Positions 1 through 64,000 of a stretch of DNA of 64,000 bases are shown piece by piece. The DNA lies in assembly GCA_964596395.1 (NCBI GenBank), contig CAZQSY010000005.1, positions 1,628 to 65,627 of the forward strand, read 5' to 3'. The stretch comes from an uncultured Candidatus Saccharibacteria bacterium (GTDB lineage: Bacteria > Patescibacteriota > Minisyncoccia > Phycocordibacterales > UBA9973). A program made the position numbers and the translations under genes. Below the pieces are notes generated by a model that had not been told where the DNA came from, ran no database searches, and worked only from the letters and a program-made list of their open reading frames with translations. Positions within the stretch are counted from its first letter, which is position 1; every line of letters begins with the position of its first letter.

Positions 1-466
1 CAACTGTATTCCCGGCAATCAAATTTGGGAAAATCCCCCAAACAGCCATACCGAAAGGAAAATTCCACGGCGCGATGGCAACCACTACCCCATGGGGTTC
101 ATACCTTATTCTATGTAAAGACTCGTGGTCTTCGAACGTTACCTCATCAGCCAAGGCTCTCGGTCCATTTTCTAAAAACCAGGTAAGTTCTTCATCTGTG
201 TATCTGGTTACTTCATAAAAAGCTTCCGTTATGGTTTTACCCGTTTCCAAACTAACAAGTTTCGCGATTTCCTCCTTTTTGTTTCTGAACTCATCCCGAA
301 TCGGTTCAAGCATTTTCACCCGTTCCTTTACGCCAAGTCCTTTCCAAACTACAGTCGCCTTTCTTGCCTTAGATACTTTCTCCTCAATTTCAGTATCGCT
401 TGATGTTTCCACCTCGCCAATATTTGAATACCCGTCGGCTGGATTTGTCGAAAATAACTTAACCAT
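1..466 (-). CDS. Aldehyde dehydrogenase family protein, N-terminal ~155 aa (gene continues beyond window start)
   Basis: Own translation of the minus strand from ATG (revcomp of 464-466): MVKLFSTNPADGY...ETGKTITEA...IRYEPHGVVVAIAPWNFPF...AGNTV, which carries the ALDH N-terminal motifs (PWNFP, GKP/T..EA). It is absent from the ORF track because it is truncated. Confidence 0.6.
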   Translation of the reverse strand, partial: MVKLFSTNPADGYSNIGEVETSSDTEIEEKVSKARKATVVWKGLGVKERVKMLEPIRDEFRNKKEEIAKLVSLETGKTITEAFYEVTRYTDEELTWFLENGPRALADEVTFEDHESLHRIRYEPHGVVVAIAPWNFPFGMAVWGIFPNLIAGNTV

Positions 467-484
467 GTTAATTACTTTAATTTC

Positions 485-823
485 TTACAAACTCTTCTTT
501 ATATGTTTCCACGAGGCTTTGGCTTCGCGGGCGAGTTTTTGGAGGTCTTTTTTATCCAACTTGCCGTCTTTGTTGTAATCAGCCAAAAGCTTGTCGAGCA
601 GGCGTCTATACTCCGCTTCGCTCACGTTCTTCAGATTCTTGAGCTTCGGCGCGGCGAAGGCGTAAAATTCGGCAGTTCTTGCCTTCAGGTCTTTAACTGC
701 TTTTTTGCCGGTCTGGGAAGTGGCAAACAGGCCAGCCGCGATGCCGAGCGCCGCGCCGACCAAGGCGCCAGTCAAAAATTTTCCCCCTTTATTGCTTTCT
801 TTTTTCTTCATTGTTTTTGTCAT
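485..823 (-). CDS. YtxH-like small protein (glycine-zipper helix plus coiled coil)
   Basis: N-terminal GALVGAALGIAAGLF glycine zipper followed by a charged helical region, the pattern of the YtxH/DUF948 family. Confidence 0.4.
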   Translation of the reverse strand: MTKTMKKKESNKGGKFLTGALVGAALGIAAGLFATSQTGKKAVKDLKARTAEFYAFAAPKLKNLKNVSEAEYRRLLDKLLADYNKDGKLDKKDLQKLAREAKASWKHIKKSL

Positions 824-1031
824 TTTTTCCAGGTGTTATTGAACTGATAATTTTTTTCACTCCCTTTTTGGTTTTAAAATATGTCTTTGCGATATCTTCT
901 GATATTTTTCTGGTATTCCTGATAATGCTTATCAGATAATATATAAGCGTCGCGAGTAAAACCGCAATCACTATAATTGCCAGAGATGAAACTATGTAGA
1001 AAACTGTTTGTGATATTGTAAGCGCGTTCAT
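789..1031 (-). CDS. small hypothetical membrane protein
   Basis: 80-aa ORF with one strongly hydrophobic segment; no recognisable family. Confidence 0.3.
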   Translation of the reverse strand: MNALTISQTVFYIVSSLAIIVIAVLLATLIYYLISIIRNTRKISEDIAKTYFKTKKGVKKIISSITPGKNDKNNEEKRKQ

Positions 1032-3463
1032 CTTTGTCCCAAGGCCATTATTATTTTAATTACCGTGTCAGGGTTTAATGATATACTCTCAATCCCCTCT
1101 TCTTCGAGAAACTTCGCGAATTCCGGATAATCCGAAGGCGCCTGCCCGCAAATGCCGATGTATTTTCCCTTCTCTCTGCATTTATGAATTATTTCTTTTA
1201 TCATCTTTTTCACCGCCTCATTATTTTCGTTCGCTATATGCGTGACAATGCCCGAATCGCGGTCGAGACCCAAAACGAGCTGGGCCAGGTCGTTTGAACC
1301 AATCGACATGCCGTCAAAAATTTCCAGGAACTCATCGGCGAGCAGAATGTTTGAGGGTATCTCACACATCACGTAAATTTTTAAATTCGCGTCCTTTCCG
1401 CGGTCTAAGCCGTATTCTTTCATCACCTCTACCACCTTTTTCCCTTCTTCTGGCGTTCGGCAAAAAGGAACCATCGGCGTGGCGTTCGTAAGCCCCATTT
1501 CTTCCCGCACGATTTTCATGGCCTTACATTCCAAGCCGAAAGCATCTTTGAATTTCGGGTCATAGTAACGCGACGCTCCGCGCCAGCCGAGCATCGGGTT
1601 TTCTTCTTTCGGCTCATACAATTCCCCGCCGAGCAAAGTGCGGTATTCATTCGTCTTGAAATCGCTCATGCGGATAATTACTTCGTGCGGGTAGAAGGTG
1701 GCGGCAATTTTGGCGATTCCTAATGCGAGTTTTTTAACGTAGAAATCTTTTTTCTCTTTGTATAAAGGAGTCAGTACTTCGATCTCCTTCAGTACTTTGT
1801 TTACGTATGGGGTCTTTCCTGCCTCGCCGGCAGGCAGGTTCCCTGCCTTTAATTTTTTATAATCAATAAGGGCATTCGGGTGAACACCGATATGCGAAGC
1901 AATGATAAACTCCAGCCGGCCCAAGCCCACACCCTCCGCCGGCAGGTTATGGTGTTTAAAGGCCTCGTCGGGAGAGCCGATATTCACCATAATTTTCGTC
2001 TTTGGCTTCGGCATTTGGTCTAAATGATGCTCGATAATCTCAAACGGTATGATTCCTTCATACACATTACCCACCAGACCCTCCGAAGAATCTACGGTGA
2101 CTTTTTGCCCATTTTTAAGCTTCTTGGTGGCGTTATTCGAGCCCACAATGCAAGGGATGCCCAGCTCGCGCGAAACAATCGCCGCGTGCGAAGTGCGCCC
2201 GCCTTTGTCGGTCACGATCGCCCCGGCGATTTTCATAATCGGCTCCCAGTCGGGGTCGGTAATTTCGGTTACCAGCACTTCTCCTTTTTTAAACTGCGAA
2301 ATATTTTTGGCGCTCTTCAAAATACGCACCGCACCTTGGCCGATTTTAGAGCCCACGGCAATTCCCGAAACTAGCACTTTGCCTTTTTCTTTAAGCTTGT
2401 ATTCCCTCAAAACGTTCTTATCTTTGCCCGAATGCACCGTCTCGGGTCTGGCCTGCACGATAAAAAGCTCACCGGTGCGCCCGTCTTTGGCCCACTCGAT
2501 ATCCATCGCCTGGTAATGCCCGTGCTTTTTGGAAAAATATTTTTCTATTTCAAGGCACCATTTCGCCAGTTTCGTAGCTTCTTCGTTTGTAATGCAAAAA
2601 TTTTGCTGTTCTTTTGCGGGAACCTTTACCGTTTTTGTCCCTTCCTTCGCGTAAATCAACTTGATGTTTTTCTTTCCAAGATTTTTGCCGATGATGGGAT
2701 GCGGGCTGCCATTTTCAAGCGTCGGTTTGAAAACCACGAATTCATCGGGTATAACTTTACCCTGCACGATAAACTCGCCGAGGCCGTATATGCCGTTTAG
2801 CACGATTACTTTATCAAAGCCGGACTCGGTATCTATCGTAAACGCCACGCCTGAAGAAGAAATGTCCGAGCGCACCATCCTCTGCACGCCCACCGACAAG
2901 GCCGCGTCAAAATGCGAGAAGCCCTTGTCGGCGCGGTAAGAAATCGCCCGGTCGGTAAAAAGCGAGGCGATGCATTTTTTGGTAGCAACCAAGATGTTGT
3001 CAATACCATGGACATTAAGATATGTTTCCTGCTGGCCGGCGAATGACGCGCCGGGCAAATCTTCAGCCGTCGCCGAAGAGCGAACAGCGGTGTCTACATT
3101 TTTCCCGTATTTTTCCTCCAGTTTTTTATACGAAACGGCAATCACATCCTTCAAATCCTGCGGCAAGGCAGATTTTAGAATTTCTTCTCTTACTTTTTTG
3201 CCGCGAGTCTGCAAGTTGCGGATATCTTTAGTATTTAGGTCGGCTAGAATTTTTTTGATGTTATCGTCCAAGCCGGTACTTTTGAAAAAATGCCGGTAAG
3301 CCGAGGCGGTCAACGCGAAACCGTCGGGAATATTCACCCCGAGCGGCACCAAGTTCTGGTACATTTCCCCGAGCGCCGCGTTTTTCCCGCCCACGCTTCC
3401 CACATCCCCTATACCAACCTCGCTGTACCATTTTACGAACTCTGCATCTTTTTCTTCACCCAT
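1028..3463 (-). CDS. ppsA: Phosphoenolpyruvate synthase (pyruvate, water dikinase)
   Basis: 811 aa. N-terminus FVKWYSEVGIGDVGSVGGKNAALGEMYQNL; PEP-utilising mobile domain GGRTSHAAIVSRELGIPCIVG; C-terminal PEP-utilising TIM-barrel region. Confidence 0.9.
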   Translation of the reverse strand: MGEEKDAEFVKWYSEVGIGDVGSVGGKNAALGEMYQNLVPLGVNIPDGFALTASAYRHFFKSTGLDDNIKKILADLNTKDIRNLQTRGKKVREEILKSALPQDLKDVIAVSYKKLEEKYGKNVDTAVRSSATAEDLPGASFAGQQETYLNVHGIDNILVATKKCIASLFTDRAISYRADKGFSHFDAALSVGVQRMVRSDISSSGVAFTIDTESGFDKVIVLNGIYGLGEFIVQGKVIPDEFVVFKPTLENGSPHPIIGKNLGKKNIKLIYAKEGTKTVKVPAKEQQNFCITNEEATKLAKWCLEIEKYFSKKHGHYQAMDIEWAKDGRTGELFIVQARPETVHSGKDKNVLREYKLKEKGKVLVSGIAVGSKIGQGAVRILKSAKNISQFKKGEVLVTEITDPDWEPIMKIAGAIVTDKGGRTSHAAIVSRELGIPCIVGSNNATKKLKNGQKVTVDSSEGLVGNVYEGIIPFEIIEHHLDQMPKPKTKIMVNIGSPDEAFKHHNLPAEGVGLGRLEFIIASHIGVHPNALIDYKKLKAGNLPAGEAGKTPYVNKVLKEIEVLTPLYKEKKDFYVKKLALGIAKIAATFYPHEVIIRMSDFKTNEYRTLLGGELYEPKEENPMLGWRGASRYYDPKFKDAFGLECKAMKIVREEMGLTNATPMVPFCRTPEEGKKVVEVMKEYGLDRGKDANLKIYVMCEIPSNILLADEFLEIFDGMSIGSNDLAQLVLGLDRDSGIVTHIANENNEAVKKMIKEIIHKCREKGKYIGICGQAPSDYPEFAKFLEEEGIESISLNPDTVIKIIMALGQR

Positions 3464-3529
3464 AAATTAGAAATTAATATAAGAAAATAATGATAATTAT
3501 ACTAGTGGTATTATAGCATGTACACAAAT

Positions 3530-4759
3530 TTAATTACCTGTGATTTTCATCAACCTATCGTATTTCACTTTCCTTTCGGATTTCGTGGGCGCGCCGGATT
3601 TCAGGCCGAAACATCCGAAAGCGTAGGCCAGGTCGGCGATGAAATCATCATCAGTTTCTTCTCCTCTATTGCTCACAATCAATTCTATCCCGTTTTCCCG
3701 GGCCAGTTTCATCGTCTGCAACGTTTCCGTAAGCGTGCCAATTTGATTCGGCTTTATAATCATCGCACTGATGCTCTTTTTATCTAAGGCCTTTTGCAGA
3801 AGTTCTTTGTTTGAAACAGTCAGGTCATCGCCGACAATTAAAGTGGCTGGAATTTTTTCTTTGAGGAGCGCGAAACTTTCAAAGTCCTCCTCTTCAAACG
3901 GGTCTTCAATGGAAAATAAATTAAACTCATCGGCTAAACTCAAGTACAAGCCCATGAGTTCGTCTTTTGACAGGACTCTGCCGCCAACTTCATACACCCC
4001 GCCTAGGCGGGGTGTATTTTTGTAAAAAGACGAAGCGGCGGCGTCAATAGAAAAACGAACTACCCCCTCTAGATTATTTTTCCTGACTGCTTCTTGAAGT
4101 AAGAGAAATGGCTCTCGCGGGTCGGTAGTTTTTAGCATAAACCCCCCTTCATGGCCAAGATTTGGGTATTCTCCCGTTTGTTCTTTGAGCATTTCTTTCA
4201 GCGTATTCTGAATTTTTATTCCCACCGAAACAGTTTCTTCAACGTCATCAATCATCGGCACAACCAGATGTTCCTGAAAGGCCAGACCATTGTTAGCATG
4301 CTTCCCGCCCTCCAGTAAGTTCATGAAAAGGTACGGTGTCTTGCGTGATGGTTTTATTTCCGCCAAAGCACGCAAGTATTCAAAGGTTTCCAAACCAGAA
4401 ACTTTCGCCGCCGTTTTGGCGCAAGCGATACTCGCACCAATCATAGCGTTGCCGCCCAGATTGTCTTTATTCTTGGTATCATCAAGCTCAACCATCAGCC
4501 GGTCTATTTCTTTTTGGTCTGAAACTTCTTGGCCTACCAAAACACTGGCAATTTTTTCATTCACGTTTTTTATGGCACTTTGCACACCTCTGCCGTCAGA
4601 ATCGCGCAATTCATGCGCCTCATGTGCGCCCGTAGACGCCCCCGAAGGCACAGCAAAACTTCCCAACATCTCCCCTACCCAAACTGTAACTTTCAAAGCG
4701 GGACTTCCCTTCGAATCTCTTACTTCTTCGGCTGTAATTTTCGTTATTTTATTTTCCAT
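3530..4759 (-). CDS. eno: Enolase
   Basis: 409 aa with DSKGSPALKV..VPSGASTGAHEAHELRD and the SNRGEETDD motif; full-length enolase. Confidence 0.95.
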   Translation of the reverse strand: MENKITKITAEEVRDSKGSPALKVTVWVGEMLGSFAVPSGASTGAHEAHELRDSDGRGVQSAIKNVNEKIASVLVGQEVSDQKEIDRLMVELDDTKNKDNLGGNAMIGASIACAKTAAKVSGLETFEYLRALAEIKPSRKTPYLFMNLLEGGKHANNGLAFQEHLVVPMIDDVEETVSVGIKIQNTLKEMLKEQTGEYPNLGHEGGFMLKTTDPREPFLLLQEAVRKNNLEGVVRFSIDAAASSFYKNTPRLGGVYEVGGRVLSKDELMGLYLSLADEFNLFSIEDPFEEEDFESFALLKEKIPATLIVGDDLTVSNKELLQKALDKKSISAMIIKPNQIGTLTETLQTMKLARENGIELIVSNRGEETDDDFIADLAYAFGCFGLKSGAPTKSERKVKYDRLMKITGN

Positions 4760-4770
4760 GATTTTTCATT

Positions 4771-4810
4771 CTAAAGTTCGTTAGAATGTTAGAACAATAT
4801 TCTGTCATTT
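4771..4810 (-). promoter_or_regulatory. Direct and inverted TTCTAAC repeats (candidate operator) immediately upstream of eno
   Basis: The minus strand reads gTTCTAACaTTCTAACgaacTTTAGAAtg just 5' of the eno ATG. Two direct half-sites plus an inverted third. The hairpin attctaaagttcgttagaat is not followed by a U-tract. Confidence 0.25.
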
Positions 4811-4835
4811 TGTTATTTTGCAAAATATTTAAATG

Positions 4836-6110
4836 TCATTTTTTGTTCAAAAATATCATCAGGTCTGATACATTCGCGCCGGTTGAGCCGGTAATTATTA
4901 AATCGCCGGATTTTTTAAAAACGCCGTAGGAATCAAAATTTTTGAGCGCTTCTTTGGTATTTATGTCAAGTTCCTTTATTTTTTCCGCTGTCAAGAAATC
5001 TACGACAGCCCCGGCAGCATCGGTATTGTCTATGCCGTCCGAGGCAAAAGAGATGAAAACAGAATCCTTGTCACTCTTCATTTTTTCAAGAGCCAAGAGC
5101 CCCATATACAGATTTCGGCCGCCTTTTCCATGGCTTTTAGGCACTGCGACAGACGGCTCCCCGGCGGCCAGCACCACGGAATTTTCTTTGCCGGCCGAAA
5201 AAATTCTTTCAAGAACCTTTCCTGTTTCTTTATACAGTTCGGCGGAAATAATTTTTGCGTCAAACCCCAAACCCTCTGCCTCTTTTTTCATAGCCAAAAG
5301 CGCCAGCTCATTCGAGACAAGGACAAAATTGCGCACTTTCTCGAAATATTTATCTTCTTTCGGTGTCTCTATCAGTTCAAATTTGCCTAATTTATTTTCT
5401 TCGATTATTTTTTCTGCATCTGCCACGGTCGTGCTGTCTTTGTAGGTCGGCCCTGAGGCGACATTTTCAAAATGATTCCCGGGTATATCCGAAAAAACAA
5501 GCCCGATGATGGTAGCTGGATAGCAGAGCTTGGCCAGGCCGCCACCCTTGAGCAGAGATAAATGTTTCCGCACTGTGTTGATTTCGCCGATTGTCTTGCC
5601 CGAATGAAGAAAGGCATCATAAAGTTTTGCCCCCTGCTCGCATTCTTCTTCGGAATAACACAAGAGAGCCGAACCGCCTCCAGAAACTATCACGAGCACC
5701 AGGTCGTCTTCACCTGCCTCTTCAGCTATCTGATATATTTTTCTTCCCGCTTCTAAATTATCCCGGGTGGGCTTCGGATGGGAGCCGGTAAAAATCTCCA
5801 CCCGCCCGAAATTCCCGCCGTTTACGTCTATCACCGCCCCTTTTTCAATCCTGTCGCCAAGTATTTCTTCGAGCGCTAAAGCCGCTTCAAAAGAGGACTT
5901 GCCGAAACCTACAATCTTAATTTTTTTGAATTTAGAAAGGTCAAACTCCGCGCCCTGCACACGCAAGATGTCTCGGTCTAAGGATACAAACGCTCTGACG
6001 GCATTCCTTGTCGAGATGGCGCCGATGCCGGCTTCTGCCAATTCAAGCGCGATTCTGCGATTTTCGGTCTGCGCAATACTCTCAAAGTTTTTTATTATTC
6101 CTCTATTCAT
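4836..6110 (-). CDS. Glycerate 2-kinase, MOFRL family
   Basis: 424 aa with DUF4147 plus MOFRL-like layout: AAGEPSVAV, GKGGRNLYMGLLALEK and ASDGIDNTDAAGAVVD match the GckA/TtuD-type glycerate kinase signatures. Confidence 0.7.
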   Translation of the reverse strand: MNRGIIKNFESIAQTENRRIALELAEAGIGAISTRNAVRAFVSLDRDILRVQGAEFDLSKFKKIKIVGFGKSSFEAALALEEILGDRIEKGAVIDVNGGNFGRVEIFTGSHPKPTRDNLEAGRKIYQIAEEAGEDDLVLVIVSGGGSALLCYSEEECEQGAKLYDAFLHSGKTIGEINTVRKHLSLLKGGGLAKLCYPATIIGLVFSDIPGNHFENVASGPTYKDSTTVADAEKIIEENKLGKFELIETPKEDKYFEKVRNFVLVSNELALLAMKKEAEGLGFDAKIISAELYKETGKVLERIFSAGKENSVVLAAGEPSVAVPKSHGKGGRNLYMGLLALEKMKSDKDSVFISFASDGIDNTDAAGAVVDFLTAEKIKELDINTKEALKNFDSYGVFKKSGDLIITGSTGANVSDLMIFLNKK

Positions 6111-7142
6111 TTAAACCAAATTTATGGGTTTACCGGAAATAAATGCTTTAATGTTTTCAACCGTCGTGTTGATGATATTCTGCACCGCTTCTTTTGAATA
6201 AAAAGCGATATGCGGCGTGACAATCACATTCGGCATATCTATGAGGGCGTGGTCTTCAAGTAAAATCTTAAATTTTTCAACGGCATCGCCTGAAGGGTTG
6301 GCAAGTGTCTTTGTTTCATCCTGCAGGTCTCTTTCTTCCTCCAAAACATCAAGCCCCGCGCCGGCAAGAATACCCTCCCGAAGACCCCAAACGAGCGCGT
6401 CTGTGTCGACGAGCGCCCCGCGCGCCGTGTTTATGAGATACGCGCCTTTTTTCATTTTTGCTATTCTTTCTTTATTTATGAGGTGATGATTTTCTTTGGT
6501 ATAGGGAGCATGCAAGGTTATCACGTCGGAGGTCGCCAGTACTTCATCTATCGATTTGTATTCAAATCCGTTTTTTTGCGCAAATTCGGCGTCCGGATGT
6601 GAATCGCACGCGAGAACTTCCATACCAAACCCCCTGGCGATTCTTATGGAATTTCTCCCGATTTTACCAGTACCAATTACGCCCATTGTTTTACCGAACA
6701 AGTCAAATCCGTATAGGTTTCTGATATTGAAGTCATCTTCTACTCTGAGTTGATTGTTCGCTTTGATGATTTTCCTAGAAAGGGCAAGCAAAAGAGCAAA
6801 GGTGAACTCGGCCACAGTGTTTGAGCCGTAAGCCGGCACGTTGGATACCTGTATCCCCTTTTGTCTGCAGTATTCTAGATCTATGTGTTCAAAACCTGTA
6901 GAGCTTGTGTTTATGAACCTTAGATTTGGCAGGAGATTTATCATCTCCTTGTTTACTATTGAACTGGTAAAGACGGAAATTATTTCCGCGTCTTTCGCCA
7001 AAGCAATGCTCTCTGGGCTAAGCTTCTCGTTGAAATAAGACACTTCGTCGCTTGTAAAAAATTTCTCCAATACTTCTTTTTCTCCATTGTAAATCTCACT
7101 GAAAAGCTCGAAGAATGCGATTTTCATACCAGAATTATACAC
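6111..7142 (-). CDS. D-isomer-specific 2-hydroxyacid dehydrogenase (glycerate dehydrogenase / hydroxypyruvate reductase-like)
   Basis: 343 aa with NAD-binding GVIGTGKIGRNSIRIARGFGMEVLACD and a catalytic-domain fold typical of D-2-HADH. Adjacent to the glycerate kinase. Confidence 0.75.
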   Translation of the reverse strand: MYNSGMKIAFFELFSEIYNGEKEVLEKFFTSDEVSYFNEKLSPESIALAKDAEIISVFTSSIVNKEMINLLPNLRFINTSSTGFEHIDLEYCRQKGIQVSNVPAYGSNTVAEFTFALLLALSRKIIKANNQLRVEDDFNIRNLYGFDLFGKTMGVIGTGKIGRNSIRIARGFGMEVLACDSHPDAEFAQKNGFEYKSIDEVLATSDVITLHAPYTKENHHLINKERIAKMKKGAYLINTARGALVDTDALVWGLREGILAGAGLDVLEEERDLQDETKTLANPSGDAVEKFKILLEDHALIDMPNVIVTPHIAFYSKEAVQNIINTTVENIKAFISGKPINLV

Positions 7143-7149
7143 CTTAAAA

Positions 7150-7527
7150 TTATTTAAACCAATTCTTTAAAAAACCCCAAAAGCCCGCAGAGTCCTCGTC
7201 TTTTTCACCTTCGTCGACTTTTTCTTCTTCGGTGATGATGATTATATTTTCACCCTCCTTGGCTACACCGTAATTTTCTCGTATGATTTCTTCTTTGCCT
7301 TCTTCGGTTTTCAATTTTTCTATATCGGAAGACAGTTTTTCTTTTGATTTTTCGAGTTCTTCCGCTTTTTCAGCCAAGGCATCTCTCTTTTCTCCTGTTT
7401 CCTGCACTTTATCAAGCAAACGAAAAATATTGAACAGAAAAAAAGCCAGAATGAGTCCCAGGAAAGACAAGAAATACTTTGATTCCATGAAACGTTTGAA
7501 ACCTCTTTCTCTTTGAAAACCTCTCAT
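7150..7527 (-). CDS. Septum formation initiator family protein (FtsB/DivIC-like)
   Basis: 125 aa: N-terminal TM helix, coiled-coil region, C-terminal ENYGVAKEGENIIII motif typical of FtsB/DivIC. Confidence 0.5.
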   Translation of the reverse strand: MRGFQRERGFKRFMESKYFLSFLGLILAFFLFNIFRLLDKVQETGEKRDALAEKAEELEKSKEKLSSDIEKLKTEEGKEEIIRENYGVAKEGENIIIITEEEKVDEGEKDEDSAGFWGFLKNWFK

Positions 7528-7670
7528 ATCGTGTTAGTATTATGTCATGTTTTTCAACAAAAAACACCGAAAAAAGATTCAGGCCGCTTGGACGATAATC
7601 ACGGTGCTTATCATAGTGAGCATGATTCTACTCTACGCGCCGGTCTTTAGGTAAAAAGAAAAAACGGCGC

Positions 7671-7790
7671 CATACTTTTTGAACCGAAACGGTAACATGC
7701 TTTTGCGAGCTGGTCTGGTTGAGCCCTGAAGGGGCGACCCGAGGACCCGAGCAAAAGCATGTTGCCGCGGAGGCATTTATAAAAAGTATG
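7671..7790. other. Nested inverted repeats forming a ~120-nt stem-loop-in-stem structure between lepA and the ftsB-like gene
   Basis: Inner 13-bp stem aacatgcttttgc (7694-7706) pairs with gcaaaagcatgtt (7751-7763) around a 44-nt GC-rich loop. Outer 10-bp stem catacttttt (7671-7680) pairs with aaaaagtatg (7781-7790). Confidence 0.25.
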
Positions 7791-7813
7791 CCAAGAAAAA
7801 ATTTCGCGGCCCT

Positions 7814-9628
7814 TTAGTCGTTTGAAGACCGCATCATCTTCAAAAACACGTCCTGCGAAATATTCACCTTCGCGTTTTCTTTCATGCGGGCTTTGCCGCG
7901 TTTCTGTTTTTCCAAAAGTTTTTTCTTGCGCGAGACGTCTCCCCCTCCGACAACCTTGCTCCCGTGCATAAGTACGTCTTTGCGGTATGCCGAGACCGCT
8001 TCTGACGCGATAATCCTGCCCAGGGCTTTGCCTTGAACTTTAAAGGCAAACTGCTGGCGCGGGATTATACTTTTCAGTTTTTCCACTTGGCCACGCGCTT
8101 CTTCTTCGACTTTGCGGCGGGAAACCACACGGGTAAGCGCGAGCATCGGCTCGTCGGCCACCAAGATATCGAGCCGCGTGACATCAGCCTCGCGGTACTC
8201 GCCGATTTCGTAAGAGATAGAGGCATAACCCGAGGTCAAGCTTTTCAAATCGTCAAAAAAGTTTCGCATCAATTCGCGTAGCGGCATTTTCATGCTCACC
8301 ACCGAACGATTATCACCGAAGCTTTCGGTCGTGCTCATCTCTGCTTCGTGGTCGTACAGAAAAGGCATGAGCGCCGAGACATACATCCCCGGAACGATTA
8401 TTTTTACCGACACCCACGGCTCTTCGGCTTTTACAAAATTCCCGTCATCCGGGAAAAAATGCGGGGAATATACCATCTGCTCCTTGCCGTTTTTCAAAGT
8501 TATTTTATAGGTGATCGAGGGCATGGTTATGACCAGATGCAAATTGAATTCACGCTTCAAACGCTCGGTGATGATTTCAAGATGAAGCATGCCGAGAAAT
8601 CCGCAGCGAAAACCTTTGCCCAAAGTTCCAGACGCCTCTTCTTCGTAAGAAAAAGCCGAGTCGGAGAGTTTCAGCCGCCCGAGCGCGAGCTTGAGTTCAG
8701 GAAAATCATCTGCGTCTTCGGGATACACCGAGGCCCACACGACCGGCTTGGGGTTCATGTATCCCGGAAGCGCCGGCGCGGGCTTCTTGCTCCCTGTCAC
8801 CGTATCGCCGACCGAAGCAATGCCGGGCCTCTTGATGCCGGTGATGATATAGCCGATTTCCCCTGCATTTATTGAATCCTTGGGGGATTCTTCGGGAGAA
8901 AACGTGCCAACCTCGAGCGCGATGAATTTTTCGCCGGAAACCGAAAAAATCAGGCTGTCGCCTTTTTTGACCGAACCGGCAAATAGCCGAACGTAAACGA
9001 TAACTCCGCGATGGTTGTCGTATTTAAAATCAAAGACCAAGGCCTGCGCGCCGTCTTTCGCTTCTTCGCTTAAAACCGGCGCGGAAATTTTTTCTATAAC
9101 CTCCTTTAGCAGATTCTCCACTCCTTGGCCGGTTTTTCCGGAGACCTCTAAAACCGAATCGGGGTCAACATCGAGAAGCACCGCGACCTCCATTTTTGTC
9201 TCTTCGATTCTAGCGAGCGGCGAATCAACTTTTGAAACAACCGGAATTATTTTGAGCCCGCTTTCTCGCGCCATGTGCAAAGTCGTCAGGGTCTGCGCCT
9301 GCGCGCCCTGTGTGGCATCCACGAGCAAAATTGACCCCTCAACGGCCTTCAGAGCCCTGGAGACCTCGTAAGAGAAGTCGATATGCCCGGGTGTGTCTAT
9401 AAGGTTGAGCACATAATTCTGACCCTCCAGGGCGTATTCCATGCGTACGGGCTGCATTTTGATGGTAATACCCCTCTCCCGCTCGAGCTCCATCGAATCA
9501 AGCACCTGCTCGCGCATTTTGCGCTCGGGAATCGTATGCGTCACCTCGAGCATTCTGTCGGCCAGCGTTGATTTCCCGTGGTCTATATGCGCGATAATGC
9601 TGAAATTTCGGATATTTTTCAAATCCAT
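7814..9628 (-). CDS. lepA: Elongation factor 4 (LepA)
   Basis: 604 aa. NIRNFSIIAHIDHGKSTLADRMLE G-domain, EF-G-like domains and the LepA-specific C-terminal domain. Confidence 0.95.
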   Translation of the reverse strand: MDLKNIRNFSIIAHIDHGKSTLADRMLEVTHTIPERKMREQVLDSMELERERGITIKMQPVRMEYALEGQNYVLNLIDTPGHIDFSYEVSRALKAVEGSILLVDATQGAQAQTLTTLHMARESGLKIIPVVSKVDSPLARIEETKMEVAVLLDVDPDSVLEVSGKTGQGVENLLKEVIEKISAPVLSEEAKDGAQALVFDFKYDNHRGVIVYVRLFAGSVKKGDSLIFSVSGEKFIALEVGTFSPEESPKDSINAGEIGYIITGIKRPGIASVGDTVTGSKKPAPALPGYMNPKPVVWASVYPEDADDFPELKLALGRLKLSDSAFSYEEEASGTLGKGFRCGFLGMLHLEIITERLKREFNLHLVITMPSITYKITLKNGKEQMVYSPHFFPDDGNFVKAEEPWVSVKIIVPGMYVSALMPFLYDHEAEMSTTESFGDNRSVVSMKMPLRELMRNFFDDLKSLTSGYASISYEIGEYREADVTRLDILVADEPMLALTRVVSRRKVEEEARGQVEKLKSIIPRQQFAFKVQGKALGRIIASEAVSAYRKDVLMHGSKVVGGGDVSRKKKLLEKQKRGKARMKENAKVNISQDVFLKMMRSSND

Positions 9629-9647
9629 CTTTTCAATATAACAGAAA

Positions 9648-11408
9648 TCACGACAAAAATCCCCCGGTTTGATGGTTCCAGAGATTGGCGTAAAAACCGC
9701 CCTTAGCCAAGAGTTCTTTATGCGTGCCTTCTTCGGCGATTTCGCCTTTGTCTAAGACGATAATCCTGTCCATTTTTTGGACGGTCGAGAGACGGTGAGC
9801 GACTATCAACACGGTCTTGCCTTTCATTAATTCGTTTAAGGCCTCCTGAATATAATGCTCGCTCACGCTGTCGAGCGAGGATGTCGCTTCGTCTAAAATA
9901 AGTATCGGAGAATTTTTGAGCATCGCCCTCGCGATTGCCACTCTCTGTCTTTCCCCGCCGGATAGTTTTACCCCGCGCTCCCCCACCAGCGTATCGTACC
10001 CCTGAGGCAGTTTTGAAATAAATTCGTCCGCATGGGCCTTTTTGGCTACATCAATAATTTCTTCCATAGTCGCCTCTGGCCTGCCATAATTTATATTTTC
10101 TTTGATTGGCCTATGGAAAAGTATCGGCTCCTGGGGAACGTAAGAAATCGCACCGCGCAGGTCGTCCTGGGTAATGCTTCTGATATCTTGGCCGTCAATG
10201 TAGATAGAGCCATTCGTCACATCGTTAAAGCGCAGCAAAAGCCGCGTGATGGTTGTCTTGCCCGCTCCGGAATGCCCCACAATGCCCACCCTCTCGCCCG
10301 GCTTCACTTCAAGATTAAAATTCGACAGAACCCCGTCCCCCAGTTCGTACTTGAAAGAAACATTTTCAAACAAAATACGCCCTTCTTTTATTTTGCATAC
10401 CTCGGGGTGTTTCGGGTCTAAAATATCTGGAACCTTTTCAAAAATATCAATCATCTCTTTCATATCCGAAGCGCCCTTCATGAATTTCGTCAGCGCGTTG
10501 GAAAGGTCCCACAATCTGACGGTTATCATCACCATGTAGGTCTGTACCAACACCACCGTACCGGCAGAAATTTCACCCTTTCCCCACAGGTAGACCGCAA
10601 TAGAAAGCAGAGAACCCTGAATGAGTATGGAGAAAATGCTTTGCATGAGGTCAATTTTCCCCCCGAAATAAGAGGCCCTCTTGCTGCGCAGCGCCCCTTC
10701 GTCGACATATTTGCCGAAAGATTCTATCTCGCGCCCTCTCGCAGAGAAAAATTTGACGGCCAGTATATTGCCAAACACATCAGCCAACCGTCCGCTGATA
10801 CTCGAGTCCTGTTCCGCTTCGGCGATGTCATACTTCATTTTCTTTTTTATGAAAAACGAAACAGTAGAAACATATAAGATGGTCAAACCGAAAAAGCTGG
10901 CGCTGATGATTTTCGATTCTTGCGACAAAATTACAAAAACGCCGGTGAGAGACACGAGGATGGGCAAAAATTCGAAAATAAATATGCCAAACATCGTATC
11001 AAAGGCGTACACAAAACGCCTGGATTTTGTTACCAAGCTGCCGGCGAAGGTGTTGGCAAAAAAAGTCGGAGAATTCTTTTCCACCGCCTGAAAAGCGAAG
11101 TTCCTGAGCCGGCGCACGACATTCACCGAAAAATTGTAATAAATAAACTGCCGACTGCGCGCGAAAAATCCGGTCAATATGAAAAACCCGATGATTTTGG
11201 CAACCTGCCGGAAAATCTGTTCCGACGCGGAGGCGCGGTCTGCCCCGGCGCTTGAGATTGCATCTATTATATTTTTGAAATAGAAAGGTACGAGAACCGA
11301 ATCAATCACCACCCGAAAAATAAGCAGTACGATAATGCTCCAAAAGGCAAGCTGGTGCGCCCGCATGTGCGGCCAAATATATTTCCAAATCTTCCTAAAT
11401 AAAGACAT
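9648..11408 (-). CDS. ABC transporter, fused permease/ATP-binding (MsbA/lipid-exporter type)
   Basis: 586 aa. Six N-terminal TM helices, then Walker A GHSGAGKTT, signature LSGGERQRVAIARAM, Walker B ILILDEATS. Confidence 0.85.
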   Translation of the reverse strand: MSLFRKIWKYIWPHMRAHQLAFWSIIVLLIFRVVIDSVLVPFYFKNIIDAISSAGADRASASEQIFRQVAKIIGFFILTGFFARSRQFIYYNFSVNVVRRLRNFAFQAVEKNSPTFFANTFAGSLVTKSRRFVYAFDTMFGIFIFEFLPILVSLTGVFVILSQESKIISASFFGLTILYVSTVSFFIKKKMKYDIAEAEQDSSISGRLADVFGNILAVKFFSARGREIESFGKYVDEGALRSKRASYFGGKIDLMQSIFSILIQGSLLSIAVYLWGKGEISAGTVVLVQTYMVMITVRLWDLSNALTKFMKGASDMKEMIDIFEKVPDILDPKHPEVCKIKEGRILFENVSFKYELGDGVLSNFNLEVKPGERVGIVGHSGAGKTTITRLLLRFNDVTNGSIYIDGQDIRSITQDDLRGAISYVPQEPILFHRPIKENINYGRPEATMEEIIDVAKKAHADEFISKLPQGYDTLVGERGVKLSGGERQRVAIARAMLKNSPILILDEATSSLDSVSEHYIQEALNELMKGKTVLIVAHRLSTVQKMDRIIVLDKGEIAEEGTHKELLAKGGFYANLWNHQTGGFLS

Positions 11409-11439
11409 GGTGTGGATTCTAGCAAAAAAGCCCTATTTT

Positions 11440-13119
11440 TTAAAGCTCCTCCTGCGGGGGCAGAAGCACTTCGGCTTTTGAGAATTTTGTTCTGAAAGCC
11501 AAAGAAAGTTCCTCGAGTTCTTCATTCTTAAGCAGGCGCAAGATTATTATGCCGGCGCCAATGCCTAAAATCCCCGAAAGCAGGCCCTGCAGGAAAATTC
11601 CCCAGAAAGTGGTGGTGCCGAATATCGGCGAGAAAAAATTCAACCCGATGTAAGCGACGAAGCCAATGAAAAAAGACGCGCCCAGGCTCTGAAAGAATGT
11701 CTTGGTGATGAACGACTCGCCCTGCATAAAATCCTTTCGCACGAAGTACCACCCTAAAATTGAATTCAGTATGGTACCACACGAGTACGCGAGCGGGAGC
11801 ATCAGCACTTCCGTGCCTGAGATATCCTCGACTTTTAGCAAGGATTCCATGAAATACCGAAAAGACAAGATGTTCTGAAAAGCGTGAGTGAATAAATAAG
11901 CCAGAAGAACTATCAGGGTAGAACAAAGAAGATTTATAGCGAGCGGGCGCCGGGTGTTGCCCATGGCGTAATACGCGCGGGAAAGAAGCGCTACCATGCC
12001 CTGCGCGAGTACCGAGACCGAGAAAATAGCCACCGAGGCCGCGACTAATCTTGTATCGTCCCAAGAAAACGAACCCGAGCCGAGCGCCACGCGCACGATC
12101 TGCGCGCGCAACACGATAAAAAGAAAAATAACCGGCAGGGACCAGAATACTATTTGCCGAGCCGTCTCTTTCAGGTGATTTTTGAAAAGAATCTTGTCGC
12201 CTACCCCGAAAGATTTAACCAAAGTCGGAAAAGCTGCCACCGCGTAGGAAACCCCGATTATCGTAACCGGCACCGATTGCAAATTAAAGGAAAAATTAAA
12301 AACCGAAATTGAACCGCCGACAAAATACGAAGCAAAAGCGATGATGAAGATAAGAGCCATGTTATTGAAAGAAAGCCCCAGGGTCCTGGGGAGAGAGTTG
12401 AACGTAATTTCTTTTATCTCCTTCCAATCTATACGCAAAGAAAAAGCGGGCCTGAATCCACACAGGAAAGACGATAGAAATTGTACGACAAAATGCATGA
12501 ACGCGCCTAAGACCACGCCCAAGGCGAGCCCCTTTATACCGAAACTCGGGTAAAGCAAAATCACCCCGATAATTATTCCGAGGTTGTAAAAAATCGGGCT
12601 CAGAGAATAAAGAAAAAACCGGCGGAAAAGCTGGGTGACTGTGCCAAAAAGATTCGAGAGCCCCAGCAGAATCGGAGACACCAGCATTATTCTCGAGAAA
12701 ACGACCACCCTGTCCTGCATTACTTCGCCGAAACCGGGCGCAACGAAAGAGACAAGCATCGGCATAAGCACGAAAACCAGAGCCGAGATTACCGCCAAGG
12801 CCGCGAAGAAAACCGTAAACACGTTGTTGAGGAGAACACGCGATTCTGCCGTCACTTCGTTGCCGCGCATTTTCTTTGCGATAAAAGGCACCAGCACGGT
12901 GACCGAAGCGAGAGAAGCAATCGAAATAAAAATGAAATCGGGAACGCGAAAAGCCGCGTAGTAGGCGTCGAGCTCGGGAGACGGACCAATGAAATGCGCG
13001 ATTGCCCGGTCGCGAAAGAGCCCCAAAATCTGGGACAGAAAAGTGAAAAAACCGAGCAGAATAGCGGCTTGGTTTATGTTACTGTATTCCCTGCCAAAGA
13101 TTCTTAAAATTCTCTGCAT
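11440..13119 (-). CDS. murJ: Lipid II flippase MurJ (MviN family)
   Basis: 559 aa polytopic membrane protein; N-terminus AAILLGFFTFLSQILGLFRDRAIAHFIGPSPELDAYYAAFRVPDF is a MurJ hallmark. Confidence 0.85.
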   Translation of the reverse strand: MQRILRIFGREYSNINQAAILLGFFTFLSQILGLFRDRAIAHFIGPSPELDAYYAAFRVPDFIFISIASLASVTVLVPFIAKKMRGNEVTAESRVLLNNVFTVFFAALAVISALVFVLMPMLVSFVAPGFGEVMQDRVVVFSRIMLVSPILLGLSNLFGTVTQLFRRFFLYSLSPIFYNLGIIIGVILLYPSFGIKGLALGVVLGAFMHFVVQFLSSFLCGFRPAFSLRIDWKEIKEITFNSLPRTLGLSFNNMALIFIIAFASYFVGGSISVFNFSFNLQSVPVTIIGVSYAVAAFPTLVKSFGVGDKILFKNHLKETARQIVFWSLPVIFLFIVLRAQIVRVALGSGSFSWDDTRLVAASVAIFSVSVLAQGMVALLSRAYYAMGNTRRPLAINLLCSTLIVLLAYLFTHAFQNILSFRYFMESLLKVEDISGTEVLMLPLAYSCGTILNSILGWYFVRKDFMQGESFITKTFFQSLGASFFIGFVAYIGLNFFSPIFGTTTFWGIFLQGLLSGILGIGAGIIILRLLKNEELEELSLAFRTKFSKAEVLLPPQEEL

Positions 13120-13135
13120 CTGCGGACTTTTATTT

Positions 13136-16114
13136 TTACGCCAAAATATTTATAAGTCTGTTTTTTACGTAGATTGCTCTCTTTATAGGATTGCCAGCCA
13201 TGTGTTTTGCTACATTTTCATCGGCCAGCGCCTTGTTTTTTACTGTTTCTTCCGAATCGCCGGCGTTTACCAATATTTCCGAACGTACCTTGCCGTTTAC
13301 CTGCACGGCGATTTTTACTTCTTCGTCTTTGAGCAATTTTTCTTCCCACTTCGGCCATGGAGATAAATGTATACTTTTCTTTTCGCCAAGTTCATGCCAA
13401 ATATATTCTGTCACATACGGCGCGAAGGGAGCGAGAATTTGCAGAAATTTTTTGAAATCCTCCGTTGAAATATAATCTGCTTTATCCATTTCTCCGGCTA
13501 GCACCATCATAGCCGAAACAGCCGTGTTAAAACGCATGTTTTCAATATCTTCCGAGACTTTTTTGATGGTTTTATGAAGAAGTTTTGAAAGAGGGGAAGG
13601 CAAGGAATTTTTAAGAGTCGTGGGTTCCCTGCCCTCATGACTCCGAGGGCGAAGGCTCAGAAAATTCTTTGCATTCCCCTCTTTGACCTTTTGCCCGATT
13701 CGCCACACTTTTTCTATAAACCTGCGCGGGCCGATGATGCTCTCGGTACTCCAAACCGCCGCTTCTTCGAACGGGCCCATAAACATTTCGTACACGCGTA
13801 GAGTGTCCGCGCCGTAAGTTTTGATGATGTCGTCAGGATTCACCACATTACCTAAAGATTTAGACATTTTTACTCCCCCTTCGCCTAAAATCATTCCGTG
13901 CGAAGTCCGCTTCGCGTACGGTTCCGGCGTCGGCACCAGCTTAAGGTCATACAAAAACTTGTGCCAGAAACGCGAATACAGAAGGTGCAGTGTAGTATGT
14001 TCCATGCCTCCGTTGTACCAATCTACTCCGCCAGGACCCAACTTGGAAGTCCGACTTCCAAGTGACTTGCCAAGCCAATATTTTAAATTTTTCTTGCTTG
14101 CGAATTCTTTATTATTTTTCGGGTCGGTGTAGCGCAAATAATACCAGGAACTCCCGGCCCAGTTTGGCATTGTGTCTGTTTCTCTTTTAGCCGGGCCTTT
14201 GCACTTCGGGCATTTAGTGTTTACCCATTTTGAAATCGAAGCCAGTGGCGACTCGCCGGTATCTGTCGGCTTGTAGCTTTTCACTTCCGGCAATTTCACC
14301 GGCAAATCTTTTTCCGGCACAGGCACCCAGCCGGCATTCAACTTGGAAGTCCGACTTCCAAGCAAGTCCTTCTTCTGGCAATTTTCACAAAACACTAACG
14401 GTATCGGCTCGCCCCAATATCTCTGCCGCGAGAAAACCCAGTCGCGCAGTTTAAATTTGGTAACAATTTTGCCGTCCACAAAATCCGTTATTTTTTTCTT
14501 CGCTTCTTCGGAATTTAAGCCGTCAAACCTGCCGGAGTTTGCAAGAATACCTTCTCCCGCATAAATTTCTAAACCATTCTTAAAAGCCCGCCAATCTCTA
14601 AGCGCTGCTCCTTTTAAGACATTCTCTACCTCTTCCGGTAAAAGCCATTTGGGTTCATGTTTTTCTTTTTCTTCTTCCGATAACTCTATATGTTCACCAT
14701 TCTTCAATTCAAAATAAAGATGGTGAAAATGGGCAAAACGATTTTCTTTTTTCAGAACATGAAAAAACTTTTCGTGAGAACGATACAATTCTTTCACGAA
14801 CACAGGATTCAAGTACCCCGTTTCTTCTTTTATCTCTCTAATGGCCGACTTTACCGAGTCTTCCCCTTCTTCAATTCCCCCGGTTATGAAAGTTATCCAT
14901 CCTCCCTTCTTCCAAAACAAAATTAAATATTTATCAAGAGCCCAATGTTTGACAATCGCGTGCGTTGCATTCCTCTCTATAAACTGAAGCCCCTCCTTCG
15001 GCTTATCTTCTTCGCTGATAAAAATCGGTTCAATGACATTCTTGATTGGCAAATTGTATTTTTTCGCAAACTCGTTATCCCGTTCGTCGTGCGCCGGCAC
15101 AGCCATGATGGCGCCGGTGCCATATTCGGGTAATACATAATCCGCGATAAAAATCGGAATCTCCTCATTGTTTGCCGGATTTACCGCCTTTATTCCTTTG
15201 AGTTCAACGCCGGTTTTTTCTTTGCTCTCGGCTGTACGTTCCATTTCTGTTTTCGTTTTGTTCGCCAGGATGTACTGCCACACCTCGCTCCAGTTGGAAA
15301 TATTATGCCGGAGTTTTTGCACCACCTCGTGCTCGGGCGCCAGCACCAGATAAGTCGCGCCGAAAAGGGTATCCGCGCGAGTAGTGAAAACCTCTATGTC
15401 AAAGGGCACCTTTGACACTTTAAATTTAATCAACACGCCTTCAGACTTTCCTATCCAGTTCCTCTGCTGAATTTTTACCCGCTCCGGATAATCCACCAAA
15501 TCCAAATCCTTATCGAGCCGGTCGGCGTACTTGGTAATCGCGAGCATCCATTGCTCTTTTTCCCTTTTTTCCGTTTGGCTGCCGCAGCGTTCACAGACAC
15601 CCCCAACCGCTTCTTCGTTGGCAAGCCCGATTTTACATTTCGGGCACCAATTTATGTATGACTTCGCCTTGTACGCCAAACCTTTTTTGAAAAGCTGTAA
15701 AAATATCCACTGCGTCCACTTGTAATATTTCGGGTCAGTAGTGTTTATCTCGCGGGGCCAGTCAAAAGAAAAACCAAGTGATTTGAGCTGCCGGCGAAAA
15801 GTATCCGTATTTTTCTTTGTTACCAGCGCCGGCTTCTCCCCCGTTTTTATTGCGTAATTTTCAGTAGGCAGACCAAAAGCGTCCCATCCGATGGGATACA
15901 AGACATTCTGGCCTTCCATTCGCCTTTTTCTGGCGATGATATCCATCGCCGCGTAGCTCCGAATATGGCCGGTATGCAACCCGGCGCCCGAAGGATACGG
16001 AAATTCTACCAGCGGGTAAAACTTTTTCCCCTTATCTGTCGCTCGATAGATTTTTTTCTTTTCCCATTCCTTCCAAACTTTCGGCTCAATTTTTTGGTGG
16101 TCGTAATTTTTCAT
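13136..16114 (-). CDS. leuS: Leucyl-tRNA synthetase carrying an internal NUDIX domain and three small in-frame repeat-element insertions
   Basis: 992 aa. HIGH-type motif PYPSGAGLHTGH, CP1 editing domain TTRADTLFGATY, KMSKS (VKMSKSLGNVV). Extra segments: Nudix box GGIEEGEDSVKSAIREIKEETGY; two LGSRTSKL octapeptides encoded by a 23-bp palindrome; a ~24-aa segment KNFLSLRPRSHEGREPTTLKNSLP encoded by a 70-bp repeat. Confidence 0.95.
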   Translation of the reverse strand: MKNYDHQKIEPKVWKEWEKKKIYRATDKGKKFYPLVEFPYPSGAGLHTGHIRSYAAMDIIARKRRMEGQNVLYPIGWDAFGLPTENYAIKTGEKPALVTKKNTDTFRRQLKSLGFSFDWPREINTTDPKYYKWTQWIFLQLFKKGLAYKAKSYINWCPKCKIGLANEEAVGGVCERCGSQTEKREKEQWMLAITKYADRLDKDLDLVDYPERVKIQQRNWIGKSEGVLIKFKVSKVPFDIEVFTTRADTLFGATYLVLAPEHEVVQKLRHNISNWSEVWQYILANKTKTEMERTAESKEKTGVELKGIKAVNPANNEEIPIFIADYVLPEYGTGAIMAVPAHDERDNEFAKKYNLPIKNVIEPIFISEEDKPKEGLQFIERNATHAIVKHWALDKYLILFWKKGGWITFITGGIEEGEDSVKSAIREIKEETGYLNPVFVKELYRSHEKFFHVLKKENRFAHFHHLYFELKNGEHIELSEEEKEKHEPKWLLPEEVENVLKGAALRDWRAFKNGLEIYAGEGILANSGRFDGLNSEEAKKKITDFVDGKIVTKFKLRDWVFSRQRYWGEPIPLVFCENCQKKDLLGSRTSKLNAGWVPVPEKDLPVKLPEVKSYKPTDTGESPLASISKWVNTKCPKCKGPAKRETDTMPNWAGSSWYYLRYTDPKNNKEFASKKNLKYWLGKSLGSRTSKLGPGGVDWYNGGMEHTTLHLLYSRFWHKFLYDLKLVPTPEPYAKRTSHGMILGEGGVKMSKSLGNVVNPDDIIKTYGADTLRVYEMFMGPFEEAAVWSTESIIGPRRFIEKVWRIGQKVKEGNAKNFLSLRPRSHEGREPTTLKNSLPSPLSKLLHKTIKKVSEDIENMRFNTAVSAMMVLAGEMDKADYISTEDFKKFLQILAPFAPYVTEYIWHELGEKKSIHLSPWPKWEEKLLKDEEVKIAVQVNGKVRSEILVNAGDSEETVKNKALADENVAKHMAGNPIKRAIYVKNRLINILA
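13607..13673. repeat. Family-2 MITE-like element (~70 bp), copy 1, in-frame inside leuS
   Basis: ggaatttttaagagtcgtgggttccctgccctcatgactccgagggcgaaggctcagaaaattcttt. About 80% identical to 18100-18169. AGAATTTT-type terminal inverted repeats and a GC-rich core hairpin (gccctc...gagggc). Confidence 0.6.
14041..14063. repeat. REP-like 23-bp perfect palindrome (copy A), in-frame inside leuS
   Basis: ACTTGGAAGTCCGACTTCCAAGT; encodes LGSRTSKL on the leuS strand just before the conserved VDWY.GG.EH..LHLLY block. Confidence 0.8.
14341..14363. repeat. REP-like palindrome (copy B, 22/23), in-frame inside leuS
   Basis: ACTTGGAAGTCCGACTTCCAAGc, exactly 300 bp from copy A. Encodes a second LGSRTSKL just before the conserved VPVPEKDLPV block. 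Confidence 0.8.
14555..15025 (-). other. NUDIX hydrolase domain (~155 aa) inserted in LeuRS between the editing domain and the ZN/leucyl-specific region
   Basis: Nudix box G-x5-E-x7-REUxEExGU satisfied exactly by GGIEEGEDSVKSAIREIKEETGY (nt 14813-14881). Flanking residues NLPIKNVIEP and GILANSGRFDGL match contiguous E. coli LeuRS positions. Confidence 0.7.
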
Positions 16115-16125
16115 ACCCCTGCGGA

Positions 16126-17166
16126 TTATCTTGCCGGCTTAGGGTAAGGCGGATACATATCCTTGTCTATCGTCCTTTCGAAACACGTTCGGCCGGCTTC
16201 ATGGTCCCAGGATTCATTAACCCCACCCCCAGGATACGGGTAAGAAACCGCGACATCTTTTTCTGGATAACCCATCATAGGCACTGTCCTTCCTCCGCTA
16301 TATTCTCTCCAACCCTTCGGCATCGGCAAAGAGAAAGCGGCGCAAAGCTCAAAAGTAAGTTTCTTTGCATCTTTAACAGCGTATTCGTAAGCCATGCCCT
16401 TTTCAAACTCCGGGTCAACCGGCAAGCTGTAACCCGAAAGAGGGTTAGCCAGGTCAGAAAGTTTTTCGGGCAGTTTCTCTTTTTGCTGCCAGTAGTTTAT
16501 CACTTGATATTGCATATTCATAAGGTCGTTCACCCGCCGGTCGTCAAGACGGAGCTGTCTTTGTTTAAAAGGACTGCCCATTACGGTAAAGCTCCAGATA
16601 ATCACCAGCAAGACCAGCGCGCTCGACTTGATTGAGGCAGAAAGTCCGATGCCGACGCCGAAAACCTTTTCTTTCTTTTTGAGTTCAAAAATAAAATAAA
16701 AGCCCACATACAAAGCGACTATCAAAACCGCTGTTACTTTCAATATAAATCTCGTGGTTACTTCGCCCGAGATGAAGTACCTTATCAGGGCCACCAGGTC
16801 TACCGCCGCCACAATTGAAGACAGAAAAAGTATGACGTATATCACCCACCTTCGCACAATTTCATCGCCCGCTCCTATCACCCCCCTCCCGTACTTCTTC
16901 CAAAAACGAGAGACAATCAAAAAAACCGGAAAGAAAATAATGAGCGTGGCCAGCGCGAAGCGCATCCCTTCGTAATCGTAAACCGAGTATCCGTACTGGT
17001 AAGATGAATTCAAGACATCCGGGAAACGCTTGTTGAGCGTCTCAAAAACGAGATTAAGGAAAGATGTTACGGAAGTTATTAAAGTTATGAGTAATCCAAG
17101 AGACAGGAAAAAGAATCCCGCAGAAACCTTTTGCCTGACTGGCTGCAAAACTTGTTGTGTTTCCAT
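16126..17166 (-). CDS. hypothetical polytopic membrane protein
   Basis: 346 aa with several N-terminal TM segments and a C-terminal soluble region; no family recognised. Confidence 0.4.
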   Translation of the reverse strand: METQQVLQPVRQKVSAGFFFLSLGLLITLITSVTSFLNLVFETLNKRFPDVLNSSYQYGYSVYDYEGMRFALATLIIFFPVFLIVSRFWKKYGRGVIGAGDEIVRRWVIYVILFLSSIVAAVDLVALIRYFISGEVTTRFILKVTAVLIVALYVGFYFIFELKKKEKVFGVGIGLSASIKSSALVLLVIIWSFTVMGSPFKQRQLRLDDRRVNDLMNMQYQVINYWQQKEKLPEKLSDLANPLSGYSLPVDPEFEKGMAYEYAVKDAKKLTFELCAAFSLPMPKGWREYSGGRTVPMMGYPEKDVAVSYPYPGGGVNESWDHEAGRTCFERTIDKDMYPPYPKPAR

Positions 17167-17213
17167 AAGGAATAATATATCATATTTCCGCGAGTATATT
17201 AAGGTGCAAAAAT

Positions 17214-17585
17214 ATGGACAAGAAGTTTGACGATTTTTCTAAAAAAATAACAAGATGGATAGGGTCCCCTTCTTCTCTGATAATGCACTCTCTGTTTTTC
17301 GCGGGAATTTTTTTCCTGAAAATATTCGGGGTATCTTCCGACGAAATTCTCTTGATCCTCACCACGATTGTATCGCTCGAAGCGATTTACTTGTCGATTT
17401 TCATACAAATGACCGTAAACAGGCACACCAAAGAGCTCAAAGAGGTCTCTAAAGATGTTGAAGAAATCCAGGAAAGCGTGAGTGAAATAGAAGAAAGCGT
17501 GGAAGAAATTGAAGAAGATGTCGGGGACATTGTGGAAGATATCGAAGACGGAGACAAAACAAGAATCATCGAGAGCTCCAAATAG
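17214..17585 (+). CDS. DUF1003-family small membrane protein
   Basis: 123 aa. Two TM helices with ILTTIVSLEAIYLSIFIQMTVNRHTKE matching the DUF1003 core, followed by an acidic coiled-coil tail. Confidence 0.5.
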   Translation: MDKKFDDFSKKITRWIGSPSSLIMHSLFFAGIFFLKIFGVSSDEILLILTTIVSLEAIYLSIFIQMTVNRHTKELKEVSKDVEEIQESVSEIEESVEEIEEDVGDIVEDIEDGDKTRIIESSK

Positions 17586-18567
17586 CGGTATTGGCCAGCG
17601 GGACAAAACGACTGTTTGATTTTTCAAAAATACACAACTCGCCTGATTCGGTTTTACCGCCGAGTTCCCGCATCGCGTCTTCCAGCGCGTATCCTAAGGC
17701 GAGCGAAGAAGAATCGGTAGCGTAAGAAGTAAGTATTACAAAAAGAGGATTGTCGCTCAAGACTTTTCTAGCATACGCGAGGAGTTTCGGTAAATCTTTT
17801 TCTATCTTCCACACTTCTCCCTTCGGCCCGCGGCCGAATTTCGGCGGGTCCATCATCACGCATTCATACCTGTTGCCGCGCTTCACTTCTCTTTCCAAAA
17901 ATTTCAAAGCGTCGTCCAAAATAATGCGCATCGGCATTCCCCCAAGCCCGGAAATTTTTTGGTTCTCCTTTACCCATTCCAGTATCTGCTTTGAAGCATC
18001 CACATGCGTGACCTCCGCCCCAGCCCGCAGAGCAAACAAACTCGCCACTCCGGTGTAGCCGAACAAATTCAAGAATTTAATCTTGGGTTGCCTCGGGGAA
18101 GAATTTTTAAGAAACGTGTGGGTTCCCTGTCCTTTTGTCTCCGAGGGCGCAGTTTCAAGAAAATTCTTTCCCGAGGCAATCCCTTTTATTTTTTCTTCTA
18201 TAAAATCCCAATGGCTGGCCTGCTCGGGGAAAAAACCCAAGTGGCGAAAGGGCGTGGGGGAAGCGAAAAATTTTGTGCCCTTGTAATTCATTTCCCATTT
18301 TTTGAGCAAGGACTCCCCTTGCTCATTTTTACTCCTCATTTCCCAGCCACCTCTCGCACCATCCTTCCCCGCCAAAAATTTCCCATCCGCCTCTGCCCAT
18401 TCTTTTACAAAAGTTTTCTGCCATAGAGCGCTTTCATACGGCCGCGCGAAAGTATACGGCCCAAATCTCTCGAGCTTCTCCCCTCCGCCGGTATCTAACA
18501 ATTCATAATCCCGCCAGTCATCGGCGCAGAAAATTTTAATTTCTTTTTTCATTCTAATATTATGCAT
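17566..18567 (-). CDS. Class I SAM-dependent rRNA methyltransferase, RlmI/YccW-like (PF10672), with in-frame 70-bp element insertion
   Basis: LNLFGYTGVASL (motif I), DASK, MDPPKFG (RlmI DPPKF motif). Extra ~25 aa KNFLETAPSETKGQGTHTFLKNSSP just before motif I. The start is probably the internal ATG giving MKKEIKIF (18552). Confidence 0.7.
   Translation of the reverse strand: MHNIRMKKEIKIFCADDWRDYELLDTGGGEKLERFGPYTFARPYESALWQKTFVKEWAEADGKFLAGKDGARGGWEMRSKNEQGESLLKKWEMNYKGTKFFASPTPFRHLGFFPEQASHWDFIEEKIKGIASGKNFLETAPSETKGQGTHTFLKNSSPRQPKIKFLNLFGYTGVASLFALRAGAEVTHVDASKQILEWVKENQKISGLGGMPMRIILDDALKFLEREVKRGNRYECVMMDPPKFGRGPKGEVWKIEKDLPKLLAYARKVLSDNPLFVILTSYATDSSSLALGYALEDAMRELGGKTESGELCIFEKSNSRFVPLANTAIWSSR
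18100..18169. repeat. Family-2 MITE-like element (~70 bp), copy 2, in-frame inside the RlmI-like methyltransferase gene
   Basis: agaatttttaagaaacgtgtgggttccctgtccttttgtctccgagggcgcagtttcaagaaaattcttt aligns with 13607-13673. Confidence 0.6.
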
Positions 18568-18579
18568 AATGTTATAATG

Positions 18580-19569
18580 TCATATTAAGAACTCAATCAC
18601 ATCCCCATCCTTCACTATATATTCCCTCCCTTCGGTACGTACCAGGCCTTTCGCGCGGGCATTGGCGTAAGAGCCGGCGGTAAGCAAGTCTTGCCAGCCG
18701 ATTACTTCAGCGCGGATGAACTTTTCTTTGAAGTCGGTGTGAATGGCGGCGCCGGCCTCGGGAGCAGTGGAATTTTTCTTAATCGTCCAAGCTCTCGTCT
18801 CATCAACGCCCGTAGTGAAAAATGTTTCAAGCCCCAGGAGTTCGTAGCTCTTTTTTATGAGCTCGTCAAATCCTTTTTCAAAAACAGGGTCTATTTTTAC
18901 CGAAAGGCCTGAAATTTCTACCGGCAAGTTCTCGCTGGCTTCCGAGACATTCAGCACATAAAGCACCGGCTTTAAGGTAAGCAAGCCGAGTGATTTTATC
19001 TTCAGTTTTTCCTCCGGAGAAACCCCCGCTTCCGCGGCCATTTTCCCCTGTTCCAATTTCTCCTTCACCTTTTTCAAAACACTTTCCTCGGCCACCGCGG
19101 CCTTTTCCCCCCGCTTCACGTCTTTTTGCAAGTTTTCGATTCTTTTTGAAACGGTTTCCAGGTCGGCCAAGGCGAGTTCAAGATTTATCACTCCGATATC
19201 CTGCGCGGGGTCAACTTTGTTGGCGACATGAATTACCGAATTGTCTTGGAATGTCCGCACCACGTGCGCGATAGCGTCAACCTCGCGGATATTGGTGAGG
19301 AATTTGTTCCCCAGGCCCTCTCCCTTCGAAGCCCCGGCCACCAGGCCGGCGATATCCACAAATTCGACAACCGCTGGAATTGTCTTGGCCGATTTTGAAA
19401 ATTCTGAAAGCTTCCACAATCTTTCATCCGGCACAGGCACGATGCCGACCGAAGGGTCAATGGTGCAAAAAGGATAATTCTCAGCGGGCACGCTTTTTTT
19501 CGTCAGCGCGTTGAAAAGCGTGCTTTTCCCCACATTCGGCAGGCCGACGATTCCGATAGATAGCGACAT
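18580..19569 (-). CDS. ychF: Ribosome-binding ATPase YchF
   Basis: IGIVGLPNVGKSTLFNALTKK..ENYPFCTIDPSVGIVPVPDERL, FVDIAGLVAGASKGEGLGNKFLTNIRE, C-terminal TGS domain. Confidence 0.9.
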   Translation of the reverse strand: MSLSIGIVGLPNVGKSTLFNALTKKSVPAENYPFCTIDPSVGIVPVPDERLWKLSEFSKSAKTIPAVVEFVDIAGLVAGASKGEGLGNKFLTNIREVDAIAHVVRTFQDNSVIHVANKVDPAQDIGVINLELALADLETVSKRIENLQKDVKRGEKAAVAEESVLKKVKEKLEQGKMAAEAGVSPEEKLKIKSLGLLTLKPVLYVLNVSEASENLPVEISGLSVKIDPVFEKGFDELIKKSYELLGLETFFTTGVDETRAWTIKKNSTAPEAGAAIHTDFKEKFIRAEVIGWQDLLTAGSYANARAKGLVRTEGREYIVKDGDVIEFLI

Positions 19570-19631
19570 ACGAAGAGAAATATAGCAGAACCAGGGTGAA
19601 AAGTCATTTAGATTGAGTTATAATTAAAATT

Positions 19632-20201
19632 ATGAAAAATGCGATTCTCCTGCATGGCAGCTCGTCAACGCCAAACCACTTCTGGCTACCTTCGATAAAA
19701 AAATTCTTGGAAGAAAGAGATTATAGCGTGTGGGCGCCGCAACTTCCGGTGCCCGAGGCGCCGAATTTAGAATACCAGTTGCCTTTTGTTTTAGAGAACG
19801 GAACTTTCAACAGCGAAACAATAATGGTCGGTCACTCTTCGGGCTGCCCTTTGATTTTGGCGGTTTTGGAAAAAATAAACGTAAGAATTAAAAAAGCTGT
19901 TTTGGTGGCAGGCTTCGGTAGACCACTTCATAAAATGACCGACCCCGTACTTAAGAAATATGAAGGTGCTTTGCGTATAGCGAAGGAAGAATACGATTGG
20001 AAAAAAATAAAAAACAATGTAGAAGAAATTATATTCATAAATTCCGATAACGACCCTTGGGGTTGTAATGATGAAGAAGGAAGGTATATGCAAAAACATT
20101 TAGGCGGCAAGCTTATAGTAAACCACGAAGGTCATATGGGTTCAGAAATGAAAAATCAGCCATACAGAGAGTTCTCGCTTTTGGAAAAATTGCTGTCTTA
20201 A
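19632..20201 (+). CDS. Alpha/beta serine hydrolase, RBBP9/YdeN-like (PF06821)
   Basis: 189 aa with LLHGSSS and GHSSGC nucleophile elbow. Confidence 0.6.
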   Translation: MKNAILLHGSSSTPNHFWLPSIKKFLEERDYSVWAPQLPVPEAPNLEYQLPFVLENGTFNSETIMVGHSSGCPLILAVLEKINVRIKKAVLVAGFGRPLHKMTDPVLKKYEGALRIAKEEYDWKKIKNNVEEIIFINSDNDPWGCNDEEGRYMQKHLGGKLIVNHEGHMGSEMKNQPYREFSLLEKLLS

Positions 20202-20202
20202 A

Positions 20203-20436
20203 TTAAACGAGTTTCTTCAAATCCTCCTCGTATTTTTTCATTACCTCCATGCCGGCCGTTTGCTGGTCCACGCCACTTTTTATTTTTGCCTGTATTTCTT
20301 CAGCGATTTTTTTAAAAAGCTCGGGATTCTTTTCCATCATTTTGATAAACATATCAATCTGCGCCTCGGGCACACCCTGTTTGGCGAGCATCTTTTTTAA
20401 CAAAAAATTTTTGAACATTCCGCCAGTATAACACAA
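20203..20436 (-). CDS. small hypothetical helical protein
   Basis: 77-aa ORF, Lys/Glu-rich; no family recognised. Confidence 0.3.
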   Translation of the reverse strand: MCYTGGMFKNFLLKKMLAKQGVPEAQIDMFIKMMEKNPELFKKIAEEIQAKIKSGVDQQTAGMEVMKKYEEDLKKLV

Positions 20437-21879
20437 TTATTCATCCAATATCTTGAAATCACTACCGGGGACTATTTCGCGGCCGTGTGTGCGGATATAG
20501 TAAGCAAAAACGGCGCCTAAAGCCAAGAACGCGCCAAAGGCGACAATCGGCCAATAATTTGTTTTTCTTTCTTCTTTGCCGGAATTAATTTCTCCCACCT
20601 GCGCCAAAAGATTTTCGGGGGAAATTTCTGGTTCTAGATTTTCACGCAAAGGCTTAACTTCTGTATCCGCAAGAGATATCTTTGCGGACCTGGCGGAAGT
20701 CACTGCTTTCTTTGCCGGAACATACGCAAAAGATGGGTAATCAAACACCGTCTCGCCTAAAGAATTGGAAAGCACGAGAGTATCTTTGTCTCCTTCGGAA
20801 AAATTAGTAAGTTTTGAAGATACCGTTATTTTCGTTTTGGGCCTTATTATCGAATTTTTAGGAAAAACAAATTTCTTCCACGCGCTCGACAAAATCCAGC
20901 CGGAAACATCAGCTTCTACCGAAGTGTTGTTGGCAATTTCCACGAAGACATCCGCGCCGCTGCCGACATTTGAAATGACGATATCGTCTGAAACAACCTT
21001 CAAGGTAATTTTATCCGAAGTGTCGGGCGTTTCCGACATATAACTTTCAAAACAATCCAGAGTAACCACGTACTCGCCCGGGTACTCGTAAACATGAAAA
21101 TATTTTTCCGGAATCATGGGTTTTTTAGGCGTTTCAATAAAAGCGCCATCGCCGAAATTCCAAAAATATTTTCCGCAAAAATATTTCACGGTGTTTTCGG
21201 CTTTGAATTCCGTCGGCACGCCTGCGACCACCGAAGATTTGACGATAATTTTTGTTTTGTTCGGCAGGGGCTTAAGCGTCGGCTCTGTCTTGCCGCCGGA
21301 AGAGCCAGAGCTGCCACCGGAACTACCGGTGGTACTCTCGGTTTCATTTTTGTTTTCATCCCCACTATTATTCTCATTTTCCCCAGCCCCATCGCCCGAA
21401 TCTGTATTTTCTTCCCCCGGCGTTGGCGAAGCGGCAACCCAAGACCCGTCTATAAATTGAGAGGAATTGCCGTCTGTGGCAGAGCCGTCTATATTTACCG
21501 AACTTACCTCTTCCCCCGAAGAATTTTTCAGAATCACCGTGTCTGCCGAGACCTTTATATTAAGAGAACTTTTGAAAACCGGAAATGCCGCCGAGCTAAA
21601 GTCGGCCGGCACTTTGGCTACAATTCCAAAACCTTGCTTGGGAATCAAACTGGCGCCTGAATCGACAGCCGAAATCCCGTGGCCGTTGACCTGCGCGCCT
21701 GAATCCAAAATTTTATAAGTTGTTATATCTATATCCGAATCGGTATTGTTGTAAACCTCGACCCACTGGCTTGAGGTCGGAGAATATTTGACCTCGGTTA
21801 TAACAATACCCGCCCAAGCGACACCCCACCAAAAGAACAATGCGCATCCCACGACAAACGAGAGAATTCTTTTAGACAT
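20437..21879 (-). CDS. Cell-surface protein with two lamin-tail (LTD) domains, Gly/Ser-rich linker and C-terminal TM anchor
   Basis: Signal peptide. LTD signatures IVITEVKYSPTSSQWVEVYNNT...ITTYKILDSG and VISNVGSGADVFVEIANNT...VSGWILSS. C-terminal hydrophobic anchor WPIVAFGAFLALGAVFAYY. Confidence 0.6.
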   Translation of the reverse strand: MSKRILSFVVGCALFFWWGVAWAGIVITEVKYSPTSSQWVEVYNNTDSDIDITTYKILDSGAQVNGHGISAVDSGASLIPKQGFGIVAKVPADFSSAAFPVFKSSLNIKVSADTVILKNSSGEEVSSVNIDGSATDGNSSQFIDGSWVAASPTPGEENTDSGDGAGENENNSGDENKNETESTTGSSGGSSGSSGGKTEPTLKPLPNKTKIIVKSSVVAGVPTEFKAENTVKYFCGKYFWNFGDGAFIETPKKPMIPEKYFHVYEYPGEYVVTLDCFESYMSETPDTSDKITLKVVSDDIVISNVGSGADVFVEIANNTSVEADVSGWILSSAWKKFVFPKNSIIRPKTKITVSSKLTNFSEGDKDTLVLSNSLGETVFDYPSFAYVPAKKAVTSARSAKISLADTEVKPLRENLEPEISPENLLAQVGEINSGKEERKTNYWPIVAFGAFLALGAVFAYYIRTHGREIVPGSDFKILDE

Positions 21880-21901
21880 GGCTTTTAAAGGTTAAATTGT
21901 A

Positions 21902-21910
21902 TGGTATAAT
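21902..21910 (+). promoter_or_regulatory. Extended -10 (TGgTATAAT) 6 nt upstream of the pfkB ATG; likely leaderless start
   Basis: tgtaTGgTATAATaataccATG. The same architecture recurs before the RAYT gene and lepB. Confidence 0.35.
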
Positions 21911-21916
21911 AATACC

Positions 21917-22909
21917 ATGTCTAAATTAGATTTTCTCGCAATCGGCGACACAGTTATAGACGCTTTTATAAGAATCAAAGACGCGCACGTGCATTGCAAG
22001 CTAGACACGGCAAACTGCGAATTATGCTTCCGCTTCGGCGACAAAATACCGTATGAATCGCTCGAGGTTGTCCCGGCTGTGGGTAACAGCGCAAACGCGG
22101 CTGTGGCCGCGGCTCGGCTCGGGCTTTCTTCGGCATTAGTCGCAAACATCGGCAAAGACCGCGATGGCGACGACTGCCTTGTATCCCTGAAAAAAAACAA
22201 AGTGCTGACCAAATACATCACGGCAGAAAAAAACAAGAAAACAAATTACCACTACGTGCTGTGGTACGACACCGAACGAACAATCTTGATTAAACACACC
22301 GAATTTACATACAGCTTCCCGAAGATTAAAAATGTCTCTTGGGTTTATTTGAGTTCTCTCGCCGACCATTCTCTACCCTATCACGGGGAAATCGCGGAGT
22401 TTTTGAAAAAGAATCCAGAAACCAAGCTCGCCTTCCAGCCCGGTACCTTCCAAATGAAATTCGGCACGGAAGATCTCAAAGAAATTTACGAAAGAACGGA
22501 AGTATTTTTCTGCAATTTGGAAGAAGCGCAAAGAATTCTAAAAACCGAAGAGAAAGGTGTTTTAAAACTCTCGCAGGGCCTCGCTTCGCTCGGCCCCAAA
22601 ATGGTGGTAATAAGCGACGGACCGAACGGAGCGTACCTGTACATGAATGGCGAGCTCTGGCACCAGCCGATTTACCCCGACATCGCCCCGCCCTTTGAAC
22701 GCACCGGCGCGGGAGACGCTTTTTCCTCTACCATAACCTGCGCGCTCGCGCTCGGCAAAACCCCGCTTGAAGCTCTTGCCTGGGGACCGGTAAATTCAAT
22801 GTCGGTAGTGCAAAAAGTAGGCGCGCAAGCCGGCCTCCTTTCCCGCGAGAAATTAGAAGAATACCTCCGCACCGCGCCGGAGAGTTATAAACCGATAAAA
22901 ATAAGCTAG
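21917..22909 (+). CDS. PfkB-family carbohydrate/nucleoside kinase
   Basis: 330 aa. N-terminal LAIGDTVIDAF and C-terminal GAGDAFSSTITCALALG PfkB motif. Confidence 0.8.
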   Translation: MSKLDFLAIGDTVIDAFIRIKDAHVHCKLDTANCELCFRFGDKIPYESLEVVPAVGNSANAAVAAARLGLSSALVANIGKDRDGDDCLVSLKKNKVLTKYITAEKNKKTNYHYVLWYDTERTILIKHTEFTYSFPKIKNVSWVYLSSLADHSLPYHGEIAEFLKKNPETKLAFQPGTFQMKFGTEDLKEIYERTEVFFCNLEEAQRILKTEEKGVLKLSQGLASLGPKMVVISDGPNGAYLYMNGELWHQPIYPDIAPPFERTGAGDAFSSTITCALALGKTPLEALAWGPVNSMSVVQKVGAQAGLLSREKLEEYLRTAPESYKPIKIS

Positions 22910-22937
22910 CTTGCTGGTTTTCGTTTTAAAATATTTT

Positions 22938-22995
22938 CTACCGCCTCTTTTATGTCTTTCACCCCCCATCCCATAATGCTCTATAAGTTCGTTGG
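22938..22995. repeat. Direct repeat R1: frameshifted duplicate of a transketolase-C-like 3' end
   Basis: ctaccgcctcttttatgtctttcaccccccatccc... is ~85% identical to 23538-23594, exactly 600 bp away. Revcomp encodes ..NELIEHYGMGG(fs)VKDIKEAVENIL. Confidence 0.55.
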
Positions 22996-23036
22996 ATACG
23001 TTGACCTGTGTGCAAGAAATGTATTAAAATCATCTT

Positions 23037-23471
23037 ATGGACTTTAAAAAACATCTCGAAATTTTCTTACGTAACCCCCACAAAAAAAAAGAGGAATCAA
23101 AAGTATTAGATTGGGGTAGTTTGAAACTAGGCCCAGCGCCAGAAAATTTTAATCTTCCAGAGAATTATCTTTACAATTACGGTGCAGCACTAAATTTTTT
23201 AGAAAGAAAGTGTGATAAAAGCTGGAGACAAAATGAGGAAACCGGCAACTGGGAGGGCAAATATAAAGATTGCAATGTGATACTTTTTCCACCGAGAGTT
23301 CCGGAGGAGTTAAGTGACGGGAGTAAAGCTTTTCTGGATGAAAAATTCATGCAAGGAAATTATTTTCCAATGCTTAAGCATAAGGGCGGTAGTCAGGAGG
23401 ATTTTTTTGAGCTGCTGAGTATGCTAAAGAAAGAAAAACGCGCACTTGTTGACTTTGAAGTTCCTGACTAG
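23037..23471 (+). CDS. hypothetical protein (inserted cargo between duplicated tktC 3' fragments)
   Basis: 144 aa, no recognisable family. Shares a local ILFPPR...KAF..(E/K)F motif with the 237-aa gene at 35007-35720. Confidence 0.4.
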   Translation: MDFKKHLEIFLRNPHKKKEESKVLDWGSLKLGPAPENFNLPENYLYNYGAALNFLERKCDKSWRQNEETGNWEGKYKDCNVILFPPRVPEELSDGSKAFLDEKFMQGNYFPMLKHKGGSQEDFFELLSMLKKEKRALVDFEVPD

Positions 23472-23537
23472 CGGGACTAGCGAAAAATTCCTAAAAATAA
23501 CAGGGTTGGGGCTATTTTTTCTTTTTCAAAACCTTAC

Positions 23538-23594
23538 CTACCGCCTCTTTTATATCTTTCACCCCCATCCCGTAACACTCGATCAGTTCGTCGG
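23538..23594. repeat. Direct repeat R2: second copy of the tktC 3'-end motif, immediately downstream of the tktC stop
   Basis: Revcomp, out of frame with tktC, encodes KFCGQAPDELIECYGMGVKDIKEAVGKVLKKKK*. This echoes the genuine tktC terminus FGQSGLPAELLAHYHMDIVDIKRVV. Confidence 0.55.
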
Positions 23595-23618
23595 GGGCCT
23601 GCCCGCAAAACTTTGGGA

Positions 23619-24620
23619 CTAAAATTTTTTTCTCGTTATAACTTGCAGAACAACCCTTTTAATATCAACTATGTCCATGTGGTAGTGTGCCAGAAGTTCG
23701 GCGGGTAAACCGGATTGGCCGAACTTGTTTTGTACGCCGACGAATTCAATAGGTACCGGATAATTTTGCGCTAGAACTTCTGCTACAGCCCCACCCATGC
23801 CTCCCCTTACCTGATGCTCTTCTACTGTCACAACGGCTTTGCATTCTTTGGCCAGAGCTATCACAGCTCCTTCATCTATCGGCGAAATCGAAGACAAATT
23901 CATAACTTTGGTTTTTATTCCCTCTTGCTCAAGCTCTTTCGCCGCAACTAGCGCGCGGTAAAGTAACGCGCCGGTGGCGATTATACCCGCATCTGCAAGT
24001 CCGGCATCAGGTAACCAGTAAATTTGCGCCCTGCCGACTTCAAAAGATGTCTCTTCGGTGGTGATAATCGGCGTCTTTTCGCGAGCCAAGCGTAAATATG
24101 CCGGTTTTCTTGTTTTTGCCAACGCGATTGTCGCCTTTTTCGCTTCTATCGCATCGCACGGAGAAATGACGTCCATATTCGGGAGCGCCCGCATCATGGC
24201 AATATCTTCGAGCGCCTGGTGACTGCCGCCGTCAGGGCCCACCGAGATGCCGGCATGGCTCCCAACAATTACCACCTTCCTATCATTGTATGCGATCGTC
24301 GTCCGTATCTGTTCCCAATTTCGCCCGGGCGAAAAAGTCGCGTACGAAGAACAAAAAGGAATTTTTCCCATTGCCGCCATACCCGAGGCCACCGTCACCA
24401 AGTTCTGTTCGGCCACGCCGATTTCTACAAATCTTTCGGGGAATTTTTCTTTGAACAAATGCATCTGGGTGGACTCTGTCAAGTCCGCGCAAAGCGCGAC
24501 GACATTGCCATCCGCCTCCCCCGCCTTGAGCAACCCTTCCCCGAAACCTTTGCGTATCGGCGCCTGCTCAACATCATTACTGAAAATTTTTGGATTTAAT
24601 TTTAATTCCGGGTTTAACAT
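23619..24620 (-). CDS. tktC: Transketolase, C-terminal subunit (pyrimidine-binding plus C-terminal domains)
   Basis: 333 aa. PIRKGFGEGL, FVEIGVAEQNLV, SHAGISVGPDGGSHQALEDIA. Confidence 0.9.
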   Translation of the reverse strand: MLNPELKLNPKIFSNDVEQAPIRKGFGEGLLKAGEADGNVVALCADLTESTQMHLFKEKFPERFVEIGVAEQNLVTVASGMAAMGKIPFCSSYATFSPGRNWEQIRTTIAYNDRKVVIVGSHAGISVGPDGGSHQALEDIAMMRALPNMDVISPCDAIEAKKATIALAKTRKPAYLRLAREKTPIITTEETSFEVGRAQIYWLPDAGLADAGIIATGALLYRALVAAKELEQEGIKTKVMNLSSISPIDEGAVIALAKECKAVVTVEEHQVRGGMGGAVAEVLAQNYPVPIEFVGVQNKFGQSGLPAELLAHYHMDIVDIKRVVLQVITRKKF

Positions 24621-24651
24621 TCCATATATTCTAACACGTCACTTTTTTTAT

Positions 24652-24674
24652 ACTTGGAAGTCCGACTTCCAAGT
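24652..24674. repeat. REP-like 23-bp palindrome (copy C), left boundary of the RAYT/SDR insertion; overlaps the putative RAYT promoter
   Basis: ACTTGGAAGTCCGACTTCCAAGT, 31 bp upstream of the tktC start. Its TTGGAA (24654-24659) lies 17 bp upstream of TGgTATAAT (24674-24682). Confidence 0.8.
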
Positions 24675-24682
24675 GGTATAAT

Positions 24683-25315
24683 TTGGCTATGAGGAAACAT
24701 AAATTCGTGGAGGGAGAATACTACCACATATATAACCGTGGAACAGAAAAAAGAAAAATAATCCTAGACGAATACGACCTAGACCGTTTTCTAGAAAGCA
24801 TGAAAGAGTTCAACACATTAGAACCTATAGGAAGTATTTACGAACAATCTTTCATAAAAAAGGAACTTGGAAGTCCGACTTCCAAGTCCAAACTGGTATC
24901 AATAATATCCTACTGCATAAACCCAAACCATTTTCATATGCTGATTACTCCCCTAGTAGAAAAGGGGATAGAAAAGTTTATGCAAAGAATTGGTGGTTAT
25001 ACTAAATATTTTAACGAAAAATATAAAAGAAACGGGGTTCTGTTTCAAGGTAAATTTAAATCAAAACATGTCTATACAGATAATAGATATTTGCTTCACT
25101 TAAGCGCTTACATAAACATGAACAACCGCAACCGACTTGGAAGTCCGACTTCCAAGTTGAGTAAATCGAGCTTGGAAGAATACACTAAAGGCGAAAAGGG
25201 TATCTGTAACATGGATATAGTCTTGGGTCAGTTTGAAAACGGAAAAGAGTATCTAAGGTTTTCTTTGGAATCCTGGCAAGATACGCAGGAAAGAAAAAAA
25301 GCTCTTGAAATGTAA
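24683..25315 (+). CDS. REP-associated tyrosine transposase (RAYT; IS200/IS605-like HUH-Y1), carrying two in-frame REP copies
   Basis: YYHIYNRG (cf. RAYT YHVTQRG), HUH motif NPNHFHMLITP (cf. SNHVHLLLTP), GGYTKYFNEKYKRNGVLFQGKFKSKHVYTDNRYLLHLSAYIN (cf. YTRYINRRYGRTGHLWQGRFKS...EYLLACSRYIELNP). The likely true start is the ATG at 24689. Confidence 0.75.
   Translation: MAMRKHKFVEGEYYHIYNRGTEKRKIILDEYDLDRFLESMKEFNTLEPIGSIYEQSFIKKELGSPTSKSKLVSIISYCINPNHFHMLITPLVEKGIEKFMQRIGGYTKYFNEKYKRNGVLFQGKFKSKHVYTDNRYLLHLSAYINMNNRNRLGSPTSKLSKSSLEEYTKGEKGICNMDIVLGQFENGKEYLRFSLESWQDTQERKKALEM
24865..24887. repeat. REP-like palindrome (copy D), in-frame inside the RAYT gene
   Basis: ACTTGGAAGTCCGACTTCCAAGT encoding ELGSPTSK. 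Confidence 0.8.
25135..25157. repeat. REP-like palindrome (copy E), in-frame inside the RAYT gene
   Basis: ACTTGGAAGTCCGACTTCCAAGT encoding RLGSPTSKL, near the RAYT C-terminus. Confidence 0.8.
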
Positions 25316-25337
25316 CTTAGTACTTCGATTACTAAGT
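25315..25337. repeat. Degenerate REP-like 23-bp hairpin (15/23 identity to the REP) at the convergent RAYT/SDR junction
   Basis: ACTTAGTACTTCGATTACTAAGT has an 8-bp stem and 7-nt loop. It overlaps the RAYT stop and could act as a bidirectional terminator. Confidence 0.45.
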
Positions 25338-25339
25338 AC

Positions 25340-26080
25340 TTAGGTATGATATCCCTCCTGTATCTTCCGACCTTTTTTCAATACAAATACTTTACCGGTA
25401 ACCGCTTTCTTGCTTATACACAAACGTATGACAAACTTCGCTATTGCCTCGGGTGCAACCGTGTCACCAAGGTACTGTGGAAAATATTTTTTGTAGGCTT
25501 CAGTTGCAGTGTCAGAAGGAGAAATACAATTCACGCTTATTTTTTTATTTTTGAGTTCTTCCGCTAATCCAACTGTTAAATCTTCAATCCCTCTCTTTGA
25601 GACAAAATAAGGCAACCAACCCTTAGCACCGTTTTCAAATGTACCGGATACATTTAAAATTTTTGACCCTACTGGCATTACAGGAATGAAAGCATGAGCC
25701 AGAAGTGTAGGAGCGATCAATCCGACACAATACGTGTCAACTATGACTTGAGGATTAAAAGTTTCAAAATCTTTATTGGCATATACTTCATTTGCACCAT
25801 GCCAAATACCCGCGACATTAATTAAAAAACTAACATCTTTGTTTAATTTTTTAATCTTTTTAATGGTTTTATTAATTGAATCTACTCTGCTTAAATCTGT
25901 AACAAAATGTACACTTTTTCCGCCAATATTCTTTATCAATTTATTAGTTTCCACCAATTTTTTCTTTGTTCGAGCGATAAGAATAACCTCGATCCCCTCT
26001 TTTGCCATGGCAACAGAAACAGCCTTGCCAATTCCTGTACTGGCACCTGTAATAATCGCTAACTTATTTTTAAATTTCAT
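25340..26080 (-). CDS. Short-chain dehydrogenase/reductase (SDR)
   Basis: MKFKNKLAIITGASTGIGKA (TGxxxGxG), NVAG, catalytic Y..K (YFVSK). The ORF-track N-terminal extension merely reads through REP copy F; the true start is the ATG at 26080. Confidence 0.8.
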   Translation of the reverse strand: MKFKNKLAIITGASTGIGKAVSVAMAKEGIEVILIARTKKKLVETNKLIKNIGGKSVHFVTDLSRVDSINKTIKKIKKLNKDVSFLINVAGIWHGANEVYANKDFETFNPQVIVDTYCVGLIAPTLLAHAFIPVMPVGSKILNVSGTFENGAKGWLPYFVSKRGIEDLTVGLAEELKNKKISVNCISPSDTATEAYKKYFPQYLGDTVAPEAIAKFVIRLCISKKAVTGKVFVLKKGRKIQEGYHT

Positions 26081-26090
26081 AAATCTAGTC

Positions 26091-26113
26091 ACTTGGAAGT
26101 CGGACTTCCAAGT
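26091..26113. repeat. REP-like palindrome (copy F, centre G = inverted orientation), right boundary of the RAYT/SDR insertion
   Basis: ACTTGGAAGTCGGACTTCCAAGT, 2 bp after the tktN stop and 10 bp before the SDR start. Confidence 0.8.
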
Positions 26114-26114
26114 A

Positions 26115-26975
26115 CTATTGATGCTCGCTTTTAATTTTGCCGCCCAAAGTGCGGAGCTCGGCGAGCGCCATTTCGGCTTCTTCTTTCGAAGGCGGTTTGC
26201 CGTGCCACTTGTAATCCCTTTCAAATTCTTTCACGCCTCTGCCCGGAATCGTATGCGCGATAATTACAGTCGGCTTTTCTTCTACAGATTGCGCTTCACT
26301 TACTGCTTGATTCAAAGCCATAAAATCATGCCCTGAAACTTCTATCACGTGCCAGTTAAAACTTTTCCATTTGTCCGCCAGCGGCTCAAGCGGCATGATG
26401 TTTTCGGTAAAGCCGTCTATCTGAATGTTGTTTCTGTCAACAACCGCGATTAAATTTCTCAACTTATTTTTCCCGGCAAACATAATCGCTTCCCAGGAAT
26501 TCCCTTCATCAAGCTCACCGTCAGACATGAAGCAATACACGAATCTGTCTCTGTCTTTGCCGTTCATTTTATCCGCCAAAGCCATGCCGGATGCCTGCGC
26601 GAGGCCCGAGCCGAGCGGCCCCGAAGAATTCTCGAGCCAGGGCATAAATTCCCGATGCGGGTGGCCCTGCAGGCGGCTGCCGAACTTGCGCAAAGTTGAA
26701 AGCTCTTCAAGGGGAAAATACCCTGCGTGCGCCATAGTCGCGTACAAAACTGGCGCTATGTGCCCGTTTGAGAGCACAAATCTGTCCCGCTCCTCCCAGG
26801 AAGGATTCTTCGGGTCATGTTTTAAGACGTGAAAATAAAAAAGGGCGAAAATATCGGCCATCCCGAGCGGCCCGGCCGTGTGCCCGCTCCCCGCTTCAAG
26901 GAGCATTTCAATTATGCTCTTTCTGATTTCGTTTGCTTTCTCCTCCAGAAATTTAATTTTCTCATCGGTCAACAT
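26115..26975 (-). CDS. tktN: Transketolase, N-terminal subunit (TPP-binding)
   Basis: 286 aa. SGHTAGPLGMADIFALFYFHVL, GHIAPVLYA, GPLGSGLAQASGMA, DGELDEGNSWEA. Confidence 0.9.
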   Translation of the reverse strand: MLTDEKIKFLEEKANEIRKSIIEMLLEAGSGHTAGPLGMADIFALFYFHVLKHDPKNPSWEERDRFVLSNGHIAPVLYATMAHAGYFPLEELSTLRKFGSRLQGHPHREFMPWLENSSGPLGSGLAQASGMALADKMNGKDRDRFVYCFMSDGELDEGNSWEAIMFAGKNKLRNLIAVVDRNNIQIDGFTENIMPLEPLADKWKSFNWHVIEVSGHDFMALNQAVSEAQSVEEKPTVIIAHTIPGRGVKEFERDYKWHGKPPSKEEAEMALAELRTLGGKIKSEHQ

Positions 26976-27677
26976 TTATAGATTCTTAAATTCTTCAATC
27001 TTCTCAATTATATCATCCGCCCTGAAAATCGCCGAACCGATGATGAGTTTCGTCGCTCCCGCGTCTATCAGTTTAGGAGCGGTTTCTTCGTTTACGCCGA
27101 TATCAACCGCCGCGGACATATCCGGAAATTTTTCCCTGAAACTTTTAATCTTCTCGTACACTTTTTCATCGAGTTCTATCCCTACCCCTTGATACCCTAT
27201 TTTGTCGTTGCCCATAAATTGTACAAAGTCAATCAGCGGAACAAGCGAAGAAATTTCTTCGTTAGGGGTAGCAGGGCTTAGAGCCAGACCAAAATTAATG
27301 CTGTCTCGAACATAGTTATCAATACTTTCCAAAAAATTTCTGAATTCTTTCTCGTCACCCACTGCTTCCATGTGAAAGACAACCGCTTTTGGTCCAAGTT
27401 TTGCGTAAATGTCAAAATTTTCTACTGCGTCTTTAACCAACAGATCAAGCTCGAAATCAATATCTTCCCAAAAAGGCATACCTTCTTCTTCATTCAGGAT
27501 TTTTTTGAAATGCGGGTCGGCGTCTCTTTCAGAAGCGAAGGGCCAGGTCCTAGAAGGCACGAAAATCCCATCGCAGATATCTATCTGCACAGAGGGAACC
27601 AACCCGCGCACCAGCGCAATTTTGTTTTTCAATTCTTCGTAGTCCCTGACCAGAATGGAAGGAATTATTTCCGCCAT
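26976..27677 (-). CDS. rpe: Ribulose-phosphate 3-epimerase family protein
   Basis: IIPSILVRDYEELKNKI...VQIDICDGIFVP and C-terminal VDIGVN..AGATKLIIGSAIF match the Rpe TIM barrel. Adjacent to rpiB and tkt. Confidence 0.6.
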   Translation of the reverse strand: MAEIIPSILVRDYEELKNKIALVRGLVPSVQIDICDGIFVPSRTWPFASERDADPHFKKILNEEEGMPFWEDIDFELDLLVKDAVENFDIYAKLGPKAVVFHMEAVGDEKEFRNFLESIDNYVRDSINFGLALSPATPNEEISSLVPLIDFVQFMGNDKIGYQGVGIELDEKVYEKIKSFREKFPDMSAAVDIGVNEETAPKLIDAGATKLIIGSAIFRADDIIEKIEEFKNL

Positions 27678-27679
27678 GG

Positions 27680-28156
27680 CTAATCAAATTTTATCGCGTC
27701 AATCTTGGCAAGCCGGCGCACATGCCGCTCGTCACCTGAAAAAGGAGTGTTGAGCCAAAGCTTGACCGCTTCAATCGCGTCTTCTTCGGTGAAATATCTG
27801 GCCCCGAGCGAAAGAATGTTTGAATTGTTGTGCTGTCTGGAGCGAATTATAATATTTGATTCGTCGTCTACGACCGGCACGGCGTTCCCGTAATCAACGA
27901 CAGCCCGCACATACGGAAACCTGTTCGCGGCCATGGCCTCGCCTTCGCCGGTTCCGCCCAGAATTATCCCGCGGAGATTTTCTGGGTCTTTTGACACCTC
28001 TCTGGCCACCGGAATTATAAAGTCGGGATAATCATCTGCCTCATTGTATTCGTACGCGCCCTTGTCCACGACTTCGTGCCCCTCCCCTTTCAAAAAAGAC
28101 ACGATTCTCTCTTTGAGCACATATCCCGCGTGGTCGGTGCCTATGAAAATTTTCAT
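27680..28156 (-). CDS. rpiB: Ribose-5-phosphate isomerase B
   Basis: 158 aa. MKIFIGTDHAGYVLKE...GIILGGTGEGEAMAANRFPYVRAV matches the RpiB/LacAB family. Confidence 0.9.
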   Translation of the reverse strand: MKIFIGTDHAGYVLKERIVSFLKGEGHEVVDKGAYEYNEADDYPDFIIPVAREVSKDPENLRGIILGGTGEGEAMAANRFPYVRAVVDYGNAVPVVDDESNIIIRSRQHNNSNILSLGARYFTEEDAIEAVKLWLNTPFSGDERHVRRLAKIDAIKFD

Positions 28157-28812
28157 ACCGTTATTTTATCATTGCGCAGTTCAGAAAACAAAGCCACCGT
28201 TCTTCCGAAGTCCTTTTCGGCAACGATAAAAATGAATTCAGTCGGCGTCGACACGAGCTCTTCTATGTTGATGCCGGCCCGGGCAGTGACGGAAAGAAGG
28301 GAAAAGAAAGTGTTCGGCATGCCGAACACGCTGGGGAAAAGGGATATGCCGATGGCTGCCAGCCCGCGGTTTTTTATTTTCGGCTTCATTTTGAAGTGTT
28401 TCAAGATTCTGCTTTCCAGATTTGAAGAACAGATGATGTCGGTCTCGGTCGTGCCTATGGTAATCGTGAGAAAATCTTCTCCGGAGACGGAAATATTTTT
28501 GTGGAGCGACTCAAGCTCGAGTATAAACCGGCCGGTTTTTTCGTAAACCAGCTCGGAGAGGGGCAATCTGGTTGAGATATTTTTTATGTCCACGCTGTAT
28601 ATCATCGGCGTCCCCCGCTTGAGCTCCTTCTTGAGTCGCGACAGGGATACCACCAAACTCGCAATCGTGACTTTTTTTCTGGCCAGGGCTTCTACCTTTT
28701 CACGAATGCGATACGCGTAACTCGACATATTCATATAGCCGTTGGTAAGCGCGAAATAGGCCTCGATTTCCCGAAGCATTGTTTCCCGTACGGCCGATTG
28801 TATCTTTATCAC
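28153..28812 (-). CDS. ACT-domain-containing regulatory protein (aspartokinase regulatory-domain-like)
   Basis: GMPNTFFSLLSVTARAGINIEELVSTPTEF resembles an ACT ligand-binding motif. Confidence 0.35.
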   Translation of the reverse strand: MIKIQSAVRETMLREIEAYFALTNGYMNMSSYAYRIREKVEALARKKVTIASLVVSLSRLKKELKRGTPMIYSVDIKNISTRLPLSELVYEKTGRFILELESLHKNISVSGEDFLTITIGTTETDIICSSNLESRILKHFKMKPKIKNRGLAAIGISLFPSVFGMPNTFFSLLSVTARAGINIEELVSTPTEFIFIVAEKDFGRTVALFSELRNDKITV

Positions 28813-28906
28813 ACCAGATATTCTAACATATTTAACAAAAAGTTAAAAAGGAAATATTAATGTTAAAAAACTTAAACAAAGAGAAAAAACCCGTATCATA
28901 TAAAAA

Positions 28907-29827
28907 ATGAAAAAAATAAACGAAGACAGGGGTCTGCTCGATACCATAGGCAACACCCCGCTGGTGAGAGTTCCCTTCGGCGGTCCGGCCGATATTTTCG
29001 CCAAGCTTGAATATCTGAATCCCGGCGGCAGCATCAAAGACCGTCCGGCTCTTTTTATGATTGAGGAAGCCGAGAAAAAGGGCCTGCTCAAACCGGGCGG
29101 GACGATTATCGAGGCCTCTTCGGGGAACCAAGGAATCGCCGTCGCCATGATCGGCGCGGTCAAAGGGTACAAAGTAATCATCGCCGTTTCGGAAAAAGTG
29201 AGCGAAGAAAAAGTGAAAACCCTCAAGGCCTACGGCGCGAAGGTCGTCGTATGCCCCGCCGTACCGCTCGAAAACCCCGAGAACTATCACAACATACCAG
29301 AAAAATTAAGCCGGGAAATTCCAAATTCGTTCGTACCGAACCAATATTACAACCTGTCTAATCCGAAAGCGCATTATTCTACTCTGGGCCCCGAAATCTG
29401 GCGCCAGACCGAAGGCCGCATCACTCACCTCTTTGCGCCGGCCGGCACCGGCGGCACAGTAAGCGGCACGGGAAGATTCCTGAAAGAACAAAACCCGAAA
29501 ATAAAAATTCTGGCGGTGGATGTGGATACGTCTTTCCACTCGACCGGCGGGGAGCCGAAACCCTACCAGATGGAAGGCATCGGCATTGATTTCGAAACCC
29601 CGGTACTCGATGAATCCGTCATAGACGAATTCCTGCCCGTTTCAGACGAGCAGAGCTTCGCGATGCTTAAAATCATGGCCTCGAAATACGGTCTGCTTCT
29701 CGGCGGGTCGGGGGGCGCGGTAGCGCACGCGGCCTGGAATTACCGGGAAAAATTAAAAGAGGGCGACCTAGCGGTGATGATTTTTAGCGACTCCGGCCGA
29801 GCGTATTTGTCAAAGAATTATTTTTAA
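28907..29827 (+). CDS. cysK: Cysteine synthase (O-acetylserine sulfhydrylase), PLP-dependent
   Basis: IGNTPLVRV, LEYLNPGGSIKDRPALFMI (PLP lysine), EASSGNQGIA, GTGGT. Confidence 0.85.
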   Translation: MKKINEDRGLLDTIGNTPLVRVPFGGPADIFAKLEYLNPGGSIKDRPALFMIEEAEKKGLLKPGGTIIEASSGNQGIAVAMIGAVKGYKVIIAVSEKVSEEKVKTLKAYGAKVVVCPAVPLENPENYHNIPEKLSREIPNSFVPNQYYNLSNPKAHYSTLGPEIWRQTEGRITHLFAPAGTGGTVSGTGRFLKEQNPKIKILAVDVDTSFHSTGGEPKPYQMEGIGIDFETPVLDESVIDEFLPVSDEQSFAMLKIMASKYGLLLGGSGGAVAHAAWNYREKLKEGDLAVMIFSDSGRAYLSKNYF

Positions 29828-29830
29828 ATC

Positions 29831-30637
29831 ATGGTTGAATTCTACAAATACCACGGCGCGGGGAACGACTTTGTCATGATTGACAATCGTGACGGGAAAT
29901 TCAACATCCAAGATGCTGAAAAAATAAAATCGCTGTGCCACCGGCGCTTCGGTATCGGTGCCGACGGCGTGATCGCTCTGAGAAATCATCCCAATTATGA
30001 CTTCGAGATGGAATATGCAAACAGCGACGGCAGTATAGGTGCCATGTGCGGGAACGGCGGGCGTTGCGCGGCGCATTTCGCGCACTACGTTTTGAAAATC
30101 ACAAAAGACACGAAGCGCGTGAAGTTTTTAGCGGCCGACGGAGAGCACGAGGCGGAGATTCTGGCAGGCGGCAAAATAAAATTAAAGATGCTCGATATCG
30201 GCGAAATCGGGGAACGCAGCGGCCTACCCTTTCTTCATTGTGGCACGACGCCGCACAGCGTAATGTTTGTGGAGAACTTGGATAAATTTCCTGTCTTTGA
30301 AACAGGGCGAAAAATCAGGTACTCGCACCCCGAAGGCACCAATGTCAACTTCGTCGAAATCGCGGGCAATATCGTGAACGTGCGCACGTACGAGAGGGGT
30401 GTTGAAGACGAAACGCTCGCCTGCGGCACCGGCGCGACGTCGGTAGCCGTGATATGCCACGAGCTCGGCAAAATAAAAGGAAATTCATGCCGCATCAAAA
30501 TGCCGGGCGGCGAACTGACCGTAGAGTTTGAATATTCATCTTCATCCAGGCAAGGCCTAGATAAAGATAAGCGTGAATACAAAAACATCTGGCTCACTGG
30601 CCCAGCCGTGTGCGTGTTTAAGGGAGAAATAAAATAA
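29831..30637 (+). CDS. dapF: Diaminopimelate epimerase
   Basis: FYKYHGAGNDFVMID and the two catalytic Cys motifs CGNGGRCAAHFA and ACGTGATS. Confidence 0.9.
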   Translation: MVEFYKYHGAGNDFVMIDNRDGKFNIQDAEKIKSLCHRRFGIGADGVIALRNHPNYDFEMEYANSDGSIGAMCGNGGRCAAHFAHYVLKITKDTKRVKFLAADGEHEAEILAGGKIKLKMLDIGEIGERSGLPFLHCGTTPHSVMFVENLDKFPVFETGRKIRYSHPEGTNVNFVEIAGNIVNVRTYERGVEDETLACGTGATSVAVICHELGKIKGNSCRIKMPGGELTVEFEYSSSSRQGLDKDKREYKNIWLTGPAVCVFKGEIK

Positions 30638-30640
30638 TTT

Positions 30641-31657
30641 CTAAACTTGTCCTGTTTTAATAACATGCTCAACCAAGGTGTACGTATACCCCATCTCGTT
30701 ATCATACCAGGCGAGGACTTTGACTAGGTCGCCGTCAACCACGCGCGTCATTTCAAGGTCGGCAATCGAAGCGTGCGGTTCGCCTAAAATATCTGAGGAT
30801 ACTAGCGGTTCTTTGGTAACGGCAAAAATATTTTTCCAGCGTGCTTCTTTTGATGCTTTTTCTAAAATTTCATTCACCTCTTCTTTGCTCGTTTTCTTCT
30901 TGGAAAGAAAGGTTACGTCCACGATAGAACCGGCCACTACCGGTACGCGAATCGAAATGCCGTCAAAAAGCCCCTTGAGCCCCGGGAAGGCCTCGGTAAC
31001 GGCAATCGCCGCGCCTGTGGAGGACGGTACGATGTTCTGCGCGGCGGCCCTGCCTTCGCGCAAATCTTTCTTTGAAGGTCCGTCAACCAGCGCCTGGCTG
31101 GCAGTATAGCCGTGTACTGTATTCAATACCGCTTTTTCAATCCCCAACGCTTCGTGCAAAATCGCGATTAGGGGAGAAGCCGCGTTCGTGGTGCAAGACG
31201 CGTTTGAGGTTACATCGCAAGCGCCAAATTTTTCTTCATTCACACCGAGAAGAATCGTTTCCCCTTTCACACTGCTTTCTCCTTTGGCGGGGGCTGAAAT
31301 AACTACCTTCTTCGCGCCTTGCGCTAAATGAAAACTTGCTTTGTCGTAAGAAGCGAAAAGACCAGTTGATTCAACCACGACATCTATATCTAGGTCCTTC
31401 CAAGGAAGCTGGGTCGTGTCTTTTTCTGACAAGAATTTCACCGTCTTGCCGTCAATAACCAAATCAGAGCCCGAAGTTCCGACTTCATGTTTCCATTTTC
31501 TGTAGACAGTGTCGTATTTTAGAAGATAAGATAAACTTTCTAAAGAACCAAGGTCATTTACGGCTACTATTTCTAATTCAGGCCTGTCCCAAGCAACTTT
31601 TAAAAACGCCCGCCCGATGCGGCCGAAACCATTGATGGCAACTCGTAGTTTTTTCAT
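30641..31657 (-). CDS. gap: Glyceraldehyde-3-phosphate dehydrogenase (type I)
   Basis: VAINGFGRIGRAFLKV, SNASCTTNAASPLI (active-site Cys), WYDNEMGYT. Confidence 0.95.
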   Translation of the reverse strand: MKKLRVAINGFGRIGRAFLKVAWDRPELEIVAVNDLGSLESLSYLLKYDTVYRKWKHEVGTSGSDLVIDGKTVKFLSEKDTTQLPWKDLDIDVVVESTGLFASYDKASFHLAQGAKKVVISAPAKGESSVKGETILLGVNEEKFGACDVTSNASCTTNAASPLIAILHEALGIEKAVLNTVHGYTASQALVDGPSKKDLREGRAAAQNIVPSSTGAAIAVTEAFPGLKGLFDGISIRVPVVAGSIVDVTFLSKKKTSKEEVNEILEKASKEARWKNIFAVTKEPLVSSDILGEPHASIADLEMTRVVDGDLVKVLAWYDNEMGYTYTLVEHVIKTGQV

Positions 31658-31697
31658 ATTTTAAATTATATCAAAAGCCCCAAAAAGTGCTATCATA

Positions 31698-34600
31698 TTG
31701 CCAATGGAAACTTCAGAAGTAAGCTTCATTCACCTCCACACTCACAGCCATTATTCCCTGCTGGACGGCCTTTCGAAGCTCAAAGACCTCATATCTCTAG
31801 CTAAAAAAAACAAAATGCCGGCGCTGGCGATTACCGACCACGGCAACATGTACGGAGCCATTGAATTCTATAAACTCGCCAAAAAAGAAGGTATCAAGCC
31901 GATTATCGGCGTTGAAGCGTATATGACGGCCGGTTCGCGTAAAGACCGCACAACCGAGGCCGGAGGAACTAAAAGGTATTACCACCTAACCCTGCTCGCT
32001 AAAAACTTAGAGGGGTACAAGAACCTTATCCGGCTGGTAACCATCTCAAACCTGGAGGGTTATTACTACAAACCCCGAATGGACAAAGAAATCCTTCGCG
32101 AGTACAGCGGGGGCGTCATCGCCCTCTCGGGCTGCATGGGCGGGGAACTTTCGCAGACGGTGCTGAAAGGAGATATGGAAAAAGCAGACAAGCTGGTGCG
32201 GGAATACCAGGATATTTTCGGCAAAGAAAATTATTTTATAGAAATACAGAGCCATCCTTCGGTTGAAGGCGACAAGCACCTGCGAGACGCGTTAATCGAG
32301 CTCGGCAAAAAACACGGCATACCGGTGGTGGCCACGCAGGATTCGCACTATCCCTGCAGCGTTGACCACGAAGCGCATCACACGCTTCTTAAAATCAACA
32401 CGCAAAGCTACGACAGCGAAGCAAAGTTTGAATTTTCGGAAGATGATTTTTCGCTAATCAGCACCGAGAAGGCCGTGGAGGTCTTCAAAGAAATCCCGGA
32501 AGCGGTGACAAACACTATGAAGGTCGCCGATATGTGCAATCTAGAACTCGAACTCGGCAAATGGGTCTTCCCGGATTTAAAGATAGAAGAAGGAAAAACT
32601 TACGACCAAAAACTGCGCGAGCTGGCGTACGAAGGATTCGAGAAAATCGGCGCCGAAAAAACGCCGGAAGTCCTGGAGCGGGTGGAGTACGAACTCCAAA
32701 TAATACAAAAGAAGGGCTACGCGCCGTATTTCCTGGTGGTGAGCGACCTTTTGCGCTATGCCAAAGAGAACAATATCCTCACGGCGATTCGCGGCTCGGT
32801 GGCCGGTTCTGTGGTCACGTATCTTACCGGCATTACCAAAATTAATCCGATTGAATACAAACTCCCGTTTGAAAGATTCTTAAACCCCTTCCGCCCTTCC
32901 CCGCCCGATATCGACATGGATTACGCCGACAACCGCCGCGACGAGATGATTGAATACGTGAAGAAAAAATACGGAGAAGACAAGGTGGCGCAAATAGGAA
33001 CTTTCGGCACGATGATGGCCCGCGGCTCCGTGCGCGATGTGGCCCGCGCCCTGGGCTACGAATACTCGGTCGGCGACAGAATTTCAAAAATGATTCCGCT
33101 CGGTTCGCAAGGCATGCCGATGACCATAGAACACGCCATGGAAATCGTGCCGGAACTCAAAGAAGCGTACGAAAAAGAAAAAGATACGAAAAAAATCATA
33201 GACCTGGCAGAAAAACTCGAAGGGTGTGTGCGGCACATCTCGGTGCACGCGGCCGGCGTAGTTATCGCGCCCAAGCCGCTTTACGAATACGTGCCGACCC
33301 AACTCGACCCGAAGGGGGGAAAAATCATCACTCAATACGACATGTATAGTGTGGAAGATGCCGGGCTTTTGAAATTTGATTTTCTCGGCATTAGAAACCT
33401 CGCCATCCTAGGAGACGCGATTAACCTGGTAAAAAAATTTTACAATATTGATATTGACATTGAACGCATCCCGCTGGACGACAAAAAAACATTCGCGCTT
33501 TTAGCCCGCGGCCAGACCGAAGGACTCTTTCAGCTAAATGGCGCGGGTATGACCAGATTCCTCAAAGAGCTTCGCCCTTCTTCCATCCACGACATCAACG
33601 CGATGGTGGCCCTTTACCGGCCGGGGCCGATGGAATCAATTCCGGAATACATCAAGCGCAAGCACGACCGCAAATTCGTGAAGTACCTCGACCCGCGCAT
33701 GAAAAAATTCCTGGGCGAATCCTACGGGCTTATCGTGTACCAAGACGACCTCTTGTTCTGCGCCATAGAACTGGCCGGCTACAACTGGGAGGAGGCCGAC
33801 AAATTCCGCAAAGCGGTCGGCAAGAAAATTCCCGAAGAAATGGCGGCGCAGTATGAAAAATTTACCAAGGGGATCATCGCCAACGGCCAGACCCCCGAAT
33901 TTGCCGAGAAACTGTGGAAACTTTTTGAGCCATTCCAGGCCTACGGTTTCAACAAAGCGCACGCCGCGAGCTACGGCCGGGTCGCCTACCAAACCGCTTA
34001 CATGAAAGCAAACTTCCCGGTGGAATACATGACCGCCATTCTCACCGCCGAATCGGGCGACGTGGAGAAAGTGGCCGTTATCATCAACGAATGCAAGAAC
34101 ATGAAAATTCCGGTGCTGCCCCCGTCGATAAACGAAAGCTTCGGCGGATTCACGGTTATCGGGCACGAGAACGGGGGCGAAAAACCCACGCCGGAAGCCA
34201 CGGCCAAGGCGGGGAAAATACGATTCGGGCTGCACACGATTAAAAATCTCGGCACCGACATCGCCGACGCGATTATCGCCGAGAGAAAGACGGGAGGAAA
34301 ATTCAAATCAATCGGGGACTTTCTAGACAGAATCAAACACAAAAACTTAAACAAAAAATCCATGGAAGCTCTCATAAAATCCGGCAGTATGGACGAATTC
34401 GGAGAAAGAGGCGCGCTCTTGGGAAACCTCGAAGACATGCTCGCCTACCACCGCGAATCGGCGAACCAAAACAAAAATCAGATTTCCCTTTTCGGCGGAA
34501 TGCCCGAGTCGCAAACAGTCACGTACAAACTTAAAGATTTCCCCGCCGCCAAGCCGCAGGAAAAACTGGCCTGGGAGAAAGAATTATTAGGGCTTTATAT

Positions 34601-34934
34601 TTCGGGCCACCCCCTAGACCGCCTGCGGGAAAAATTGGAAAAAAGAGAAATCAATATACGAAAAATAAAAGAGGAGCTCGGCAACGGCATACCAGTCACC
34701 ATCGCCGGCATCATCGACGACGCGCGGGTAATTATTACAAAGAACCAGAGTGACCGCATGGCCTTCCTCAAAATTAGTGACCTCACCGGCACGATCGAGG
34801 CCGTGGTCTTTCCTTCGATTTTCAAAGAATCCGCCGAGATTCTCGTCCCCGAAAAATGTATCGCGCTCTCGGGCAAGGTCTCCTTGCGCAACGGCGAAAA
34901 AAGCATAATAATAGAGGCACTTAAGGAGGTCTAG
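31698..34934 (+). CDS. dnaE: DNA polymerase III alpha subunit
   Basis: 1078 aa. PHP domain FIHLHTHSHYSLLDGLS, polymerase core GIRNLAILGD..., OB-fold C-terminus. Confidence 0.95.
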   Translation: MPMETSEVSFIHLHTHSHYSLLDGLSKLKDLISLAKKNKMPALAITDHGNMYGAIEFYKLAKKEGIKPIIGVEAYMTAGSRKDRTTEAGGTKRYYHLTLLAKNLEGYKNLIRLVTISNLEGYYYKPRMDKEILREYSGGVIALSGCMGGELSQTVLKGDMEKADKLVREYQDIFGKENYFIEIQSHPSVEGDKHLRDALIELGKKHGIPVVATQDSHYPCSVDHEAHHTLLKINTQSYDSEAKFEFSEDDFSLISTEKAVEVFKEIPEAVTNTMKVADMCNLELELGKWVFPDLKIEEGKTYDQKLRELAYEGFEKIGAEKTPEVLERVEYELQIIQKKGYAPYFLVVSDLLRYAKENNILTAIRGSVAGSVVTYLTGITKINPIEYKLPFERFLNPFRPSPPDIDMDYADNRRDEMIEYVKKKYGEDKVAQIGTFGTMMARGSVRDVARALGYEYSVGDRISKMIPLGSQGMPMTIEHAMEIVPELKEAYEKEKDTKKIIDLAEKLEGCVRHISVHAAGVVIAPKPLYEYVPTQLDPKGGKIITQYDMYSVEDAGLLKFDFLGIRNLAILGDAINLVKKFYNIDIDIERIPLDDKKTFALLARGQTEGLFQLNGAGMTRFLKELRPSSIHDINAMVALYRPGPMESIPEYIKRKHDRKFVKYLDPRMKKFLGESYGLIVYQDDLLFCAIELAGYNWEEADKFRKAVGKKIPEEMAAQYEKFTKGIIANGQTPEFAEKLWKLFEPFQAYGFNKAHAASYGRVAYQTAYMKANFPVEYMTAILTAESGDVEKVAVIINECKNMKIPVLPPSINESFGGFTVIGHENGGEKPTPEATAKAGKIRFGLHTIKNLGTDIADAIIAERKTGGKFKSIGDFLDRIKHKNLNKKSMEALIKSGSMDEFGERGALLGNLEDMLAYHRESANQNKNQISLFGGMPESQTVTYKLKDFPAAKPQEKLAWEKELLGLYISGHPLDRLREKLEKREINIRKIKEELGNGIPVTIAGIIDDARVIITKNQSDRMAFLKISDLTGTIEAVVFPSIFKESAEILVPEKCIALSGKVSLRNGEKSIIIEALKEV

Positions 34935-34966
34935 TTAAATAAACTCATTGCTTTTTCTTTGCCTTC
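34933..34966. repeat. Duplicated pth 3'-end fragment (direct repeat copy 1)
   Basis: agttaaataaactcattgctttttctttgccttc; revcomp encodes ..EGKEKAMSLFN* versus genuine Pth C-terminus ..ESKEKAMSLYN*. Contains a 22-bp run identical to 35737-35758. Confidence 0.6.
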
Positions 34967-35006
34967 ATCTACCCCACAGGCAAGACCTGTGGGTCAGACT
35001 TTTGTC

Positions 35007-35720
35007 CTATTTTATTTTGCCGTAAATATTATTTAACCGAAAAAAAGAATCTTTTATAGCTAAAAGATTGTCTAAAAAAGAACTGGCAGCTACCCTATTT
35101 GTACTTCTGGTATCAGATAAATAAGGATTTGTGCTAAGAGCACTCTCAACATCTAAAATGACTAAATCCCATGTGCCATCAGGATGGACAACTAACTCAA
35201 AAGCATCATCAACTGGTAGTCTTATTTTGCTTTCATTTGCTAATTTCTTATATTTTTTGACTTTTTCCTCTATCTTCCTAAACTCCTCTTTGTCATTAAC
35301 AATCTTTAAAAAATTTTCCTTGTTTTTCATTCCTTCAAAAGCTTTTAAGGTAGTACGAGGAGGTGGAAATAAGAGAATATTTTGAAGTTCATAAGCCAAG
35401 GATTTTCCAAACAATTCACTTCCATCAGCTTTTAAATCTGTCATGAAAACACGCCCATCATCTGTTTCTCTTAAAGTAGGCACGACTGGAAAACCAATTC
35501 CTTTCAATATTTTCCATTTCTCGGAAATTTTCAGACCTCCTACATTGATATTTTCCCTTTCTACCAGCTTTACTTTTTTTACTTTGTTTTTGTGGTGTAT
35601 CTCTGCGTGATGTACATACTTTTTAGCAGTCCCGTACTCTATATTTTTTTTATCCTTGGAAAAAATTTCAACCGGATTCTTTTTTGACCTAAGTACAGAT
35701 CTAAGAGAAAATTTTTCCAT
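35007..35720 (-). CDS. hypothetical protein (inserted between duplicated pth 3' ends; weak atypical-kinase-like features)
   Basis: 237 aa. LVVHPDGTWDLVILDVESA weakly resembles an HxD....N / DxD catalytic and metal-binding pair. Shares ILLFPPPR..KAF..ENF with the 144-aa gene at 23037. Confidence 0.4.
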   Translation of the reverse strand: MEKFSLRSVLRSKKNPVEIFSKDKKNIEYGTAKKYVHHAEIHHKNKVKKVKLVERENINVGGLKISEKWKILKGIGFPVVPTLRETDDGRVFMTDLKADGSELFGKSLAYELQNILLFPPPRTTLKAFEGMKNKENFLKIVNDKEEFRKIEEKVKKYKKLANESKIRLPVDDAFELVVHPDGTWDLVILDVESALSTNPYLSDTRSTNRVAASSFLDNLLAIKDSFFRLNNIYGKIK

Positions 35721-35726
35721 AGAAAA

Positions 35727-36323
35727 TTAGTTATACAAACTCATTGCTTTTTCTTTGCTTTCGGTGAAAATTGTTTCTACCGCTTCGGCCACTTTCTTGG
35801 AAATTTTTTTTATTTCTTCCAGTTCGCTTTTCTTGAAATCGCCCAAGAGGAATTTCAAAACCGCTTCCTCCCCTTTCGGCTTCTTGATTTTACCGGATGG
35901 AGTCGCCGGCGAAATGCCCACGCGAATGCGCACGAATTCTTCGGATTTCAAGGCCTTGATGATAGAGCCGAGGCCATTGTGCCCGCCCGACGAACGGTTA
36001 AAAGAAATTTTCATTTTGCCCAACGGTAAATCAATATCATCGTAAATCACCACAATATCATTCAGTTTCAATTTGTGTTTTTCTTTTACGTATAGTACCG
36101 CTTTGCCGGAATTATTCATGAATGTCGTTGGCTTTAGATATTCGGTTTTCTTGTTCGCTGGAAAATCCTTCCAACAAAACAAAGCTTTAGTGCCAGAACT
36201 TTCTTTCCATTCGGCATTTTTACCCAACATGAAATCAAGCACGATATAACCCGTGTTATGCCTAGTGTTTTTGTATTCTTCGCCCGGATTCCCCAGACCG
36301 ACTAAGAGTTTCATGCCTCTCAT
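35727..36323 (-). CDS. pth: Peptidyl-tRNA hydrolase
   Basis: MKLLVGLGNPGEEYKNTRHNTGYIVLD, GGHNGLGSI. Confidence 0.9.
   Translation of the reverse strand: MRGMKLLVGLGNPGEEYKNTRHNTGYIVLDFMLGKNAEWKESSGTKALFCWKDFPANKKTEYLKPTTFMNNSGKAVLYVKEKHKLKLNDIVVIYDDIDLPLGKMKISFNRSSGGHNGLGSIIKALKSEEFVRIRVGISPATPSGKIKKPKGEEAVLKFLLGDFKKSELEEIKKISKKVAEAVETIFTESKEKAMSLYN
35729..35762. repeat. pth 3' end (direct repeat copy 2, functional copy)
   Basis: agttatacaaactcattgctttttctttgctttc, overlapping the last 11 codons and stop of pth. Confidence 0.6.
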
Positions 36324-36419
36324 AATAGCAAAGATTGCTGAACGGCAGTTTCCGATTTTTAATTAGAAAACAATTATAGCTGTTGTGTCAATACTTTTGT
36401 GTGTTATAATCGGCAAAAT

Positions 36420-36989
36420 ATGGAGGAAGGAAACAAAGAAAAAACGCGGGGACAATCTTTTTGGGAAGCCGCACGTTTCGCCATTCTCGCGCTTTTAGTG
36501 GTTATTCCCATCCGGGCATTCGTGGCCCAGCCGTTCGTGGTTTCCGGCTCTTCTATGTTCCCTACTTTTGAAAACGGGCAGTATCTTATCATAGACGAAA
36601 TATCCTACCGGCTAAACGACCCGCAAAGAAACGATGTGGTGGTTTTCCGCTACCCCGACGATACAAAGAAATTTTTTATCAAGAGAATCATCGGCTTGCC
36701 GGGAGAAATAATCGACATCAAGGGAAAAACCATAACAATAACGAATGATAAAAATCCGGATGGTCTCGAGCTCGTTCAACCTTACGTAAAAAACAACATG
36801 GAAAACAATATGCACTTCGAACTAAAGAAAGACGAATATTTCGTAATGGGCGATAATCGGGCGGCAAGCTCGGATTCAAGATATTGGGGGCCGGTGCAGA
36901 AAGACCTTCTGGTAGGCAGAGCCCTGCTAAGATTACTGCCGGTAAACAAAATAAATTTCATGCCCGGGGAATACAAACAAGCCGAATAA
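36420..36989 (+). CDS. lepB: Signal peptidase I
   Basis: VVSGSSMFPTF (catalytic Ser), KRIIGLPGE, GDNRAASSDSRYWGPV. The ORF track uses a GTG at 36399; the ATG at 36420 is preceded by TGtTATAAT at 36402-36410. Confidence 0.85.
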   Translation: MEEGNKEKTRGQSFWEAARFAILALLVVIPIRAFVAQPFVVSGSSMFPTFENGQYLIIDEISYRLNDPQRNDVVVFRYPDDTKKFFIKRIIGLPGEIIDIKGKTITITNDKNPDGLELVQPYVKNNMENNMHFELKKDEYFVMGDNRAASSDSRYWGPVQKDLLVGRALLRLLPVNKINFMPGEYKQAE

Positions 36990-37019
36990 AAAAATATTAA
37001 AAAAATAATTTCTAACAGG

Positions 37020-38336
37020 ATGAAAAAAACAAAATCAAACAGCGCGGCAAAAGGAAAAAATCCGGTTTCACCGAAAGGCATGCGAGACCTTTTTGACGAC
37101 GAATATTACAATTTCCAGGGATTTTTTGAGAAGGCACAAGAAGTCGCGGTGTATTATGGCTTCAAACCGATTTCAACGCACATTTTGGAAAACGAAGACA
37201 TTTTTACCTCAAGCATCGGCGAAGGGACAGATATCGTGGATAAAGAAATGTACACCCTCAGAACAAAAGGCGGGGACCATCTGGCACTTCTGCCCGAACA
37301 CACCGCGCCCGTAGCGCGCGCTTACATAGAGCACGGCATGCAAAACATGCCCCAGCCGGTGATGCTCTACCATTACGGGCCGGTCTTCAGACACGACAAC
37401 CCGCAACGCGGGCGCTACCGCCAATTCTGGCAATTTGACGCTGATGCCTTAGGTAGCGACAAGAGCATCATGGATGCCATGGTAATAAAAATGTGCATGA
37501 GTATCCTGGAAGAAGCCGGCTCGCAAAACCTGAGCGTAGAGATAAATTCAATCGGCGACAAGGAATGCCGAAACGCGTACATACGGGAACTCTCGGGCTA
37601 TTACCGCAAGCACATAAACGAACTCCCGCATATAGACAGAGAGCGCCTAAAGACAAACCCCCTGCGAATCTTGGATTCAAAAGAAGAAAAAACGCGCGCC
37701 ATAAACGAAAATGCCCCCGACTCGGTGAGCTTCTTGTGCCCGTCCTGCAAAAAACACTTCAAAGAAGTGCTCGAATACCTAGAGGAAATGAATATTCCCT
37801 ACAACATAAACAAGCTCCTGGTGCGCGGACTATCTTACTATACCCGCACCGTGTTTGAAATTCTGGAACAGGAAGGCACCGAAGAAGGCACGTCTCTGGC
37901 GCTCGCCGGCGGCGGAAGGTACGATTATCTGGCAAAACAAATCGGCGGGAAAAAAGACGTGCCGGGGGTGGGCTTTTCTATCGGCGTAGACCGGATTGTC
38001 TCAGCGCCCTGGTATAAAAAGCTCTCGCCGCGAATTCTGAAAAAGCCGAAAATTTATTTTATCCAGCTCGGCGGCGAAGCAAAACTAAAAAGTTTGAACA
38101 TAATCGAAATTCTGCGCAAAGCGCATATCCCGATTGCCCTGTCGCTCTCGAAAGACAGTTTGGGTTCCCAGCTGGCAATTGCAGAAAAATTGAATGTTCC
38201 CTACGCACTGATTTTCGGGGTCAAAGAAGCGCTAGAGGATTCAGTCATCGTGCGCAATATGGCCAACAGGTCGCAAGAGACCGTAAAACTCGCCAAGCTC
38301 CCCGAATATCTGAAAGAACTAAAACAAAATGGTTAA
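37020..38336 (+). CDS. hisS: Histidyl-tRNA synthetase
   Basis: PKGMRDLFDDEY (class II motif 1 region), YYHYGPVFRHDNPQRGRYRQFWQFDAD, GGGRYD, C-terminal anticodon-binding domain. Confidence 0.95.
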   Translation: MKKTKSNSAAKGKNPVSPKGMRDLFDDEYYNFQGFFEKAQEVAVYYGFKPISTHILENEDIFTSSIGEGTDIVDKEMYTLRTKGGDHLALLPEHTAPVARAYIEHGMQNMPQPVMLYHYGPVFRHDNPQRGRYRQFWQFDADALGSDKSIMDAMVIKMCMSILEEAGSQNLSVEINSIGDKECRNAYIRELSGYYRKHINELPHIDRERLKTNPLRILDSKEEKTRAINENAPDSVSFLCPSCKKHFKEVLEYLEEMNIPYNINKLLVRGLSYYTRTVFEILEQEGTEEGTSLALAGGGRYDYLAKQIGGKKDVPGVGFSIGVDRIVSAPWYKKLSPRILKKPKIYFIQLGGEAKLKSLNIIEILRKAHIPIALSLSKDSLGSQLAIAEKLNVPYALIFGVKEALEDSVIVRNMANRSQETVKLAKLPEYLKELKQNG

Positions 38337-38886
38337 GATCCTGCAAAGAGAAGAAGGGGTCTTGCGGATGGCTGCCGAAGAAATACCAACGGTAAAAATC
38401 AAAACGCTGAAAATTAAAAAAATTCTGAAAGAGATGTCGGCAGCCCTAGAAAGCCAGAGCGACGGTGTGGCTCTGGCCGCGCCGCAAATCGGCTACCCTC
38501 TTTCTATTTTTATAGTTTCCGGGAAAATTTTTGACAAAGATTTTTTGACCAACAGAAAAGAAAGATTTTCCGGCGAGAAAAAAGTAGACGACGTAAAAAA
38601 AGTAAAAAGCAAGGCAAAAGACTGGGTCTTTATCAACCCAAAAATCACCAAACTCTCAAAAGATAAAGAGTGGTTGCCGGAAGGGTGCCTATCTGTGCGG
38701 TGGCTTTACGGCATGACTTACCGTTCAAAAAAGGCGACTGTCTCAGCCTATGACGAGAACGGAAAAAAATTCCAACGCGGAGCGTCCGGCCTTCTGGCTC
38801 AAATTTTTCAGCACGAGACAGACCACTTGAAAGGCATCCTCTTCACCGACCACGCGAAAGATGTGAAAGAGGAACTACCCAAATAA
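38329..38886 (+). CDS. def: Peptide deformylase
   Basis: GVALAAPQIGYPLSIF, EGCLSV, HETDHLKGILF metal-binding motifs. Confidence 0.85.
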   Translation: MVKILQREEGVLRMAAEEIPTVKIKTLKIKKILKEMSAALESQSDGVALAAPQIGYPLSIFIVSGKIFDKDFLTNRKERFSGEKKVDDVKKVKSKAKDWVFINPKITKLSKDKEWLPEGCLSVRWLYGMTYRSKKATVSAYDENGKKFQRGASGLLAQIFQHETDHLKGILFTDHAKDVKEELPK

Positions 38887-39183
38887 CTACTTTTTTACTT
38901 TCACCAACGCTTCAACAATTTTCGCTATATCCGCAACTGCCAGAGAAGCAGCATTCTCCAACGGTGAATTCGCTTCGGGTTTTGCAATCATAATAAGCTT
39001 GTATCTATCTAAAATTAGTCCAAACAGACGATTAATTGATGTCGGGTGTTTTTGAACAAAATCAGCCGCCTCTTCAAAAAGATTTTTAGGCCTGGATTCA
39101 GTTTCAGTGGTTGTTATTTTTTGAAGTAAATTTTGAATCAAACCTTCAACATTTACTACTTGTGCAGACTCATTTAATTTCAT
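38887..39183 (-). CDS. hypothetical protein (antisense insertion between def and fmt)
   Basis: 98-aa ORF, no family recognised. It interrupts the usual def-fmt adjacency. Confidence 0.3.
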   Translation of the reverse strand: MKLNESAQVVNVEGLIQNLLQKITTTETESRPKNLFEEAADFVQKHPTSINRLFGLILDRYKLIMIAKPEANSPLENAASLAVADIAKIVEALVKVKK

Positions 39184-39236
39184 GTTAAAATTTTATCTTG
39201 TAAAAAAGGCAGAACAACTATAAAATATATAATATC

Positions 39237-40142
39237 ATGGAAAAACTAATCAATACAAGCAGAAGGCTAACCTTTGCATTTTGGGGAACGCCGAAGATAG
39301 CGAGCGAAACTTTAGAAATTCTGAAAGAAAGCGGTTTTTTGCCGTCGCTCATAATTACTTCGCCCGACAGGCCGCAGGGGCGGAAAATGACCGTAACCCC
39401 CCCGCCGGTAAAAGTTTGGGCGGTGGAAAATAACATTCCATATCTGCAGCCGGAGAACTTCATGTCAAGGACGGTCCTTGACACTTTGTCAAAGGGCACC
39501 TTTGACATATCTGTTGTTGTTGCTTACGGAAAGATAATTCCGGAGGAAATTTTAGACATGCCAAAATTTGGCTCAATAAACGTGCACTATTCCCTGCTCC
39601 CAAAATACCGCGGGGCCTCGCCTGTCGAATCTGCAGTATTAAATGGTGAAACAGAAACTGGCGTAAGTATTCAGAAGATGGAATACAAGATGGATACCGG
39701 CCCGATTCTGGCCGCAGAAAAAACGGAAATTGGCAAAGACGAAAAAGCGCCGGAGCTTAAAAAACGCCTGACAAAAATCGGCGGAGAATTGTTAATAAAG
39801 TTATTGAATACCACCCCCACCCTTGATAAGGAGGGGGGCTGGGAAGGGGTCAAACAAGACGAATCCCAAGCCACTTACTGCAAAAAAATAAAAAAAGAAG
39901 ACGGACTAGTGAATCTGGAAGCTGAACTCCCAATTACGCTGTACAACAAATTCCGCGCCTACGCCGAGTGGCCCAGGATTTTCTTTTTCAGATGGCACCT
40001 GCCTGCCGGCAGGCAGGAAAGAGTAATCATTACCGATGCTTCGCTTGAGGACGGAAAATTCGCAATCAAAAAAGTTTTACCCGAGGGCAGAAAAGAAATA
40101 ACCTGGGAAGAATTCAAGAAAAACTATTCTAATATTCTATAG
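39237..40142 (+). CDS. fmt: Methionyl-tRNA formyltransferase
   Basis: FWGTPKIASETLE, INVHYSLLPKYRGASPVESAVLNGETETGVSI, C-terminal Fmt domain. Confidence 0.9.
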   Translation: MEKLINTSRRLTFAFWGTPKIASETLEILKESGFLPSLIITSPDRPQGRKMTVTPPPVKVWAVENNIPYLQPENFMSRTVLDTLSKGTFDISVVVAYGKIIPEEILDMPKFGSINVHYSLLPKYRGASPVESAVLNGETETGVSIQKMEYKMDTGPILAAEKTEIGKDEKAPELKKRLTKIGGELLIKLLNTTPTLDKEGGWEGVKQDESQATYCKKIKKEDGLVNLEAELPITLYNKFRAYAEWPRIFFFRWHLPAGRQERVIITDASLEDGKFAIKKVLPEGRKEITWEEFKKNYSNIL

Positions 40143-40162
40143 AATTGTAGAATAGATTGTTT

Positions 40163-40561
40163 TTAGTATTTCGAAGTGAACGGGTTGCGGTCAGAAAGAC
40201 CCTTTAGCATCTTTTTCACGCTCCGCGCGCCACGGATAAATAAAGTATTGCCGCGCTCTTTGTTCCTTCTAATCTCTTCGTACAGATTCTCCCTTATCTC
40301 GTCTATGGCTGCGTATAAATCTTCTTTGTCTGAGCTAGAATAAAATTCTTCGCCGTTCACCGTTATGTGGCAATCAGTATGAAACACAGCCCCCGATTTG
40401 TGGTGCTGGGTATTTTTACCTACTTCAAAAAGTATCACTACCTCCCCACCTTTTTCTTCCATAGATGAAAGCAGTTTTTCTAAATTGGTCACCCTCTTGT
40501 GAACGTAATCCTTGATTTCCGGTGTAAGTTCTAAATTTTTTGTCTGTAAATTAATTTTCAT
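40163..40561 (-). CDS. hpf: Ribosome hibernation promoting factor / RaiA family
   Basis: MKINLQTKNLELTPEIKDYVHKRVTNLEKL is a typical HPF/YfiA N-terminus. The longer ORF-track N-terminus (to 40711) overlaps the upstream gene and looks spurious. Confidence 0.7.
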   Translation of the reverse strand: MKINLQTKNLELTPEIKDYVHKRVTNLEKLLSSMEEKGGEVVILFEVGKNTQHHKSGAVFHTDCHITVNGEEFYSSSDKEDLYAAIDEIRENLYEEIRRNKERGNTLFIRGARSVKKMLKGLSDRNPFTSKY

Positions 40562-40584
40562 AAGCCGCATTATACCACATAAAT

Positions 40585-42516
40585 TTATAATTTCGTGCCG
40601 TGAACAAGCGTCTTTAAAAGTATCTCTAGCTCTATGGTGGCCACACCCACCACCCTGTCCCCGCCGCCGTAATAAATGTAAAGCTGTTTTCCTTTTTGAA
40701 TCATCCCGCAAGGGAAAACCACGTTATTCACAATGCCGATTTTTTCATACTGTTCTTCTGGTTCCAAAATCGGTTCGGTGCTTCGGGCAAGAACTATTGC
40801 CGGGTCCTTTAAATCAAGCAAGACACAGCCGATACGGTAGGTGCTGTGACTTTTAGAAACCCCGTGATAAAGCATTAGCCATCCGTACTTTGTTTTGATA
40901 GGCACCGAAGAAAGACCGACCTTTGCGCTATCCCAAGTATTCACGCGCGGCCCTAAGATGCTTATGCATTTGCGAGCAACCGCTTTTTTCGGGTCAAGTG
41001 AAGGAAAATAATCCCCGCATATTTCGCCCCCGATGCGGTGCAGGAAAAAATATCCTTTTGAAAACTTTTCCGGAAGAATGCACGCGTCTTTGTCGTCGAC
41101 ACCTTCCGGCGTAGCCAGGAATGGCTTCTCCCAGTTCCATTTTTGAGCAAGAAAATCTTTTTCGGCAATTGAAGAAATTGCCACTCGCGGCGGACCCGCG
41201 CCGTCAAAAGCCGTGTAGCACATATAAATCCTGTTGCCGATTTTTGAAAGCCGCGGGTCTTCACAGCCGGAATTTCCCCCGGCACTTTTCTTGTTCTCAA
41301 AATCCTCGCGGGGCGCGTATACCGGTCGGGCAGACCTCTCTAATATATCACTCCCATTCTTCGTCATGGCATACCCCAGTACAGAAGTATTATCTTCCCC
41401 CATCGCGCGATAAAGCAGGTGAATCTTGCCCCCGAGCGCAATGGCCGCCGGATTTAAAACCGCCTTCGATTCCCAGTTGTTTTCTTTCATCGGCGACAAA
41501 ATCGGGTTTTTGAGCGAGCGTTTAAATTTAAAACGCTCTTTGCGTCCGAAATGGATGCTTTGCGCGAAATCGTCAAGATTTACCCGCGCCAGGCAAGAAG
41601 TAGTGTCGGCCGCGCCATAATACACGTTCAAGATGTTTTTAGCTATTAGCGCGCCGGAAGGGAAAACTATGTTCGGCACATAACCAGACCTCTCGTAAAG
41701 CTCTTCGGGCACGAGCATCGGCCCGGTGGTACGGCCTGTTATCTTTCTCGGGTCTTTGCGGTCGAGCAAGAGCGCTTCCACACCGAATATTTTGTCCAAG
41801 CCGTGCGGGTTCGGATAATAATTTTGGATGTGAGAATAAACAACAAGCCAGCCGTATTTTGTCTTGAGGGGCGGTGCGCCGACTTCTATCTGGTCATACT
41901 CGGTGCGCCTCAAGTCAAGAGTGTAGTCGTCTATCTTTTCTTCCCACTTTCGCCAAAAACTTTCAGACCATAAATCTTCTATCTTGTCAAGCATGACAAA
42001 GCAGGTGCGCGCCGGCGGAGTGTCGGTATGAAAGGAAAAAAGCGCTACAATCTTGCCGTTCACCCGCTCGGGGAAAAGCGCCATTGCTTTGGCATTGAAG
42101 GGCGTTACGAGATGCCTTTCAGATACTTTCACGAGGTCCTTTGAAACAGCCACGGCCACCCGTATACCTTCCGGCGAAAAAGGGTATCTGGAAAGGGCGG
42201 TGTAAAAAATATAGTATTTTCCTTCAAAGAAGGTAACCCTCGGGTCCTCGCAGCCATACTTTTCCCATTCTGCTTCGGGCGTAATAAAAGGACGCCGATT
42301 TTCAAAATGAATCCCGTCTCGCGACTCGCCCGCTCCTATCACCGAAATTTGTTTTTCCTCCTCCAGCGCGTCCCGTGCGGAAATCGCCCGATACAGGCCG
42401 ATTATTTTTCTGCCCTTTCTCGCCGGACAAAGATTGAAGGCGGCGAACGCCTCCCAGTAATGATTTTTATCCGGGACAAGTATCGGATTGTGTTCTGACC
42501 TTTTTACGACAAACAT
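40585..42516 (-). CDS. GH130-family glycoside hydrolase/phosphorylase-like protein with two tandem GH130 modules
   Basis: Each half has NPIL.P..WE..A.FN....G....LYRA....S.IG.A.S.DG..F plus GCEDPR(V/L). Confidence 0.6.
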   Translation of the reverse strand: MFVVKRSEHNPILVPDKNHYWEAFAAFNLCPARKGRKIIGLYRAISARDALEEEKQISVIGAGESRDGIHFENRRPFITPEAEWEKYGCEDPRVTFFEGKYYIFYTALSRYPFSPEGIRVAVAVSKDLVKVSERHLVTPFNAKAMALFPERVNGKIVALFSFHTDTPPARTCFVMLDKIEDLWSESFWRKWEEKIDDYTLDLRRTEYDQIEVGAPPLKTKYGWLVVYSHIQNYYPNPHGLDKIFGVEALLLDRKDPRKITGRTTGPMLVPEELYERSGYVPNIVFPSGALIAKNILNVYYGAADTTSCLARVNLDDFAQSIHFGRKERFKFKRSLKNPILSPMKENNWESKAVLNPAAIALGGKIHLLYRAMGEDNTSVLGYAMTKNGSDILERSARPVYAPREDFENKKSAGGNSGCEDPRLSKIGNRIYMCYTAFDGAGPPRVAISSIAEKDFLAQKWNWEKPFLATPEGVDDKDACILPEKFSKGYFFLHRIGGEICGDYFPSLDPKKAVARKCISILGPRVNTWDSAKVGLSSVPIKTKYGWLMLYHGVSKSHSTYRIGCVLLDLKDPAIVLARSTEPILEPEEQYEKIGIVNNVVFPCGMIQKGKQLYIYYGGGDRVVGVATIELEILLKTLVHGTKL

Positions 42517-42521
42517 GCGGA

Positions 42522-43748
42522 TTATTCAGATTCTACCATCAAAACCTTTTTTTTCTCCATCTTTACTGCTCCGTCTCTCTTCATACTCTCGAGTAAAAGA
42601 GAAAGCTCTATGGTAGCGACATTTATGCGCTTATCTCCTCCACCGTAATACACCAAGAGCTTGCCGTCCCTTACCACCGCTCCGCTCGCGTAAATGATAC
42701 CCCTTTTCCAATCATTCTCGTACCATTCGTCCGGCTCGAGTATCGGGTGCTCTGCGCGATACAAAACTTTTTCAGGATTCTTCAAGTCAAGGAGCATCGC
42801 CCCGAGCTTGTAGCGTCCGTCGCCGTTTTTATCCATCGCGTGATATAAAAGAAGCCATCCGTCTTTTGTCTTAATCGGCGGAGCCGCAGCGCTCCTAGTT
42901 CGCTTGTGCCAGGCTACAACATGGTCAGGTAGAGTGTGTGGGTCGGGGGCACCGGTCTGTCTAGTTGGCATTTCCGCCCAATCAAACCTGTTCGCGTAAG
43001 CAATACCCACCCGCGAAGGGTCGCCTAAATCCAAATTACAGAACACCGCGAACTTTCCGTTTATTTTTTCCGGGAACAAGACCCAATTCTTCTGCCGATC
43101 CCCGGGGTGTGAAAGATACGAAAAATTTATCCATGACCATTTTTTATTCAGCAAGTCTTTTTCTTTGATTGAAACCACCGCCACCCGCATTGAATGCCAC
43201 CCGTTAAACATATTGAAAGTCATGTATATGTAGCCGTCATCCATCAAAACTGCGCGCGGGTCTTCACAGCCGCCCCATCCGCCACCCGAAGAGTAAAGAG
43301 CCCTGTCGTATTCGGGGCGGGCCGGCGAAGTGTACGGCCAATGCTTTTCCAGTTTTTCCACATCTTCGACGAAGTACACCGGCCAGAGTAGCCGCTCGTC
43401 AAAATTTATTCCGTCCTTGCTCGAAGTGTAACCGATGCGAGAAATACCATCTTCTCCTAAAGCGCGATAAAAAAGATGCACGCGCCCGTTTAAAACAATG
43501 GCCGCCGGATTGAAAACCGCCTGCGATTCCCAAAAATACGGGCGCGGACCGATAATCGGATTGCGCGGGGAACGCCTAAGCTTTAAAACCTTGACTGCTT
43601 TTTTCCGGCCTTTGACGGATGTACTGCGAAGCTTTTTTTTAAGCGGCATTTTTTTCGTCTTGACGCCTGTTTTAACCTTTATTTTTATGGGTTTTTTGGG
43701 TTTCTTAAGAATCTCTTTTTTCTTCGTTTTTTTCGGCAATCCTTTCAT
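42522..43748 (-). CDS. GH130-family protein with Lys-rich N-terminal extension
   Basis: RNPIIGPRPYFWESQAVFNPAAIVLNGRVHLFYRALGEDGISRIGYTSSKDGINF...GCEDPR, preceded by ~55 aa of K-rich sequence. Confidence 0.55.
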   Translation of the reverse strand: MKGLPKKTKKKEILKKPKKPIKIKVKTGVKTKKMPLKKKLRSTSVKGRKKAVKVLKLRRSPRNPIIGPRPYFWESQAVFNPAAIVLNGRVHLFYRALGEDGISRIGYTSSKDGINFDERLLWPVYFVEDVEKLEKHWPYTSPARPEYDRALYSSGGGWGGCEDPRAVLMDDGYIYMTFNMFNGWHSMRVAVVSIKEKDLLNKKWSWINFSYLSHPGDRQKNWVLFPEKINGKFAVFCNLDLGDPSRVGIAYANRFDWAEMPTRQTGAPDPHTLPDHVVAWHKRTRSAAAPPIKTKDGWLLLYHAMDKNGDGRYKLGAMLLDLKNPEKVLYRAEHPILEPDEWYENDWKRGIIYASGAVVRDGKLLVYYGGGDKRINVATIELSLLLESMKRDGAVKMEKKKVLMVESE

Positions 43749-43798
43749 GAGAATGTAAAAATATCAAATATTATTATACTCCTCAACAGAACGGTCTG

Positions 43799-45562
43799 CT
43801 AATACACCTCCTGTTGATAACATTTCTCGCAATAAACTATTTCGGGTCTTTCTGGGGAATATCCCGTTTTAAACCTTTCACCGCAAGGATTATTCCCGTG
43901 CAGATGCGCGGTAGTGTTTTGATATTTGCCGGCAATATCGCCTCTGCCCGCGCACATACAAGACCTTTCATACAAGGCGACATTAAGGCGGTCAGAAAGG
44001 CGGCGCTCTAGGCGACAGTCGCTGCACATGCGCGGTATCGGAATTTTTTCATTGCGCAAAAAGTTAAACTCGTTTATTAAAATTCGGTATGGTTTTTTGC
44101 ACTTTTCGCATTCAATAACCTCTTTTGTAAATTCTTCGGAAACGTTTTCTATTGAATCAGGCAATTCAGAAGATTTTTGGGTTATTTCATATTCACCCCT
44201 TTCAACTTCCGTCCATGGATAGCCTTTTTCCAGCGCCTCTTCTTTAGCAAGCGGGAAATGCTGCATGGCAATAGTATTGTTGTACCCAAAAGGAGAAAAT
44301 TCAGCAGGGAAAAACTCGCCGTACTTGTATACTATCCCCTGCTTATCTGTGTAAGGAATTTTGTCCATCTGTTTTTTGATTTTCATCACAAGCGCTTCGT
44401 AATCTTCCTTTGAATACTGTTGGTTGAAAACACAGTGTTCTTTTTTCTTGAGACCCACACACCCGAAACAATTTACAGAACTGAACATATCCATGCAGTA
44501 CTCAAGTCCCCGATTGGTCGGCCAGCAGTTTGAGCAAAATTTAAGATTGTAGGAGTGCTCTCCGCAAACTATTGATTCATAATCCATCTCCATATGTTCG
44601 CCCCAGAAACACGAATCATAGCAGTCTTTGTTCCCCGGCACCTGCATGTACTGGCAGTAACGCAGATTTTCGCTCTCTCTCACTAAGTAACTGTCGTTAA
44701 CGTTTTTGCAATTGGTCACGTACGAACCAGTAGAATTCAGATTTTGCAAACCTTGGTGATTCTTATTCGGCCGGGTCAGCCAAAAAGCCCGTGCCGCCTC
44801 TCGTGCCTTTTGCAGACCAGAAAAAGTATACAATCTCATTTTCTCAATTTCTTTTTCATAGGTTTCCTGGGTGTACTGTTTATTAAAAATGCAGTAGGAA
44901 GATTTGCGCAACCCCATACAGCCAAAGCAATCGTTGCATCCTAAACAACTCCGGCAGAAATAAAGATTAAAAGAGTCCTTGCATATGGTTGAAAAATAAC
45001 ATTGATAGCAATCTTCCAGCCAGAAACATTCATAACATCTCTCGGAATGGCTGATATGCGAAATATCCACGCAATCTTTGCAATAATCAACCGCGTTCCC
45101 GTACATGCAACTTTCGGAATTGTTTGAATTGAAGCAAAGATAACAATTTTTTAATGCAGTGGCGTTTCCAGAATACGGGCTTCCCACCATGAGCTTAACG
45201 TTCAGATTGTAAATCGGCACATCTTTGTAAAGCTCAAAAAACTGTTCAAAAAAGGGCCTTTCAAAATTGTATTCACGCCCGTAATCCAGCCCCTCCCAGC
45301 TGTCGCCGTGCCAATTTTCTTGGGAAACAATCTTTCTTCCGCTTTCCTCTGGAAAAAGGGAAAAAATATTTTCACCCGTAAAAGCGTCTTTCACCCTGAA
45401 AAGCTTGTATTGGTTTCTGTACACAAATCTTCTCTGTGCCCGGCACAAGGGGCAAAAGGTCGGCGGAGGGACTTTTATTTTTTCGTAAAAACTAAAATCC
45501 TCTGATTCAATCGTGAAATCTTTTTTACAATTCTGACAAATTTTCGTCTCGCTTTTTGTCAT
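43799..45562 (-). CDS. Cysteine-rich protein with terminal zinc-ribbon-like CxxC pairs
   Basis: 587 aa, about 45 Cys. N-terminal CQNCKK...FCPLCRAQRRF and C-terminal CEKCKK...MCSDCRLERRL zinc-ribbon-like pairs; internal repeated C-x2-C/C-x-C clusters. Confidence 0.5.
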   Translation of the reverse strand: MTKSETKICQNCKKDFTIESEDFSFYEKIKVPPPTFCPLCRAQRRFVYRNQYKLFRVKDAFTGENIFSLFPEESGRKIVSQENWHGDSWEGLDYGREYNFERPFFEQFFELYKDVPIYNLNVKLMVGSPYSGNATALKNCYLCFNSNNSESCMYGNAVDYCKDCVDISHISHSERCYECFWLEDCYQCYFSTICKDSFNLYFCRSCLGCNDCFGCMGLRKSSYCIFNKQYTQETYEKEIEKMRLYTFSGLQKAREAARAFWLTRPNKNHQGLQNLNSTGSYVTNCKNVNDSYLVRESENLRYCQYMQVPGNKDCYDSCFWGEHMEMDYESIVCGEHSYNLKFCSNCWPTNRGLEYCMDMFSSVNCFGCVGLKKKEHCVFNQQYSKEDYEALVMKIKKQMDKIPYTDKQGIVYKYGEFFPAEFSPFGYNNTIAMQHFPLAKEEALEKGYPWTEVERGEYEITQKSSELPDSIENVSEEFTKEVIECEKCKKPYRILINEFNFLRNEKIPIPRMCSDCRLERRLSDRLNVALYERSCMCAGRGDIAGKYQNTTAHLHGNNPCGERFKTGYSPERPEIVYCEKCYQQEVY

Positions 45563-45644
45563 TTTAATATTTTGCAGAATGTTATAATGTTCTTGTTCTA
45601 ATATTCTATAGAATTCTAGAATACTTTATAATCATAAAGAATTT

Positions 45645-45986
45645 TCACAACCCAAAATAAACCCTCAGAATTTTCTTGACTTGCCGGATATTCTCACCGT
45701 CCAACTCCCCTATTTTACCCAATACCACCGCCTTATCCAAAGTGGCAATTTTCGCGACTTTTATTACCGAGCTCACTTTTAACCCATTTTTCTTAAAGTT
45801 CTTTTTTTGGTCGCTCACAAGAACGTCAAGCGGTTGAACTTTCTTTTTAAAAACCGAAGAAACAAAGCAGACCGTGATATCTGCTCCCCCCTTCTGTGCT
45901 CCCAACACCAGCGCGGGACGGACTTTGTTGCCGCTCATATCGGTAAACGGGAAAGGCACCAAAACCAAATCCCCGAACTTAGGCAT
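45645..45986 (-). CDS. Type II toxin, PemK/MazF family
   Basis: FGDLVLVPFPFTDMSGNKVRPALVL is the canonical MazF/PemK N-terminal motif. Confidence 0.75.
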   Translation of the reverse strand: MPKFGDLVLVPFPFTDMSGNKVRPALVLGAQKGGADITVCFVSSVFKKKVQPLDVLVSDQKKNFKKNGLKVSSVIKVAKIATLDKAVVLGKIGELDGENIRQVKKILRVYFGL

Positions 45987-46260
45987 ATTTTTTCTTTATG
46001 TCTTTTTTTGAATAAATCTCCAGCTCGCTATCCAAAAAATCAAAACTGTTGGAATAGGCATTGATGTTGGTAATTTCCGAAACCCGGCCGTTCCAAAAAT
46101 GAGGATATGGAATAAGCACAACTTCCGGAATATTCCGGCGGCCTATTACCACCGGCGTGCGCTTTTCCCTTACAATATCCACCAAATCGCTTATTTTCTC
46201 CCTAGCTTCGGTTGTAGAAAGTGTTTTTATATTCATATCCTTATTGTACAAAATGTACAA
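45979..46260 (-). CDS. Type II antitoxin, Phd/YefM family
   Basis: TLSTTEAREKISDLVDIVREKRTPVVIGRRNIPEVVLIP resembles a YefM fold. The 8-bp overlap with the downstream toxin gene suggests an operon. Confidence 0.6.
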   Translation of the reverse strand: MYILYNKDMNIKTLSTTEAREKISDLVDIVREKRTPVVIGRRNIPEVVLIPYPHFWNGRVSEITNINAYSNSFDFLDSELEIYSKKDIKKKYA

Positions 46261-46301
46261 ATCAAAGGCAAATTCTAGAGTGGATAAGCTAATCTACAAA
46301 T

Positions 46302-46574
46302 CTAAAAACCAGAACGTTTTTTAGCCCACCACTTTTTCACAAAAGGCAGGGACTGCACAGACAGGAGGTAGCCGGCCGCCGGCACAAAGGCCTTAAGCCA
46401 CGGCAAGGTGTCTTCTATAACCACCAGCCATACCCCGGCCACTATATACGTCACAACCGCGATAAAAAGCTGCCTAGCCCAGCTTATCTCCCAGGCCTTG
46501 TCGGATTCAACTCTAAAATTCCTTTCCTTGATGATTTCTATTTCTTTTTCCAAATTTCTTATTCTTTCTTCCAT
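46302..46574 (-). CDS. small hypothetical membrane protein
   Basis: 90 aa, coiled-coil N-terminus and two hydrophobic helices. Confidence 0.3.
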   Translation of the reverse strand: MEERIRNLEKEIEIIKERNFRVESDKAWEISWARQLFIAVVTYIVAGVWLVVIEDTLPWLKAFVPAAGYLLSVQSLPFVKKWWAKKRSGF

Positions 46575-46620
46575 GTATAAATTATAGCAAAATAATGCTG
46601 CATTTTGTTATAATCCCTGT

Positions 46621-47070
46621 ATGTACATAATATACGCTTTACTCGGAGCCGTGATGGCAAGCTTGGGAACTATTTTTGCCAAGCTGGGGCTAAAAGGAGT
46701 CGACGCGAACCTGCTCACCGCTATCCGCGGCATTGTGATGGCTATAATTGTCTCTATTGCCGCGCTATCTTTCGGTAAACTTACAATAACTTCAATATCT
46801 TCCCTTTCTACTAAGCAATGGGTTTTTGTGGTTCTATCAGGTATCGGAGGAGCACTGTCATGGATTTTCTTTTACCAAGCTTTGTCGGTAGGCCATACCG
46901 TCGCTGTGACAGTGATAGATAAATTATCTGTGGTATTGACAGCAATTCTTGCTGTTGTAGTTTTAGCGGAAGGAATAACGTTCCAAACAGGCATAGGCCT
47001 CGCGCTCGTATTCATCGGCACGCTTCTGGTCTCTGTCCCGTGGGAGAAAATTCAAAAAATTTTTACTTGA
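46621..47070 (+). CDS. EamA-like (DMT superfamily) small 4-TM transporter
   Basis: 149 aa, four TM helices, EamA-type motif LSGIGGALSWIFFYQAL. Confidence 0.55.
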   Translation: MYIIYALLGAVMASLGTIFAKLGLKGVDANLLTAIRGIVMAIIVSIAALSFGKLTITSISSLSTKQWVFVVLSGIGGALSWIFFYQALSVGHTVAVTVIDKLSVVLTAILAVVVLAEGITFQTGIGLALVFIGTLLVSVPWEKIQKIFT

Positions 47071-47737
47071 GCAAGAACCTCAAACTTGAGACGACGCGGA
47101 TTTTTTTGTACTCCGGCGAACCGGGGTCTTTGTCGGTAATATCGAAGACGCCTTGATTGCCCCGGGAGATGCCGCCGATATCCGAGCCGGATGCTTCCGC
47201 GAATTGCTGAGCAGAGGTCTTGGCGTTTTTTATTGCTTCGGCCAACATTTCGGGCTTGATGCTGTTGATGTCGGAAAATTCAAAAGAAATGGAATTCTGA
47301 TTCATTACTATTCCCTTCTTCACCAATTCCAAGGTGTTTTTTGAAACAGATTTCACCAAATCAACTTTCTTGGTATAAACCGAAAGCTGGGTGTTTGAAT
47401 TGTAGCGGAAGAGCGCTTCGCGGTACGTGTCTTGGTAAATGTTCACCGGAGCCACGTTTATTTCCGATTCTTCAAATCCTTTTTCTTTCAGAAAGGATTT
47501 TATGGTCGTAACATTTTTATCTATATCGGCGTAAAGAGAATCAACGTTGTTTGACTTAACTTCGAAGTTGATTGACCAAATGGCTGTATCGGCCTTGACG
47601 ATGCGCTCGGAAAGGCCTTTTACCTCTACGAATCTGCCCTGTTCGGAAAAATTGCCGGCAGCAGCGAAAAAGAGCAGAGAAAAAACCAGCAGAACCACGC
47701 TTATAATCAAAACACCGTTATTTTTTAGTTTTTCCAT
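47063..47737 (-). CDS. SIMPL-domain (DUF541) secreted protein
   Basis: Signal peptide then alternating beta/alpha pattern with AIKNAKTSAQQFAEASG, typical of SIMPL. Confidence 0.45.
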   Translation of the reverse strand: MEKLKNNGVLIISVVLLVFSLLFFAAAGNFSEQGRFVEVKGLSERIVKADTAIWSINFEVKSNNVDSLYADIDKNVTTIKSFLKEKGFEESEINVAPVNIYQDTYREALFRYNSNTQLSVYTKKVDLVKSVSKNTLELVKKGIVMNQNSISFEFSDINSIKPEMLAEAIKNAKTSAQQFAEASGSDIGGISRGNQGVFDITDKDPGSPEYKKIRVVSSLRFLLK

Positions 47738-47780
47738 ATAAATAAAAGTTATAATGTATTATATAAAGTATTATAACTTT

Positions 47781-48227
47781 TTATTTCTTAATCTCCAAGT
47801 TTTCTTCAATCTCCCGTAAGCGCCCTGAAATTTCTTTCACTTCTTTTTTTATTTCGCTGATTGCGCCGGTCTCTATCCTGACTTCTTCTTCCGTCTTCTC
47901 GGCCAGTTTCTTTTCGCCCTTGAGGCCGGTAACGATTACTTCGCTTCCCAAAAAGTCAAACACGAAAAGGCCGGTGGAAAGAAGTAGGGTTGAACCGATC
48001 AAGATTGACAGAGGCCCATCCCACCACAGGAGTGTGCCCAAGTCAATGCTTTCGTTCTGCTGATACGTAAACAAAACATCAGTGAAAAAATCGGCCGTGT
48101 GCCAAACGCCGCGCCAGAATATGACTATCCCCACCCCGCCCCAAAAAGCGTATAAAATCGGGTAACGGGAAAGCTTGCCCCTGATTTTGTCTTCAAGTTT
48201 GTCGAAAAATCTGTATATTACCTTCAC
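47781..48227 (-). CDS. hypothetical membrane protein
   Basis: 148 aa, three TM helices plus a C-terminal coiled coil. Confidence 0.3.
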   Translation of the reverse strand: MKVIYRFFDKLEDKIRGKLSRYPILYAFWGGVGIVIFWRGVWHTADFFTDVLFTYQQNESIDLGTLLWWDGPLSILIGSTLLLSTGLFVFDFLGSEVIVTGLKGEKKLAEKTEEEVRIETGAISEIKKEVKEISGRLREIEENLEIKK

Positions 48228-48245
48228 ATTCCTGATTTTAGCAGA

Positions 48246-49697
48246 TTAAGAAACAAACCCCAAGTTCTTGGCGAGTTTTCTGAACACCAAGAGCGACACC
48301 AAAAGCGCAACCGTGAAAAGAGCGACATAGGGCGCCGAAGAAGAATTTACCGGGCCGGAAGATTTATCTTCGGGCGCCGAATTTTCTTCAGACGGATTTT
48401 CCGCGGTTTTTTCAGTTTCCTCGGAATTCTTAGTGACAGAACCCTGCGCGTTTCCGCCGTTCAAAGAAGAAAAAACTGACTTGGCGCCCCCGCCAGCCGA
48501 AGCTGACAATCCGGCGGGCGGAATGCTGGCCGGTTTCAAAATCCTTTCAACCTGCGAATAAACATTTTTGAATTCTTTGTTGGCGCTTTCCTTTCCGTAA
48601 ATTTCAAGTTCTTTTGCCTGTGCGCGGCCCGAAGACACACCCTCTACTCCTCTACCCCGAATTTCAACTCTGAAATAACGCGCGGTAATATTCATCGTTT
48701 GGTTCGTCCAGCCGTTTATTTGAGCATTTTTGCCAGAAAAAAGGCGTGTCCAAGGAGCTGTCGCTTCATTCTTGTAGCTCGCTGACCAGGACTGGCTCAC
48801 CCAGGACCCGTCGGCATCGCCAAACAATCTAACTTCGTATAAGTCATACGGCTTTCCGAAATCAAATTCAAGCCAAAGAGGATCCCCGTCCCGCGAGAGC
48901 GAGGTACAGCCGCCGGTGCCGTATGAGTCCCCTTCGTAACACCCGTCCCACAATTTTTCGGGTCCGTATCCTTCAGAAAAATTTTTTGAATTTCCGAAAA
49001 GGGTCTCACTGTTTACCAAAGATTTTATTTCTTCAATATTTTCTTTTCCTTCGGCGCCAGTTTCGGAAACACCGCTCTCTTCCCCCGCTTGCGGCGCCGG
49101 CTCTGCTTCTGAATTTGCCGCAGGAGAAGCTAACATGTTGCAGTTTTCCGTTACGTTGCCCGAAATTTCAGCACCGCCCGCCACATTCCGCAAATTCAGG
49201 CACTCGCTTCCGGCATTTTTAAGAGTCATGTCGATTATTCCCACGTTCCTAAGACCGGCCACGCTTTCTGCCAGAATAAGAGTGTCCCGATAACCGTTTT
49301 TGCCCGAGTATTCAAACAATCCATCAATTGTAAAACCTCTCAGGGTGTAGTACCCGTAGCTAATTTCTGCCACGGCTTCATTCCCGGCGCCCGTCACAAT
49401 CGCGTCCTCCGGGCCGGCGACAGTTATAGGACGAGAATCCTCGCCGGGTCGTTTCGTCACAAAATCCTGCGGATAAATTCCTTCGGCCAGCTCTATACTG
49501 TCGCCGGCCTGCACCAAATCCAGGGCCTTTTGAATCGTCTGAAAAGGCCTTTCTTTAGACAGGCCGTCGTTTGAATCATTGCCACCCGGACTCACGTAGT
49601 AAATTACCTCCGCCGAAAAAGCGGAAAAAGGAATCAGAACCGACAGAATCAGAAAAAACAGGAAAGAGCCGAAGGTAAAATGTGAAAATTTTTCCAT
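48246..49697 (-). CDS. Secreted protein with parallel beta-helix repeats and an F5/8-type C (discoidin)-like domain, C-terminal TM anchor
   Basis: Signal peptide; beta-helix-like NVGIIDMTLKNAGSECLNLRNVAGGAEISGNVTENCN; discoidin-like WLEFDFGKPYDLYEVRLFGD...YFRVEIRG; C-terminal hydrophobic anchor. Confidence 0.5.
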   Translation of the reverse strand: MEKFSHFTFGSFLFFLILSVLIPFSAFSAEVIYYVSPGGNDSNDGLSKERPFQTIQKALDLVQAGDSIELAEGIYPQDFVTKRPGEDSRPITVAGPEDAIVTGAGNEAVAEISYGYYTLRGFTIDGLFEYSGKNGYRDTLILAESVAGLRNVGIIDMTLKNAGSECLNLRNVAGGAEISGNVTENCNMLASPAANSEAEPAPQAGEESGVSETGAEGKENIEEIKSLVNSETLFGNSKNFSEGYGPEKLWDGCYEGDSYGTGGCTSLSRDGDPLWLEFDFGKPYDLYEVRLFGDADGSWVSQSWSASYKNEATAPWTRLFSGKNAQINGWTNQTMNITARYFRVEIRGRGVEGVSSGRAQAKELEIYGKESANKEFKNVYSQVERILKPASIPPAGLSASAGGGAKSVFSSLNGGNAQGSVTKNSEETEKTAENPSEENSAPEDKSSGPVNSSSAPYVALFTVALLVSLLVFRKLAKNLGFVS

Positions 49698-49816
49698 GCT
49701 CGTATATTAATCATATCACATAGTACCTAAAACGCGAGGCAAGTGTTAAAATCACTTTTTCCCCTTTAAAAATTAAGCTAGGTTATAACGGCAAGCGGAA
49801 TAAATCGGGAGGTTTT

Positions 49817-50614
49817 TTATTTTCCAGAGTGTCCCTTCTTGAATTTTCTCCAAGCAACAAAACCGAGGGCTATCAAAAACAAAACTGCTATCGAATAGAG
49901 AATATTTTCTGATGTCAAAAATTCTGCGCCGAAAAGGGCCGTGGCTGCTTGGGAATTAGAATCAGCGGCACTCTCTTCTTGATCAGTTGTCTCAGGCGCG
50001 GCCTGATCAGATTCGGCAGAATCTTCCGCTTCAGAATCTTGGGAGTTCCCTGCAGGCGTGTTTGTCTCCGAAATTTGCGCGGCGGGCGCGGAGGGCTGCG
50101 TAGTGGGTACAATACTCGGCTGTTCGGCTGCTTCATTTACCGCCTCTCCTATTACTACATCTGTATTGTTCAAATCCCCGGAAAAAACATTTTTGTTGCC
50201 GGCATTCAGAATTTCAGTGTCTTCGGAAAGAGAGATGCTGACCACACCGTTACTTTTAGCTCGAAGGGTCAAAGTGCCGAATAATTGACTGCCGGTGAAT
50301 CCGTTAGGATAACCCGCTGTTTTTATCACCGAACCACCCGACATGACATTATACCCGGGCTGTGAAAGCACCAGCCACTCGGGAGCAAAAACAAAAGAAA
50401 TCGGCTCAACTTTATCTTCCGGGTACGACAATACTGCTTTCACTGTATAAACCTTCTCTCCTTCCTCTGGTATAACAGTAAGAGAAACCGCAAACTCTTC
50501 CCCCGCTGTCACGTTTTTAGAAGAAGAAAGAGTTATTCCCGCATCTGCAAAAACTGATGTAGAGGAAAAAGCAGTAAGTAATATTATGGCGATGATAATT
50601 GATATTTTTTTCAT
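49817..50614 (-). CDS. Surface-anchored hypothetical protein (signal peptide, C-terminal TM, acidic linker)
   Basis: 265 aa; no confident family (cohesin-like beta-sandwich possible). Confidence 0.35.
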   Translation of the reverse strand: MKKISIIIAIILLTAFSSTSVFADAGITLSSSKNVTAGEEFAVSLTVIPEEGEKVYTVKAVLSYPEDKVEPISFVFAPEWLVLSQPGYNVMSGGSVIKTAGYPNGFTGSQLFGTLTLRAKSNGVVSISLSEDTEILNAGNKNVFSGDLNNTDVVIGEAVNEAAEQPSIVPTTQPSAPAAQISETNTPAGNSQDSEAEDSAESDQAAPETTDQEESAADSNSQAATALFGAEFLTSENILYSIAVLFLIALGFVAWRKFKKGHSGK

Positions 50615-50619
50615 ATGTT

Positions 50620-53600
50620 TTAATTGTTAACCTTCCAATTTCTTATCATCAGGTCAAAGTCGCGCGTATCCACGACATCGTCGTTATTAAAGTCTGCCGG
50701 ATTTCCATTTCCTGTTTCTCCCCAATGAACCAAAAGCAGATTGAAGTCAAGAATTGTGTATGTTCTATCGTTTTCCCTCGTGCGAGAACGGCCTCCGCTA
50801 GAGCTAGTACTCCCCCCGCTGTTAACGGTACTTTGGCTAGGAGTAACCAAAATAGTTCTTTTAACTTCAGAAGCTTTATTGCCTGCGGAATCTGTGGCAT
50901 TATAAGTAACCTCGTAAGATCCGGGCGTGGAAGAATCTACAGTATCACCCCCCAACACAACCTCTACTGTGCCGTCCTTGTCATCAGTGGCGGTCGCGCC
51001 TTCTTCGGTGTAAACATCACCAGCGGTAAGACTTACTACAGAAGAACCATTAAGGGTAATTATCGGCGGAGTTGTATCGGGAGATTCGGTCACATTTACG
51101 GTGCGTATAACTTGTTCTGCTTGGTTGCCAACGCTATCTGCGGCGTCGTAGGTGACTTCGTAAGCACCCAGAACCCCTGTATCTACCGCATCACCTCCAA
51201 TTGATACAGAGACACTCCCTTCAACCGCATCTTGGGCAACTGCCCCTTCTTCGGTATAAGTTGAACCGAGAGCTATATTTAGCGTGGCGCCCCCATTAAG
51301 AGTTATAACTGGAGGAGTCGTATCAGAAACGGTAACCGTGAAAGAAGTGGGGACTGCGAAATTGCCACTCTGATCGGAAGCTGAGCACTCAACTATCGTT
51401 TCCCCCAGAGTGAAGGATGAACCCGACCCAGGAGTACAGATAGCTACTAAGTTAGTATCTATGTTGTCGGTAACCGAAGGCAGGGTGTAAGAGACTTCCG
51501 CACCTGAAGAAGAAGTGGCCTCGGCAGTCACGTTTTCATGAATCGCAATTTCTGGAACTTGCGTGTCTATAATAAGCGAAGCGCTCTTTTCAGCTTGATT
51601 ACCAAGTGTGTCGGTTGCCACCGCAGTGATAGTATAAGTACCATTAGTGAGAGTAAGGGCGCTAAAATTATAAGACCAGGTGTTGTCTCCATCGAAAACA
51701 TTATCTGAAGAAGGATTACCGGAAATTGTGACAACTACGGACTGAATAGTCACCTCTTCGGAGGCACTAGTAGCACTGACCGTGCCGGACACCGCAGTAC
51801 TATTCGGAGCGATGGGCACGTTTATCTCTAAGTTTGGAGCACTAGTATTTATAACGACTGAACCAGAAGCCGTGCCGACATTGCCTGCCTCATCCGTGCC
51901 AGATGCCTCTACCGAATAAGTGCCATCACTTAGCGAATCGGTGATATCAGCCAACCAAGTACCGTTGGTTCCAGAAGTCGGCGTAACCTCGGCGTCGTAT
52001 TCCACATCATTTATCTTTACTTTTACGGAAGCAGAGCTGTCGTTCGTGGTACCAGTAATAGTCGGAGTGCTGTCATTAGTTGTCTGCGAATTCACTGTAA
52101 GTTCGGGCACAGTAAAGTCAATCGAGAAACTTACATCTTTCGAAGCCGTGTTCCCTACTTCATCAAGAGCGCTCACGAGGAAAGTATAAGAGCCTTCGGC
52201 GTATTCTGAAATATCAATCGGCGAGGAAGGACACGGGGCAGGTGAAGCGCTGTTTAAGGAACAAAGCGGATCGCCGGTAGCGCCGGAAACTGCAAATACG
52301 ATTTGCGCTTCGGCAAGAGTTTCAGAATTTATGTTATTATCGGGTTCGACTGAAAGATCAACAACTGGCCCTGTCGCGTCAACAGTAAACGAATCACTCG
52401 TACCTTCCGCAGAATTGCCGCCTTCATCGGTGGCCTTGACTGTAACGGTATGTGAGCCATCTACAGTTATTGTGGGAACAAACGGGCTAGAGCAAGCTTC
52501 GAATGAGCCGTCGTCAACCTTGCATTCTGTAGTCGTTTCTGTGTTGTCGGTTACAACAAACTCGATAGACGGGGCGCCTGAAGTTGGGCTGGAAGGAGTG
52601 CTTACTGAAACAGACGGATTTGTGGTATCTGTCACAGTTGCGGTGAAACTAGTCGCCAAGGCCTCATTCCCACTCGTGTCAGTGGCCGTACAGTTAATGG
52701 TCGTATCACCAAAGTCAAACAAGGAACCGAAAGCAGGTGTACAAACTGCCGAAAACTGAGAATCATAGTTATCATCTACCAGAGGTGCCGTATAAGTTAC
52801 CACGGTGCCGGAAGTAGAAGTAGCTTCAACCGAGGCCAAATTTTCATGAGCCTGGATAACAGGTATAGTCGTATCCACCACATTTACTGTGCGAACGACT
52901 TCAGTAGCAGAATTGCCGTTTGAATCAGTAACGTTATACGTGACAGAATACTCCCCGACAACCGAAGTATTTACAGAATCTACCGTGACGATCGAGGCCG
53001 TGAGATCGCCATCCAAATTATCGCTTGCTGTGGCGCCAGAGTCGGTATAGGTGCTTCCTACCTCTACGGCAGTTGTGCTATCGCCAAGCAAAGTAATCAC
53101 CGGTTTAGTGCCGTCTATTACGTTTACGGTTCGTACTGCCTCATCAGCGATATTGCCGTTGGCGTCAGTGACGTTATACGTAACCGTATATGCCCCTAAG
53201 ACCCCAGTGTTTACAGAATTTACCGTGACGATCGAGGCCGAGAGGTCGCCATCCAAATTATCGTTTGCCGTGGCGCCAGGGTCGGTATAGGTGCCAAACA
53301 CTTCTGCAGATGCAGGGTTATCTCCAAGGATTGTTATCGACGGCTTAGTCGTGTCTATCACATTCACGGTACGGGTAACTTCTAGAGCTGTATTGCCGCT
53401 CGAATCAACCGCATTGTAGGTAACAGTATACGAACCAAGCACAGAAGTATTTACAGAAGAAGAATCTATGGTGGCTTCAAGGCCTGTATCATAATTATCT
53501 GTTACTGTAGCCCCTAATTCAGGGTACGACGAACCTGCCTGTATAGTTTGAGGATTATCGCCATCTAGAGTTATAACCGGCGGAGTGGTATCGGAAACGT

Positions 53601-56421
53601 TTACATCAAATTTGGTTGAAGTTGCAGCATTGCCTGCGTCATCTGTAACATTACAAGTAACTTCTGTTGACCCTAGAGCAAATGTTGAACCGGAAGCTGG
53701 TGTACAACTAGCAGTAAGACCGACACTAATGTTGTCAGTAACTACAGGTAGGTCATAAGAAACTATCGCCCCAGCCGGAGAAGTCGCTTCGGCTGAAACA
53801 TCGGCGTGTGCGACAATTACCGGCGCAGTAGTGTCCACTTTCCAAGTGAAGGTAACTACTGTCCCGAATGCTGATCCATCGGTAGATTTTACACTCACCG
53901 TATGGGTACCATCAGCAAGATCATTGTAATCCTTGGGACTCGTACAAGCCGTATACCCTGCCCCATCGAGATCACATTCTGAAGCTATCACGGCAACAGA
54001 ATCCGTAGCAGAGAAAGATACTGTTGCGAAATTAGATTTAGTGGTGTCACCACTATCTAGTGCTATATTGTCACCGTCTTTCACGGAAGTTATGGTAGTA
54101 ACTGGCCCTAAGGTATCTACAACATTTATGTTGAAAGTTTTAGTGCCTAAGTTTCCCCCCGTGTCAGAAGCAGTGCAAGTCACAGTGGTGATGCCAATCG
54201 GAAAAGTATCTCCTGAGAGAACGACTTTGGGGAAATTCACTCCCCAGACTGGGTGACCTTCATCCGGATAAGTAAGCGTAGGAATAGTACAAAAAGCACT
54301 AAGAGGAGAAGGCAAGCCAGTATCATCATCAGTTACAGAAGTGGTGAAGGATACAGGAGCACCGAGCGAAGAGGTTGCCTCCACGGTAATAACCCCTGAA
54401 ACTTCTTCCGTAATAGTGACAACTGGAGCCCCGGGATTCGACACGGGGTTGCCATTCATAAGAGCCAAACCCTCCTTTACTGTTACCACATCAACGCTAG
54501 ACCCTTTATCTGAAAGATAATTAATTATTTCCGAGAAAGAGTCCAGATTTATACAGAAGGTTTCTGATCCACAGTCTGGTTTTACTTCATGAAAAACTAA
54601 GATAAGCCAATCGCCTTTTGCTATAGCTCCATCAATCCACTCCTCCACACTGCCGAATCCGTCGGGATCCGGGTCAGAAGCAGATATAGGTGTGTTTAGA
54701 TTAACCTGGGCAGCAGAGAGCTTGTAGCGGTCACTTGATTTGTTGTTGTAAATAGGCTGACCTAATGCATCGATAAAATTCACAGTTCGTGCTCCGCCAC
54801 TGATGCCGGCCGATTTTAATTTATCAATTAAAGCATCATCGAATTCTCCAAACGGATAAGCAAAAGTACTAAAATAAGTATTGGCAGAAACACCTACGGC
54901 TGACAAGAGATCGAAGCGTAAACCATCCACCTCTGAAAAAAGATCCCTGGGTGAGAGCCCTTTTAACCCAACACCAGATGCACAATTATCTGTCGGATCC
55001 TCGGGGTCATCTCCGGGAGCGCATGGATCAGTCCTAGTGTGTGGAGCAATTTCATGGCCTTCACTGTCCAAAGTGTTTAACTCGGCAGAAGTCATGAAAT
55101 CATCACATCCAACTCCGCCATCAGCACAACCCACAGCACCCGAAATAATGTATTGAGTACTATCAAAACCAGCAGTGTTCAAAGTAGGACGGGCATAGTC
55201 GTAGATTGACTTTGTACCGTCGTCAAAAGACAAACTAACCATACCCCTTTCAAAAACGTTTGCATTGATAGTAAATACAGGAAGGGAAAGAACATTGCTC
55301 TGGTTACTAGATGAGTCTGTCACCTTTATAGCGCAGTTGCTGTAAGTACCTTCAGTTAGAGGTCCATAAGTCACCGTATTGTTGCCCACTACTGCGTTTG
55401 CAACGCTACCACTTCCGCAATCTCCGGTATAGGTCACAGCTCCAGCTTCAGTGGAACTAAAAACATAGCTCGGAGTTGTGTCGCTAGAAGTGGTCGGTAC
55501 AACGGTAATTTGCGCTAGAACGGGAGCAGTAGCATCGACTGTGTAATAGACTTTTACCTGAATCTGGTCAATATCCAAATCCCCTGTTGCAGAAATTGGA
55601 TCAATCCTCACTAAGAAGTTTCCATTATTAAAATCGCCTGGCGCCCATACATGGCTACCCCATTTGTCTGTAGGTGATCCCAATACAACTATCCTCTCGG
55701 TCGTTGTTAGATCTGTCCCATTTTTTGCGGTCGCGAAACTTGTTCCATTATTCCAAGAAAGGTTGGCACTGAAGGTGCGAGGCATAACTCCACCATCTCT
55801 TTTACCCTCTACAGAAACTTCTATGCCATCAATAGTAGCCGAGGCTGGTATTAAATACCCGAAGTTCTTGTAATCTACAATATCGTTGTTGTCGTTAAAG
55901 GTTGCGTAAGAGTTATTTGAAGTTAGGCCGTTGGCTTCAACAATATCACTGCCTCCATCACTGACCTCAGTAGCAATTGTCGGGGCATTCCAACCGCTTA
56001 CCACAAACACGGCATTGGTCAGTGTAAGAGTGGACCCTCCGGAGGTGCATCCGTTACCATTGTAAGCTACAAAGTATGCATTATAGAGGCCAGGGGTACT
56101 AGGGGCATTTATATTAAAAGTCTCGTCAGTATCACCATTACTGTTGTCTGGTGTATCAACGCAGGTTAGTGAGCCTGGAGAAGTTGCAATTCTCCAACCG
56201 GTAGAGTTCCAGTCATTGCTCGTACCAGAACCGGAAGCATTTACAGTAAGGTTGACTGAGATTATTCCACTAGGTGCGACTGCGTTTTGTGTAAGCACTG
56301 CAGACTGTGCATCCGCTGCCGCAAAAACTTTCAGAGGCCCAAACAGGAAGCTTAAAACAAAAACCAGCACAGTAATCCCTGTATATAGAAACTTAATATT
56401 GCTGTTCATGTCCTTTACCAT
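50620..56421 (-). CDS. Giant cell-surface protein (1933 aa) with CE4 polysaccharide-deacetylase domain, HYR and Ig-like (DUF5011-type) repeats, dockerin-like C-terminus
   Basis: Signal peptide; NodB motif MVSLSFDDGT; HYR-like VVTDNISVGLTASCTP / TAPLVDDNYDSQFSAVCTP; repeated DTT.P.ITL.GD......G..YT..GATA.DN.DG units; C-terminal DFNNDDVVDTRDFDLMIRNW dockerin-like motif. Confidence 0.8.
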   Translation of the reverse strand: MVKDMNSNIKFLYTGITVLVFVLSFLFGPLKVFAAADAQSAVLTQNAVAPSGIISVNLTVNASGSGTSNDWNSTGWRIATSPGSLTCVDTPDNSNGDTDETFNINAPSTPGLYNAYFVAYNGNGCTSGGSTLTLTNAVFVVSGWNAPTIATEVSDGGSDIVEANGLTSNNSYATFNDNNDIVDYKNFGYLIPASATIDGIEVSVEGKRDGGVMPRTFSANLSWNNGTSFATAKNGTDLTTTERIVVLGSPTDKWGSHVWAPGDFNNGNFLVRIDPISATGDLDIDQIQVKVYYTVDATAPVLAQITVVPTTSSDTTPSYVFSSTEAGAVTYTGDCGSGSVANAVVGNNTVTYGPLTEGTYSNCAIKVTDSSSNQSNVLSLPVFTINANVFERGMVSLSFDDGTKSIYDYARPTLNTAGFDSTQYIISGAVGCADGGVGCDDFMTSAELNTLDSEGHEIAPHTRTDPCAPGDDPEDPTDNCASGVGLKGLSPRDLFSEVDGLRFDLLSAVGVSANTYFSTFAYPFGEFDDALIDKLKSAGISGGARTVNFIDALGQPIYNNKSSDRYKLSAAQVNLNTPISASDPDPDGFGSVEEWIDGAIAKGDWLILVFHEVKPDCGSETFCINLDSFSEIINYLSDKGSSVDVVTVKEGLALMNGNPVSNPGAPVVTITEEVSGVITVEATSSLGAPVSFTTSVTDDDTGLPSPLSAFCTIPTLTYPDEGHPVWGVNFPKVVLSGDTFPIGITTVTCTASDTGGNLGTKTFNINVVDTLGPVTTITSVKDGDNIALDSGDTTKSNFATVSFSATDSVAVIASECDLDGAGYTACTSPKDYNDLADGTHTVSVKSTDGSAFGTVVTFTWKVDTTAPVIVAHADVSAEATSPAGAIVSYDLPVVTDNISVGLTASCTPASGSTFALGSTEVTCNVTDDAGNAATSTKFDVNVSDTTPPVITLDGDNPQTIQAGSSYPELGATVTDNYDTGLEATIDSSSVNTSVLGSYTVTYNAVDSSGNTALEVTRTVNVIDTTKPSITILGDNPASAEVFGTYTDPGATANDNLDGDLSASIVTVNSVNTGVLGAYTVTYNVTDANGNIADEAVRTVNVIDGTKPVITLLGDSTTAVEVGSTYTDSGATASDNLDGDLTASIVTVDSVNTSVVGEYSVTYNVTDSNGNSATEVVRTVNVVDTTIPVIQAHENLASVEATSTSGTVVTYTAPLVDDNYDSQFSAVCTPAFGSLFDFGDTTINCTATDTSGNEALATSFTATVTDTTNPSVSVSTPSSPTSGAPSIEFVVTDNTETTTECKVDDGSFEACSSPFVPTITVDGSHTVTVKATDEGGNSAEGTSDSFTVDATGPVVDLSVEPDNNINSETLAEAQIVFAVSGATGDPLCSLNSASPAPCPSSPIDISEYAEGSYTFLVSALDEVGNTASKDVSFSIDFTVPELTVNSQTTNDSTPTITGTTNDSSASVKVKINDVEYDAEVTPTSGTNGTWLADITDSLSDGTYSVEASGTDEAGNVGTASGSVVINTSAPNLEINVPIAPNSTAVSGTVSATSASEEVTIQSVVVTISGNPSSDNVFDGDNTWSYNFSALTLTNGTYTITAVATDTLGNQAEKSASLIIDTQVPEIAIHENVTAEATSSSGAEVSYTLPSVTDNIDTNLVAICTPGSGSSFTLGETIVECSASDQSGNFAVPTSFTVTVSDTTPPVITLNGGATLNIALGSTYTEEGAVAQDAVEGSVSVSIGGDAVDTGVLGAYEVTYDAADSVGNQAEQVIRTVNVTESPDTTPPIITLNGSSVVSLTAGDVYTEEGATATDDKDGTVEVVLGGDTVDSSTPGSYEVTYNATDSAGNKASEVKRTILVTPSQSTVNSGGSTSSSGGRSRTRENDRTYTILDFNLLLVHWGETGNGNPADFNNDDVVDTRDFDLMIRNWKVNN
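52931..53650. repeat. Intragenic tandem repeat, 3 x 240 bp (80-aa Ig-like domain units) within the giant surface-protein gene
   Basis: acgttatacgtgacagaatactcc.. at 52931 and acgttatacgtaaccgtatatgcc.. at 53171 are near-identical over ~200 bp; a third, diverged unit starts at 53411. Confidence 0.7.
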
Positions 56422-56555
56422 GTCCTTTATAAAAAATTCTCAGTTAGTTAAAATAATAATAAATTAAATATTAAGCCATAAAAAAAACTTTCTAAAAACG
56501 CTACTAAATAAAGGTTATCTCTGCTTTATCTTTACAAAAAACATTTGTGTATTAA

Positions 56556-56584
56556 TTTATACAGGAATATAAAAAGAATGTCAA
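56556..56584 (-). promoter_or_regulatory. Sigma70-like promoter candidate (TTGACA-17-TATAAA) for the giant surface-protein gene
   Basis: Minus strand reads ccctTGACAttctttttatattcctgTATAAAt, about 130 bp upstream of the ATG at 56421. Confidence 0.4.
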
Positions 56585-56678
56585 GGGACTTATAATTTTC
56601 GACCTAAAAGAAAAAGGTCGAATGAGTGAATATTCTTGAGGAGAAAGAGTAAAATAATCTTTCTATGTAGAAAAATAT

Positions 56679-57590
56679 TTACGGCCAGTTGATTTGAGAA
56701 GTTGTGATGATGTTCTTCCATGGACCTTCAGGAACATCAGTAAAGTCCACGAACTGCCAATCTACCTTGTTATCAGCATTGTTGAGGCCAGAAAATTTTA
56801 AACAATCTCGAAGTGCCGGAGAGACATCCATACCAGCGTTGTTTGCAATCTTGCTTTTTGGTCTTGCATCGATCGTACTGAAAACATAATTATAATCATC
56901 GTACACATACGGCCCTGCGTCTTCTATCTGCCCAAAACATGTGTTACCATTTCGAGTAATTTTTACCCACCGGTTTTTCATCATAGATTCGAGGGAACCC
57001 CAAGTTTTTTCTTTAGCCCAAGGTACAACTTGGTAAGCATTTGTTTTTCTAGTACCATTGTTGTTGAAATCATTGTAAGGGAGGTCTAGATAAAAGGGGT
57101 TCTCTTTCGGCGTGAAACCAGCCGGGTAGTATCCATTTCTATTTACATAGTCATCATAACCTCCGTAATTCTTTTGCCACTCATCATCCCAAGCAGAAAG
57201 CGCATTGTCTTCAGAGGAACCGTTACCAACTGGCTCCCCTACCCAAAAAACAGTAGCGGTGATATTTGTATGAAGTGGATATTTTGAAACAGGGACAGGT
57301 GCTGGCACCGGTGTTGGTGTTGGAGTTGGTGTTGGAGACGGTGTAGGTACTGGTACTGGAGAAGGTGTTGGTGTCGGCGGCGGAACTGGCGCCGGTTTGG
57401 GCGCAGGTGCTGGAGGATTTACAGGCGGTTTAATAACACGTCCGTGCTTTTTAAAACTCCACCAGGAAAAAGCCGGCATATCATCCTTCAAATTCACTAC
57501 CCCGCTTTCTGAGAGAATAAAAGAACCCGAAGCAAAGATAATAAGAAATAGAGCAACCCCAAGTGCGAAAACAAAATAATTATTTTTCAT
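56679..57590 (-). CDS. Secreted hypothetical protein with Pro/Thr-rich linker
   Basis: TM/signal MKNNYFVFALGVALFLIIF, PAPAPKPAPVPPPTPTPSPVPVPTPSPTPTPTP linker, ~200-aa C-terminal domain of unknown family. The long ORF-track N-terminus overlaps the upstream gene. Confidence 0.4.
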   Translation of the reverse strand: MKNNYFVFALGVALFLIIFASGSFILSESGVVNLKDDMPAFSWWSFKKHGRVIKPPVNPPAPAPKPAPVPPPTPTPSPVPVPTPSPTPTPTPTPVPAPVPVSKYPLHTNITATVFWVGEPVGNGSSEDNALSAWDDEWQKNYGGYDDYVNRNGYYPAGFTPKENPFYLDLPYNDFNNNGTRKTNAYQVVPWAKEKTWGSLESMMKNRWVKITRNGNTCFGQIEDAGPYVYDDYNYVFSTIDARPKSKIANNAGMDVSPALRDCLKFSGLNNADNKVDWQFVDFTDVPEGPWKNIITTSQINWP

Positions 57591-57612
57591 ACTATTAAAT
57601 ATAGTAACAAAT

Positions 57613-59454
57613 TTAATTCCGGCGTCTAGTGGGTGAAATCCAGGACCCATTTGACTTAGTAAGATACGCTTTAGGTATTGCAAAAAGGATAGCAACCGAG
57701 TCAAAGAATCTTATGATTGGAAAAAATATCCCAGTTAGTAGATATTCGGGCCTTTTTTGTAAAAGTGCCACTATCAAAGTAATAATATAGTCGAAAGACC
57801 ATATTAATATAAGAAGAATCAATAGAAAATGATAGAATTGCATGAAGTTTGGAAAAAATGAAAAGATGAAAAAATCATAAAATAGAGCATCAGCCATTAA
57901 AAGGAGCGTAGAAATAATAAAGAGTACCGGCACCAAGAAAAAGATTAAACTGCTAAGAAATACTTCAAGTAAGGTTAAAGATAGCGACATCCAAAATTTA
58001 CTCGCCCAAAATCCGTGCAGTCTGACGGTTTGAAATAAACCCAAGTTCCATCTTTTTACTTGACGAAAATAGTCTCTAAAATTATCAGGGTCTTGGGTGT
58101 ATGCAACAACCTTAGGAGTATGCACTATTCTGCCTAATCTTCTATGGTGTATCTCAAAAGTAACATTATAATCTTCAATTACAAGACCTGGTGGATTCAT
58201 GTTTATTTGCCTAAAAATGGATGTCCTGTAGGTGCTAGCGAAGCCAGGTATAATACTGGTTACATTAGCGTGTTTCCACGCCTGGCCAAACTTCAAAATT
58301 CTTTGCATCAAAAAATATACACGATCCCTGTGTGATAGAAACAAAGTCTGCCTCCAGGATTGTTCCTTGGGATTCCATATAGTCGCGGCGTATCCAGCGA
58401 CCGCTACAACTTTGGAATCATTAAAAAAAGGTAAGCAGTTTTTCAAGTAATCATAACGAAGTCTGGTATCAGCGTCGAGAATAATCAGGGCTTTAAATCT
58501 ATCAGCAAGACCGAAATGTTTGATTCCCGCCTCTAAGGCACCTGCTTTCCCTTTACCAGGATTGAACTCTAGAAGACTAAAACCTAATTCTCTTACTATA
58601 TTAGGAGTATTGTCTGTAGAACCATCAGAGACAACAAAGACATTCTCTTTTTTTATAATCTTAACGACAGCATTAAGCATGTCGCCTATCACCAGCTCTT
58701 CGTTGTGGGCCGAAGTAATTACCGCAACTTCTTCCTCTCTTATGGAGTTTTTATTTAGATCAGTCCTGTCACGCCGGAATGGGTATACAAGACTCTCGTG
58801 GAGAATACGCACAAAACCGAAAAAACCCCACAAAATAAAATTAAAACTTAAAGATAGTAAAACAACCCCAAGAGTTAACCATTCTCCCTTTTTAAATTCG
58901 GTGATATCTTGATAGAAAAATTCCTGAAAACTTACTTTTGTTTCTAGTGGAAGTTGTTTCCTTTTAATGCGTTCTCCATTTTCTCCTATTGCTAAGGCTC
59001 TTTCATCTCTCAAGTCGTTAGAAATGGCTAGCATGCAAACTTTTTTAAGCTTAGTCCTCGTAAGAGGACCTATGTGGCCAGTTCCTTTAGTAAGCCCTAG
59101 GGGATATAAAATCTCTGAAGCATATTTTTCCTGAAACCTAATGACCGCATTATAAGTAAGAAAACCGAAGTAGGTGGATTCGTTTCCCTTCGAACCACGA
59201 CCATATTTGGCAACTTTCGTGTCTTCGGATGAGTTTAATGTTTCCTGCAACTTTTTGACTCTGGAATTTTTTACCCCTGGATATAAATACTCAAAAACAC
59301 ACACTTTATCATCTTCTGTGTTTGTGTAAATGCCACTTTTAGAAATACTATTAAAATCAAAAACAAAAAAGAGAGAGGATAAAAACAAGAACGCCACACT
59401 GAATAGCAAAATTTTAACCAACAACCTTAACCTAAGAACTAGAAGAAGTTTCAT
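57613..59454 (-). CDS. Family 2 glycosyltransferase (processive synthase type, QxxRW) with N-terminal peptidoglycan-binding domain
   Basis: PG_binding_1-like YGRGSKGNESTYFGFLTYNAVIRFQ; GT2 motifs VSDGSTDNT, ILDADT, QVKRW; N- and C-terminal TM helices. Confidence 0.8.
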   Translation of the reverse strand: MKLLLVLRLRLLVKILLFSVAFLFLSSLFFVFDFNSISKSGIYTNTEDDKVCVFEYLYPGVKNSRVKKLQETLNSSEDTKVAKYGRGSKGNESTYFGFLTYNAVIRFQEKYASEILYPLGLTKGTGHIGPLTRTKLKKVCMLAISNDLRDERALAIGENGERIKRKQLPLETKVSFQEFFYQDITEFKKGEWLTLGVVLLSLSFNFILWGFFGFVRILHESLVYPFRRDRTDLNKNSIREEEVAVITSAHNEELVIGDMLNAVVKIIKKENVFVVSDGSTDNTPNIVRELGFSLLEFNPGKGKAGALEAGIKHFGLADRFKALIILDADTRLRYDYLKNCLPFFNDSKVVAVAGYAATIWNPKEQSWRQTLFLSHRDRVYFLMQRILKFGQAWKHANVTSIIPGFASTYRTSIFRQINMNPPGLVIEDYNVTFEIHHRRLGRIVHTPKVVAYTQDPDNFRDYFRQVKRWNLGLFQTVRLHGFWASKFWMSLSLTLLEVFLSSLIFFLVPVLFIISTLLLMADALFYDFFIFSFFPNFMQFYHFLLILLILIWSFDYIITLIVALLQKRPEYLLTGIFFPIIRFFDSVAILFAIPKAYLTKSNGSWISPTRRRN

Positions 59455-60421
59455 TTGATAAAATTCTAGCTGAAAAGTTCTTTATAGTCGCTTCGAGCCC
59501 ATCATCGAGAGGAATTTTCTGGCTCCAACCAAGCGCATGAATCTTGTCTAAAACTGGCATTCTAGCAGAATGGTCATGCGCCGGTCTCTTTACGAATTCT
59601 ATGTGGCTCTCCGACCCAGTAAGTTCGATTATTTTTTCTGCAAACCTTCTAATGGTTATTTCTTTATTACTGCCTAAGTTATAAACTTCGCCTGGTATTC
59701 CTTTGTCTATCACTATTTCGAGTCCATCAATGATGTCAGACACAAAACAAAACGTGCGGCGCTGGCTACCATCGCCGGTAACAGGCAAGGGTCCACCTTT
59801 TAAAGCTGATACCACACATCTTGATATCACCCTAGTGTCTTCCAATGCCATATTCGGGCCATACGCATTAAAAAGCCTCACAATAGTCGCGTGCACTCCA
59901 TACTTTCTTACAAAATGTGAAACGATAGTTTCCGCAAACCTTTTCCCCTCTTCGTAGCTCGCCCTCCAACCGGTCGTCTCTACATTTCCGGTATAAGTTT
60001 CGGCCTGCGGAGTAACCAGGGGCTCTCCGTACACTTCAGAAGAGCTGGTGAGTATAAACTTAGAGCCGTGCTTTCTGGCAACTTCTAGAGTATTCCAAGT
60101 ACCGATACTACAGGCAAGAAGCATTTCTTCACTTAAACGCTCTATGTTCGGCACGCCAGTCGCACAAGCTAATTCGAAAATTTGGTCAAATTTAACTCCA
60201 ACATTGTCGCAAAATAAAGAAAAAGCTTTTTCTTCAATTCCACATTTAAAAAAATCAAAATTGGGGTATCTAAGCAAGCCCTCAACATTTTCTTTGGTAC
60301 CGGTTAGCAGATTATCAACCCCCCAAACATTGTGCCCGTCCTTCAAGAGCTTCTCGCTCAAATTTGAACCCAGGAATCCAGCCGCCCCAGTTACCAATAT
60401 ATCCATATTTTTACCTACCAA
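59432..60421 (-). CDS. UDP-glucuronate decarboxylase (UDP-xylose synthase)-like NAD-dependent epimerase/dehydratase
   Basis: ILVTGAAGFLGSNL Rossmann motif, catalytic YEEGK (YxxxK), UXS-like length and motifs. Confidence 0.75.
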   Translation of the reverse strand: MVGKNMDILVTGAAGFLGSNLSEKLLKDGHNVWGVDNLLTGTKENVEGLLRYPNFDFFKCGIEEKAFSLFCDNVGVKFDQIFELACATGVPNIERLSEEMLLACSIGTWNTLEVARKHGSKFILTSSSEVYGEPLVTPQAETYTGNVETTGWRASYEEGKRFAETIVSHFVRKYGVHATIVRLFNAYGPNMALEDTRVISRCVVSALKGGPLPVTGDGSQRRTFCFVSDIIDGLEIVIDKGIPGEVYNLGSNKEITIRRFAEKIIELTGSESHIEFVKRPAHDHSARMPVLDKIHALGWSQKIPLDDGLEATIKNFSARILSNETSSSS

Positions 60422-61691
60422 TACCTTGGTATACTATGCCAAAATTAATAAAGCTTTCTTTGTTTAGACAATTTCTGCCATCTATCAAAATTTCTATGCC
60501 GTGCTTCTTAAAAGATTTTGGGGTAAGAATTCCAAACTCATCATGGTCAGTGGCAATAACCACAGCTTTCGCTGAAGAAAGTGCCTCATCGAGACTTGAT
60601 GTGCTTTTCTCTTTTATATACGGATCATAGCAAGAAACCTTAATCCCCTTTTCTTTTAAAACCTCAATTATTTTATACGACGGACTTTCCCTATCATCGC
60701 CTGTGTTTGCCTTATAAGACAAACCAAGCAAGGCCACTTTTGTACCTTTACACGGAAGGCCTTTCTCTTTTAATTTTTTAATCAAAGTGTCTACGGTAAA
60801 GCGTGGCATACTGTTATTAATCTCACGAGCCAGAGATAGAAACCTATGGTTAAAACCATTCTGTTTTGCATATTCTATAAGATAGTATGGGTCTACCGGT
60901 ATACAGTGCCCCCCCACTCCGCAACCCGGGAAATGAGGCATAAAGGCAAAAGGTTTAGTCGAAGCGCCTTCGATCACATTCACTACATCTATTCCCAGAT
61001 GCGAAAAAGACTGCGCTAATTCGTTCACAAAAGCTATATTTATATCCCGGAAAGAGTTTTCTACCACCTTTACCGCCTCAGCCTCTTTTATGGAATTCAT
61101 GGGTTTAACGGGCGCAGAGATTATTGAGGAGTAAAAATTTACCGCCTTTTTTAAACCGACTTTTTCCAAACTCCCCACAACACGGGAAATGTTTCCAACA
61201 TGCCATTTTTTGTCTCCGGGATTAATACGCTCCGGACAATGCGCTAAATGAAAATCAATGCCGGCACGGAGACCTGTTTCCTTCTCTAGAAGTGGCACAA
61301 TAATTTCTTCGCAAACACCTGGGTTTACGGTGGATTCTAATATAACAAGCTGGCCCTTTCGAAGGTGCCGGGCAATACCTCTGCAGGCCATTTCCACGGG
61401 TCTTAAGTTTGGCATGTAATTCTCGTAAACTGGGGTCGGTACGCAAATGACGATAATAGACGCATCAGCCACTACTCCAAAGTCATCGGTTGCCTTGAGA
61501 GAGGTTTTTTTTATATCCTTAGAAATTTTTTCATCTGGAAAGGGAGGTACACGCCTGTTGATAGAATTTATCCTCGATAAATTATTATCTATTCCAACAA
61601 CCGAATACCCCTTACGGTCTGCAAGTAACGCTAAAGGCAATCCCACATAGCCCAACCCGACGATTACAACAACCGAAGATTTTTTTTTCAT
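60411..61691 (-). CDS. ugd: UDP-glucose 6-dehydrogenase family (nucleotide-sugar dehydrogenase)
   Basis: VVVIVGLGYVGLPLALL NAD-binding, catalytic GFGGHCIPVDP region (GCGVGGHCIPVDPYY), C-terminal UDP-binding domain. Confidence 0.85.
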   Translation of the reverse strand: MKKKSSVVVIVGLGYVGLPLALLADRKGYSVVGIDNNLSRINSINRRVPPFPDEKISKDIKKTSLKATDDFGVVADASIIVICVPTPVYENYMPNLRPVEMACRGIARHLRKGQLVILESTVNPGVCEEIIVPLLEKETGLRAGIDFHLAHCPERINPGDKKWHVGNISRVVGSLEKVGLKKAVNFYSSIISAPVKPMNSIKEAEAVKVVENSFRDINIAFVNELAQSFSHLGIDVVNVIEGASTKPFAFMPHFPGCGVGGHCIPVDPYYLIEYAKQNGFNHRFLSLAREINNSMPRFTVDTLIKKLKEKGLPCKGTKVALLGLSYKANTGDDRESPSYKIIEVLKEKGIKVSCYDPYIKEKSTSSLDEALSSAKAVVIATDHDEFGILTPKSFKKHGIEILIDGRNCLNKESFINFGIVYQGIGR

Positions 61692-61860
61692 CCTTCAGGA
61701 AAATATTAAACCTAATAAAAAAAACAGCTTCAGAAAAACTGATAATTGAGACTAACATAACAAAAAAGGACTGTCAATACTCGAAGGAAAATACAAACGA
61801 AACGAATACATAAAAAAGCATTCTTATATAAAAGTCTTAAAATACTAGTCGATTCCGGTT

Positions 61861-61980
61861 TTATCTCTTCTTCGCGAGTTTCTTCGCAAGCATTTGGTGT
61901 TTTATCGCTAGGCGCTTCTTGGTTTTGTGCGAACGCCTGGATTTTTTCTTCGGGCTTAATGTTGTTCCTCTTTTGGCCAT
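61861..61980 (-). CDS. 39-aa highly basic protein, possibly ribosomal protein bL34-like
   Basis: Own translation: MAKRGTTLSPKKKSRRSHKTKKRLAIKHQMLAKKLAKKR*. It loosely follows the bL34 pattern (KRT.QP..KR..SHGFRARM...GR.VLARRRAKGR). Not in the ORF track because it is under 60 aa. Confidence 0.3.
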   Translation of the reverse strand: MAKRGTTLSPKKKSRRSHKTKKRLAIKHQMLAKKLAKKR

Positions 61981-62027
61981 AAAAATTTTCCTTAATTAAT
62001 AATTTATAAAACTCAAGCTTCATTATA

Positions 62028-62393
62028 TCATCGAGTCCCCTTTCCGGGTATAAATTTCATTGATATTGAATTTACGCAATACCTTTTGTTTTTATCAGTT
62101 AAATGTTCGCCGACAAACAGGTGCCCTAAATGTCCGTTGCAATTAGCGCAAGTTATTTCAGTACGAATTCCGTCGGCATCCAAACTTTTACGCACCGCCC
62201 CTGGCATTTCATCATCAAAAGAAGGCCAGCCGCAATCGGATTCAAATTTGTCTTTTGAATTATATAAGGGGGCCTCGCACTGCCGGCAAACATACACGCC
62301 TGTTTCTTTGGTATTTACATATTCCCCCGTAAAGGGCGCCTCGGTACCCTTACCGATAATTATTATTTTTTCTTCCTCAGTTAATTCTTTCAT
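62028..62393 (-). CDS. msrB: Peptide-methionine (R)-S-oxide reductase
   Basis: CRQCEAPLY...CGWPSF..., [12 protein letters not shown] zinc-binding and catalytic Cys motifs. Confidence 0.9.
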
Positions 62394-62410
62394 ATATTTT
62401 TAATTTTCTA

Positions 62411-62830
62411 CTATATGAAAGCTTTAGTTTTTCGAATCGAGTCTAAAATACCTTCATGGGTAATTATCCTTTCCGCTTCTTCTGGTGTAGCCCACTTATA
62501 ATCAATCTGTTCGTTTTTATCTAGAACTATATCCCCAGAAACATATCTGCAAATAAAGCTCACCCCTAGATGTTCTGCTCTTTCTTTCCCCCTATAAAAA
62601 TGGAAAGTGTTGAAGGGCTGAATTATTTCAATTTCAAGTCCTACTTCTTCCTTTACTTCACGCTTCGCCGCATCCTCTAATGATTCATTTTGATTTACTC
62701 TGCCCGTTAAAATCTCCCATTCGCCAGGCAAGTGATCCCTTTCAAACGAGCGCTGGGTAATAAGAATTTTGCCATCTTTAATGATTACCGCCTCTATTGC
62801 TACATTAAAAGTTCCTGGTGGTTGCCACAT
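62411..62830 (-). CDS. NUDIX hydrolase
   Basis: Nudix box GRVNQNESLEDAAKREVKEEVGLEI. Confidence 0.8.
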   Translation of the reverse strand: MWQPPGTFNVAIEAVIIKDGKILITQRSFERDHLPGEWEILTGRVNQNESLEDAAKREVKEEVGLEIEIIQPFNTFHFYRGKERAEHLGVSFICRYVSGDIVLDKNEQIDYKWATPEEAERIITHEGILDSIRKTKAFI

Positions 62831-62848
62831 AAAAATATAATATCATAC

Positions 62849-63436
62849 CTATTTTTCTTTCAAAACTTCTTCTATCCTGTTTGTCGTAATTGGGTTATTT
62901 ACATCATCTAATATCATTCGATTCTTCAACTTACCCCATAGAGTATTGTCCCTTTTAAAGCCGAAAGATTCTGCGTTTTTTAGAGAAGGCGCATTTTTTT
63001 TATTTATAAAAATACGTACCTCTTTTCCTCCCCGCGTCTTTATTTCAATTAGACGTATTGCCGTTAATCTTGCACCGATTCTTGCCCTTCTAAATTCGCT
63101 TTTTACGCCGAGATTGAACAAATGCCAGATTCCCTTTATTTTTTCTGCACGACCCATTCCTACTACTTCAGAGCCCCTTAAAGCAATAACAGAAAATTTA
63201 TCTTTACCAAAAAGAATATCTTTCCATTCTTCCTCTGTCCTTTCTTTTATTTCTCTAATTTGTCTAGGGGAAGCAACATGGCGGTTACCGCCTTCATTAT
63301 TCAAGAGATTTAAGCGAAAATCTCGAAGTTCTTTCCATTCTTCGGGCAAGGCAATCTTTACCTCAACATACAATTTTTTGCTAGAGTTTTCTCCTTTCTC
63401 AGAAAGAGGGGGAGTATCGAATTGATCCTTTCCCAT
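62849..63436 (-). CDS. GNAT-family N-acetyltransferase
   Basis: VVGMGRAEK...LGVKSEFRRARIGARL resembles the acetyl-CoA-binding motif A region. Confidence 0.45.
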   Translation of the reverse strand: MGKDQFDTPPLSEKGENSSKKLYVEVKIALPEEWKELRDFRLNLLNNEGGNRHVASPRQIREIKERTEEEWKDILFGKDKFSVIALRGSEVVGMGRAEKIKGIWHLFNLGVKSEFRRARIGARLTAIRLIEIKTRGGKEVRIFINKKNAPSLKNAESFGFKRDNTLWGKLKNRMILDDVNNPITTNRIEEVLKEK

Positions 63437-63489
63437 AGTTTTATTTTATCAAAGCGGAAGCAATGGTGCGATAAATTTCTCTCATACTA

Positions 63490-64000
63490 TTAATTTGTTT
63501 TTACTTTTACATTCCCGACCATATATTCTGTTCCTATGAAAGAAAGCGCGTCGATATCGGGGTCAGACAATCTAATCAGGTCTAGGTCGGGACGGTCTAA
63601 TATCTCCATTCCTTTTATTTTCGTGCCGCCTAGTAAAGAACTCTTTAATTCCGAGTATTCTTTACTATCTAAAACTAAATCAATGTCGCCCACTTCCGGC
63701 CTGTCGGGGTCTGGTCTGCGAATATAGAGATAGGTATACGTGGTAGTGGGGACATCCCCGCGAGCAGGAATTACTATTGGATCATTTAGCCGAAAATATT
63801 TCTGATTCCAATTATCCGAAGCTTCCGTCATTTCTTCTCGCAGTTTCGTGAGAAATTTATATTCATCATCATAATGACAAAAAATTCCGATATTTCCTGC
63901 GACAGGAAGAAGCTTCCCGAAAACTTTTTTACATAATTCAAAACAAGCAAAGTGTGTATGCCTTACGGCTTCAAGTAGTTGTTCTTTACTTTCTATTGGG
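63490..64000 (-). CDS. hypothetical protein, N-terminally truncated by the window end
   Basis: The minus-strand frame stays open from the window end through the listed 63490-63831 ORF (..NIGIFCHYDDEYKFLTKLREEMTEASDNWNQKYF..), so the gene starts beyond 64000. Confidence 0.35.
   Translation of the reverse strand, partial: PIESKEQLLEAVRHTHFACFELCKKVFGKLLPVAGNIGIFCHYDDEYKFLTKLREEMTEASDNWNQKYFRLNDPIVIPARGDVPTTTYTYLYIRRPDPDRPEVGDIDLVLDSKEYSELKSSLLGGTKIKGMEILDRPDLDLIRLSDPDIDALSFIGTEYMVGNVKVKTN

What the first reader, a model, noticed from the sequence alone, without database searches (positions are those of the whole stretch)
22938..23594. Small hypothetical gene flanked by 600-bp-spaced duplicated fragments of the tktC 3' end
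R2 (23538-23594) begins 25 bp past the tktC stop. In another frame it re-encodes a tktC-like terminus, ..KFCGQAPDELIECYGMGVKDIKEAVGKVL*, compared with the genuine ..KFGQSGLPAELLAHYHMDIVDIKRVV. R1 (22938-22995), exactly 600 bp away, is a frameshifted third copy. Between them lies an opposite-strand 144-aa gene of unknown function. The pattern looks like an integration into a gene 3' end that regenerated or duplicated the terminus.
Basis: seen in the sequence. Interest (0 to 1): 0.55.

Follow-up and report, generated by a model that had tools for sequence, protein, structure and literature searches.

The report
Stacked displaced ends of transketolase gene
Behind the working transketolase gene of a tiny uncultured (Nomurabacteria-like) bacterium lie two leftover copies of the gene's last ~30 codons, which shows that imported DNA has twice given the gene a new end and pushed the old end (once with a small orphan gene) downstream; this is an instructive scar of gene exchange, not a new molecular machine.

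Summary
The repeat is real. A ~72-nt direct repeat (22924-22995 / 23524-23594; 80-85% identity, one 1-nt indel) flanks a 144-aa ORFan on the strand opposite tktC. Both copies are former 3' ends of tktC. R1's stop codon overlaps the pfkB stop, exactly as functional tktC/pfkB stops do in four relatives, so R1 is the original terminus left in place. R2 is a second, still intact terminus. The terminus now in use ("tail B", ..PAELLAHYHMD..) is the newcomer. The gene body is closest to relatives whose tails are of the R1/R2 type. From the FGQSG codons onward it is closest to an unrelated lineage (breakpoint P = 1e-7 to 5e-4, uncorrected). Tail B occurs in four scattered Nomurabacteria lineages. In each it is followed by a displaced tail joined through the same odd junction (K-F/L-C-G-Q-A-P), and each displaced tail resembles that lineage's own relatives. 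A fifth genome has a Y1-transposase gene flanked by duplicated tails. No integrase, att-like core, RNA structure or recoding signal was found. Best reading: nested C-terminal displacement at a tktC-pfkB insertion hotspot, by recombination anchored in the conserved gene body. This resembles icd/e14 and rhs orphan arrays, but in a housekeeping gene. Moderately interesting.

The parts
21917..22909 (+). pfkB-family sugar kinase, convergent with tktC. It is the conserved downstream neighbour.
   Evidence: Pfam PfkB, E = 7e-29. A convergent pfkB follows tktC in most of the ~90 related loci.
22906..22996 (-). R1: displaced, frameshifted former tktC terminus (SNELIEHYGMG / VKDIKEAVENILKRKPAS*). Its stop codon (22906-22908) overlaps the pfkB stop (22907-22909) by 2 nt. 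Inferred to be the original terminus, still in place.
   Evidence: The same 2-nt overlap of stop codons is seen for functional tktC/pfkB pairs in L004, L033, L034 and L069. It has an extra G in the G-run (C6 at 22962-22967 on the + strand).
23001..23030 (+). Promoter-like site (TTGACC-18-TAAAAT, 10 of 12) that ends 6 nt before the ATG of the 144-aa ORF.
   Evidence: This is a consensus match only: 1 site found against 1.6 expected in shuffles, so it is weak evidence.
23037..23471 (+). 144-aa ORFan, the cargo of the older insertion. Low GC (35-40%) against 45-57% in the flanking core genes. Function unknown.
   Evidence: No Pfam, PHROG or PADLOC match. It matched only itself among 5.8e9 clusters and 1.84e9 representatives; the one other hit is a repeat artefact. 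No match in phages, plasmids or viral contigs.
23512..23613 (-). R2: intact displaced tktC terminus (KFCGQAPDELIECYGMGVKDIKEAVGKVLKKKK*). It lies in the -1 frame relative to tktC and begins 5 nt after the tktC stop.
   Evidence: The tail is of the type GMGVKDIKEAV, as in the closest gene-body relatives P0004, P0005 and L002. The junction K-F/L-C-G-Q-A-P is shared with L084-87, L089 and, in degenerate form, L088.
23619..23723 (-). Terminus of tktC now in use ('tail B': FGQSGLPAELLAHYHMDIVDIKRVVLQVITRKKF*). Inferred to be horizontally imported.
   Evidence: It is the most divergent tail of 41 homologues: 41% identity to the consensus, against 86% for the body. Nucleotide identity to L084 is 0.80-0.81 here against ~0.72 in the body. 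Identity to L082, L083 and L002 is 0.56-0.59 here against ~0.76 in the body. The best breakpoint lies at gene nt 873-900, with uncorrected P from 9e-8 to 5e-4.
23619..24620 (-). tktC (C-terminal subunit of a split transketolase), a mosaic gene.

Best explanation
R1 and R2 are two successively displaced former 3' ends of tktC, stacked behind the gene. Originally tktC ran into pfkB with overlapping stop codons, and that terminus is R1. In the first event, DNA from a related Nomurabacteria-like donor recombined into the conserved body of tktC. It carried the donor's own terminus (R2) plus a low-GC 144-aa gene lying downstream of it. Its far end joined just upstream of the resident terminus, which was pushed ~600 bp downstream and began to decay (frameshift). 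In the second event, a different terminus ('tail B') entered in the same way and pushed R2 5 nt beyond the new stop codon. Tail B travels between lineages as a small insertion. Its left homology arm is the gene body. Its right homology arm is the displaced tail that follows it, which pairs with the recipient's own functional tail. This is why every recipient keeps a displaced tail that looks native, attached to the same foreign junction. No dedicated recombinase is needed. The founding events would be homology-anchored illegitimate joins, and later spread would be ordinary double-crossover homologous recombination. The repeats have no function of their own. The 144-aa gene is passenger cargo in a hypervariable tktC-pfkB gap. 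Shown here: the repeats are tkt termini, the position of R1, the mosaic structure, the scattered distribution of tail B, and the shared junction. Inferred: the order of events, the direction of transfer, and the recombination mechanism.
For: (1) Both repeats translate to the family's C-terminal consensus. (2) R1's stop overlaps the pfkB stop by 2 nt, the same geometry as functional genes in L004, L033, L034 and L069. In relatives the tktC-pfkB gap ranges from -4 nt to more than 1 kb and holds unrelated ORFs. (3) The gene is a mosaic. The body is nearest to P0005, P0004 and L002 (84-86% aa), whose tails are GMGVKDIK(E/K)AV, the same type as R1 and R2. The tail is nearest to the P0014 group. In the L083/L084 comparison, informative sites split 104:66 upstream of gene nt 900 and 1:22 downstream of it. 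(4) Tail B occurs in four body lineages (window, P0014/28/75, P0052, P0017). Their nearest body neighbours almost all carry tail A: all four listed neighbours for three of the lineages, and two of four for P0017. The other tail-B bodies rank 13th to 137th of 198, with one exception: the window and P0017 bodies are comparatively close to each other (ranks 30 and 2). Between L084 and L089, tail B is 93% identical in DNA against 78% for the body. (5) All four lineages have a displaced tail directly behind tail B, joined by the same aberrant junction. Each displaced tail carries the residues typical of that lineage's nearest relatives, for example GMGKNS(V/I)KEAV in L084 and L089 and GMGVGDIKKAVEKIL in L088. 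(6) R1 and R2 are no more alike (0.80 over 69 nt) than each is to the functional tails of other species (0.72-0.84). In the conserved first 18 codons, 4 of the 6 codons that differ are synonymous, so the two copies diverged as working genes in different genomes. (7) L002 shows the same architecture with different cargo: tail, then a Y1-transposase gene, then a displaced tail followed by a candidate hairpin-plus-T-run terminator that I read by eye and did not scan. (8) The insert has foreign base composition.
Against: No donor genome and no sibling strain without the inserts was found. The closest tktC is only 83% identical, so the order of events and the direction of transfer are inferred. Three independent junction types (R1, the tail-B junction, L002_B) all fall within the ~25 nt that code for K-F-G-Q-S-G-T-P. 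Random illegitimate joins do not predict this, and it hints at a preferred break or recombination site. The tail-B junction looks like a degenerate direct repeat of that same site, which would also fit a site-specific process. The polarity of the older event could be reversed: R1 plus the end of pfkB could be the imported part, anchored in pfkB. All comparison sequences are metagenome assemblies. The breakpoint P values are not corrected for ~130 scanned positions; the weakest pair would then be about 0.06. Natural competence and recombination in this organism were not examined.
Confidence: 0.6

Rival explanations
1. This is the decayed remnant of a site-specific integrative element (phage or island) whose attachment site is the tktC 3' end and which carries a replacement terminus, as e14 and phage 21 do in E. 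coli icd. R1 and R2 would be attR and attL, and the 144-aa gene would be all that is left of the element.
For: A duplicated gene terminus flanks foreign low-GC DNA. The repeats differ in the way that attP-borne and chromosomal copies do. Repeated events at the same ~25-nt site in three junction types suggest site preference. Identical stretches of 16 and 29 nt exist inside the repeat and could serve as a core.
Against: There is no integrase or recombinase in the insert or in the annotated 14 kb around it. The insert is 600 bp with a single ORFan. The tail-B event carries no cargo at all. None of ~30 variable tktC-pfkB gaps in relatives looked like a recombinase when I read ten of the largest ORFs by eye; no Pfam scan was run on them. 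The ORFan has no match in phage, plasmid or viral collections.
Confidence: 0.17
2. The process is nuclease-driven homing. A nuclease cuts the conserved FGQSG-coding site. Candidates are the neighbouring Y1/HUH protein, a restriction enzyme acting on the GGCC and CCGG sites there, or the ORFan itself. Repair then copies in a cut-resistant replacement tail plus cargo and leaves the old tail behind. This would resemble free-standing homing-endonuclease genes that bring a replacement C-terminus (Allomyces mitochondrial atp6; recalled from memory, not checked here).
For: All junctions cluster at the FGQSG codons, and the motif is destroyed in every displaced copy: KFCGQA, KF-KL-DEL and R1. In L002 a Y1/HUH gene lies between the duplicated tails. 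A Y1 gene lies 66-88 nt upstream of tktC in the window, L082, L011, L023 and L088. Tail B is scattered across lineages as a selfish element would be.
Against: The ORFan has no nuclease motif or family match. The Y1-associated palindrome is absent from 22900-23620. The position of the Y1 gene is not consistent among tail-B lineages; L084 has none adjacent. IS200-type Y1 enzymes are not known to make such duplications (my own knowledge). The clustering of junctions may be partly an ascertainment effect, because shorter displaced tails would not have been detected.
Confidence: 0.1
3. The 3' end was duplicated locally (by slippage or unequal crossing-over) and the copies then diverged in place. 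No foreign DNA was involved in making the repeats.
For: This is the simplest way to obtain tandem copies. The tktC/R2 pair is directly tandem, with a 5-nt spacer.
Against: Tail B and R2 share no detectable DNA similarity. The gene is a mosaic with a significant breakpoint. The displaced tails match each lineage's own relatives while tail B does not. R1 and R2 are as divergent as orthologues yet are still, or nearly, open reading frames. The DNA between R1 and R2 is not duplicated and is compositionally foreign.
Confidence: 0.04
4. The extra tails are functional. Either they are translated by frameshifting or stop-codon read-through to give a TktC isoform with a second tail, or they are kept as silent cassettes for switching tails.
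For: In the window R2 is open and in the -1 frame directly after a slippery A-AAA-AAA-TTT-TAG, with the -1 frame open across the junction. Displaced tails are intact ORFs in all four tail-B lineages.
Against: The frame relation is not conserved. It is -1 in the window and L084, in frame after one stop in L088, and in frame after two stops in L089. L084 has no slippery run. In L088 the junction is shifted by 1 nt relative to its tail. R1 is frameshifted. Intact short ORFs are expected if the events are recent (tail B is 93% identical between L084 and L089). The RNA shows no unusual fold (z = -0.45 and -0.08).
Confidence: 0.03

Closest known systems
e14 / phage 21 integration into E. coli icd, leaving the icdC C-terminal pseudogene (Hill et al. 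1989, as described in PMC13626634)
   Same: Foreign DNA sits inside the 3' end of a housekeeping metabolic gene. The incoming DNA supplies a slightly different replacement terminus. The original C-terminal fragment survives as a pseudogene on the far side.
   Different: e14 is a 15-kb prophage with its own integrase and an SOS-inducible excision system. Here the insert is 600 bp with one ORFan, or no cargo at all in the case of tail B, and no recombinase. There are two stacked displaced tails. The replacement tail is shared among unrelated lineages.
C-terminal displacement with strings of orphan 3' regions in rhs, cdiA and T6SS effector loci (Jackson et al. 2009, cited in PMC5361080; Kirchberger et al. 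2017, PMC5361080)
   Same: There is a constant 5' gene body. New 3' tips arrive by horizontal transfer, and the old tips are shifted downstream as orphans that keep a piece of the conserved junction. The arrays then spread by homologous recombination. Homology-facilitated illegitimate recombination is the proposed founding mechanism.
   Different: Those tips are polymorphic toxins with cognate immunity genes under diversifying selection. Here the gene is a transketolase subunit, the alternative tails are ordinary variants of the same C-terminal segment, the only cargo is an ORFan on the opposite strand, and no selective reason for swapping is evident.
Homology-facilitated illegitimate recombination in naturally transformable bacteria (de Vries & Wackernagel 2002; Prudhomme et al. 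2002; Meier & Wackernagel 2003; as cited in PMC5361080 and PMC3240628)
   Same: One end of the incoming DNA is anchored by homology (the tktC body) and the other end joins without homology, trapping foreign DNA next to the anchor.
   Different: That mechanism was established experimentally in Acinetobacter, Streptococcus and Pseudomonas. Here it is inferred only from sequence scars. The clustering of joints at one 25-nt site is not a known feature of it.
Mobile ORF plus replacement C-terminus in Allomyces macrogynus mitochondrial atp6 (Paquin, Laforest & Lang 1994; recalled from memory, not checked here)
   Same: An inserted element carries a foreign copy of the gene's C-terminal coding part together with an ORF. 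The resident C-terminus remains downstream as a pseudogene.
   Different: In that case the ORF is a recognisable endonuclease and the genome is mitochondrial. The 144-aa ORF here has no recognisable motif.

Membership tests
Integrase-mediated integrative element with attB in a gene 3' end (e14/icd type) | A direct repeat of the target gene's 3' end flanks the inserted DNA. | tested here: met
   R1 and R2 flank 23037-23471.
Integrase-mediated integrative element with attB in a gene 3' end (e14/icd type) | A tyrosine or serine recombinase is encoded in or next to the insert. | tested here: not met
   The only ORF in the insert has no family match. The genes in 19441-33471 include no integrase; the only mobile-element gene is a Y1_Tnp 1 kb away on the other side of tktC.
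Integrase-mediated integrative element with attB in a gene 3' end (e14/icd type) | A short identical core (crossover site) is shared by the two repeats and recurs at the same place in independent insertions. | tested here: inconclusive
   Identical runs of 16 and 29 nt exist within the repeat. However, these lie in the most conserved coding stretch of all tails, and no empty site or free attP is available for comparison.
C-terminal displacement arrays (rhs / cdiA / T6SS effector type) | A constant gene body has horizontally exchanged 3' tips whose distribution conflicts with the phylogeny of the body. | tested here: met
   The conflict was judged from nearest-neighbour ranks and breakpoint tests, not from a full recombination-aware tree.
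C-terminal displacement arrays (rhs / cdiA / T6SS effector type) | Orphan 3' fragments are stacked downstream and begin at the conserved junction. | tested here: met
   R2 and R1 in the window, and displaced tails in L084-87, L088, L089 and L002, all begin at or near the KFGQSGTP codons.
C-terminal displacement arrays (rhs / cdiA / T6SS effector type) | The tips are toxin domains, each followed by a cognate immunity gene. | tested here: not met
   The gene is a transketolase C-terminal subunit. The tails are variants of the normal terminus. ORF144 is on the opposite strand and matches no PADLOC or Pfam family. So the window is an architectural analogue, not a member.
Transposase-generated target-site duplication | Short flanking repeats are identical at birth, with terminal inverted repeats and a transposase. 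| tested here: not met
   The repeats are ~72-90 nt and only 80-85% identical, as divergent as orthologues. No inverted repeats bound the unit. The window's 23-nt palindrome is absent from 22900-23620.
Homology-facilitated illegitimate recombination product | One border lies in homologous sequence (a mosaic breakpoint) and the other border is a non-homologous joint. | tested here: inconclusive
   The homologous border is supported. The far joints are aberrant sequence at the FGQSG codons, but without the donor the joint cannot be defined.
Homology-facilitated illegitimate recombination product | The host takes up and recombines foreign DNA (competence and RecA pathway). | not tested
   Competence and recombination genes were not surveyed in the window.

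The most novel reading that the evidence does not exclude
Tail B is a minimal selfish 'mobile gene end'. It would be a ~125-nt module (replacement terminus, stop codon, and a degenerate copy of the FGQSG-coding site) that homes into the conserved FGQSG-coding site of tktC in unrelated Nomurabacteria. It would possibly be helped by a nuclease acting at that site, and the same site would also capture cargo such as the 144-aa ORFan or a Y1-transposase gene. That would be a mobile element whose only payload is the end of an essential gene.
Probability: 0.12. Interest if true: 0.7.

Novelty: new variant of a known kind. Interest (0 to 1): 0.42.

Why it matters
Scars that record the order and the borders of gene-transfer events are rare in Candidate Phyla Radiation bacteria, which cannot be manipulated genetically. 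This locus preserves three successive versions of one gene end in a single genome. The same replacement tail sits in four lineages, each beside that lineage's own displaced tail. This gives direct sequence evidence that these reduced genomes exchange short gene segments by recombination anchored in conserved housekeeping genes. It also shows that new orphan genes enter at such anchors. And it shows that 'C-terminal displacement', so far described for toxin loci, also happens to an ordinary metabolic gene with no evident arms-race reason. On the practical side, such displaced tails can mislead gene callers and phylogenies that use tkt. The locus is also a natural marker for tracking recombination among Nomurabacteria populations.

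Tried and rejected
1. Function of the 144-aa ORF. Pfam, PHROGs and PADLOC gave nothing, even at permissive thresholds. The word-indexed search of 5.8e9 clusters and the full HMMER scan of 1.84e9 representatives returned only the protein itself, plus one 2068-aa repeat protein whose score is the sum of weak repeat matches. The single-sequence AlphaFold model had pLDDT 40, so no fold search was run. tblastn against phages and plasmids and the viral-contig scan found nothing.

2. Recoding. The -1 frame and the A7T4 run at the tktC/R2 junction looked like a frameshift site. I rejected this because the frame relation and the stop-codon context differ in L084, L088 and L089.

3. Structured RNA or terminator role for the repeats. 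Rfam gave only a chance-level hit. The folds are no better than shuffled sequence. No terminator-like site lies in the repeats.

4. Link to the Y1-transposase palindrome. No copy of the palindrome lies in or at the borders of the R1-R2 unit, so the window's cassette is not a Y1/palindrome element, although the one in L002 is.

5. Wider distribution of the tail-B junction. An exact-pattern scan of JGI metagenomes returned only the already known P0014 lineage plus chance matches.

6. Closer relatives. None is above 83% aa identity, so no empty-site or intermediate genome could be found.

7. Strain variation in the displaced tail of the P0014 lineage. There is none (0 differences in the 1,400-bp tktC-to-pfkB stretch compared, L084 5001-6400), so no test of selection was possible.

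8. A longer, decayed 5' extension of R1 (to about 23030) was suggested by a MAFFT alignment. By manual count it is about 50% identical and I do not count it as established.
Full report
OBSERVATION. The repeat finder returned 22924-22966 / 23524-23566 (86%, spacing 600) and 22963-22995 / 23562-23594 (82%, spacing 599). The two halves are separated by a C6 run against a C5 run. A local alignment joins them into one ~78-nt match. The 29-nt core occurs exactly twice in the 64 kb, with none expected in shuffles. On the minus strand R2 reads KFCGQAPDELIECYGMGVKDIKEAVGKVLKKKK* (23613-23512). R1 reads SNELIEHYGMG, then a +1 shift, then VKDIKEAVENILKRKPAS* (22996-22906). Between the repeats lies a 144-aa ORF on the + strand (23037-23471). 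tktC (23619-24620, -) and pfkB (21917-22909, +) are confirmed by Pfam. A Logan re-assembly of run SRR15237813 is identical over 14 kb that include the region.

WHOSE GENOME. The 80 closest tktC loci in the GTDB species set are metagenome-assembled genomes, mostly labelled Nomurabacteria or Paceibacteria (Patescibacteria/CPR) or auto-labelled 'uncultured Candidatus Saccharibacteria'. The best is 80-81% identical in protein. Among 5.8e9 protein clusters the best is 83%. So there is no close sibling genome, and all comparisons are between species.

THE REPEATS ARE FORMER TERMINI, AND THE TERMINUS NOW IN USE IS THE ODD ONE. Related TktC proteins mostly end ..FGQSGTPDELIEHYGMG(K/V)..IKEAVKKVLKRKI. 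R1 and R2 fit this pattern. The window's real tail..FGQSGLPAELLAHYHMDIVDIKRVVLQVITRKKF, is the most divergent of 41 homologues: 41% identity to the consensus after FGQSG, against 86% before it. The window's gene body is closest to P0005, P0004 and L002 (84-86%), whose tails are GMGVKDIK(E/K)AV, the subtype of R1 and R2. In DNA, identity to L082, L083 and L002 is about 0.76 along the body and falls to 0.56-0.59 in the last 100 nt. Identity to L084 is about 0.72 in the body and rises to 0.80-0.81 at the end. A maximum-chi-square type scan places the breakpoint at gene nt 873-900, which is at the FGQSG codons (window ~23721-23748). In the L083/L084 comparison the informative sites split 104:66 upstream and 1:22 downstream. 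Uncorrected P ranges from 9e-8 to 5e-4 over six triplets.

R1 IS THE ORIGINAL TERMINUS, STILL IN PLACE. R1's stop codon (22906-22908, minus strand) overlaps the pfkB stop (22907-22909) by 2 nt. Functional tktC and pfkB genes have exactly this overlap in L004, L033, L034 and L069, and they abut within a few nt in L010, L015 and L070. Across ~90 loci pfkB is the usual convergent neighbour. The gap varies from -4 nt to more than 1 kb, and the larger gaps hold ORFs that are mostly unrelated to each other and to ORF144. I read ten of the larger ones by eye and saw no recombinase among them, but I did not scan them against Pfam. The tktC-pfkB junction is therefore an insertion hotspot whose ancestral state has no intergenic DNA.

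TAIL B IS A TRAVELLING GENE END. The motif PAELLA(H/Y)YHMD occurs in four body lineages: the window; P0014/P0028/P0075 (12 contigs from several samples); P0052; and P0017. Their bodies are 81-85% identical to each other. Each has closer relatives with ordinary tails (85-90%), and the nearest neighbours of three of them all carry tail A, as do two of the four listed for P0017. The other tail-B bodies rank 13th to 137th of 198. The exception is the window/P0017 pair, which rank 30th and 2nd for each other. By contrast, another divergent tail type (HYKMDV.DI.LAVEK) clusters with its own kind and looks vertically inherited. Between L084 and L089, tail B is 93% identical in DNA (97-98% in its first 90 nt) against 78% for the body. 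In all four lineages tail B is followed at once by a second tail. In the window this is R2. In L084-87 it is KLCGQAPNEFIEHYGMGKNSVKEAVKKVLKRKI*. In L089 it is KLCGQAPDELVEHYGMGKNSIKEAVQRVLKRKV*. In L088 it is ..ASPEELLTHYGMGVGDIKKAVEKILERK*. The junction (AAGTTKTGCGGGCARGC.., which reads K-F/L-C-G-Q-A in place of K-F-G-Q-S-G-T) is the same aberrant sequence in all four, so it arose once. Downstream of the junction, however, each displaced tail carries the residues typical of that lineage's own nearest relatives. The simplest account is that tail B spreads as a ~125-nt heterologous insertion. Its homology arms are the gene body on the left and the displaced tail on the right, and the right arm recombines with the recipient's working tail.

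THE R2-ORF144-R1 UNIT. R1 and R2 are 0.80 identical over the 69 nt common to all tails. This is no more than R1 against the working tails of L083 (0.84) or L082 (0.80), or R2 against L082 (0.78). In the conserved first 18 codons, 4 of the 6 differing codons are synonymous. So the two copies were already different when they were brought together: one is resident and one is imported. The DNA between them has 35-40% GC, against 45-57% for the neighbouring core genes. It contains one ORF with strand-appropriate purine skew and a promoter-like site ending 6 nt before its ATG. That ORF has no relative anywhere. L002, a close relative, offers an independent parallel. Its tktC tail is followed by a Y1 (IS200-like) transposase gene bracketed by its own palindrome. 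After that comes a displaced tail, DELIEHYGMGVKDIKKAVKRVLKIKTG*, with what looks by eye like a hairpin-plus-T-run terminator; I did not scan it. The two L002 tails are 75-80% identical.

MECHANISM. I found no recombinase in or near the unit, no inverted repeats at its borders, no copy of the window's 23-nt palindrome within it, no RNA family or unusual fold, and no consistent recoding context. The data fit nested C-terminal displacement. Incoming DNA is anchored by homologous recombination in the conserved tktC body. Its far end joins upstream of the resident terminus, either illegitimately in the founding event or through the displaced tail acting as a homology arm in later transfers. Because tktC and pfkB originally overlapped, any insertion that keeps both genes intact must bring or duplicate a terminus. 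This is the mechanism proposed for orphan 3' regions at rhs and T6SS loci (PMC5361080). The outcome resembles icd/icdC around prophage e14 (PMC13626634). One feature stays unexplained. All three independent junction types (R1, the tail-B junction and L002_B) fall within the ~25 nt coding for KFGQSGTP, and the motif is destroyed in each displaced copy. This may reflect crossovers being favoured in the most conserved block, together with my inability to detect very short displaced tails. It also leaves room for a site-preferring process, which I keep as rival hypotheses (integrase remnant 0.17, nuclease homing 0.10).

VERDICT. The feature is a stack of recombination scars with one passenger ORFan, not a working device. 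It is a new variant of a known kind: C-terminal displacement, or terminus-regenerating insertion, seen here in a housekeeping gene of a CPR bacterium. The added finding is a replacement tail shared by four lineages. Interest is moderate (0.42).

Noticed in passing
window 14041-14063 and 14341-14363 (inside the 992-aa ORF at 13136-16114, minus strand): Two copies of the 23-nt palindrome ACTTGGAAGTCCGACTTCCAAGT lie in frame inside a long ORF that looks like a leucyl-tRNA synthetase (named from its sequence by eye, not scanned). Each copy encodes LGSRTSKL. This is reminiscent of Rickettsia palindromic elements, which insert into coding genes.
   Followed up: partly
window 24652-25315 and 26091-26113; L082 4284-4966; L002 7000-7760: A Y1_Tnp (IS200-like) gene (24683-25315, +) has its species-specific palindrome 8 nt upstream of the start and twice in frame inside the ORF (encoding LGSPTSK). 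A fourth copy lies beyond the neighbouring SDR gene. The ~80%-identical orthologue in L082 has four palindromes at the same relative places, but with both stem arms changed (a compensatory change shared by all copies). The more distant L002 Y1 gene has a different palindrome at the same position in the protein and at its stop codon.
   Followed up: partly
window 24621-26114: tktN and tktC are adjacent in many relatives (gap often under 30 nt). Here they are split by ~1.5 kb of low-GC DNA (33-40%) that carries the Y1 gene and a short-chain dehydrogenase gene (25340-26110, -). The SDR gene sits between the Y1 stop and the fourth palindrome, as if it were a passenger inside the Y1/palindrome unit.
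   Followed up: partly
L011, L023, L082, L088 and the window: 66-88 nt upstream of tktC: Orthologous Y1 genes (74-80% aa identity) occupy the same position, divergent from tktC, in five lineages whose tktC bodies are not each other's closest relatives. This reflects either old residence or repeated targeting of the tktN-tktC spacer.
   Followed up: no
L082 (ENA k141_122204), 3' end of the locus: The contig of the closest relative ends 78 nt after the tktC stop. This would be expected if strain variation or a repeat at the tktC-pfkB hotspot breaks the assembly.
   Followed up: no
L002 5176-5193 (tktN): The tktN of L002 has a 5-residue insertion (..NPLGSPIGEERD.. against ..NPSWEERD.. in the window). 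Its DNA (CTAGGAAGTCCTATTGGG) resembles half of the window-type palindrome, so it may be a decayed in-frame palindrome insertion.
   Followed up: no
related loci L021, L025, L028, L038, L072 and others, between tktC and pfkB: The tktC-pfkB gap holds lineage-specific ORFs of very different kinds. Read by eye only, these include an amidase-like protein, membrane and coiled-coil proteins, a nucleotidyltransferase-like protein and a 767-aa surface-type protein. Almost none are related to each other.
   Followed up: partly

Follow-up and report, generated by a model that had tools for sequence, protein, structure and literature searches.

A RAYT-like transposase module with in-frame REP palindromes and a separately added dehydrogenase gene between the halves of a split transketolase in a Patescibacteria genome

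REPs are extragenic by definition, and RAYTs are described as flanked by REPs. In the REP/RAYT systems of Enterobacteria and Pseudomonas (TnpA_REP, REPINs), a small Y1/HUH gene is flanked by a dispersed short palindrome (PMC5581495, PMC3333891, PMC3479197). Elements of the IS200 type (IS200/IS605) are units of ~0.7 kb that contain a single Y1 gene and have hairpins close to both ends, with neither terminal inverted repeats nor an obvious target duplication. Palindromes also occur within genes: Rickettsia palindromic elements (RPEs) are about 100-150 bp long and add a peptide segment to the protein, leaving the gene undestroyed. We know of no transposase dedicated to RPEs, which, as reportedly described by Ogata et al. 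in Science in 2000, lie in frame in protein genes, including essential ones. Integron cassettes, in which a promoterless gene between hairpin-forming recombination sites is read through from upstream, are relevant as an analogy only.

The locus described here lies in a 64-kb stretch of DNA (hereafter the window, meaning the whole stretch that was analyzed), where the genes for the two halves of a split transketolase, tktN and tktC, are separated by 1494 bp (24621-26114). The spacer contains a RAYT-like Y1/HUH transposase gene, a convergent short-chain dehydrogenase (SDR) gene and several REP copies. The original prediction had described this arrangement, and its features are found within 1 nt of the positions it gave. 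The REP that it placed 31 bp from the tktC start is present at exactly 31 nt; the RAYT and SDR open reading frames do converge; and copy F is located at the tktN stop codon, though 1 nt from it and not 2 bp. Two perfect copies inside the RAYT reading frame (24865 and 25135) are missing from that description. The C-terminus of tktN is intact (...SEHQ, stop), as in its relatives, which are 79-83% identical to the window tktN; the corresponding range for tktC is 75-82%. Another low-GC gene, orf144 (23037-23471), occurs nearby between pfkB and tktC, and pattern searches detect no REP copy adjoining it. The features of the locus, together with two REP copies in the LeuRS gene, are as follows (no strand is assigned to REP copies).

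14041-14063, no strand: REP copy in LeuRS, in frame, translated as LGSRTSK, within a 14-aa insertion
14341-14363, no strand: REP copy in LeuRS with 1 mismatch, in frame, translated as LGSRTSK, within a 15-aa insertion
23619-24620, minus strand: tktC, C-terminal half of the split transketolase (Pfam Transket_pyr 5e-42, Transketolase_C 1e-23)
24628-24633, minus strand: candidate outward -10 box for tktC, reads TGtTAGAAT, 7 nt 5' of the tktC ATG
24652-24674, no strand: REP1, perfect 23-nt palindrome, left arm coincides with the -35 hexamer of the candidate RAYT promoter
24689-25315, plus strand: gene for the RAYT-like Y1/HUH transposase, 208 aa (Pfam Y1_Tnp, PF01797, 2e-8), alternative TTG start at 24683
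24865-24887, no strand: REP2, perfect copy within the RAYT coding sequence, translated as LGSPTSK
25135-25157, no strand: REP3, perfect copy within the RAYT coding sequence just past the helix of the catalytic Tyr, translated as LGSPTSK
25315-25337, no strand: REP4, hairpin at the 3' boundary of the RAYT module, ACTTAGTACTTCGATTACTAAGT, overlaps the RAYT stop codon
25340-26080, minus strand (that of the tkt genes): SDR, 246 aa (adh_short 1.4e-33)
26091-26113, no strand: REP copy F, perfect, centre G, 10 nt from the SDR start and 1 nt from the tktN stop
26115-26975, minus strand: tktN, N-terminal half of the split transketolase (Pfam Transketolase_N 9.5e-64)

The RAYT protein is an HUH/Y1 enzyme. 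Residues H83 and H85 of the HUH motif and the catalytic Y143 are invariant in an alignment of its homologs (A1). Foldseek identifies the E. coli RAYT-REP hairpin complex (4er8_A) as the best match for a structure model of moderate quality (pLDDT 70.6), followed by the TnpA proteins of IS608 and ISDra2; TM-scores for 4er8 and IS608 TnpA are low. The profile built from alignment A1 finds no match among PDB sequences at E <= 0.01, and the NCBIfam model REP_Tyr_transpos (NF047646) yields 22.8 bits, below its cutoff of 80. The protein presumably binds and cuts the REP hairpin in single-stranded DNA.

The gene shares with the RAYTs the Y1_Tnp fold with its HUH motif and tyrosine and the flanking dispersed palindrome; a score above the NCBIfam cutoff, extragenic repeats and a 5' guide tetranucleotide (for example GTAG) are the class features that it lacks. 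It also resembles known REP/RAYT systems in having diverged about as much as the neighboring housekeeping genes and in its closest structural match, 4er8, and the same REP forms inverted doublets in other genomes, as in REPINs. The differences are a low copy number, the intragenic and translated position of four of the six copies, two of them at conserved sites inside the RAYT gene itself, and the presence in related genomes of several diverged RAYT paralogs, each with its own REP. Within the window, a single RAYT copy is present and no second one was found. The IS200 features given above, including the lack of terminal inverted repeats and of an obvious target duplication, are all shared by the ~0.7-kb RAYT unit. 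Unlike IS200, however, it has no multiple identical copies in the window and no conserved target tetranucleotide at its left end; furthermore, its end hairpins have the sequence of dispersed solo repeats, and the unit behaves like a long-standing occupant of one locus. Like an integron cassette, the SDR is a single, presumably promoterless gene between hairpins that would be expressed from upstream. The resemblance to integrons is limited by the enzyme, which is of the HUH Y1 type, and by there being only one putatively mobile "cassette"; neither an IntI-type integrase nor an attC structure was found in the spacer ORFs.

A promoter scan of 24400-26300 returns TTGGAA(24654)-17 nt-TGgTATAAT(24682) as a joint-best candidate with 10/12 matches, the only one in the scan with an extended -10 TG. 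The RAYT gene is probably leaderless, because its ATG follows the -10 box by 6 nt. REP1 overlies both the -35 box and the spacer in this putative promoter, so RAYT binding at REP1 would be expected to repress the RAYT gene. On the other side of REP1, the candidate outward -10 box for tktC is mirrored in three related loci (L008, L010 and L139), where TAGTATAAT or TATAAT occupies the equivalent position 6 nt before the ATG.

The REP itself is a 23-nt palindrome, ACTTGGAAGTC[C/G]GACTTCCAAGT, perfect apart from its centre base. The window contains six copies at <=3 mismatches, compared with none in 100 shuffles, and the hairpin folds as single-stranded DNA with -9.1 kcal/mol (z = -6). REP4, with -4.3 kcal/mol, is an older, degenerate variant. 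No Rfam match is obtained in the window at gathering scores. A genome scan locates the exact REP in 42 stretches of Patescibacteria MAGs. Around 58 oriented copies, the only pattern in the flanking bases is that they tend to prolong the palindrome: no conserved flanking tetranucleotide, asymmetric motif or target duplication was detected around them. Use of the C or G at the centre as a mark of orientation was rejected, because this base differs between copies that belong to one RAYT module in other genomes (L032, L034); the proposal that copy F is inverted depends on that one freely varying base and falls with it. A link to phages was also dropped, as viral contigs contain neither the REP nor any relative of the SDR.

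The REP has no stop codon in any of its six frames. In the window, the RAYT and LeuRS ORFs each contain two REPs in frame, which makes four of the six full copies intragenic, and about half of the 58 copies in other genomes fall within open frames of >=150 aa. Both LeuRS inserts are missing from T. thermophilus LeuRS. The 14-aa insertion at 14041 is also missing from most Patescibacteria LeuRS, and an insert at the site of the 15-aa insertion at 14341 is shared only by the two closest LeuRS homologs, which carry their own REP-variant peptides. The element is repeated, and its insertions into conserved genes occur in some homologs and not in others, which is the pattern of an in-frame selfish palindrome. 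The LeuRS inserts recall RPEs, but the REP core is only 23 nt, the inserts are 42-45 nt, and the sequence is stop-free in six frames and linked to a RAYT. Within the RAYT protein, the REP2 peptide maps to a loop (residues 50-67) that is modelled with low confidence, and the peptides at the REP2 and REP3 sites co-vary across 114 homologs. Selection on the peptide alone was considered for these internal palindromes and rejected, since their DNA sequence matches that of REP1 and REP4, which are non-coding. In the literature searched, neither RAYT genes nor Patescibacteria are described as carrying intragenic REPs, which does not by itself prove novelty.

In relatives, the tktN-tktC junction is frequently empty. 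The gap, measured HSP to HSP, is <=46 nt in 40 of 66 related loci, and the 1494-bp spacer is inserted DNA, as the original prediction had supposed. Base-by-base reading of 24 junctions places the tktC start between an 8-nt overlap and 34 nt from the tktN stop in 20 of them (TAA-AAT-ATG in L072 and L087), and none of the 24 retains a REP remnant or scar. A further 18 loci have junctions filled by unrelated small genes, among them genes for a membrane protein, a toxin-antitoxin pair, and NUDIX-like, HD-domain and four-helix-bundle proteins. The borders of the 17 gene-filled gaps that were scanned contain no REP-like hairpins, and the junction is therefore a general insertion hotspot. A 125-nt junction element in L144 gives no convincing Rfam match.

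Four other lineages carry the RAYT gene at the same junction and in the same orientation, but without the SDR (L001/L002, L008/L009, L010/L011 and L139-L143). Their RAYT proteins (L001, L008, L010, L139) are 75-83% identical to that of the window, a range comparable to that of the flanking tkt genes (tktC 75-79%, tktN 79-83%), and pairwise RAYT identities track those of the tkt genes. REP1 is in the identical position in all four, REP4 is homologous in both position and sequence, and the spacing from REP1 (+213 to REP2, +270 to REP3, +180 to REP4) is constant across the RAYT-bearing junction loci. DNA homology extends from the tktC start up to REP4. The RAYT unit thus ends at REP4 and not at copy F. 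The degenerate hairpin predicted at the 3' junction of RAYT and SDR is indeed there, but it marks the end of the RAYT unit alone. In L139, a 115-bp spacer separates REP4 from the tktN stop, REP4 stays beside the RAYT stop codon, and the tktN stop lacks a REP, which makes it likely that copy F was added to the ancestral module. L001 has an additional unrelated gene of 248 aa on the opposite side of RAYT.

The REP sequence is particular to each genome. In at least five related loci the RAYT gene is flanked by a REP, each with its own variant, and the copies in and around each gene are mostly of that genome's variant; the REP2 site, for instance, contains a genome-specific REP in L001, L008, L010, L012, L018 and L139. 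The bases 5' of REP1 differ among five loci. The distribution of the module is patchy. RAYT-bearing loci are monophyletic in 0 of 200 bootstraps of a tktN+tktC tree and for every one of them a more closely related locus is empty, but the tree only hints at non-monophyly because almost no clade in it is resolved at >=50% bootstrap. If the non-monophyly is real, a single insertion followed by vertical descent would require that the module was lost repeatedly or else exchanged through homologous recombination.

The SDR has a different history. It is a classical member of its family by its adh_short profile and by the TGASTGIG (TGxxxGxG) and YFVSK (YxxxK) motifs in its translation, and it reaches no NCBIfam equivalog. 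It lies outside the RAYT unit, between REP4 and copy F, with its borders 2 and 10 nt from these REPs. Its GC content is 35.5% and its GC3 29%, against a GC3 of 52-58% in tktN and tktC; RAYT GC3 is itself low at 38%, which makes composition a weaker clock. In a collection of 5.8 billion proteins, the nearest non-self SDR homolog is 67% identical, compared with 75-85% for homologs of the neighboring genes, and is encoded in an SDR / dCMP deaminase / PNPOx context without a RAYT. The SDR is absent from every related tkt locus examined, and the RAYT+SDR pair occurs in none of 80 tktC loci, four RAYT-only loci and 42 REP-bearing genome loci. By these comparisons of sequence and gene order, the SDR is a separate, lineage-specific addition. 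Neither a target duplication nor precise cassette ends could be defined for it, and no second REP-gene-REP unit was found.

We therefore read the spacer as having been built in two separate layers, the RAYT/REP module and then the SDR, the latter likeliest by way of a REP; we give this account as a whole an even chance of being right. The comparisons above show the anatomy and synteny of the locus, the empty sites, the independence of RAYT from the SDR and the in-frame REPs, whereas action of RAYT on these REPs, autoregulation, promoter function and a role of REPs in the SDR gain are inferred. The first layer (~24621-25337) comprises the candidate outward tktC promoter, REP1 with the putative RAYT promoter, the probably leaderless RAYT gene with REP2 and REP3, and REP4. 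This module, antisense between tktN and tktC, would stem from one insertion common to at least four other Patescibacteria lineages. Cutting of the REP hairpin by RAYT would spread copies around the genome and keep them alike. The second layer, the SDR, would have been gained later and in this lineage only, exactly between REP4 and the tktN stop, oriented for read-through from tktN and bracketed by REP4 and the new copy F. Most likely it would have come in at or through a REP, with recombination or RAYT strand transfer from one REP hairpin to another as the mechanism. The 64-kb window contains only five further full copies, three of which belong to the RAYT module, and the position of the perfect copy F within 10 nt of the SDR start is therefore unlikely to be due to chance.

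The strongest competitor retains the same layers but has the SDR enter independently of any REP, by illegitimate recombination or by homologous exchange through the conserved tkt flanks, with copy F a later, unrelated REP insertion into the tktN-SDR spacer. Eighteen unrelated junction inserts, with no REP-like hairpins in the 17 gaps scanned, speak against REP-mediated entry, since genes can evidently reach this site without REPs. The low-GC orf144, also without an adjoining REP, and the ease with which REPs insert anywhere, genes included, fit this alternative as well. It must nevertheless explain how both SDR borders come to be 2 and 10 nt from REPs when only six are present in 64 kb, and the extra DNA in L139 gained no REP at the tktN stop. 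We regard it as quite possible, but less probable than entry through a REP.

The original prediction, a single REP-bounded unit of 1.46 kb from copy C (REP1) to copy F in which RAYT carries the SDR as a passenger, is very improbable. It does account for the empty sites in relatives, perfect REPs do lie at both outer ends of the spacer, and the RAYT is tied to the palindrome. The single mobile unit itself did not survive comparison: RAYT occurs without the SDR in four lineages (L001, L008, L010 and L139) and possesses its own conserved terminal hairpin in REP4, the two genes are together in no locus of any search, SDR relatives are found in other contexts, and the centre base carries no information on orientation. 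The case named in advance as counting against it, an SDR without RAYT in the junction, was not encountered; instead, the reverse was. Least probable of all is an ancestral junction containing both RAYT and SDR, with the SDR lost independently from the other RAYT lineages: junction content is patchy across the tree and losses seem to occur, but at least four independent, precise losses would each have had to leave REP4 abutting the tktN stop, and neither the GC3 of 29% against >50% in neighboring genes nor the absence of any homolog above 67% identity, against 75-85% for the neighbors, fits a gene of such age.

We lean slightly towards viewing patescibacterial RAYTs as a distinct variant of the REP/RAYT theme. 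In such a variant, the hairpin would be built into the enzyme's own gene, at the promoter, two in-frame sites and the stop codon; it would evolve in concert within each genome and spread, stop-free and in frame, into essential genes such as that for LeuRS; and pairs of hairpins may capture or admit genes, as with the SDR.

For annotation, small genes and RAYT modules have repeatedly settled in the split-transketolase junction in this clade, and gene order at this site is a poor guide to functional linkage. More generally, the hairpin is routinely coding here, at two conserved sites in the gene of its own transposase and in an essential aminoacyl-tRNA synthetase, and the RAYT family with the two conserved internal REP sites has thousands of members. 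If patescibacterial RAYTs are such a variant, "extragenic" REPs would also give rise to insertions in proteins, and possibly to the gain of genes, in these reduced genomes. The locus and its relatives offer a system for studying the co-evolution of a hairpin repeat and its enzyme, the possible self-regulation or self-limitation of a transposase via sites within its gene, and the remodeling of proteins by short selfish palindromes in the very small patescibacterial genomes.

The two halves of the split transketolase are separated in the window by 1494 bp. The features of this spacer and its borders are:

23619-24620, minus strand: tktC, C half of the split transketolase (Pfam)
24628-24633: candidate -10-like box of tktC
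24652: REP1 (copy C), upstream of the RAYT gene
24689-25315, plus strand: RAYT-like Y1/HUH transposase gene (Pfam Y1_Tnp, E = 2e-8)
24865: REP2, within the RAYT coding sequence
25135: REP3, within the RAYT coding sequence
25315-25337: REP4, degenerate copy ACTTAGTACTTCGATTACTAAGT, directly 3' of the RAYT stop codon
25340-26080, minus strand: classical short-chain dehydrogenase (SDR) gene, 246 aa (adh_short, E = 1e-33)
26091-26113: copy F of the REP
26115-26975, minus strand: tktN, N half of the split transketolase (Pfam)

The transposase start, ATG 24689 (MRKHKF...), was set by homolog comparison, and database protein P0121 is identical to the SDR. The features observed in the original prediction are correct to within 1 nt. 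Between pfkB and tktC lies orf144 (23037-23471, plus strand; GC 37.9%, GC3 35%), which has no Pfam-independent NCBIfam match and, in pattern searches, no adjoining REP copy. pfkB and tktC are directly convergent in related locus L008 and enclose two other genes in L010; orf144 is probably another lineage-specific insertion. Over the whole 64-kb window no Rfam family, including those of tRNA, rRNA and riboswitches, reached its gathering score.

The RAYT family is very large in Patescibacteria, with more than 7800 matches, nearly all of 205-215 aa. Four relatives carry RAYT in the tktN-tktC junction, on the strand opposite tkt and without the SDR (P0002, 82% identical to the window protein, loci L139-L143; P0003, 81%, L001-L005; P0007, 78%, L008 and L009; P0017, 75%, L010 and L011); L001 also has an unrelated 248-aa gene between RAYT and tktC. 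RAYT is 75-83% identical to its window counterpart, tktC 75-79% and tktN 79-83%. From one pair of loci to the next, RAYT identity tracks tkt identity, and DNA homology covers everything from the start codon of tktC through the hairpin 3' of the RAYT stop; both fit a single origin of the RAYT inserted here.

The window, L001, L008, L010 and L139 each carry four copies of their own REP variant at fixed spacing, as does L018 at similar spacing: REP2 lies 213 nt from REP1, REP3 a further 270 nt on, and REP4 about 180 nt beyond that. REP4 of the relatives touches the tktN stop or overlaps it. L139 differs in having 115 bp of AT-rich spacer between the two; here REP4 stays by the RAYT stop and no REP is found at the tktN stop. 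Because REP4 is kept beside the RAYT stop, L139 included, the RAYT unit ends on its right side at 25337, not at copy F, with the SDR outside it. The degenerate hairpin first assigned to a cassette interior does exist, as REP4, the RAYT unit's own end. The association with REP and the inserted nature of the spacer are supported; a single RAYT+SDR mobile cassette, in the form proposed, is not: RAYT occupies the junction alone in four relatives, and the SDR lies beyond REP4.

No related tkt locus contains the SDR; a single gain is much the more parsimonious account, since the alternative needs at least four precise losses. Its closest non-self homolog is 67% identical, in the context SDR / dCMP deaminase / PNPOx / HhH-GPD. 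GC content is 35.5% for the SDR (GC3 29%), 35.4% for RAYT (GC3 38%) and 49.5% for tktN and tktC (GC3 52-58%); since RAYT is AT-rich relative to its flanks in the relatives too, composition alone is no clock. Just 2 nt separate the SDR from REP4, and 10 nt its start from copy F, a perfect copy 1 nt from the tktN stop. This leaves no space for a promoter, and the SDR is presumably transcribed by read-through from tktN. The position of copy F is unlikely to be due to chance, because the 64 kb hold just six full copies and three of the other five belong to the RAYT module; this favours a REP as the site or route of SDR entry. Entry by a REP-independent route is a serious rival, given that such gene entry into the tktN-tktC junction is already evident in other loci. 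Neither ends of an SDR cassette, nor a target duplication, nor another REP-gene-REP unit could be demonstrated.

Scanning metagenomes with tktC yielded 80 loci, 66 of which allowed both transketolase halves to be placed. The gap is 46 nt or less in 40 of the 66 (TAA-AAT-ATG in L072 and L087; 1 nt in L089), and none of 24 junctions read base by base contains a REP remnant. These empty sites support the predicted insertion. Gaps of 79-154 nt occur in seven loci, and in eighteen others, where the gap is 225-976 bp, it is occupied by small, unrelated genes on the same strand as tkt, which marks the junction as an insertion hotspot; the junction genes include a membrane protein, a toxin-antitoxin-like pair, and NUDIX-like, HD-domain and four-helix-bundle proteins. 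No REP-like hairpins border the 17 large gaps scanned. A nineteenth large gap, in L134, was rejected as an artefact of a partial tktN match, as it contains tktN's own end.

Empty-site loci L076, L079 and L064 are as close to the window as the RAYT-bearing loci are. In a poorly resolved neighbour-joining tree of tktN+tktC, the RAYT-bearing loci group in 0 of 200 bootstraps and each has a closer empty-site relative. With this topology, a single old insertion would need later losses, or allele exchange via the conserved flanks. Repeated insertion of RAYT into the same junction is a possible alternative.

Locus L144 is like the window in having the REP insertion of LeuRS and the order LeuRS...pfkB-tkt. 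Its tktN-tktC junction contains only a 123-nt element, and a different RAYT paralog, 49% identical, lies downstream of tktC (L144:2425-3185). Paralogs of 37-47% identity are found between rpe and tktN in L060 (3219-3983), L067 and L082 (2726-3461). Several kinds of RAYT module have therefore colonised junctions of the tkt (pentose-phosphate) operon. The paralogs of L144, L060 and L082 each have a different REP sequence, and those of L144 and L060 again carry one copy in the coding sequence. The conserved element of about 125 nt in the tktN-tktC junction (L144:1303-1425, L070:1825-1953, L082:4850-5000) has inverted ends, TTTGAAATAT...ATATTTCAAA, and matches nothing in Rfam (best E = 0.5); candidates are a MITE and an unknown small RNA.

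The REP palindrome, ACTTGGAAGTC[C/G]GACTTCCAAGT, has six window copies at up to 3 mismatches (14041, 14341, 24652, 24865, 25135, 26091) and none in 100 shuffles. As single-stranded DNA the perfect REP folds at -9.1 kcal/mol (z = -6) and REP4 at -4.3 kcal/mol. The exact 23-mer is present in 42 stretches of Patescibacteria MAGs. About half of 58 copies in other genomes lie within open frames of at least 150 aa, using all three frames, and many are overlapping inverted doublets or have flanks that prolong the palindrome, which hints at hairpin-templated insertion or growth. The doublet form GGAAGTCGGACTTCC-ACTT-GGAAGTCCGACTTCC is frequent in L014, L016, L017, L020, L022, L029, L031, L043, L045 and L050, and single copies are often prolonged by 3-10 nt. 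A REP half-arm, CTTGGAAG, recurs at 25171-25178, 14 nt past REP3 in codons of the conserved RAYT SSLEEY motif; it may be chance or a trace of a REP-RAYT gene relationship.

The 23-mer is free of stop codons in every frame of both strands, reading LGSPTSK or LGSRTSK, TWKSDFQV, and LEVRLPS or LEVGLPS. REP2 and REP3 both encode LGSPTSK; in a predicted structure of moderate confidence, the REP2 peptide lies in a low-confidence loop and the REP3 peptide comes after the catalytic-tyrosine helix. In-gene copies are mostly of the same variant as REP1 and REP4 of their own genome: GGAAGTCCGACTTCC in the window, GGTACTCCGACTACC in L001 and L139, GGAAGCGAAACTTCC in L012 (REP2 and REP4 only), GACAAGGTTTAACCTTGTC in the L144 paralog (upstream of the gene, within its coding sequence and at its stop) and AGACGGAAGCAAGGCTTCCGTCT in L060, including one coding-sequence copy. 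The exceptions are L012, where REP1 is a different variant and REP3 was not found, and the window, where REP4 is an older variant. Over 114 homologs the two REP-encoded peptides co-vary, with a mean longest shared string of 4.12, whereas shuffled partners average 2.78 +/- 0.09 and in none of 500 shuffles attain 4.12, and all three perfect window copies depart from the variant of the relatives at three shared positions, two of them compensatory. Such patterns would require concerted evolution of the copies, via conversion or re-insertion. The REP variant is discordant with the RAYT tree, L018 (60% identical) having the window's variant and L001 (81%) lacking it. Selection on the peptide alone cannot account for the likeness of copies within a genome.

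The palindrome is also translated in a conserved enzyme:

13136-16114, minus strand: LeuRS gene
14041-14063 and 14341-14363: REP copies within LeuRS, in frame (LGSRTSK)

These copies fall in insertions of 14 aa and 15 aa (...YWL[ GKSLGSRTSKLGPG ]GVDW... and ...CENC[ QKKDLLGSRTSKLNA ]GWVPVPE...), both of which T. thermophilus LeuRS and the majority of 102 Patescibacteria homologs lack. At the same site the two nearest homologs have REP-variant peptides of their own, LGSRSTKFGTPTTKL and LGSRSTKL; the other site is hypervariable and holds other REP-derived peptides. Separately, LeuRS contains an inserted segment of about 140 aa that includes a NUDIX domain (residues ~363-516, window ~14585-15030; PF00293, precomputed for database protein P0241), at a position where T. 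thermophilus LeuRS has just ~13 residues. It is common to most Patescibacteria homologs, some of which add DUF559/MTES_1575 domains. In L144 a REP-like doublet, ACTTAGTAGTCGGACTACCAAGT with a partly overlapping AAGTGGTAATTCGACTACTAAGT (17082-17123), lies within a LepA-like gene (16874-18721), another conserved GTPase gene.

REP1 may also act in transcription. Among sigma-70-like matches in 24400-26300, TTGGAA(24654)-17 nt-TGgTATAAT(24682) is joint best and alone has an extended -10 TG. The RAYT ATG follows 6 nt past the -10 box, a spacing kept in the four relatives. REP1 is thus predicted to supply the -35 box and spacer of the RAYT promoter, and the mRNA would probably be leaderless; RAYT binding to REP1 could then repress its own gene. 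On the opposite strand a conserved TATAAT-like box stands 6-7 nt before the tktC start (TAGTATAAT in L008, L010 and L139) and may restore tktC expression once the operon is split. On the tkt-sense strand, REP2 and the T-run that follows score as terminator-like. RAYT action on this hairpin, autoregulation, promoter use and the REP role in SDR gain are all mechanistic steps that we infer.

REP/RAYT systems are closest to this module in function and architecture. In a fold search with the moderate-confidence model the top hit was the E. coli RAYT-REP complex, at E = 2.4e-3 and a low TM-score. However, the protein's NCBIfam score is 22.8 against the 80 bits needed, no guide tetranucleotide was found at the REP copies, the repeats are not extragenic, and copies are few in the 64-kb window. 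The 0.7-kb unit with a hairpin at either end resembles IS200, but neither multiple copies (in the 64-kb window) nor a target motif were found. In-frame behaviour recalls the Rickettsia palindromic elements, although the REP is five times shorter and tied to an enzyme. Published accounts have extragenic REPs or REPINs flanking RAYTs (PMC5581495); intragenic copies and Parcubacteria are not mentioned in PMC6006769, and a literature search found no account of REPs within RAYT genes or in Patescibacteria. The unexpected result is the REP as a coding palindrome, in frame in both RAYT and LeuRS.

Follow-up and report, generated by a model that had tools for sequence, protein, structure and literature searches.

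The RAYT-REP(IN) systems of Proteobacteria, or REPtrons, were reportedly described by Nunvar in 2010, by Bertels and Rainey in 2011, and by Ton-Hoang in 2012, and the palindromic elements of Rickettsia (RPE) are said to have been reported by Ogata in 2000. The insertion sequences of the IS200/IS605 family, such as IS608 and ISDra2, move as whole, multicopy elements with distinct ends that contain guide sequences; their transposases are obligate dimers, and the elements frequently include tnpB. Work on RAYT-REP systems includes that of Messing 2012 (PMC3479197) and, for RAYT groups 2 and 3 of Pseudomonas, Bertels 2017 (PMC5581495). The Escherichia coli enzyme TnpA(REP)/YafM requires a hairpin that contains a mismatched bulge, along with a 5' GTAG (PMC3479197). 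Intragenic REPs as such were already described in 2013, tagged with GTAG or CGTC, in Opitutus, Xanthomonas, Rickettsia and others (Di Nocera et al. 2013, PMC3733652).

In the 64-kb stretch of DNA analyzed here (hereafter, the window), a gene for a RAYT-like transposase is accompanied by a family of 23-nt hairpins. We estimate the probability that the two constitute a REPtron of a Patescibacteria (Paceibacterota-type) genome, with the gene single in the window and vertically inherited, at roughly 80%. The likeness to the proteobacterial REPtrons encompasses the HUH/Y1 fold with the HUH motif and the catalytic tyrosine; a syntenic gene that is single-copy (here, within the 64-kb window) and is flanked by its own short palindrome, with the two diverging together; and a repeat that is dispersed alone, in the form of monomers and, in other genomes than that of the window, of inverted dimers, each capable of folding as a single long hairpin. 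In contrast to the proteobacterial systems, there is no GTAG or CGTC at the foot of the hairpin, the stem is perfect or contains a single mismatch, with no bulge, two copies are fixed in the transposase ORF and one in the promoter, the host belongs to Patescibacteria, and the copies are few (6 in 64 kb, and 1-10 exact copies of the 21-mer per assembly) rather than hundreds. Because the palindrome in the window is perfect and lacks both the GTAG and the bulge, recognition of the REP must differ from that in E. coli.

The transposase gene (24689..25315, plus strand) encodes 208 amino acids from the ATG. The mechanically delineated ORF begins at TTG 24683, and the likely true start is the ATG at 24689; the homologs begin with MRKH, and a member of the same cluster, P0121, also consists of 208 aa. 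The motifs that the preliminary description considered diagnostic of RAYT are indeed present in ORF 24683-25315, namely, YYHIYNRG, the HUH motif HFHML, and LFQGKFKS; the presumed catalytic tyrosine is located in AYINMNN, and none of 33 homologs differs at H83, H85 or Y143. The comparison with protein family models, which had been proposed as a check, gave a match above the cut-off for one of two models. The protein matches the Pfam Y1_Tnp family (PF01797) with 34.9 bits, above the gathering score of 23 (E=2e-8), but scores 22.8 bits with the NCBIfam equivalog NF047646 (REP_Tyr_transpos), below the cut-off of 80; it is therefore assigned to a RAYT-like clade that is separate from the curated proteobacterial model. 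A PDB sequence search with a 33-member profile yielded no match at E<=1, so that the link to RAYT and TnpA was established only through fold comparison. Among the Foldseek matches of the AlphaFold (AF2) model (pLDDT 84, pTM 0.82), 4er8_A, which is the RAYT-REP complex of E. coli, ranks first (E=6e-5, probability 1.00), and the TnpA proteins of IS608 and ISDra2 come next; the structural alignment with 4er8 contains only 17% identical residues.

At least 7,818 RAYT homologs were detected at E<1e-5, some of which are labelled RayT by IMG, and 139 clusters (50% identity) were found at E<1e-30, so the earlier suggestion that a cognate pair is unusual in CPR bacteria does not hold. Given that the homologs are labelled Paceibacterota, Nomurabacteria and Parcubacteria group, the host genome is of the CPR type. 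Of the original characterization as a tiny, low-GC, CPR-type genome, the CPR type is retained; the GC content is not especially low, at about 45% (40% over 24-26 kb). No second RAYT was found in the 64-kb window, where a tblastn search with the clade-2 protein from the syntenic relative L149 finds the same gene only, and no tRNAs were detected in the 64 kb (ARAGORN).

A search of the 64-kb window allowing up to 3 mismatches identified 6 copies of the 23-bp palindrome ACTTGGAAGTC[C/G]GACTTCCAAGT, with 0.00 expected. Five of these are perfect, with a central C at 14041, 24652, 24865 and 25135, and a central G at 26091; the copy at 14341 carries one mismatch, with C as the last base. The palindrome family that had been reported as six copies and one degenerate copy is thus real, and consists of five perfect copies, a near-perfect one and a diverged seventh instead of six perfect ones. 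The degenerate copy mentioned there is probably the diverged palindrome ACTTAGTACTTCGATTACTAAGT (25315..25337, plus strand), which begins on the final base of the stop codon of the RAYT gene and shows 7 mismatches to the window variant and 4 to the variant of the nearest relatives. An ungapped scan with up to 7 mismatches detected no copies with 2-6 mismatches in the window, so there is no visible cloud of decayed copies. As an ssDNA hairpin, the unit folds with -9.1 kcal/mol (z=-5.3), and the dimer with -22.5 kcal/mol (z=-10). The symmetric variant of the palindrome contains no stop codon in any of the six frames, and the length of the unit is a multiple of three.

Four copies cluster around the transposase gene, at 24652, 24865, 25135 and 26091, as originally noticed. 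The upstream copy (24652..24674, plus strand, 0 mismatches) lies 37 nt 5' of the RAYT ATG. Two copies are embedded in the ORF, at site 1 (24865..24887, plus strand, codons ~59-66) and site 2 (25135..25157, plus strand, codons ~149-156, 8 residues after the presumed catalytic tyrosine), and both encode LGSPTSK. The last copy (26091..26113, minus strand, with the central G on the plus strand) lies 10 nt 5' of the start codon of a short-chain dehydrogenase (SDR) gene, between this gene and the N-terminal half of transketolase, in inverted orientation to the copy at 24652. In total, 4 of the 6 copies in the window are translated, two within the RAYT ORF and two within the ORF of leucyl-tRNA synthetase (LeuRS), and all four share one frame, resulting in LGS[P/R]TSK. 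These intragenic positions, 24865 and 25135 in the RAYT ORF and 14041 and 14341 in the LeuRS ORF, escaped the preliminary description; the repeats in the window are largely not extragenic.

The arrangement of the copies was compared across 13 RAYT loci, including that in the window, with 7 palindrome variants. These loci have a common layout of four positions: one copy precedes the ATG by ~37 nt, two lie within the ORF, at codons ~59 and ~149, and one immediately follows the stop codon. The upstream copy is located at -62 in L147 and between -35 and -48 in the other 12 loci; the downstream copy is no more than 20 nt from the stop codon, or overlaps it, in 8 loci besides the window, and in L034, the 3' copy falls inside the end of the ORF. 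Throughout the 13 loci and 7 variants, the copies in and around the RAYT gene are of the variant specific to the given lineage. This pattern bears out the proposed tie between the palindrome family and the RAYT; the repeats are also dispersed elsewhere in the same and in other CPR genomes. Compensatory changes between lineages are observed at 7 of the 10 stem pairs, and 95.7% of the cells are paired. Among 120 RAYT homologs, sites 1 and 2 covary, and heptapeptides that can be encoded by the palindrome are found at site 1 in 67% and at site 2 in 48%, compared with a background of 1%. The embedded-copy arrangement extends to clade members with about 40-45% protein identity. In some lineages (L023, L034, and site 2 of L148), the embedded copies have decayed and are, accordingly, not indispensable.

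Selection at the embedded copies seems to act on the DNA and not on the encoded peptide. The same variant is present in opposite orientations in L052 and L053, where it encodes LGTPTTK and LGSRSTK, respectively, and between the window and L006, both embedded 21-nt cores are identical (42/42), whereas identity between the RAYT genes is 62% over the full length and only 38% when third codon positions are considered. The finding of the same variant in both orientations, with different peptides, in L052 and L053 also led us to reject the possibility that the REP-encoded loop is a determinant of DNA specificity. The opposite explanation would be that LGS[P/R]TSK is a functional protein motif, such as a linker or a modification site, and the palindromy of the DNA is a by-product. 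The use of a single frame by all four intragenic copies in the window is compatible with this idea, but elsewhere, all three frames are used (LGSxTSK, LEVxLPS, TWKSDFQV) and intergenic copies are present as well. Furthermore, the nucleotides agree in full despite the saturation of synonymous sites elsewhere, and the peptide is altered when the repeat flips, so that frame use, the orientation flip and the identity of the cores effectively refute a peptide motif.

The upstream copy contains the -35 box and the spacer of the predicted RAYT promoter (24654-24682; TTGGAA, 17 nt, TG-TATAAT; 10/12 matches), and the promoter scan also labels the palindrome hairpin as terminator-like. The embedded copies are direct repeats 270 nt apart that bracket the HUH motif and the catalytic tyrosine; site 1 corresponds to a variable-length loop before the HUH strand (pLDDT 60-64, residues 51-70). 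A tentative and, in our view, doubtful interpretation of this geometry is that the gene and its substrate form an interleaved, self-referential unit, in which the promoter copy and those at codons ~59 and ~149 are working cis-elements and old copies are rewritten in place. The working copies would then function as operators or attenuators that enable the enzyme to sense its own hairpin, or as master copies that renew the dispersed population, and the same activity would rewrite old copies, as at the orthologous LeuRS site discussed below.

An alternative that we also consider unlikely, if not to be dismissed lightly, is that the embedded and neighboring copies are functionless, that is, tolerated ancient insertions in permissive loops that are kept identical by RecA-type short-tract gene conversion, with the four repeats within 700 bp as conversion partners; the system would then be an ordinary REPtron with neutral hitch-hiking. 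The low confidence and variable length of the site 1 loop, the change of the peptides with orientation without apparent harm, the decay of embedded copies in L023, L034 and L148, and the known tolerance of intragenic REPs in other phyla (PMC3733652) are all consistent with this possibility. However, the arrangement persists down to about 40-45% protein identity despite the standing deletion hazard that is created by direct repeats 270 nt apart around the HUH motif and the catalytic tyrosine, and, in the upstream regions examined, the distance between the upstream copy and the -10 box is nearly constant. Moreover, a LeuRS copy 10 kb away has also switched variant, which indicates that homogenization is not purely local.

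The RAYT gene and the SDR gene (25340..26080, minus strand; Pfam adh_short, E=1.4e-33) form a block between the two halves of transketolase, the C-terminal half at 23619..24620 and the N-terminal half at 26115..26975, both on the minus strand. The SDR gene separates the RAYT from the last REP copy and is not found beside the RAYT in the other 12 loci; it is best regarded as a passenger or a neighbor outside the conserved layout. The segment 24652-26113 could, in principle, represent an autonomous IS200/IS605-type insertion sequence, with the outer palindromes as the ends and the SDR gene as a passenger, that was recently inserted between the transketolase halves. The outer copies are indeed inverted (C in the center at 24652, G at 26091), the GC content of the block is 0.40 compared with about 0.46, tktC and tktN, which the block splits, are adjacent in L053, L148 and L149, and the fold is common to IS608 and ISDra2 TnpA. 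This scenario nevertheless appears improbable. The gap-rpiB-rpe-tkt neighborhood of the RAYT is conserved in L052, L053, L145, L148 and L149, among relatives with 60-80% identity, and in L052, the RAYT is also located between the tkt halves; such a shared neighborhood fits vertical inheritance accompanied by local rearrangement. The conserved unit stops right after the RAYT stop codon, with the copy at 25315, and leaves the SDR gene out. The window contains a single copy of the gene, in a syntenic position and without TnpB, and both ends are the same palindrome, as opposed to distinct LE and RE. The similarities to the IS200/IS605 family are the catalytic fold, the subterminal hairpins on ssDNA, and the absence of classical terminal inverted repeats, whereas in the present case, the gene stays at its site and the hairpin alone disperses. 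No exact copy of the palindrome was detected in the viral contig collection, and a phage origin was rejected on these grounds. Given the conserved synteny and this absence from viral contigs, the RAYT gene of the REPtron is probably domesticated.

The LeuRS gene (13136..16114, minus strand), which contains an inserted NUDIX domain and was identified by similarity to 1h3n (E=7.6e-200) and by the Pfam domains of its orthologs, carries two in-frame insertions on the minus strand. The 42-nt insertion GKSLGSRTSKLGPG (14030..14071) includes a perfect REP at 14041-14063, and the 45-nt insertion QKKDLLGSRTSKLNA (14333..14377) includes a REP with one mismatch at 14341-14363; the partners of both copies are arm-like fragments only. 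Both insertions correspond to gaps in the alignments with the LeuRS of Thermus thermophilus and with the CPR ortholog in L039. At the 42-nt site, 53 of the 102 orthologs lack an insert, and the rest contain varied, decayed inserts; the 45-nt site is empty in 85 of the 102. In the syntenic relative L149, the 45-nt site is occupied by a head-to-head dimer of another REP variant, with conserved flanks. Judging from the aligned sequences of the window and L149, the REP variant may have turned over in place at this orthologous site, the alternative being re-insertion at a hotspot. A putative fossil REP near LeuRS residues 824-850, where L039 has a dimer, was dropped because the local alignment was weak and unconvincing.

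The exact 21-mer is present in 49 stretches from about 30 assemblies; nearly all bear CPR labels, and the copies often lie within housekeeping ORFs. The variant typical of L052 is found in 91 metagenome stretches, with 49 of its 108 copies located in non-RAYT ORFs of at least 150 aa, and roughly half or more of the REP copies examined are intragenic, with TopA, FtsK, RecG, DnaG, other aminoacyl-tRNA synthetases and more among the host genes. There is a deficit of copies that would be translated into peptides with Arg, a sign that filtering takes place at the level of the protein. Head-to-head dimers are present in L005, L008, L022, L036, L149 and others. The conserved positions in the flanks of 60 window-type copies and of 91 unique copies of the L052 type are limited to A at -1 and T at +1, along with a weak YCA on the 5' side; the GTAG tetranucleotide is absent from these flanks, in agreement with the initial observation that the palindrome lacks the canonical GTAG head. 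An asymmetric C.C mismatch is kept in the 91 stretches of the L052-type variant, a feature typical of strand-specific ssDNA hairpins.

These observations bear on the possibility that the palindrome serves a dimeric DNA-binding regulator as its operator, or is some other host cis-element, for example, a terminator or an uptake signal, and that its proximity to the transposase is incidental. The perfect dyad, the overlap with the promoter, the position of a copy before the SDR start and the terminator-like label of the hairpin could be construed in this manner. But most copies are length-adding in-frame insertions in housekeeping ORFs that are missing from orthologs; head-to-head dimers are formed, the variants covary specifically with the RAYT gene, and the C.C mismatch is conserved in the 91 stretches. 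In addition, Rfam gives 0 matches at the gathering threshold in the 64 kb, that is, the palindrome is no known RNA family. Taken together, this makes a regulatory signal of this kind highly improbable. A parallel exists with the intragenic REPs and the RPE, where palindromes, often dimers, similarly reside in frame in housekeeping genes and add short peptide segments, and where genes for replication, repair and tRNA synthetases are often hit. The RPE, at roughly 100-150 bp, have no transposase, and none is known for RPE-1, which is much longer than the unit of exactly 21/23 nt described here; what is shared is the in-frame insertion, whereas the insertions in the present case are units of 21-45 nt with a cognate transposase, and the transposase gene is itself a host.

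Under the REPtron interpretation, the RAYT protein would bind and cleave the REP and catalyze strand transfer, as do its counterparts TnpA(REP) of E. coli and TnpA of IS608: the enzyme would recognize the repeat as an ssDNA hairpin, and then, cut and rejoin the adjacent DNA. This activity would spread the repeat as 21/23-nt units and as head-to-head dimers of about 42 nt (mini-REPINs). Because intergenic space is scant and the unit is stop-free, with a length that is a multiple of three, surviving copies are often found in frame in essential genes. Within a lineage, the copies would be kept alike by repeated replacement or conversion rather than by selection for the peptide, presumably, either through gene conversion of short tracts or through strand exchange that the RAYT catalyzes at the hairpins. 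By means of the promoter and ORF copies, the enzyme, or the hairpins themselves, would probably throttle RAYT expression, a form of autoregulation suggested by geometry.

In the literature, we found no paper that links CPR/Patescibacteria to REP or RAYT and no report of in-frame palindromes in Parcubacteria, nor did we find the palindrome sequence or the peptide strings. REP copies that are fixed in the transposase ORF and evolve in concert with the transposase appear to be undescribed.

The RAYT/REP systems serve as the principal model of transposase domestication and of repeat populations that are long-lived and inherited vertically, and the Patescibacteria clade bears on the questions of how the enzyme is maintained and how the enzyme and the repeat are matched. 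With thousands of clade members and many hairpin variants that differ by compensatory stem changes, this clade is a natural experiment, in which co-evolution and in-place turnover can be read from sequence and are amenable to testing, using a protein of 208 aa and oligonucleotides of 23 nt. Where a genome has hardly any intergenic DNA, it is translatability that lets a selfish hairpin persist. The translated REPs add loops of 7-15 residues to aminoacyl-tRNA synthetases, topoisomerase I, FtsK and primase, and these REP-derived loops matter for annotation, protein family alignments and structure prediction of CPR proteins. If the gene and its substrate indeed form an interleaved unit, the specificity of the enzyme and every repeat in the genome would switch variant together, which would represent a new mode of transposase-substrate co-evolution and could provide ultra-small genomes with a means of remodeling the surface loops of their essential proteins.

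A search of the window for ACTTGGAAGTCSGACTTCCAAGT with at most three mismatches allowed yields six matches, compared to none in dinucleotide-preserving shuffles. Four of these are perfect copies of the palindrome with a central C (14041, 24652, 24865, and 25135), one is perfect with a central G (26091), and one (14341) differs only in the last base; an ungapped scan with a limit of seven mismatches detected no copies with two to six mismatches in the window. A further, diverged palindrome, ACTTAGTACTTCGATTACTAAGT (25315-25337), the first base of which is the last base of the RAYT stop codon, has seven mismatches to the window type and four to the variant of the closest relatives. Thus, the palindrome family reported in the preliminary description stands, whereas its tally of six perfect 23-bp copies and one degenerate copy becomes five perfect, one near-perfect, and one diverged. 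The RAYT motifs named there are all present in the ORF at 24683-25315 (probable ATG at 24689). Four of the six lie in translated sequence. At 24652, the repeat provides a promoter of the TG-extended TATAAT type with its -35 hexamer (TTGGAA) and its 17-nt spacer; this promoter stops 6 nt short of the RAYT ATG. The copy at 26091 precedes the start of a short-chain dehydrogenase (SDR) gene, on the opposite strand, by 10 nt. The central base on the plus strand is C in five of the six copies, n=6 being too small for a test of orientation bias. GC skew is negative over almost the entire 64-kb window, in which no tRNA genes and, at the gathering threshold, no Rfam families were detected.

The RAYT protein passes the Pfam Y1_Tnp profile (34.9 bits vs the gathering score of 23) but misses the NCBIfam equivalog of proteobacterial RAYTs (22.8 bits vs 80). 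A profile search of the PDB sequences with this protein family produced no match. The AlphaFold model, built with 33 homologs as input (pLDDT 84, pTM 0.82), is closest to 4er8_A, a complex of the E. coli REP-associated tyrosine transposase with a REP hairpin, followed by the IS608, ISDra2, and IS200 transposases. The HUH histidines H83 and H85 as well as Y143 are invariant in the 33 homologs. At least 7,818 homologs were found at E<1e-5, every one with PF01797; at E<1e-30, there are 139 clusters (50% identity). The named homologs belong to the Parcubacteria group, Nomurabacteria, and Paceibacterota, and several bear the IMG name "REP element-mobilizing transposase RayT". A second RAYT-like clade, represented in contigs L149 (2474-3178) and L033 (5055-5855) and 40-49% identical to the window protein, has the canonical segment YI(H/N)LNPVKLI(D/E)P(E/D)WK and no embedded REP copies. 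Upstream of the L033 gene lies another palindrome, AAAAATCCCCCGCCGTGAAGCGAGGGATTTTT.

The exact 21-nt core of the repeat is found in 49 stretches, which belong to about 30 species-representative assemblies and, with few exceptions, are labelled CPR/Patescibacteria; a RAYT homolog is present in 6 of the 49. Further homologs for the locus set were picked solely by differing peptides at the two internal sites. The 13 RAYT loci hold seven distinct 23-nt palindromes (ACTTGGAAGTCCGACTTCCAAGT, ACTTGGTACTCCGACTACCAAGT, ACTTGGAAGCAAGGCTTCCAAGT, ACTTGGTAGCGAAACTACCAAGT, ACTTAGGGGCGAAACCCCTAAGT, ACTTGGTCACCCGGTGACCAAGT, and TTTTAGTAGTTCAACTACTAAAA) in a common layout, with copies 35-62 nt 5' of the ATG, at about +176 and +446 (sites 1 and 2), and at most 20 nt from the stop. 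All copies within a locus are that locus's own variant; the embedded copies have decayed in some loci (L023, L034, and L148 site 2). Among the seven variants, 7 of the 10 stem pairs changed on both sides and 95.7% of the cells are paired, and none of the shuffles or slid registers came near the observed covariation. At the protein level, sites 1 and 2 covary among 120 homologs (LGTPTTK/LGTPTTK, LGSKASK/LGSKASK, LGSETTK/LGSETTK, LRGETPK/LRGETPK), and the matched pairs are still seen in representatives with as little as roughly 40-45% identity. Palindrome-encodable heptapeptides occur in 67% (site 1) and 48% (site 2) of the homologs vs 1% at all other positions. The RAYT and the repeat belong together.

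In the window, both embedded copies (24865 and 25135, codons ~59 and ~149) read LGSPTSK. The ORFs of RAYT loci L052 and L053 contain one asymmetric variant, with a C.C mismatch (hereafter L052-type), in opposite orientations, giving LGTPTTK and LGSRSTK, respectively. Between the window and L006 RAYTs, the proteins are 60% identical, the genes 62%, and the third codon positions 38%, and identity over both 21-nt cores is 42/42. To judge from these comparisons, the embedded repeats are conserved as DNA and not as peptide.

The RAYT lies in or adjoins the gap-rpiB-rpe-transketolase cluster in the window, L052, L053, L145, L148, and L149, and these loci differ by local rearrangements only, a conserved gene neighbourhood that argues for domestication of the RAYT. 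The transketolase halves are separate genes (N-half, 26115-26975; C-half, 23619-24620), with the RAYT between them in the window and L052. In the window, they are kept apart by the RAYT and the SDR gene, with lower GC (0.40); in L053, L148, and L149, the halves are adjacent. The slot adjoining transketolase in L149 is taken by the second-clade gene, and the L052-type repeats in this contig have 1-2 mismatches each, possibly orphaned copies in decay.

The copies at 14041 and 14341 are located inside the 992-aa LeuRS gene (minus strand), and both read LGSRTSK. When this protein is aligned to T. thermophilus LeuRS (1h3n), both copies coincide with gaps (15 and 14 residues), and the CPR ortholog L039, which has the same NUDIX insertion, is without exactly the REP-encoded residues; the insert is missing from 85 of 102 orthologs at site A and from 53 of 102 at site B. 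These are real in-frame insertions on the minus strand, of 45 nt (A, 14333-14377) and 42 nt (B, 14030-14071), each consisting of one intact unit and arm-like fragments. The NUDIX hydrolase domain of this LeuRS (~150 residues; 14567-15028, residues ~363-516, GGIEEGEDSVKSAIREIKEETGY) is inserted behind the editing domain; almost all of the 120 nearest orthologs, which are from Paceibacterota, have this fusion (PF00293), as does L039, and extra PF04480/PF18741 domains occur in some orthologs of more than 1100 aa.

L149, the contig that carries the closest LeuRS ortholog (76% identity), shares synteny with the window. The flanks of the two match at site A, ...GAC TCA-insert-TTG AAT GCT... against ...GAC TTG-insert-TTG AAT GCC...; between them, L149 contains a head-to-head dimer of the L052-type, and the window contains one unit of its own variant. 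The closest RAYT relatives of the window (76-82% identity) also carry the L052-type peptide, and the copy just past the window RAYT stop still resembles this type. Three changes, namely, one compensatory pair and repair of the C.C mismatch, appear to have taken the window lineage from one variant to another. Besides the two embedded copies and the one in the promoter, the switch apparently hit at least one old site at a distance of 10 kb. Point mutations arising independently were rejected as the cause because they cannot change all those copies; the same switch at promoter, embedded, and distant copies requires replacement or conversion, or else re-insertion into old copies.

In other genomes, the same palindrome is found inside FtsK, RecG, topoisomerase I (twice), DnaG, GluRS, Mur ligase, KsgA, TatD, a class-I tRNA synthetase (Ile/Leu/Met/Val type), LeuRS, MetRS, trigger factor, UvrC, MnmA, UppP, a ZIP transporter, TrmD, and TsaE, with all three reading frames in use. 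Many copies are head-to-head dimers with an alternating centre base, such as ACTTGGAAGTCCGACTTCCA-CTTGGAAGTCGGACTTCCAAGT; the dimer, a minimal REPIN 42 nt (14 codons) long, folds into a single 19-bp hairpin (-22.5 kcal/mol). The L052-type variant is represented by 108 copies in 91 metagenome stretches. Non-RAYT ORFs with a length of 150 aa or more contain 49 of these, another 30 are in short or intergenic sequence, and 29 are in RAYT genes or adjoin them. Among these copies, Arg-free readings (LGTPTTK, LVVGVPS) are far commoner than the Arg-containing counterparts (LGSRSTK, LVLRLPS), so the preferred orientation depends on the frame, which indicates that selection acts on the encoded peptide, as opposed to a strand bias of insertion. 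The flanks of this variant show A at -1 (96%), T at +1 (95%), and a one-sided 5' YCA preference, with nothing else conserved; they contain no GTAG, and the absence of a GTAG head from the repeat, as originally proposed, is borne out. The copy number per genome appears low, and 2.9 million viral contigs contain no exact copies. In four contigs (L003 5268, L041 4294, L049 909, and L079 1600), the repeat ends precisely at the stop codon of a host gene (...CCAAG TAA, LGS[P/R]TSK*), providing the final seven residues and the stop, which would leave the mRNA with a hairpin at its 3' end. In a Giovannonibacteria MAG (L030 5548-7998), a class-I tRNA synthetase (tRNA-synt_1) contains an inserted His_Phos_1 domain (residues 509-671) and also holds a REP dimer.

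Also present in the window is another family of palindromes with no relation to the REP, (A)TGTCAAAGG-NNN-CCTTTGACA(T), at 15397-15417 and 39462-39508, with a chance expectation of 0 copies. An identical 21-mer lies inside LeuRS (peptide VSKVPFD), with length unchanged relative to T. thermophilus, and a tandem pair, ATGTCAAGGACGGTCCTTGACAC and TTGTCAAAGGGCACCTTTGACAT, lies inside the formyltransferase ORF 39237-40142 (peptide MSRTVLDTLSKGTFD); relatives occur in the syntenic contig L149 (7805-7829, 14675-14703, and 16515-16539). Two perfect palindromes are also unrelated to the REP family: the spacer-free ATACACCCCGCCT/AGGCGGGGTGTAT (13+13 nt, 3992-4017) and CCTGCCTGCCGGCAGGCAGG (39998-40017), inside the formyltransferase ORF.

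This Y1/HUH enzyme has intact catalytic residues, and its cognate hairpin both flanks and penetrates its gene. The repeat spreads solo, as units and inverted dimers, and survives in-frame in essential genes with peptide-level filtering, and all copies within a lineage change in concert. By analogy with E. coli TnpA(REP) and IS608, the enzyme would recognise the hairpin on single-stranded DNA and perform tyrosine-mediated cleavage and strand transfer (PMC3479197). The details of recognition must be different here, as GTAG plus a bulged stem is required by the E. coli enzyme (PMC3479197). From the geometry, RAYT expression may be limited by the copy in the promoter and the two in the ORF, through enzyme binding or DNA/mRNA hairpins, and copies could be homogenised by the same strand-exchange chemistry or by short-tract conversion. 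Neutral tolerance of the embedded copies combined with conversion is a plausible, though less favoured, explanation; these copies may have a functional role.

REPtrons (RAYTs with cognate REPs), REP-flanked RAYTs, REPINs, and vertical RAYT inheritance are already established (PMC5581495, PMC3733652). In-frame intragenic REPs, many of them dimeric and many located in genes for repair proteins or tRNA synthetases, were described in other phyla in 2013, and in-frame intragenic repeats of Rickettsia earlier still; the 2013 survey mentions flanking repeats overlapping RAYT gene ends but not fixed internal copies (PMC3733652). Our literature search found no paper that ties CPR/Patescibacteria to REPs or RAYTs and none with these repeat sequences. 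Compared to the known REPtrons, the new features are a RAYT-like clade that falls outside the curated proteobacterial family, a hairpin that, unlike the E. coli REP with its GTAG and bulged stem, is GTAG-less, and a largely intragenic lifestyle. Also new is a hairpin that is built into the promoter and reading frame of its own enzyme and evolves in concert with that enzyme.
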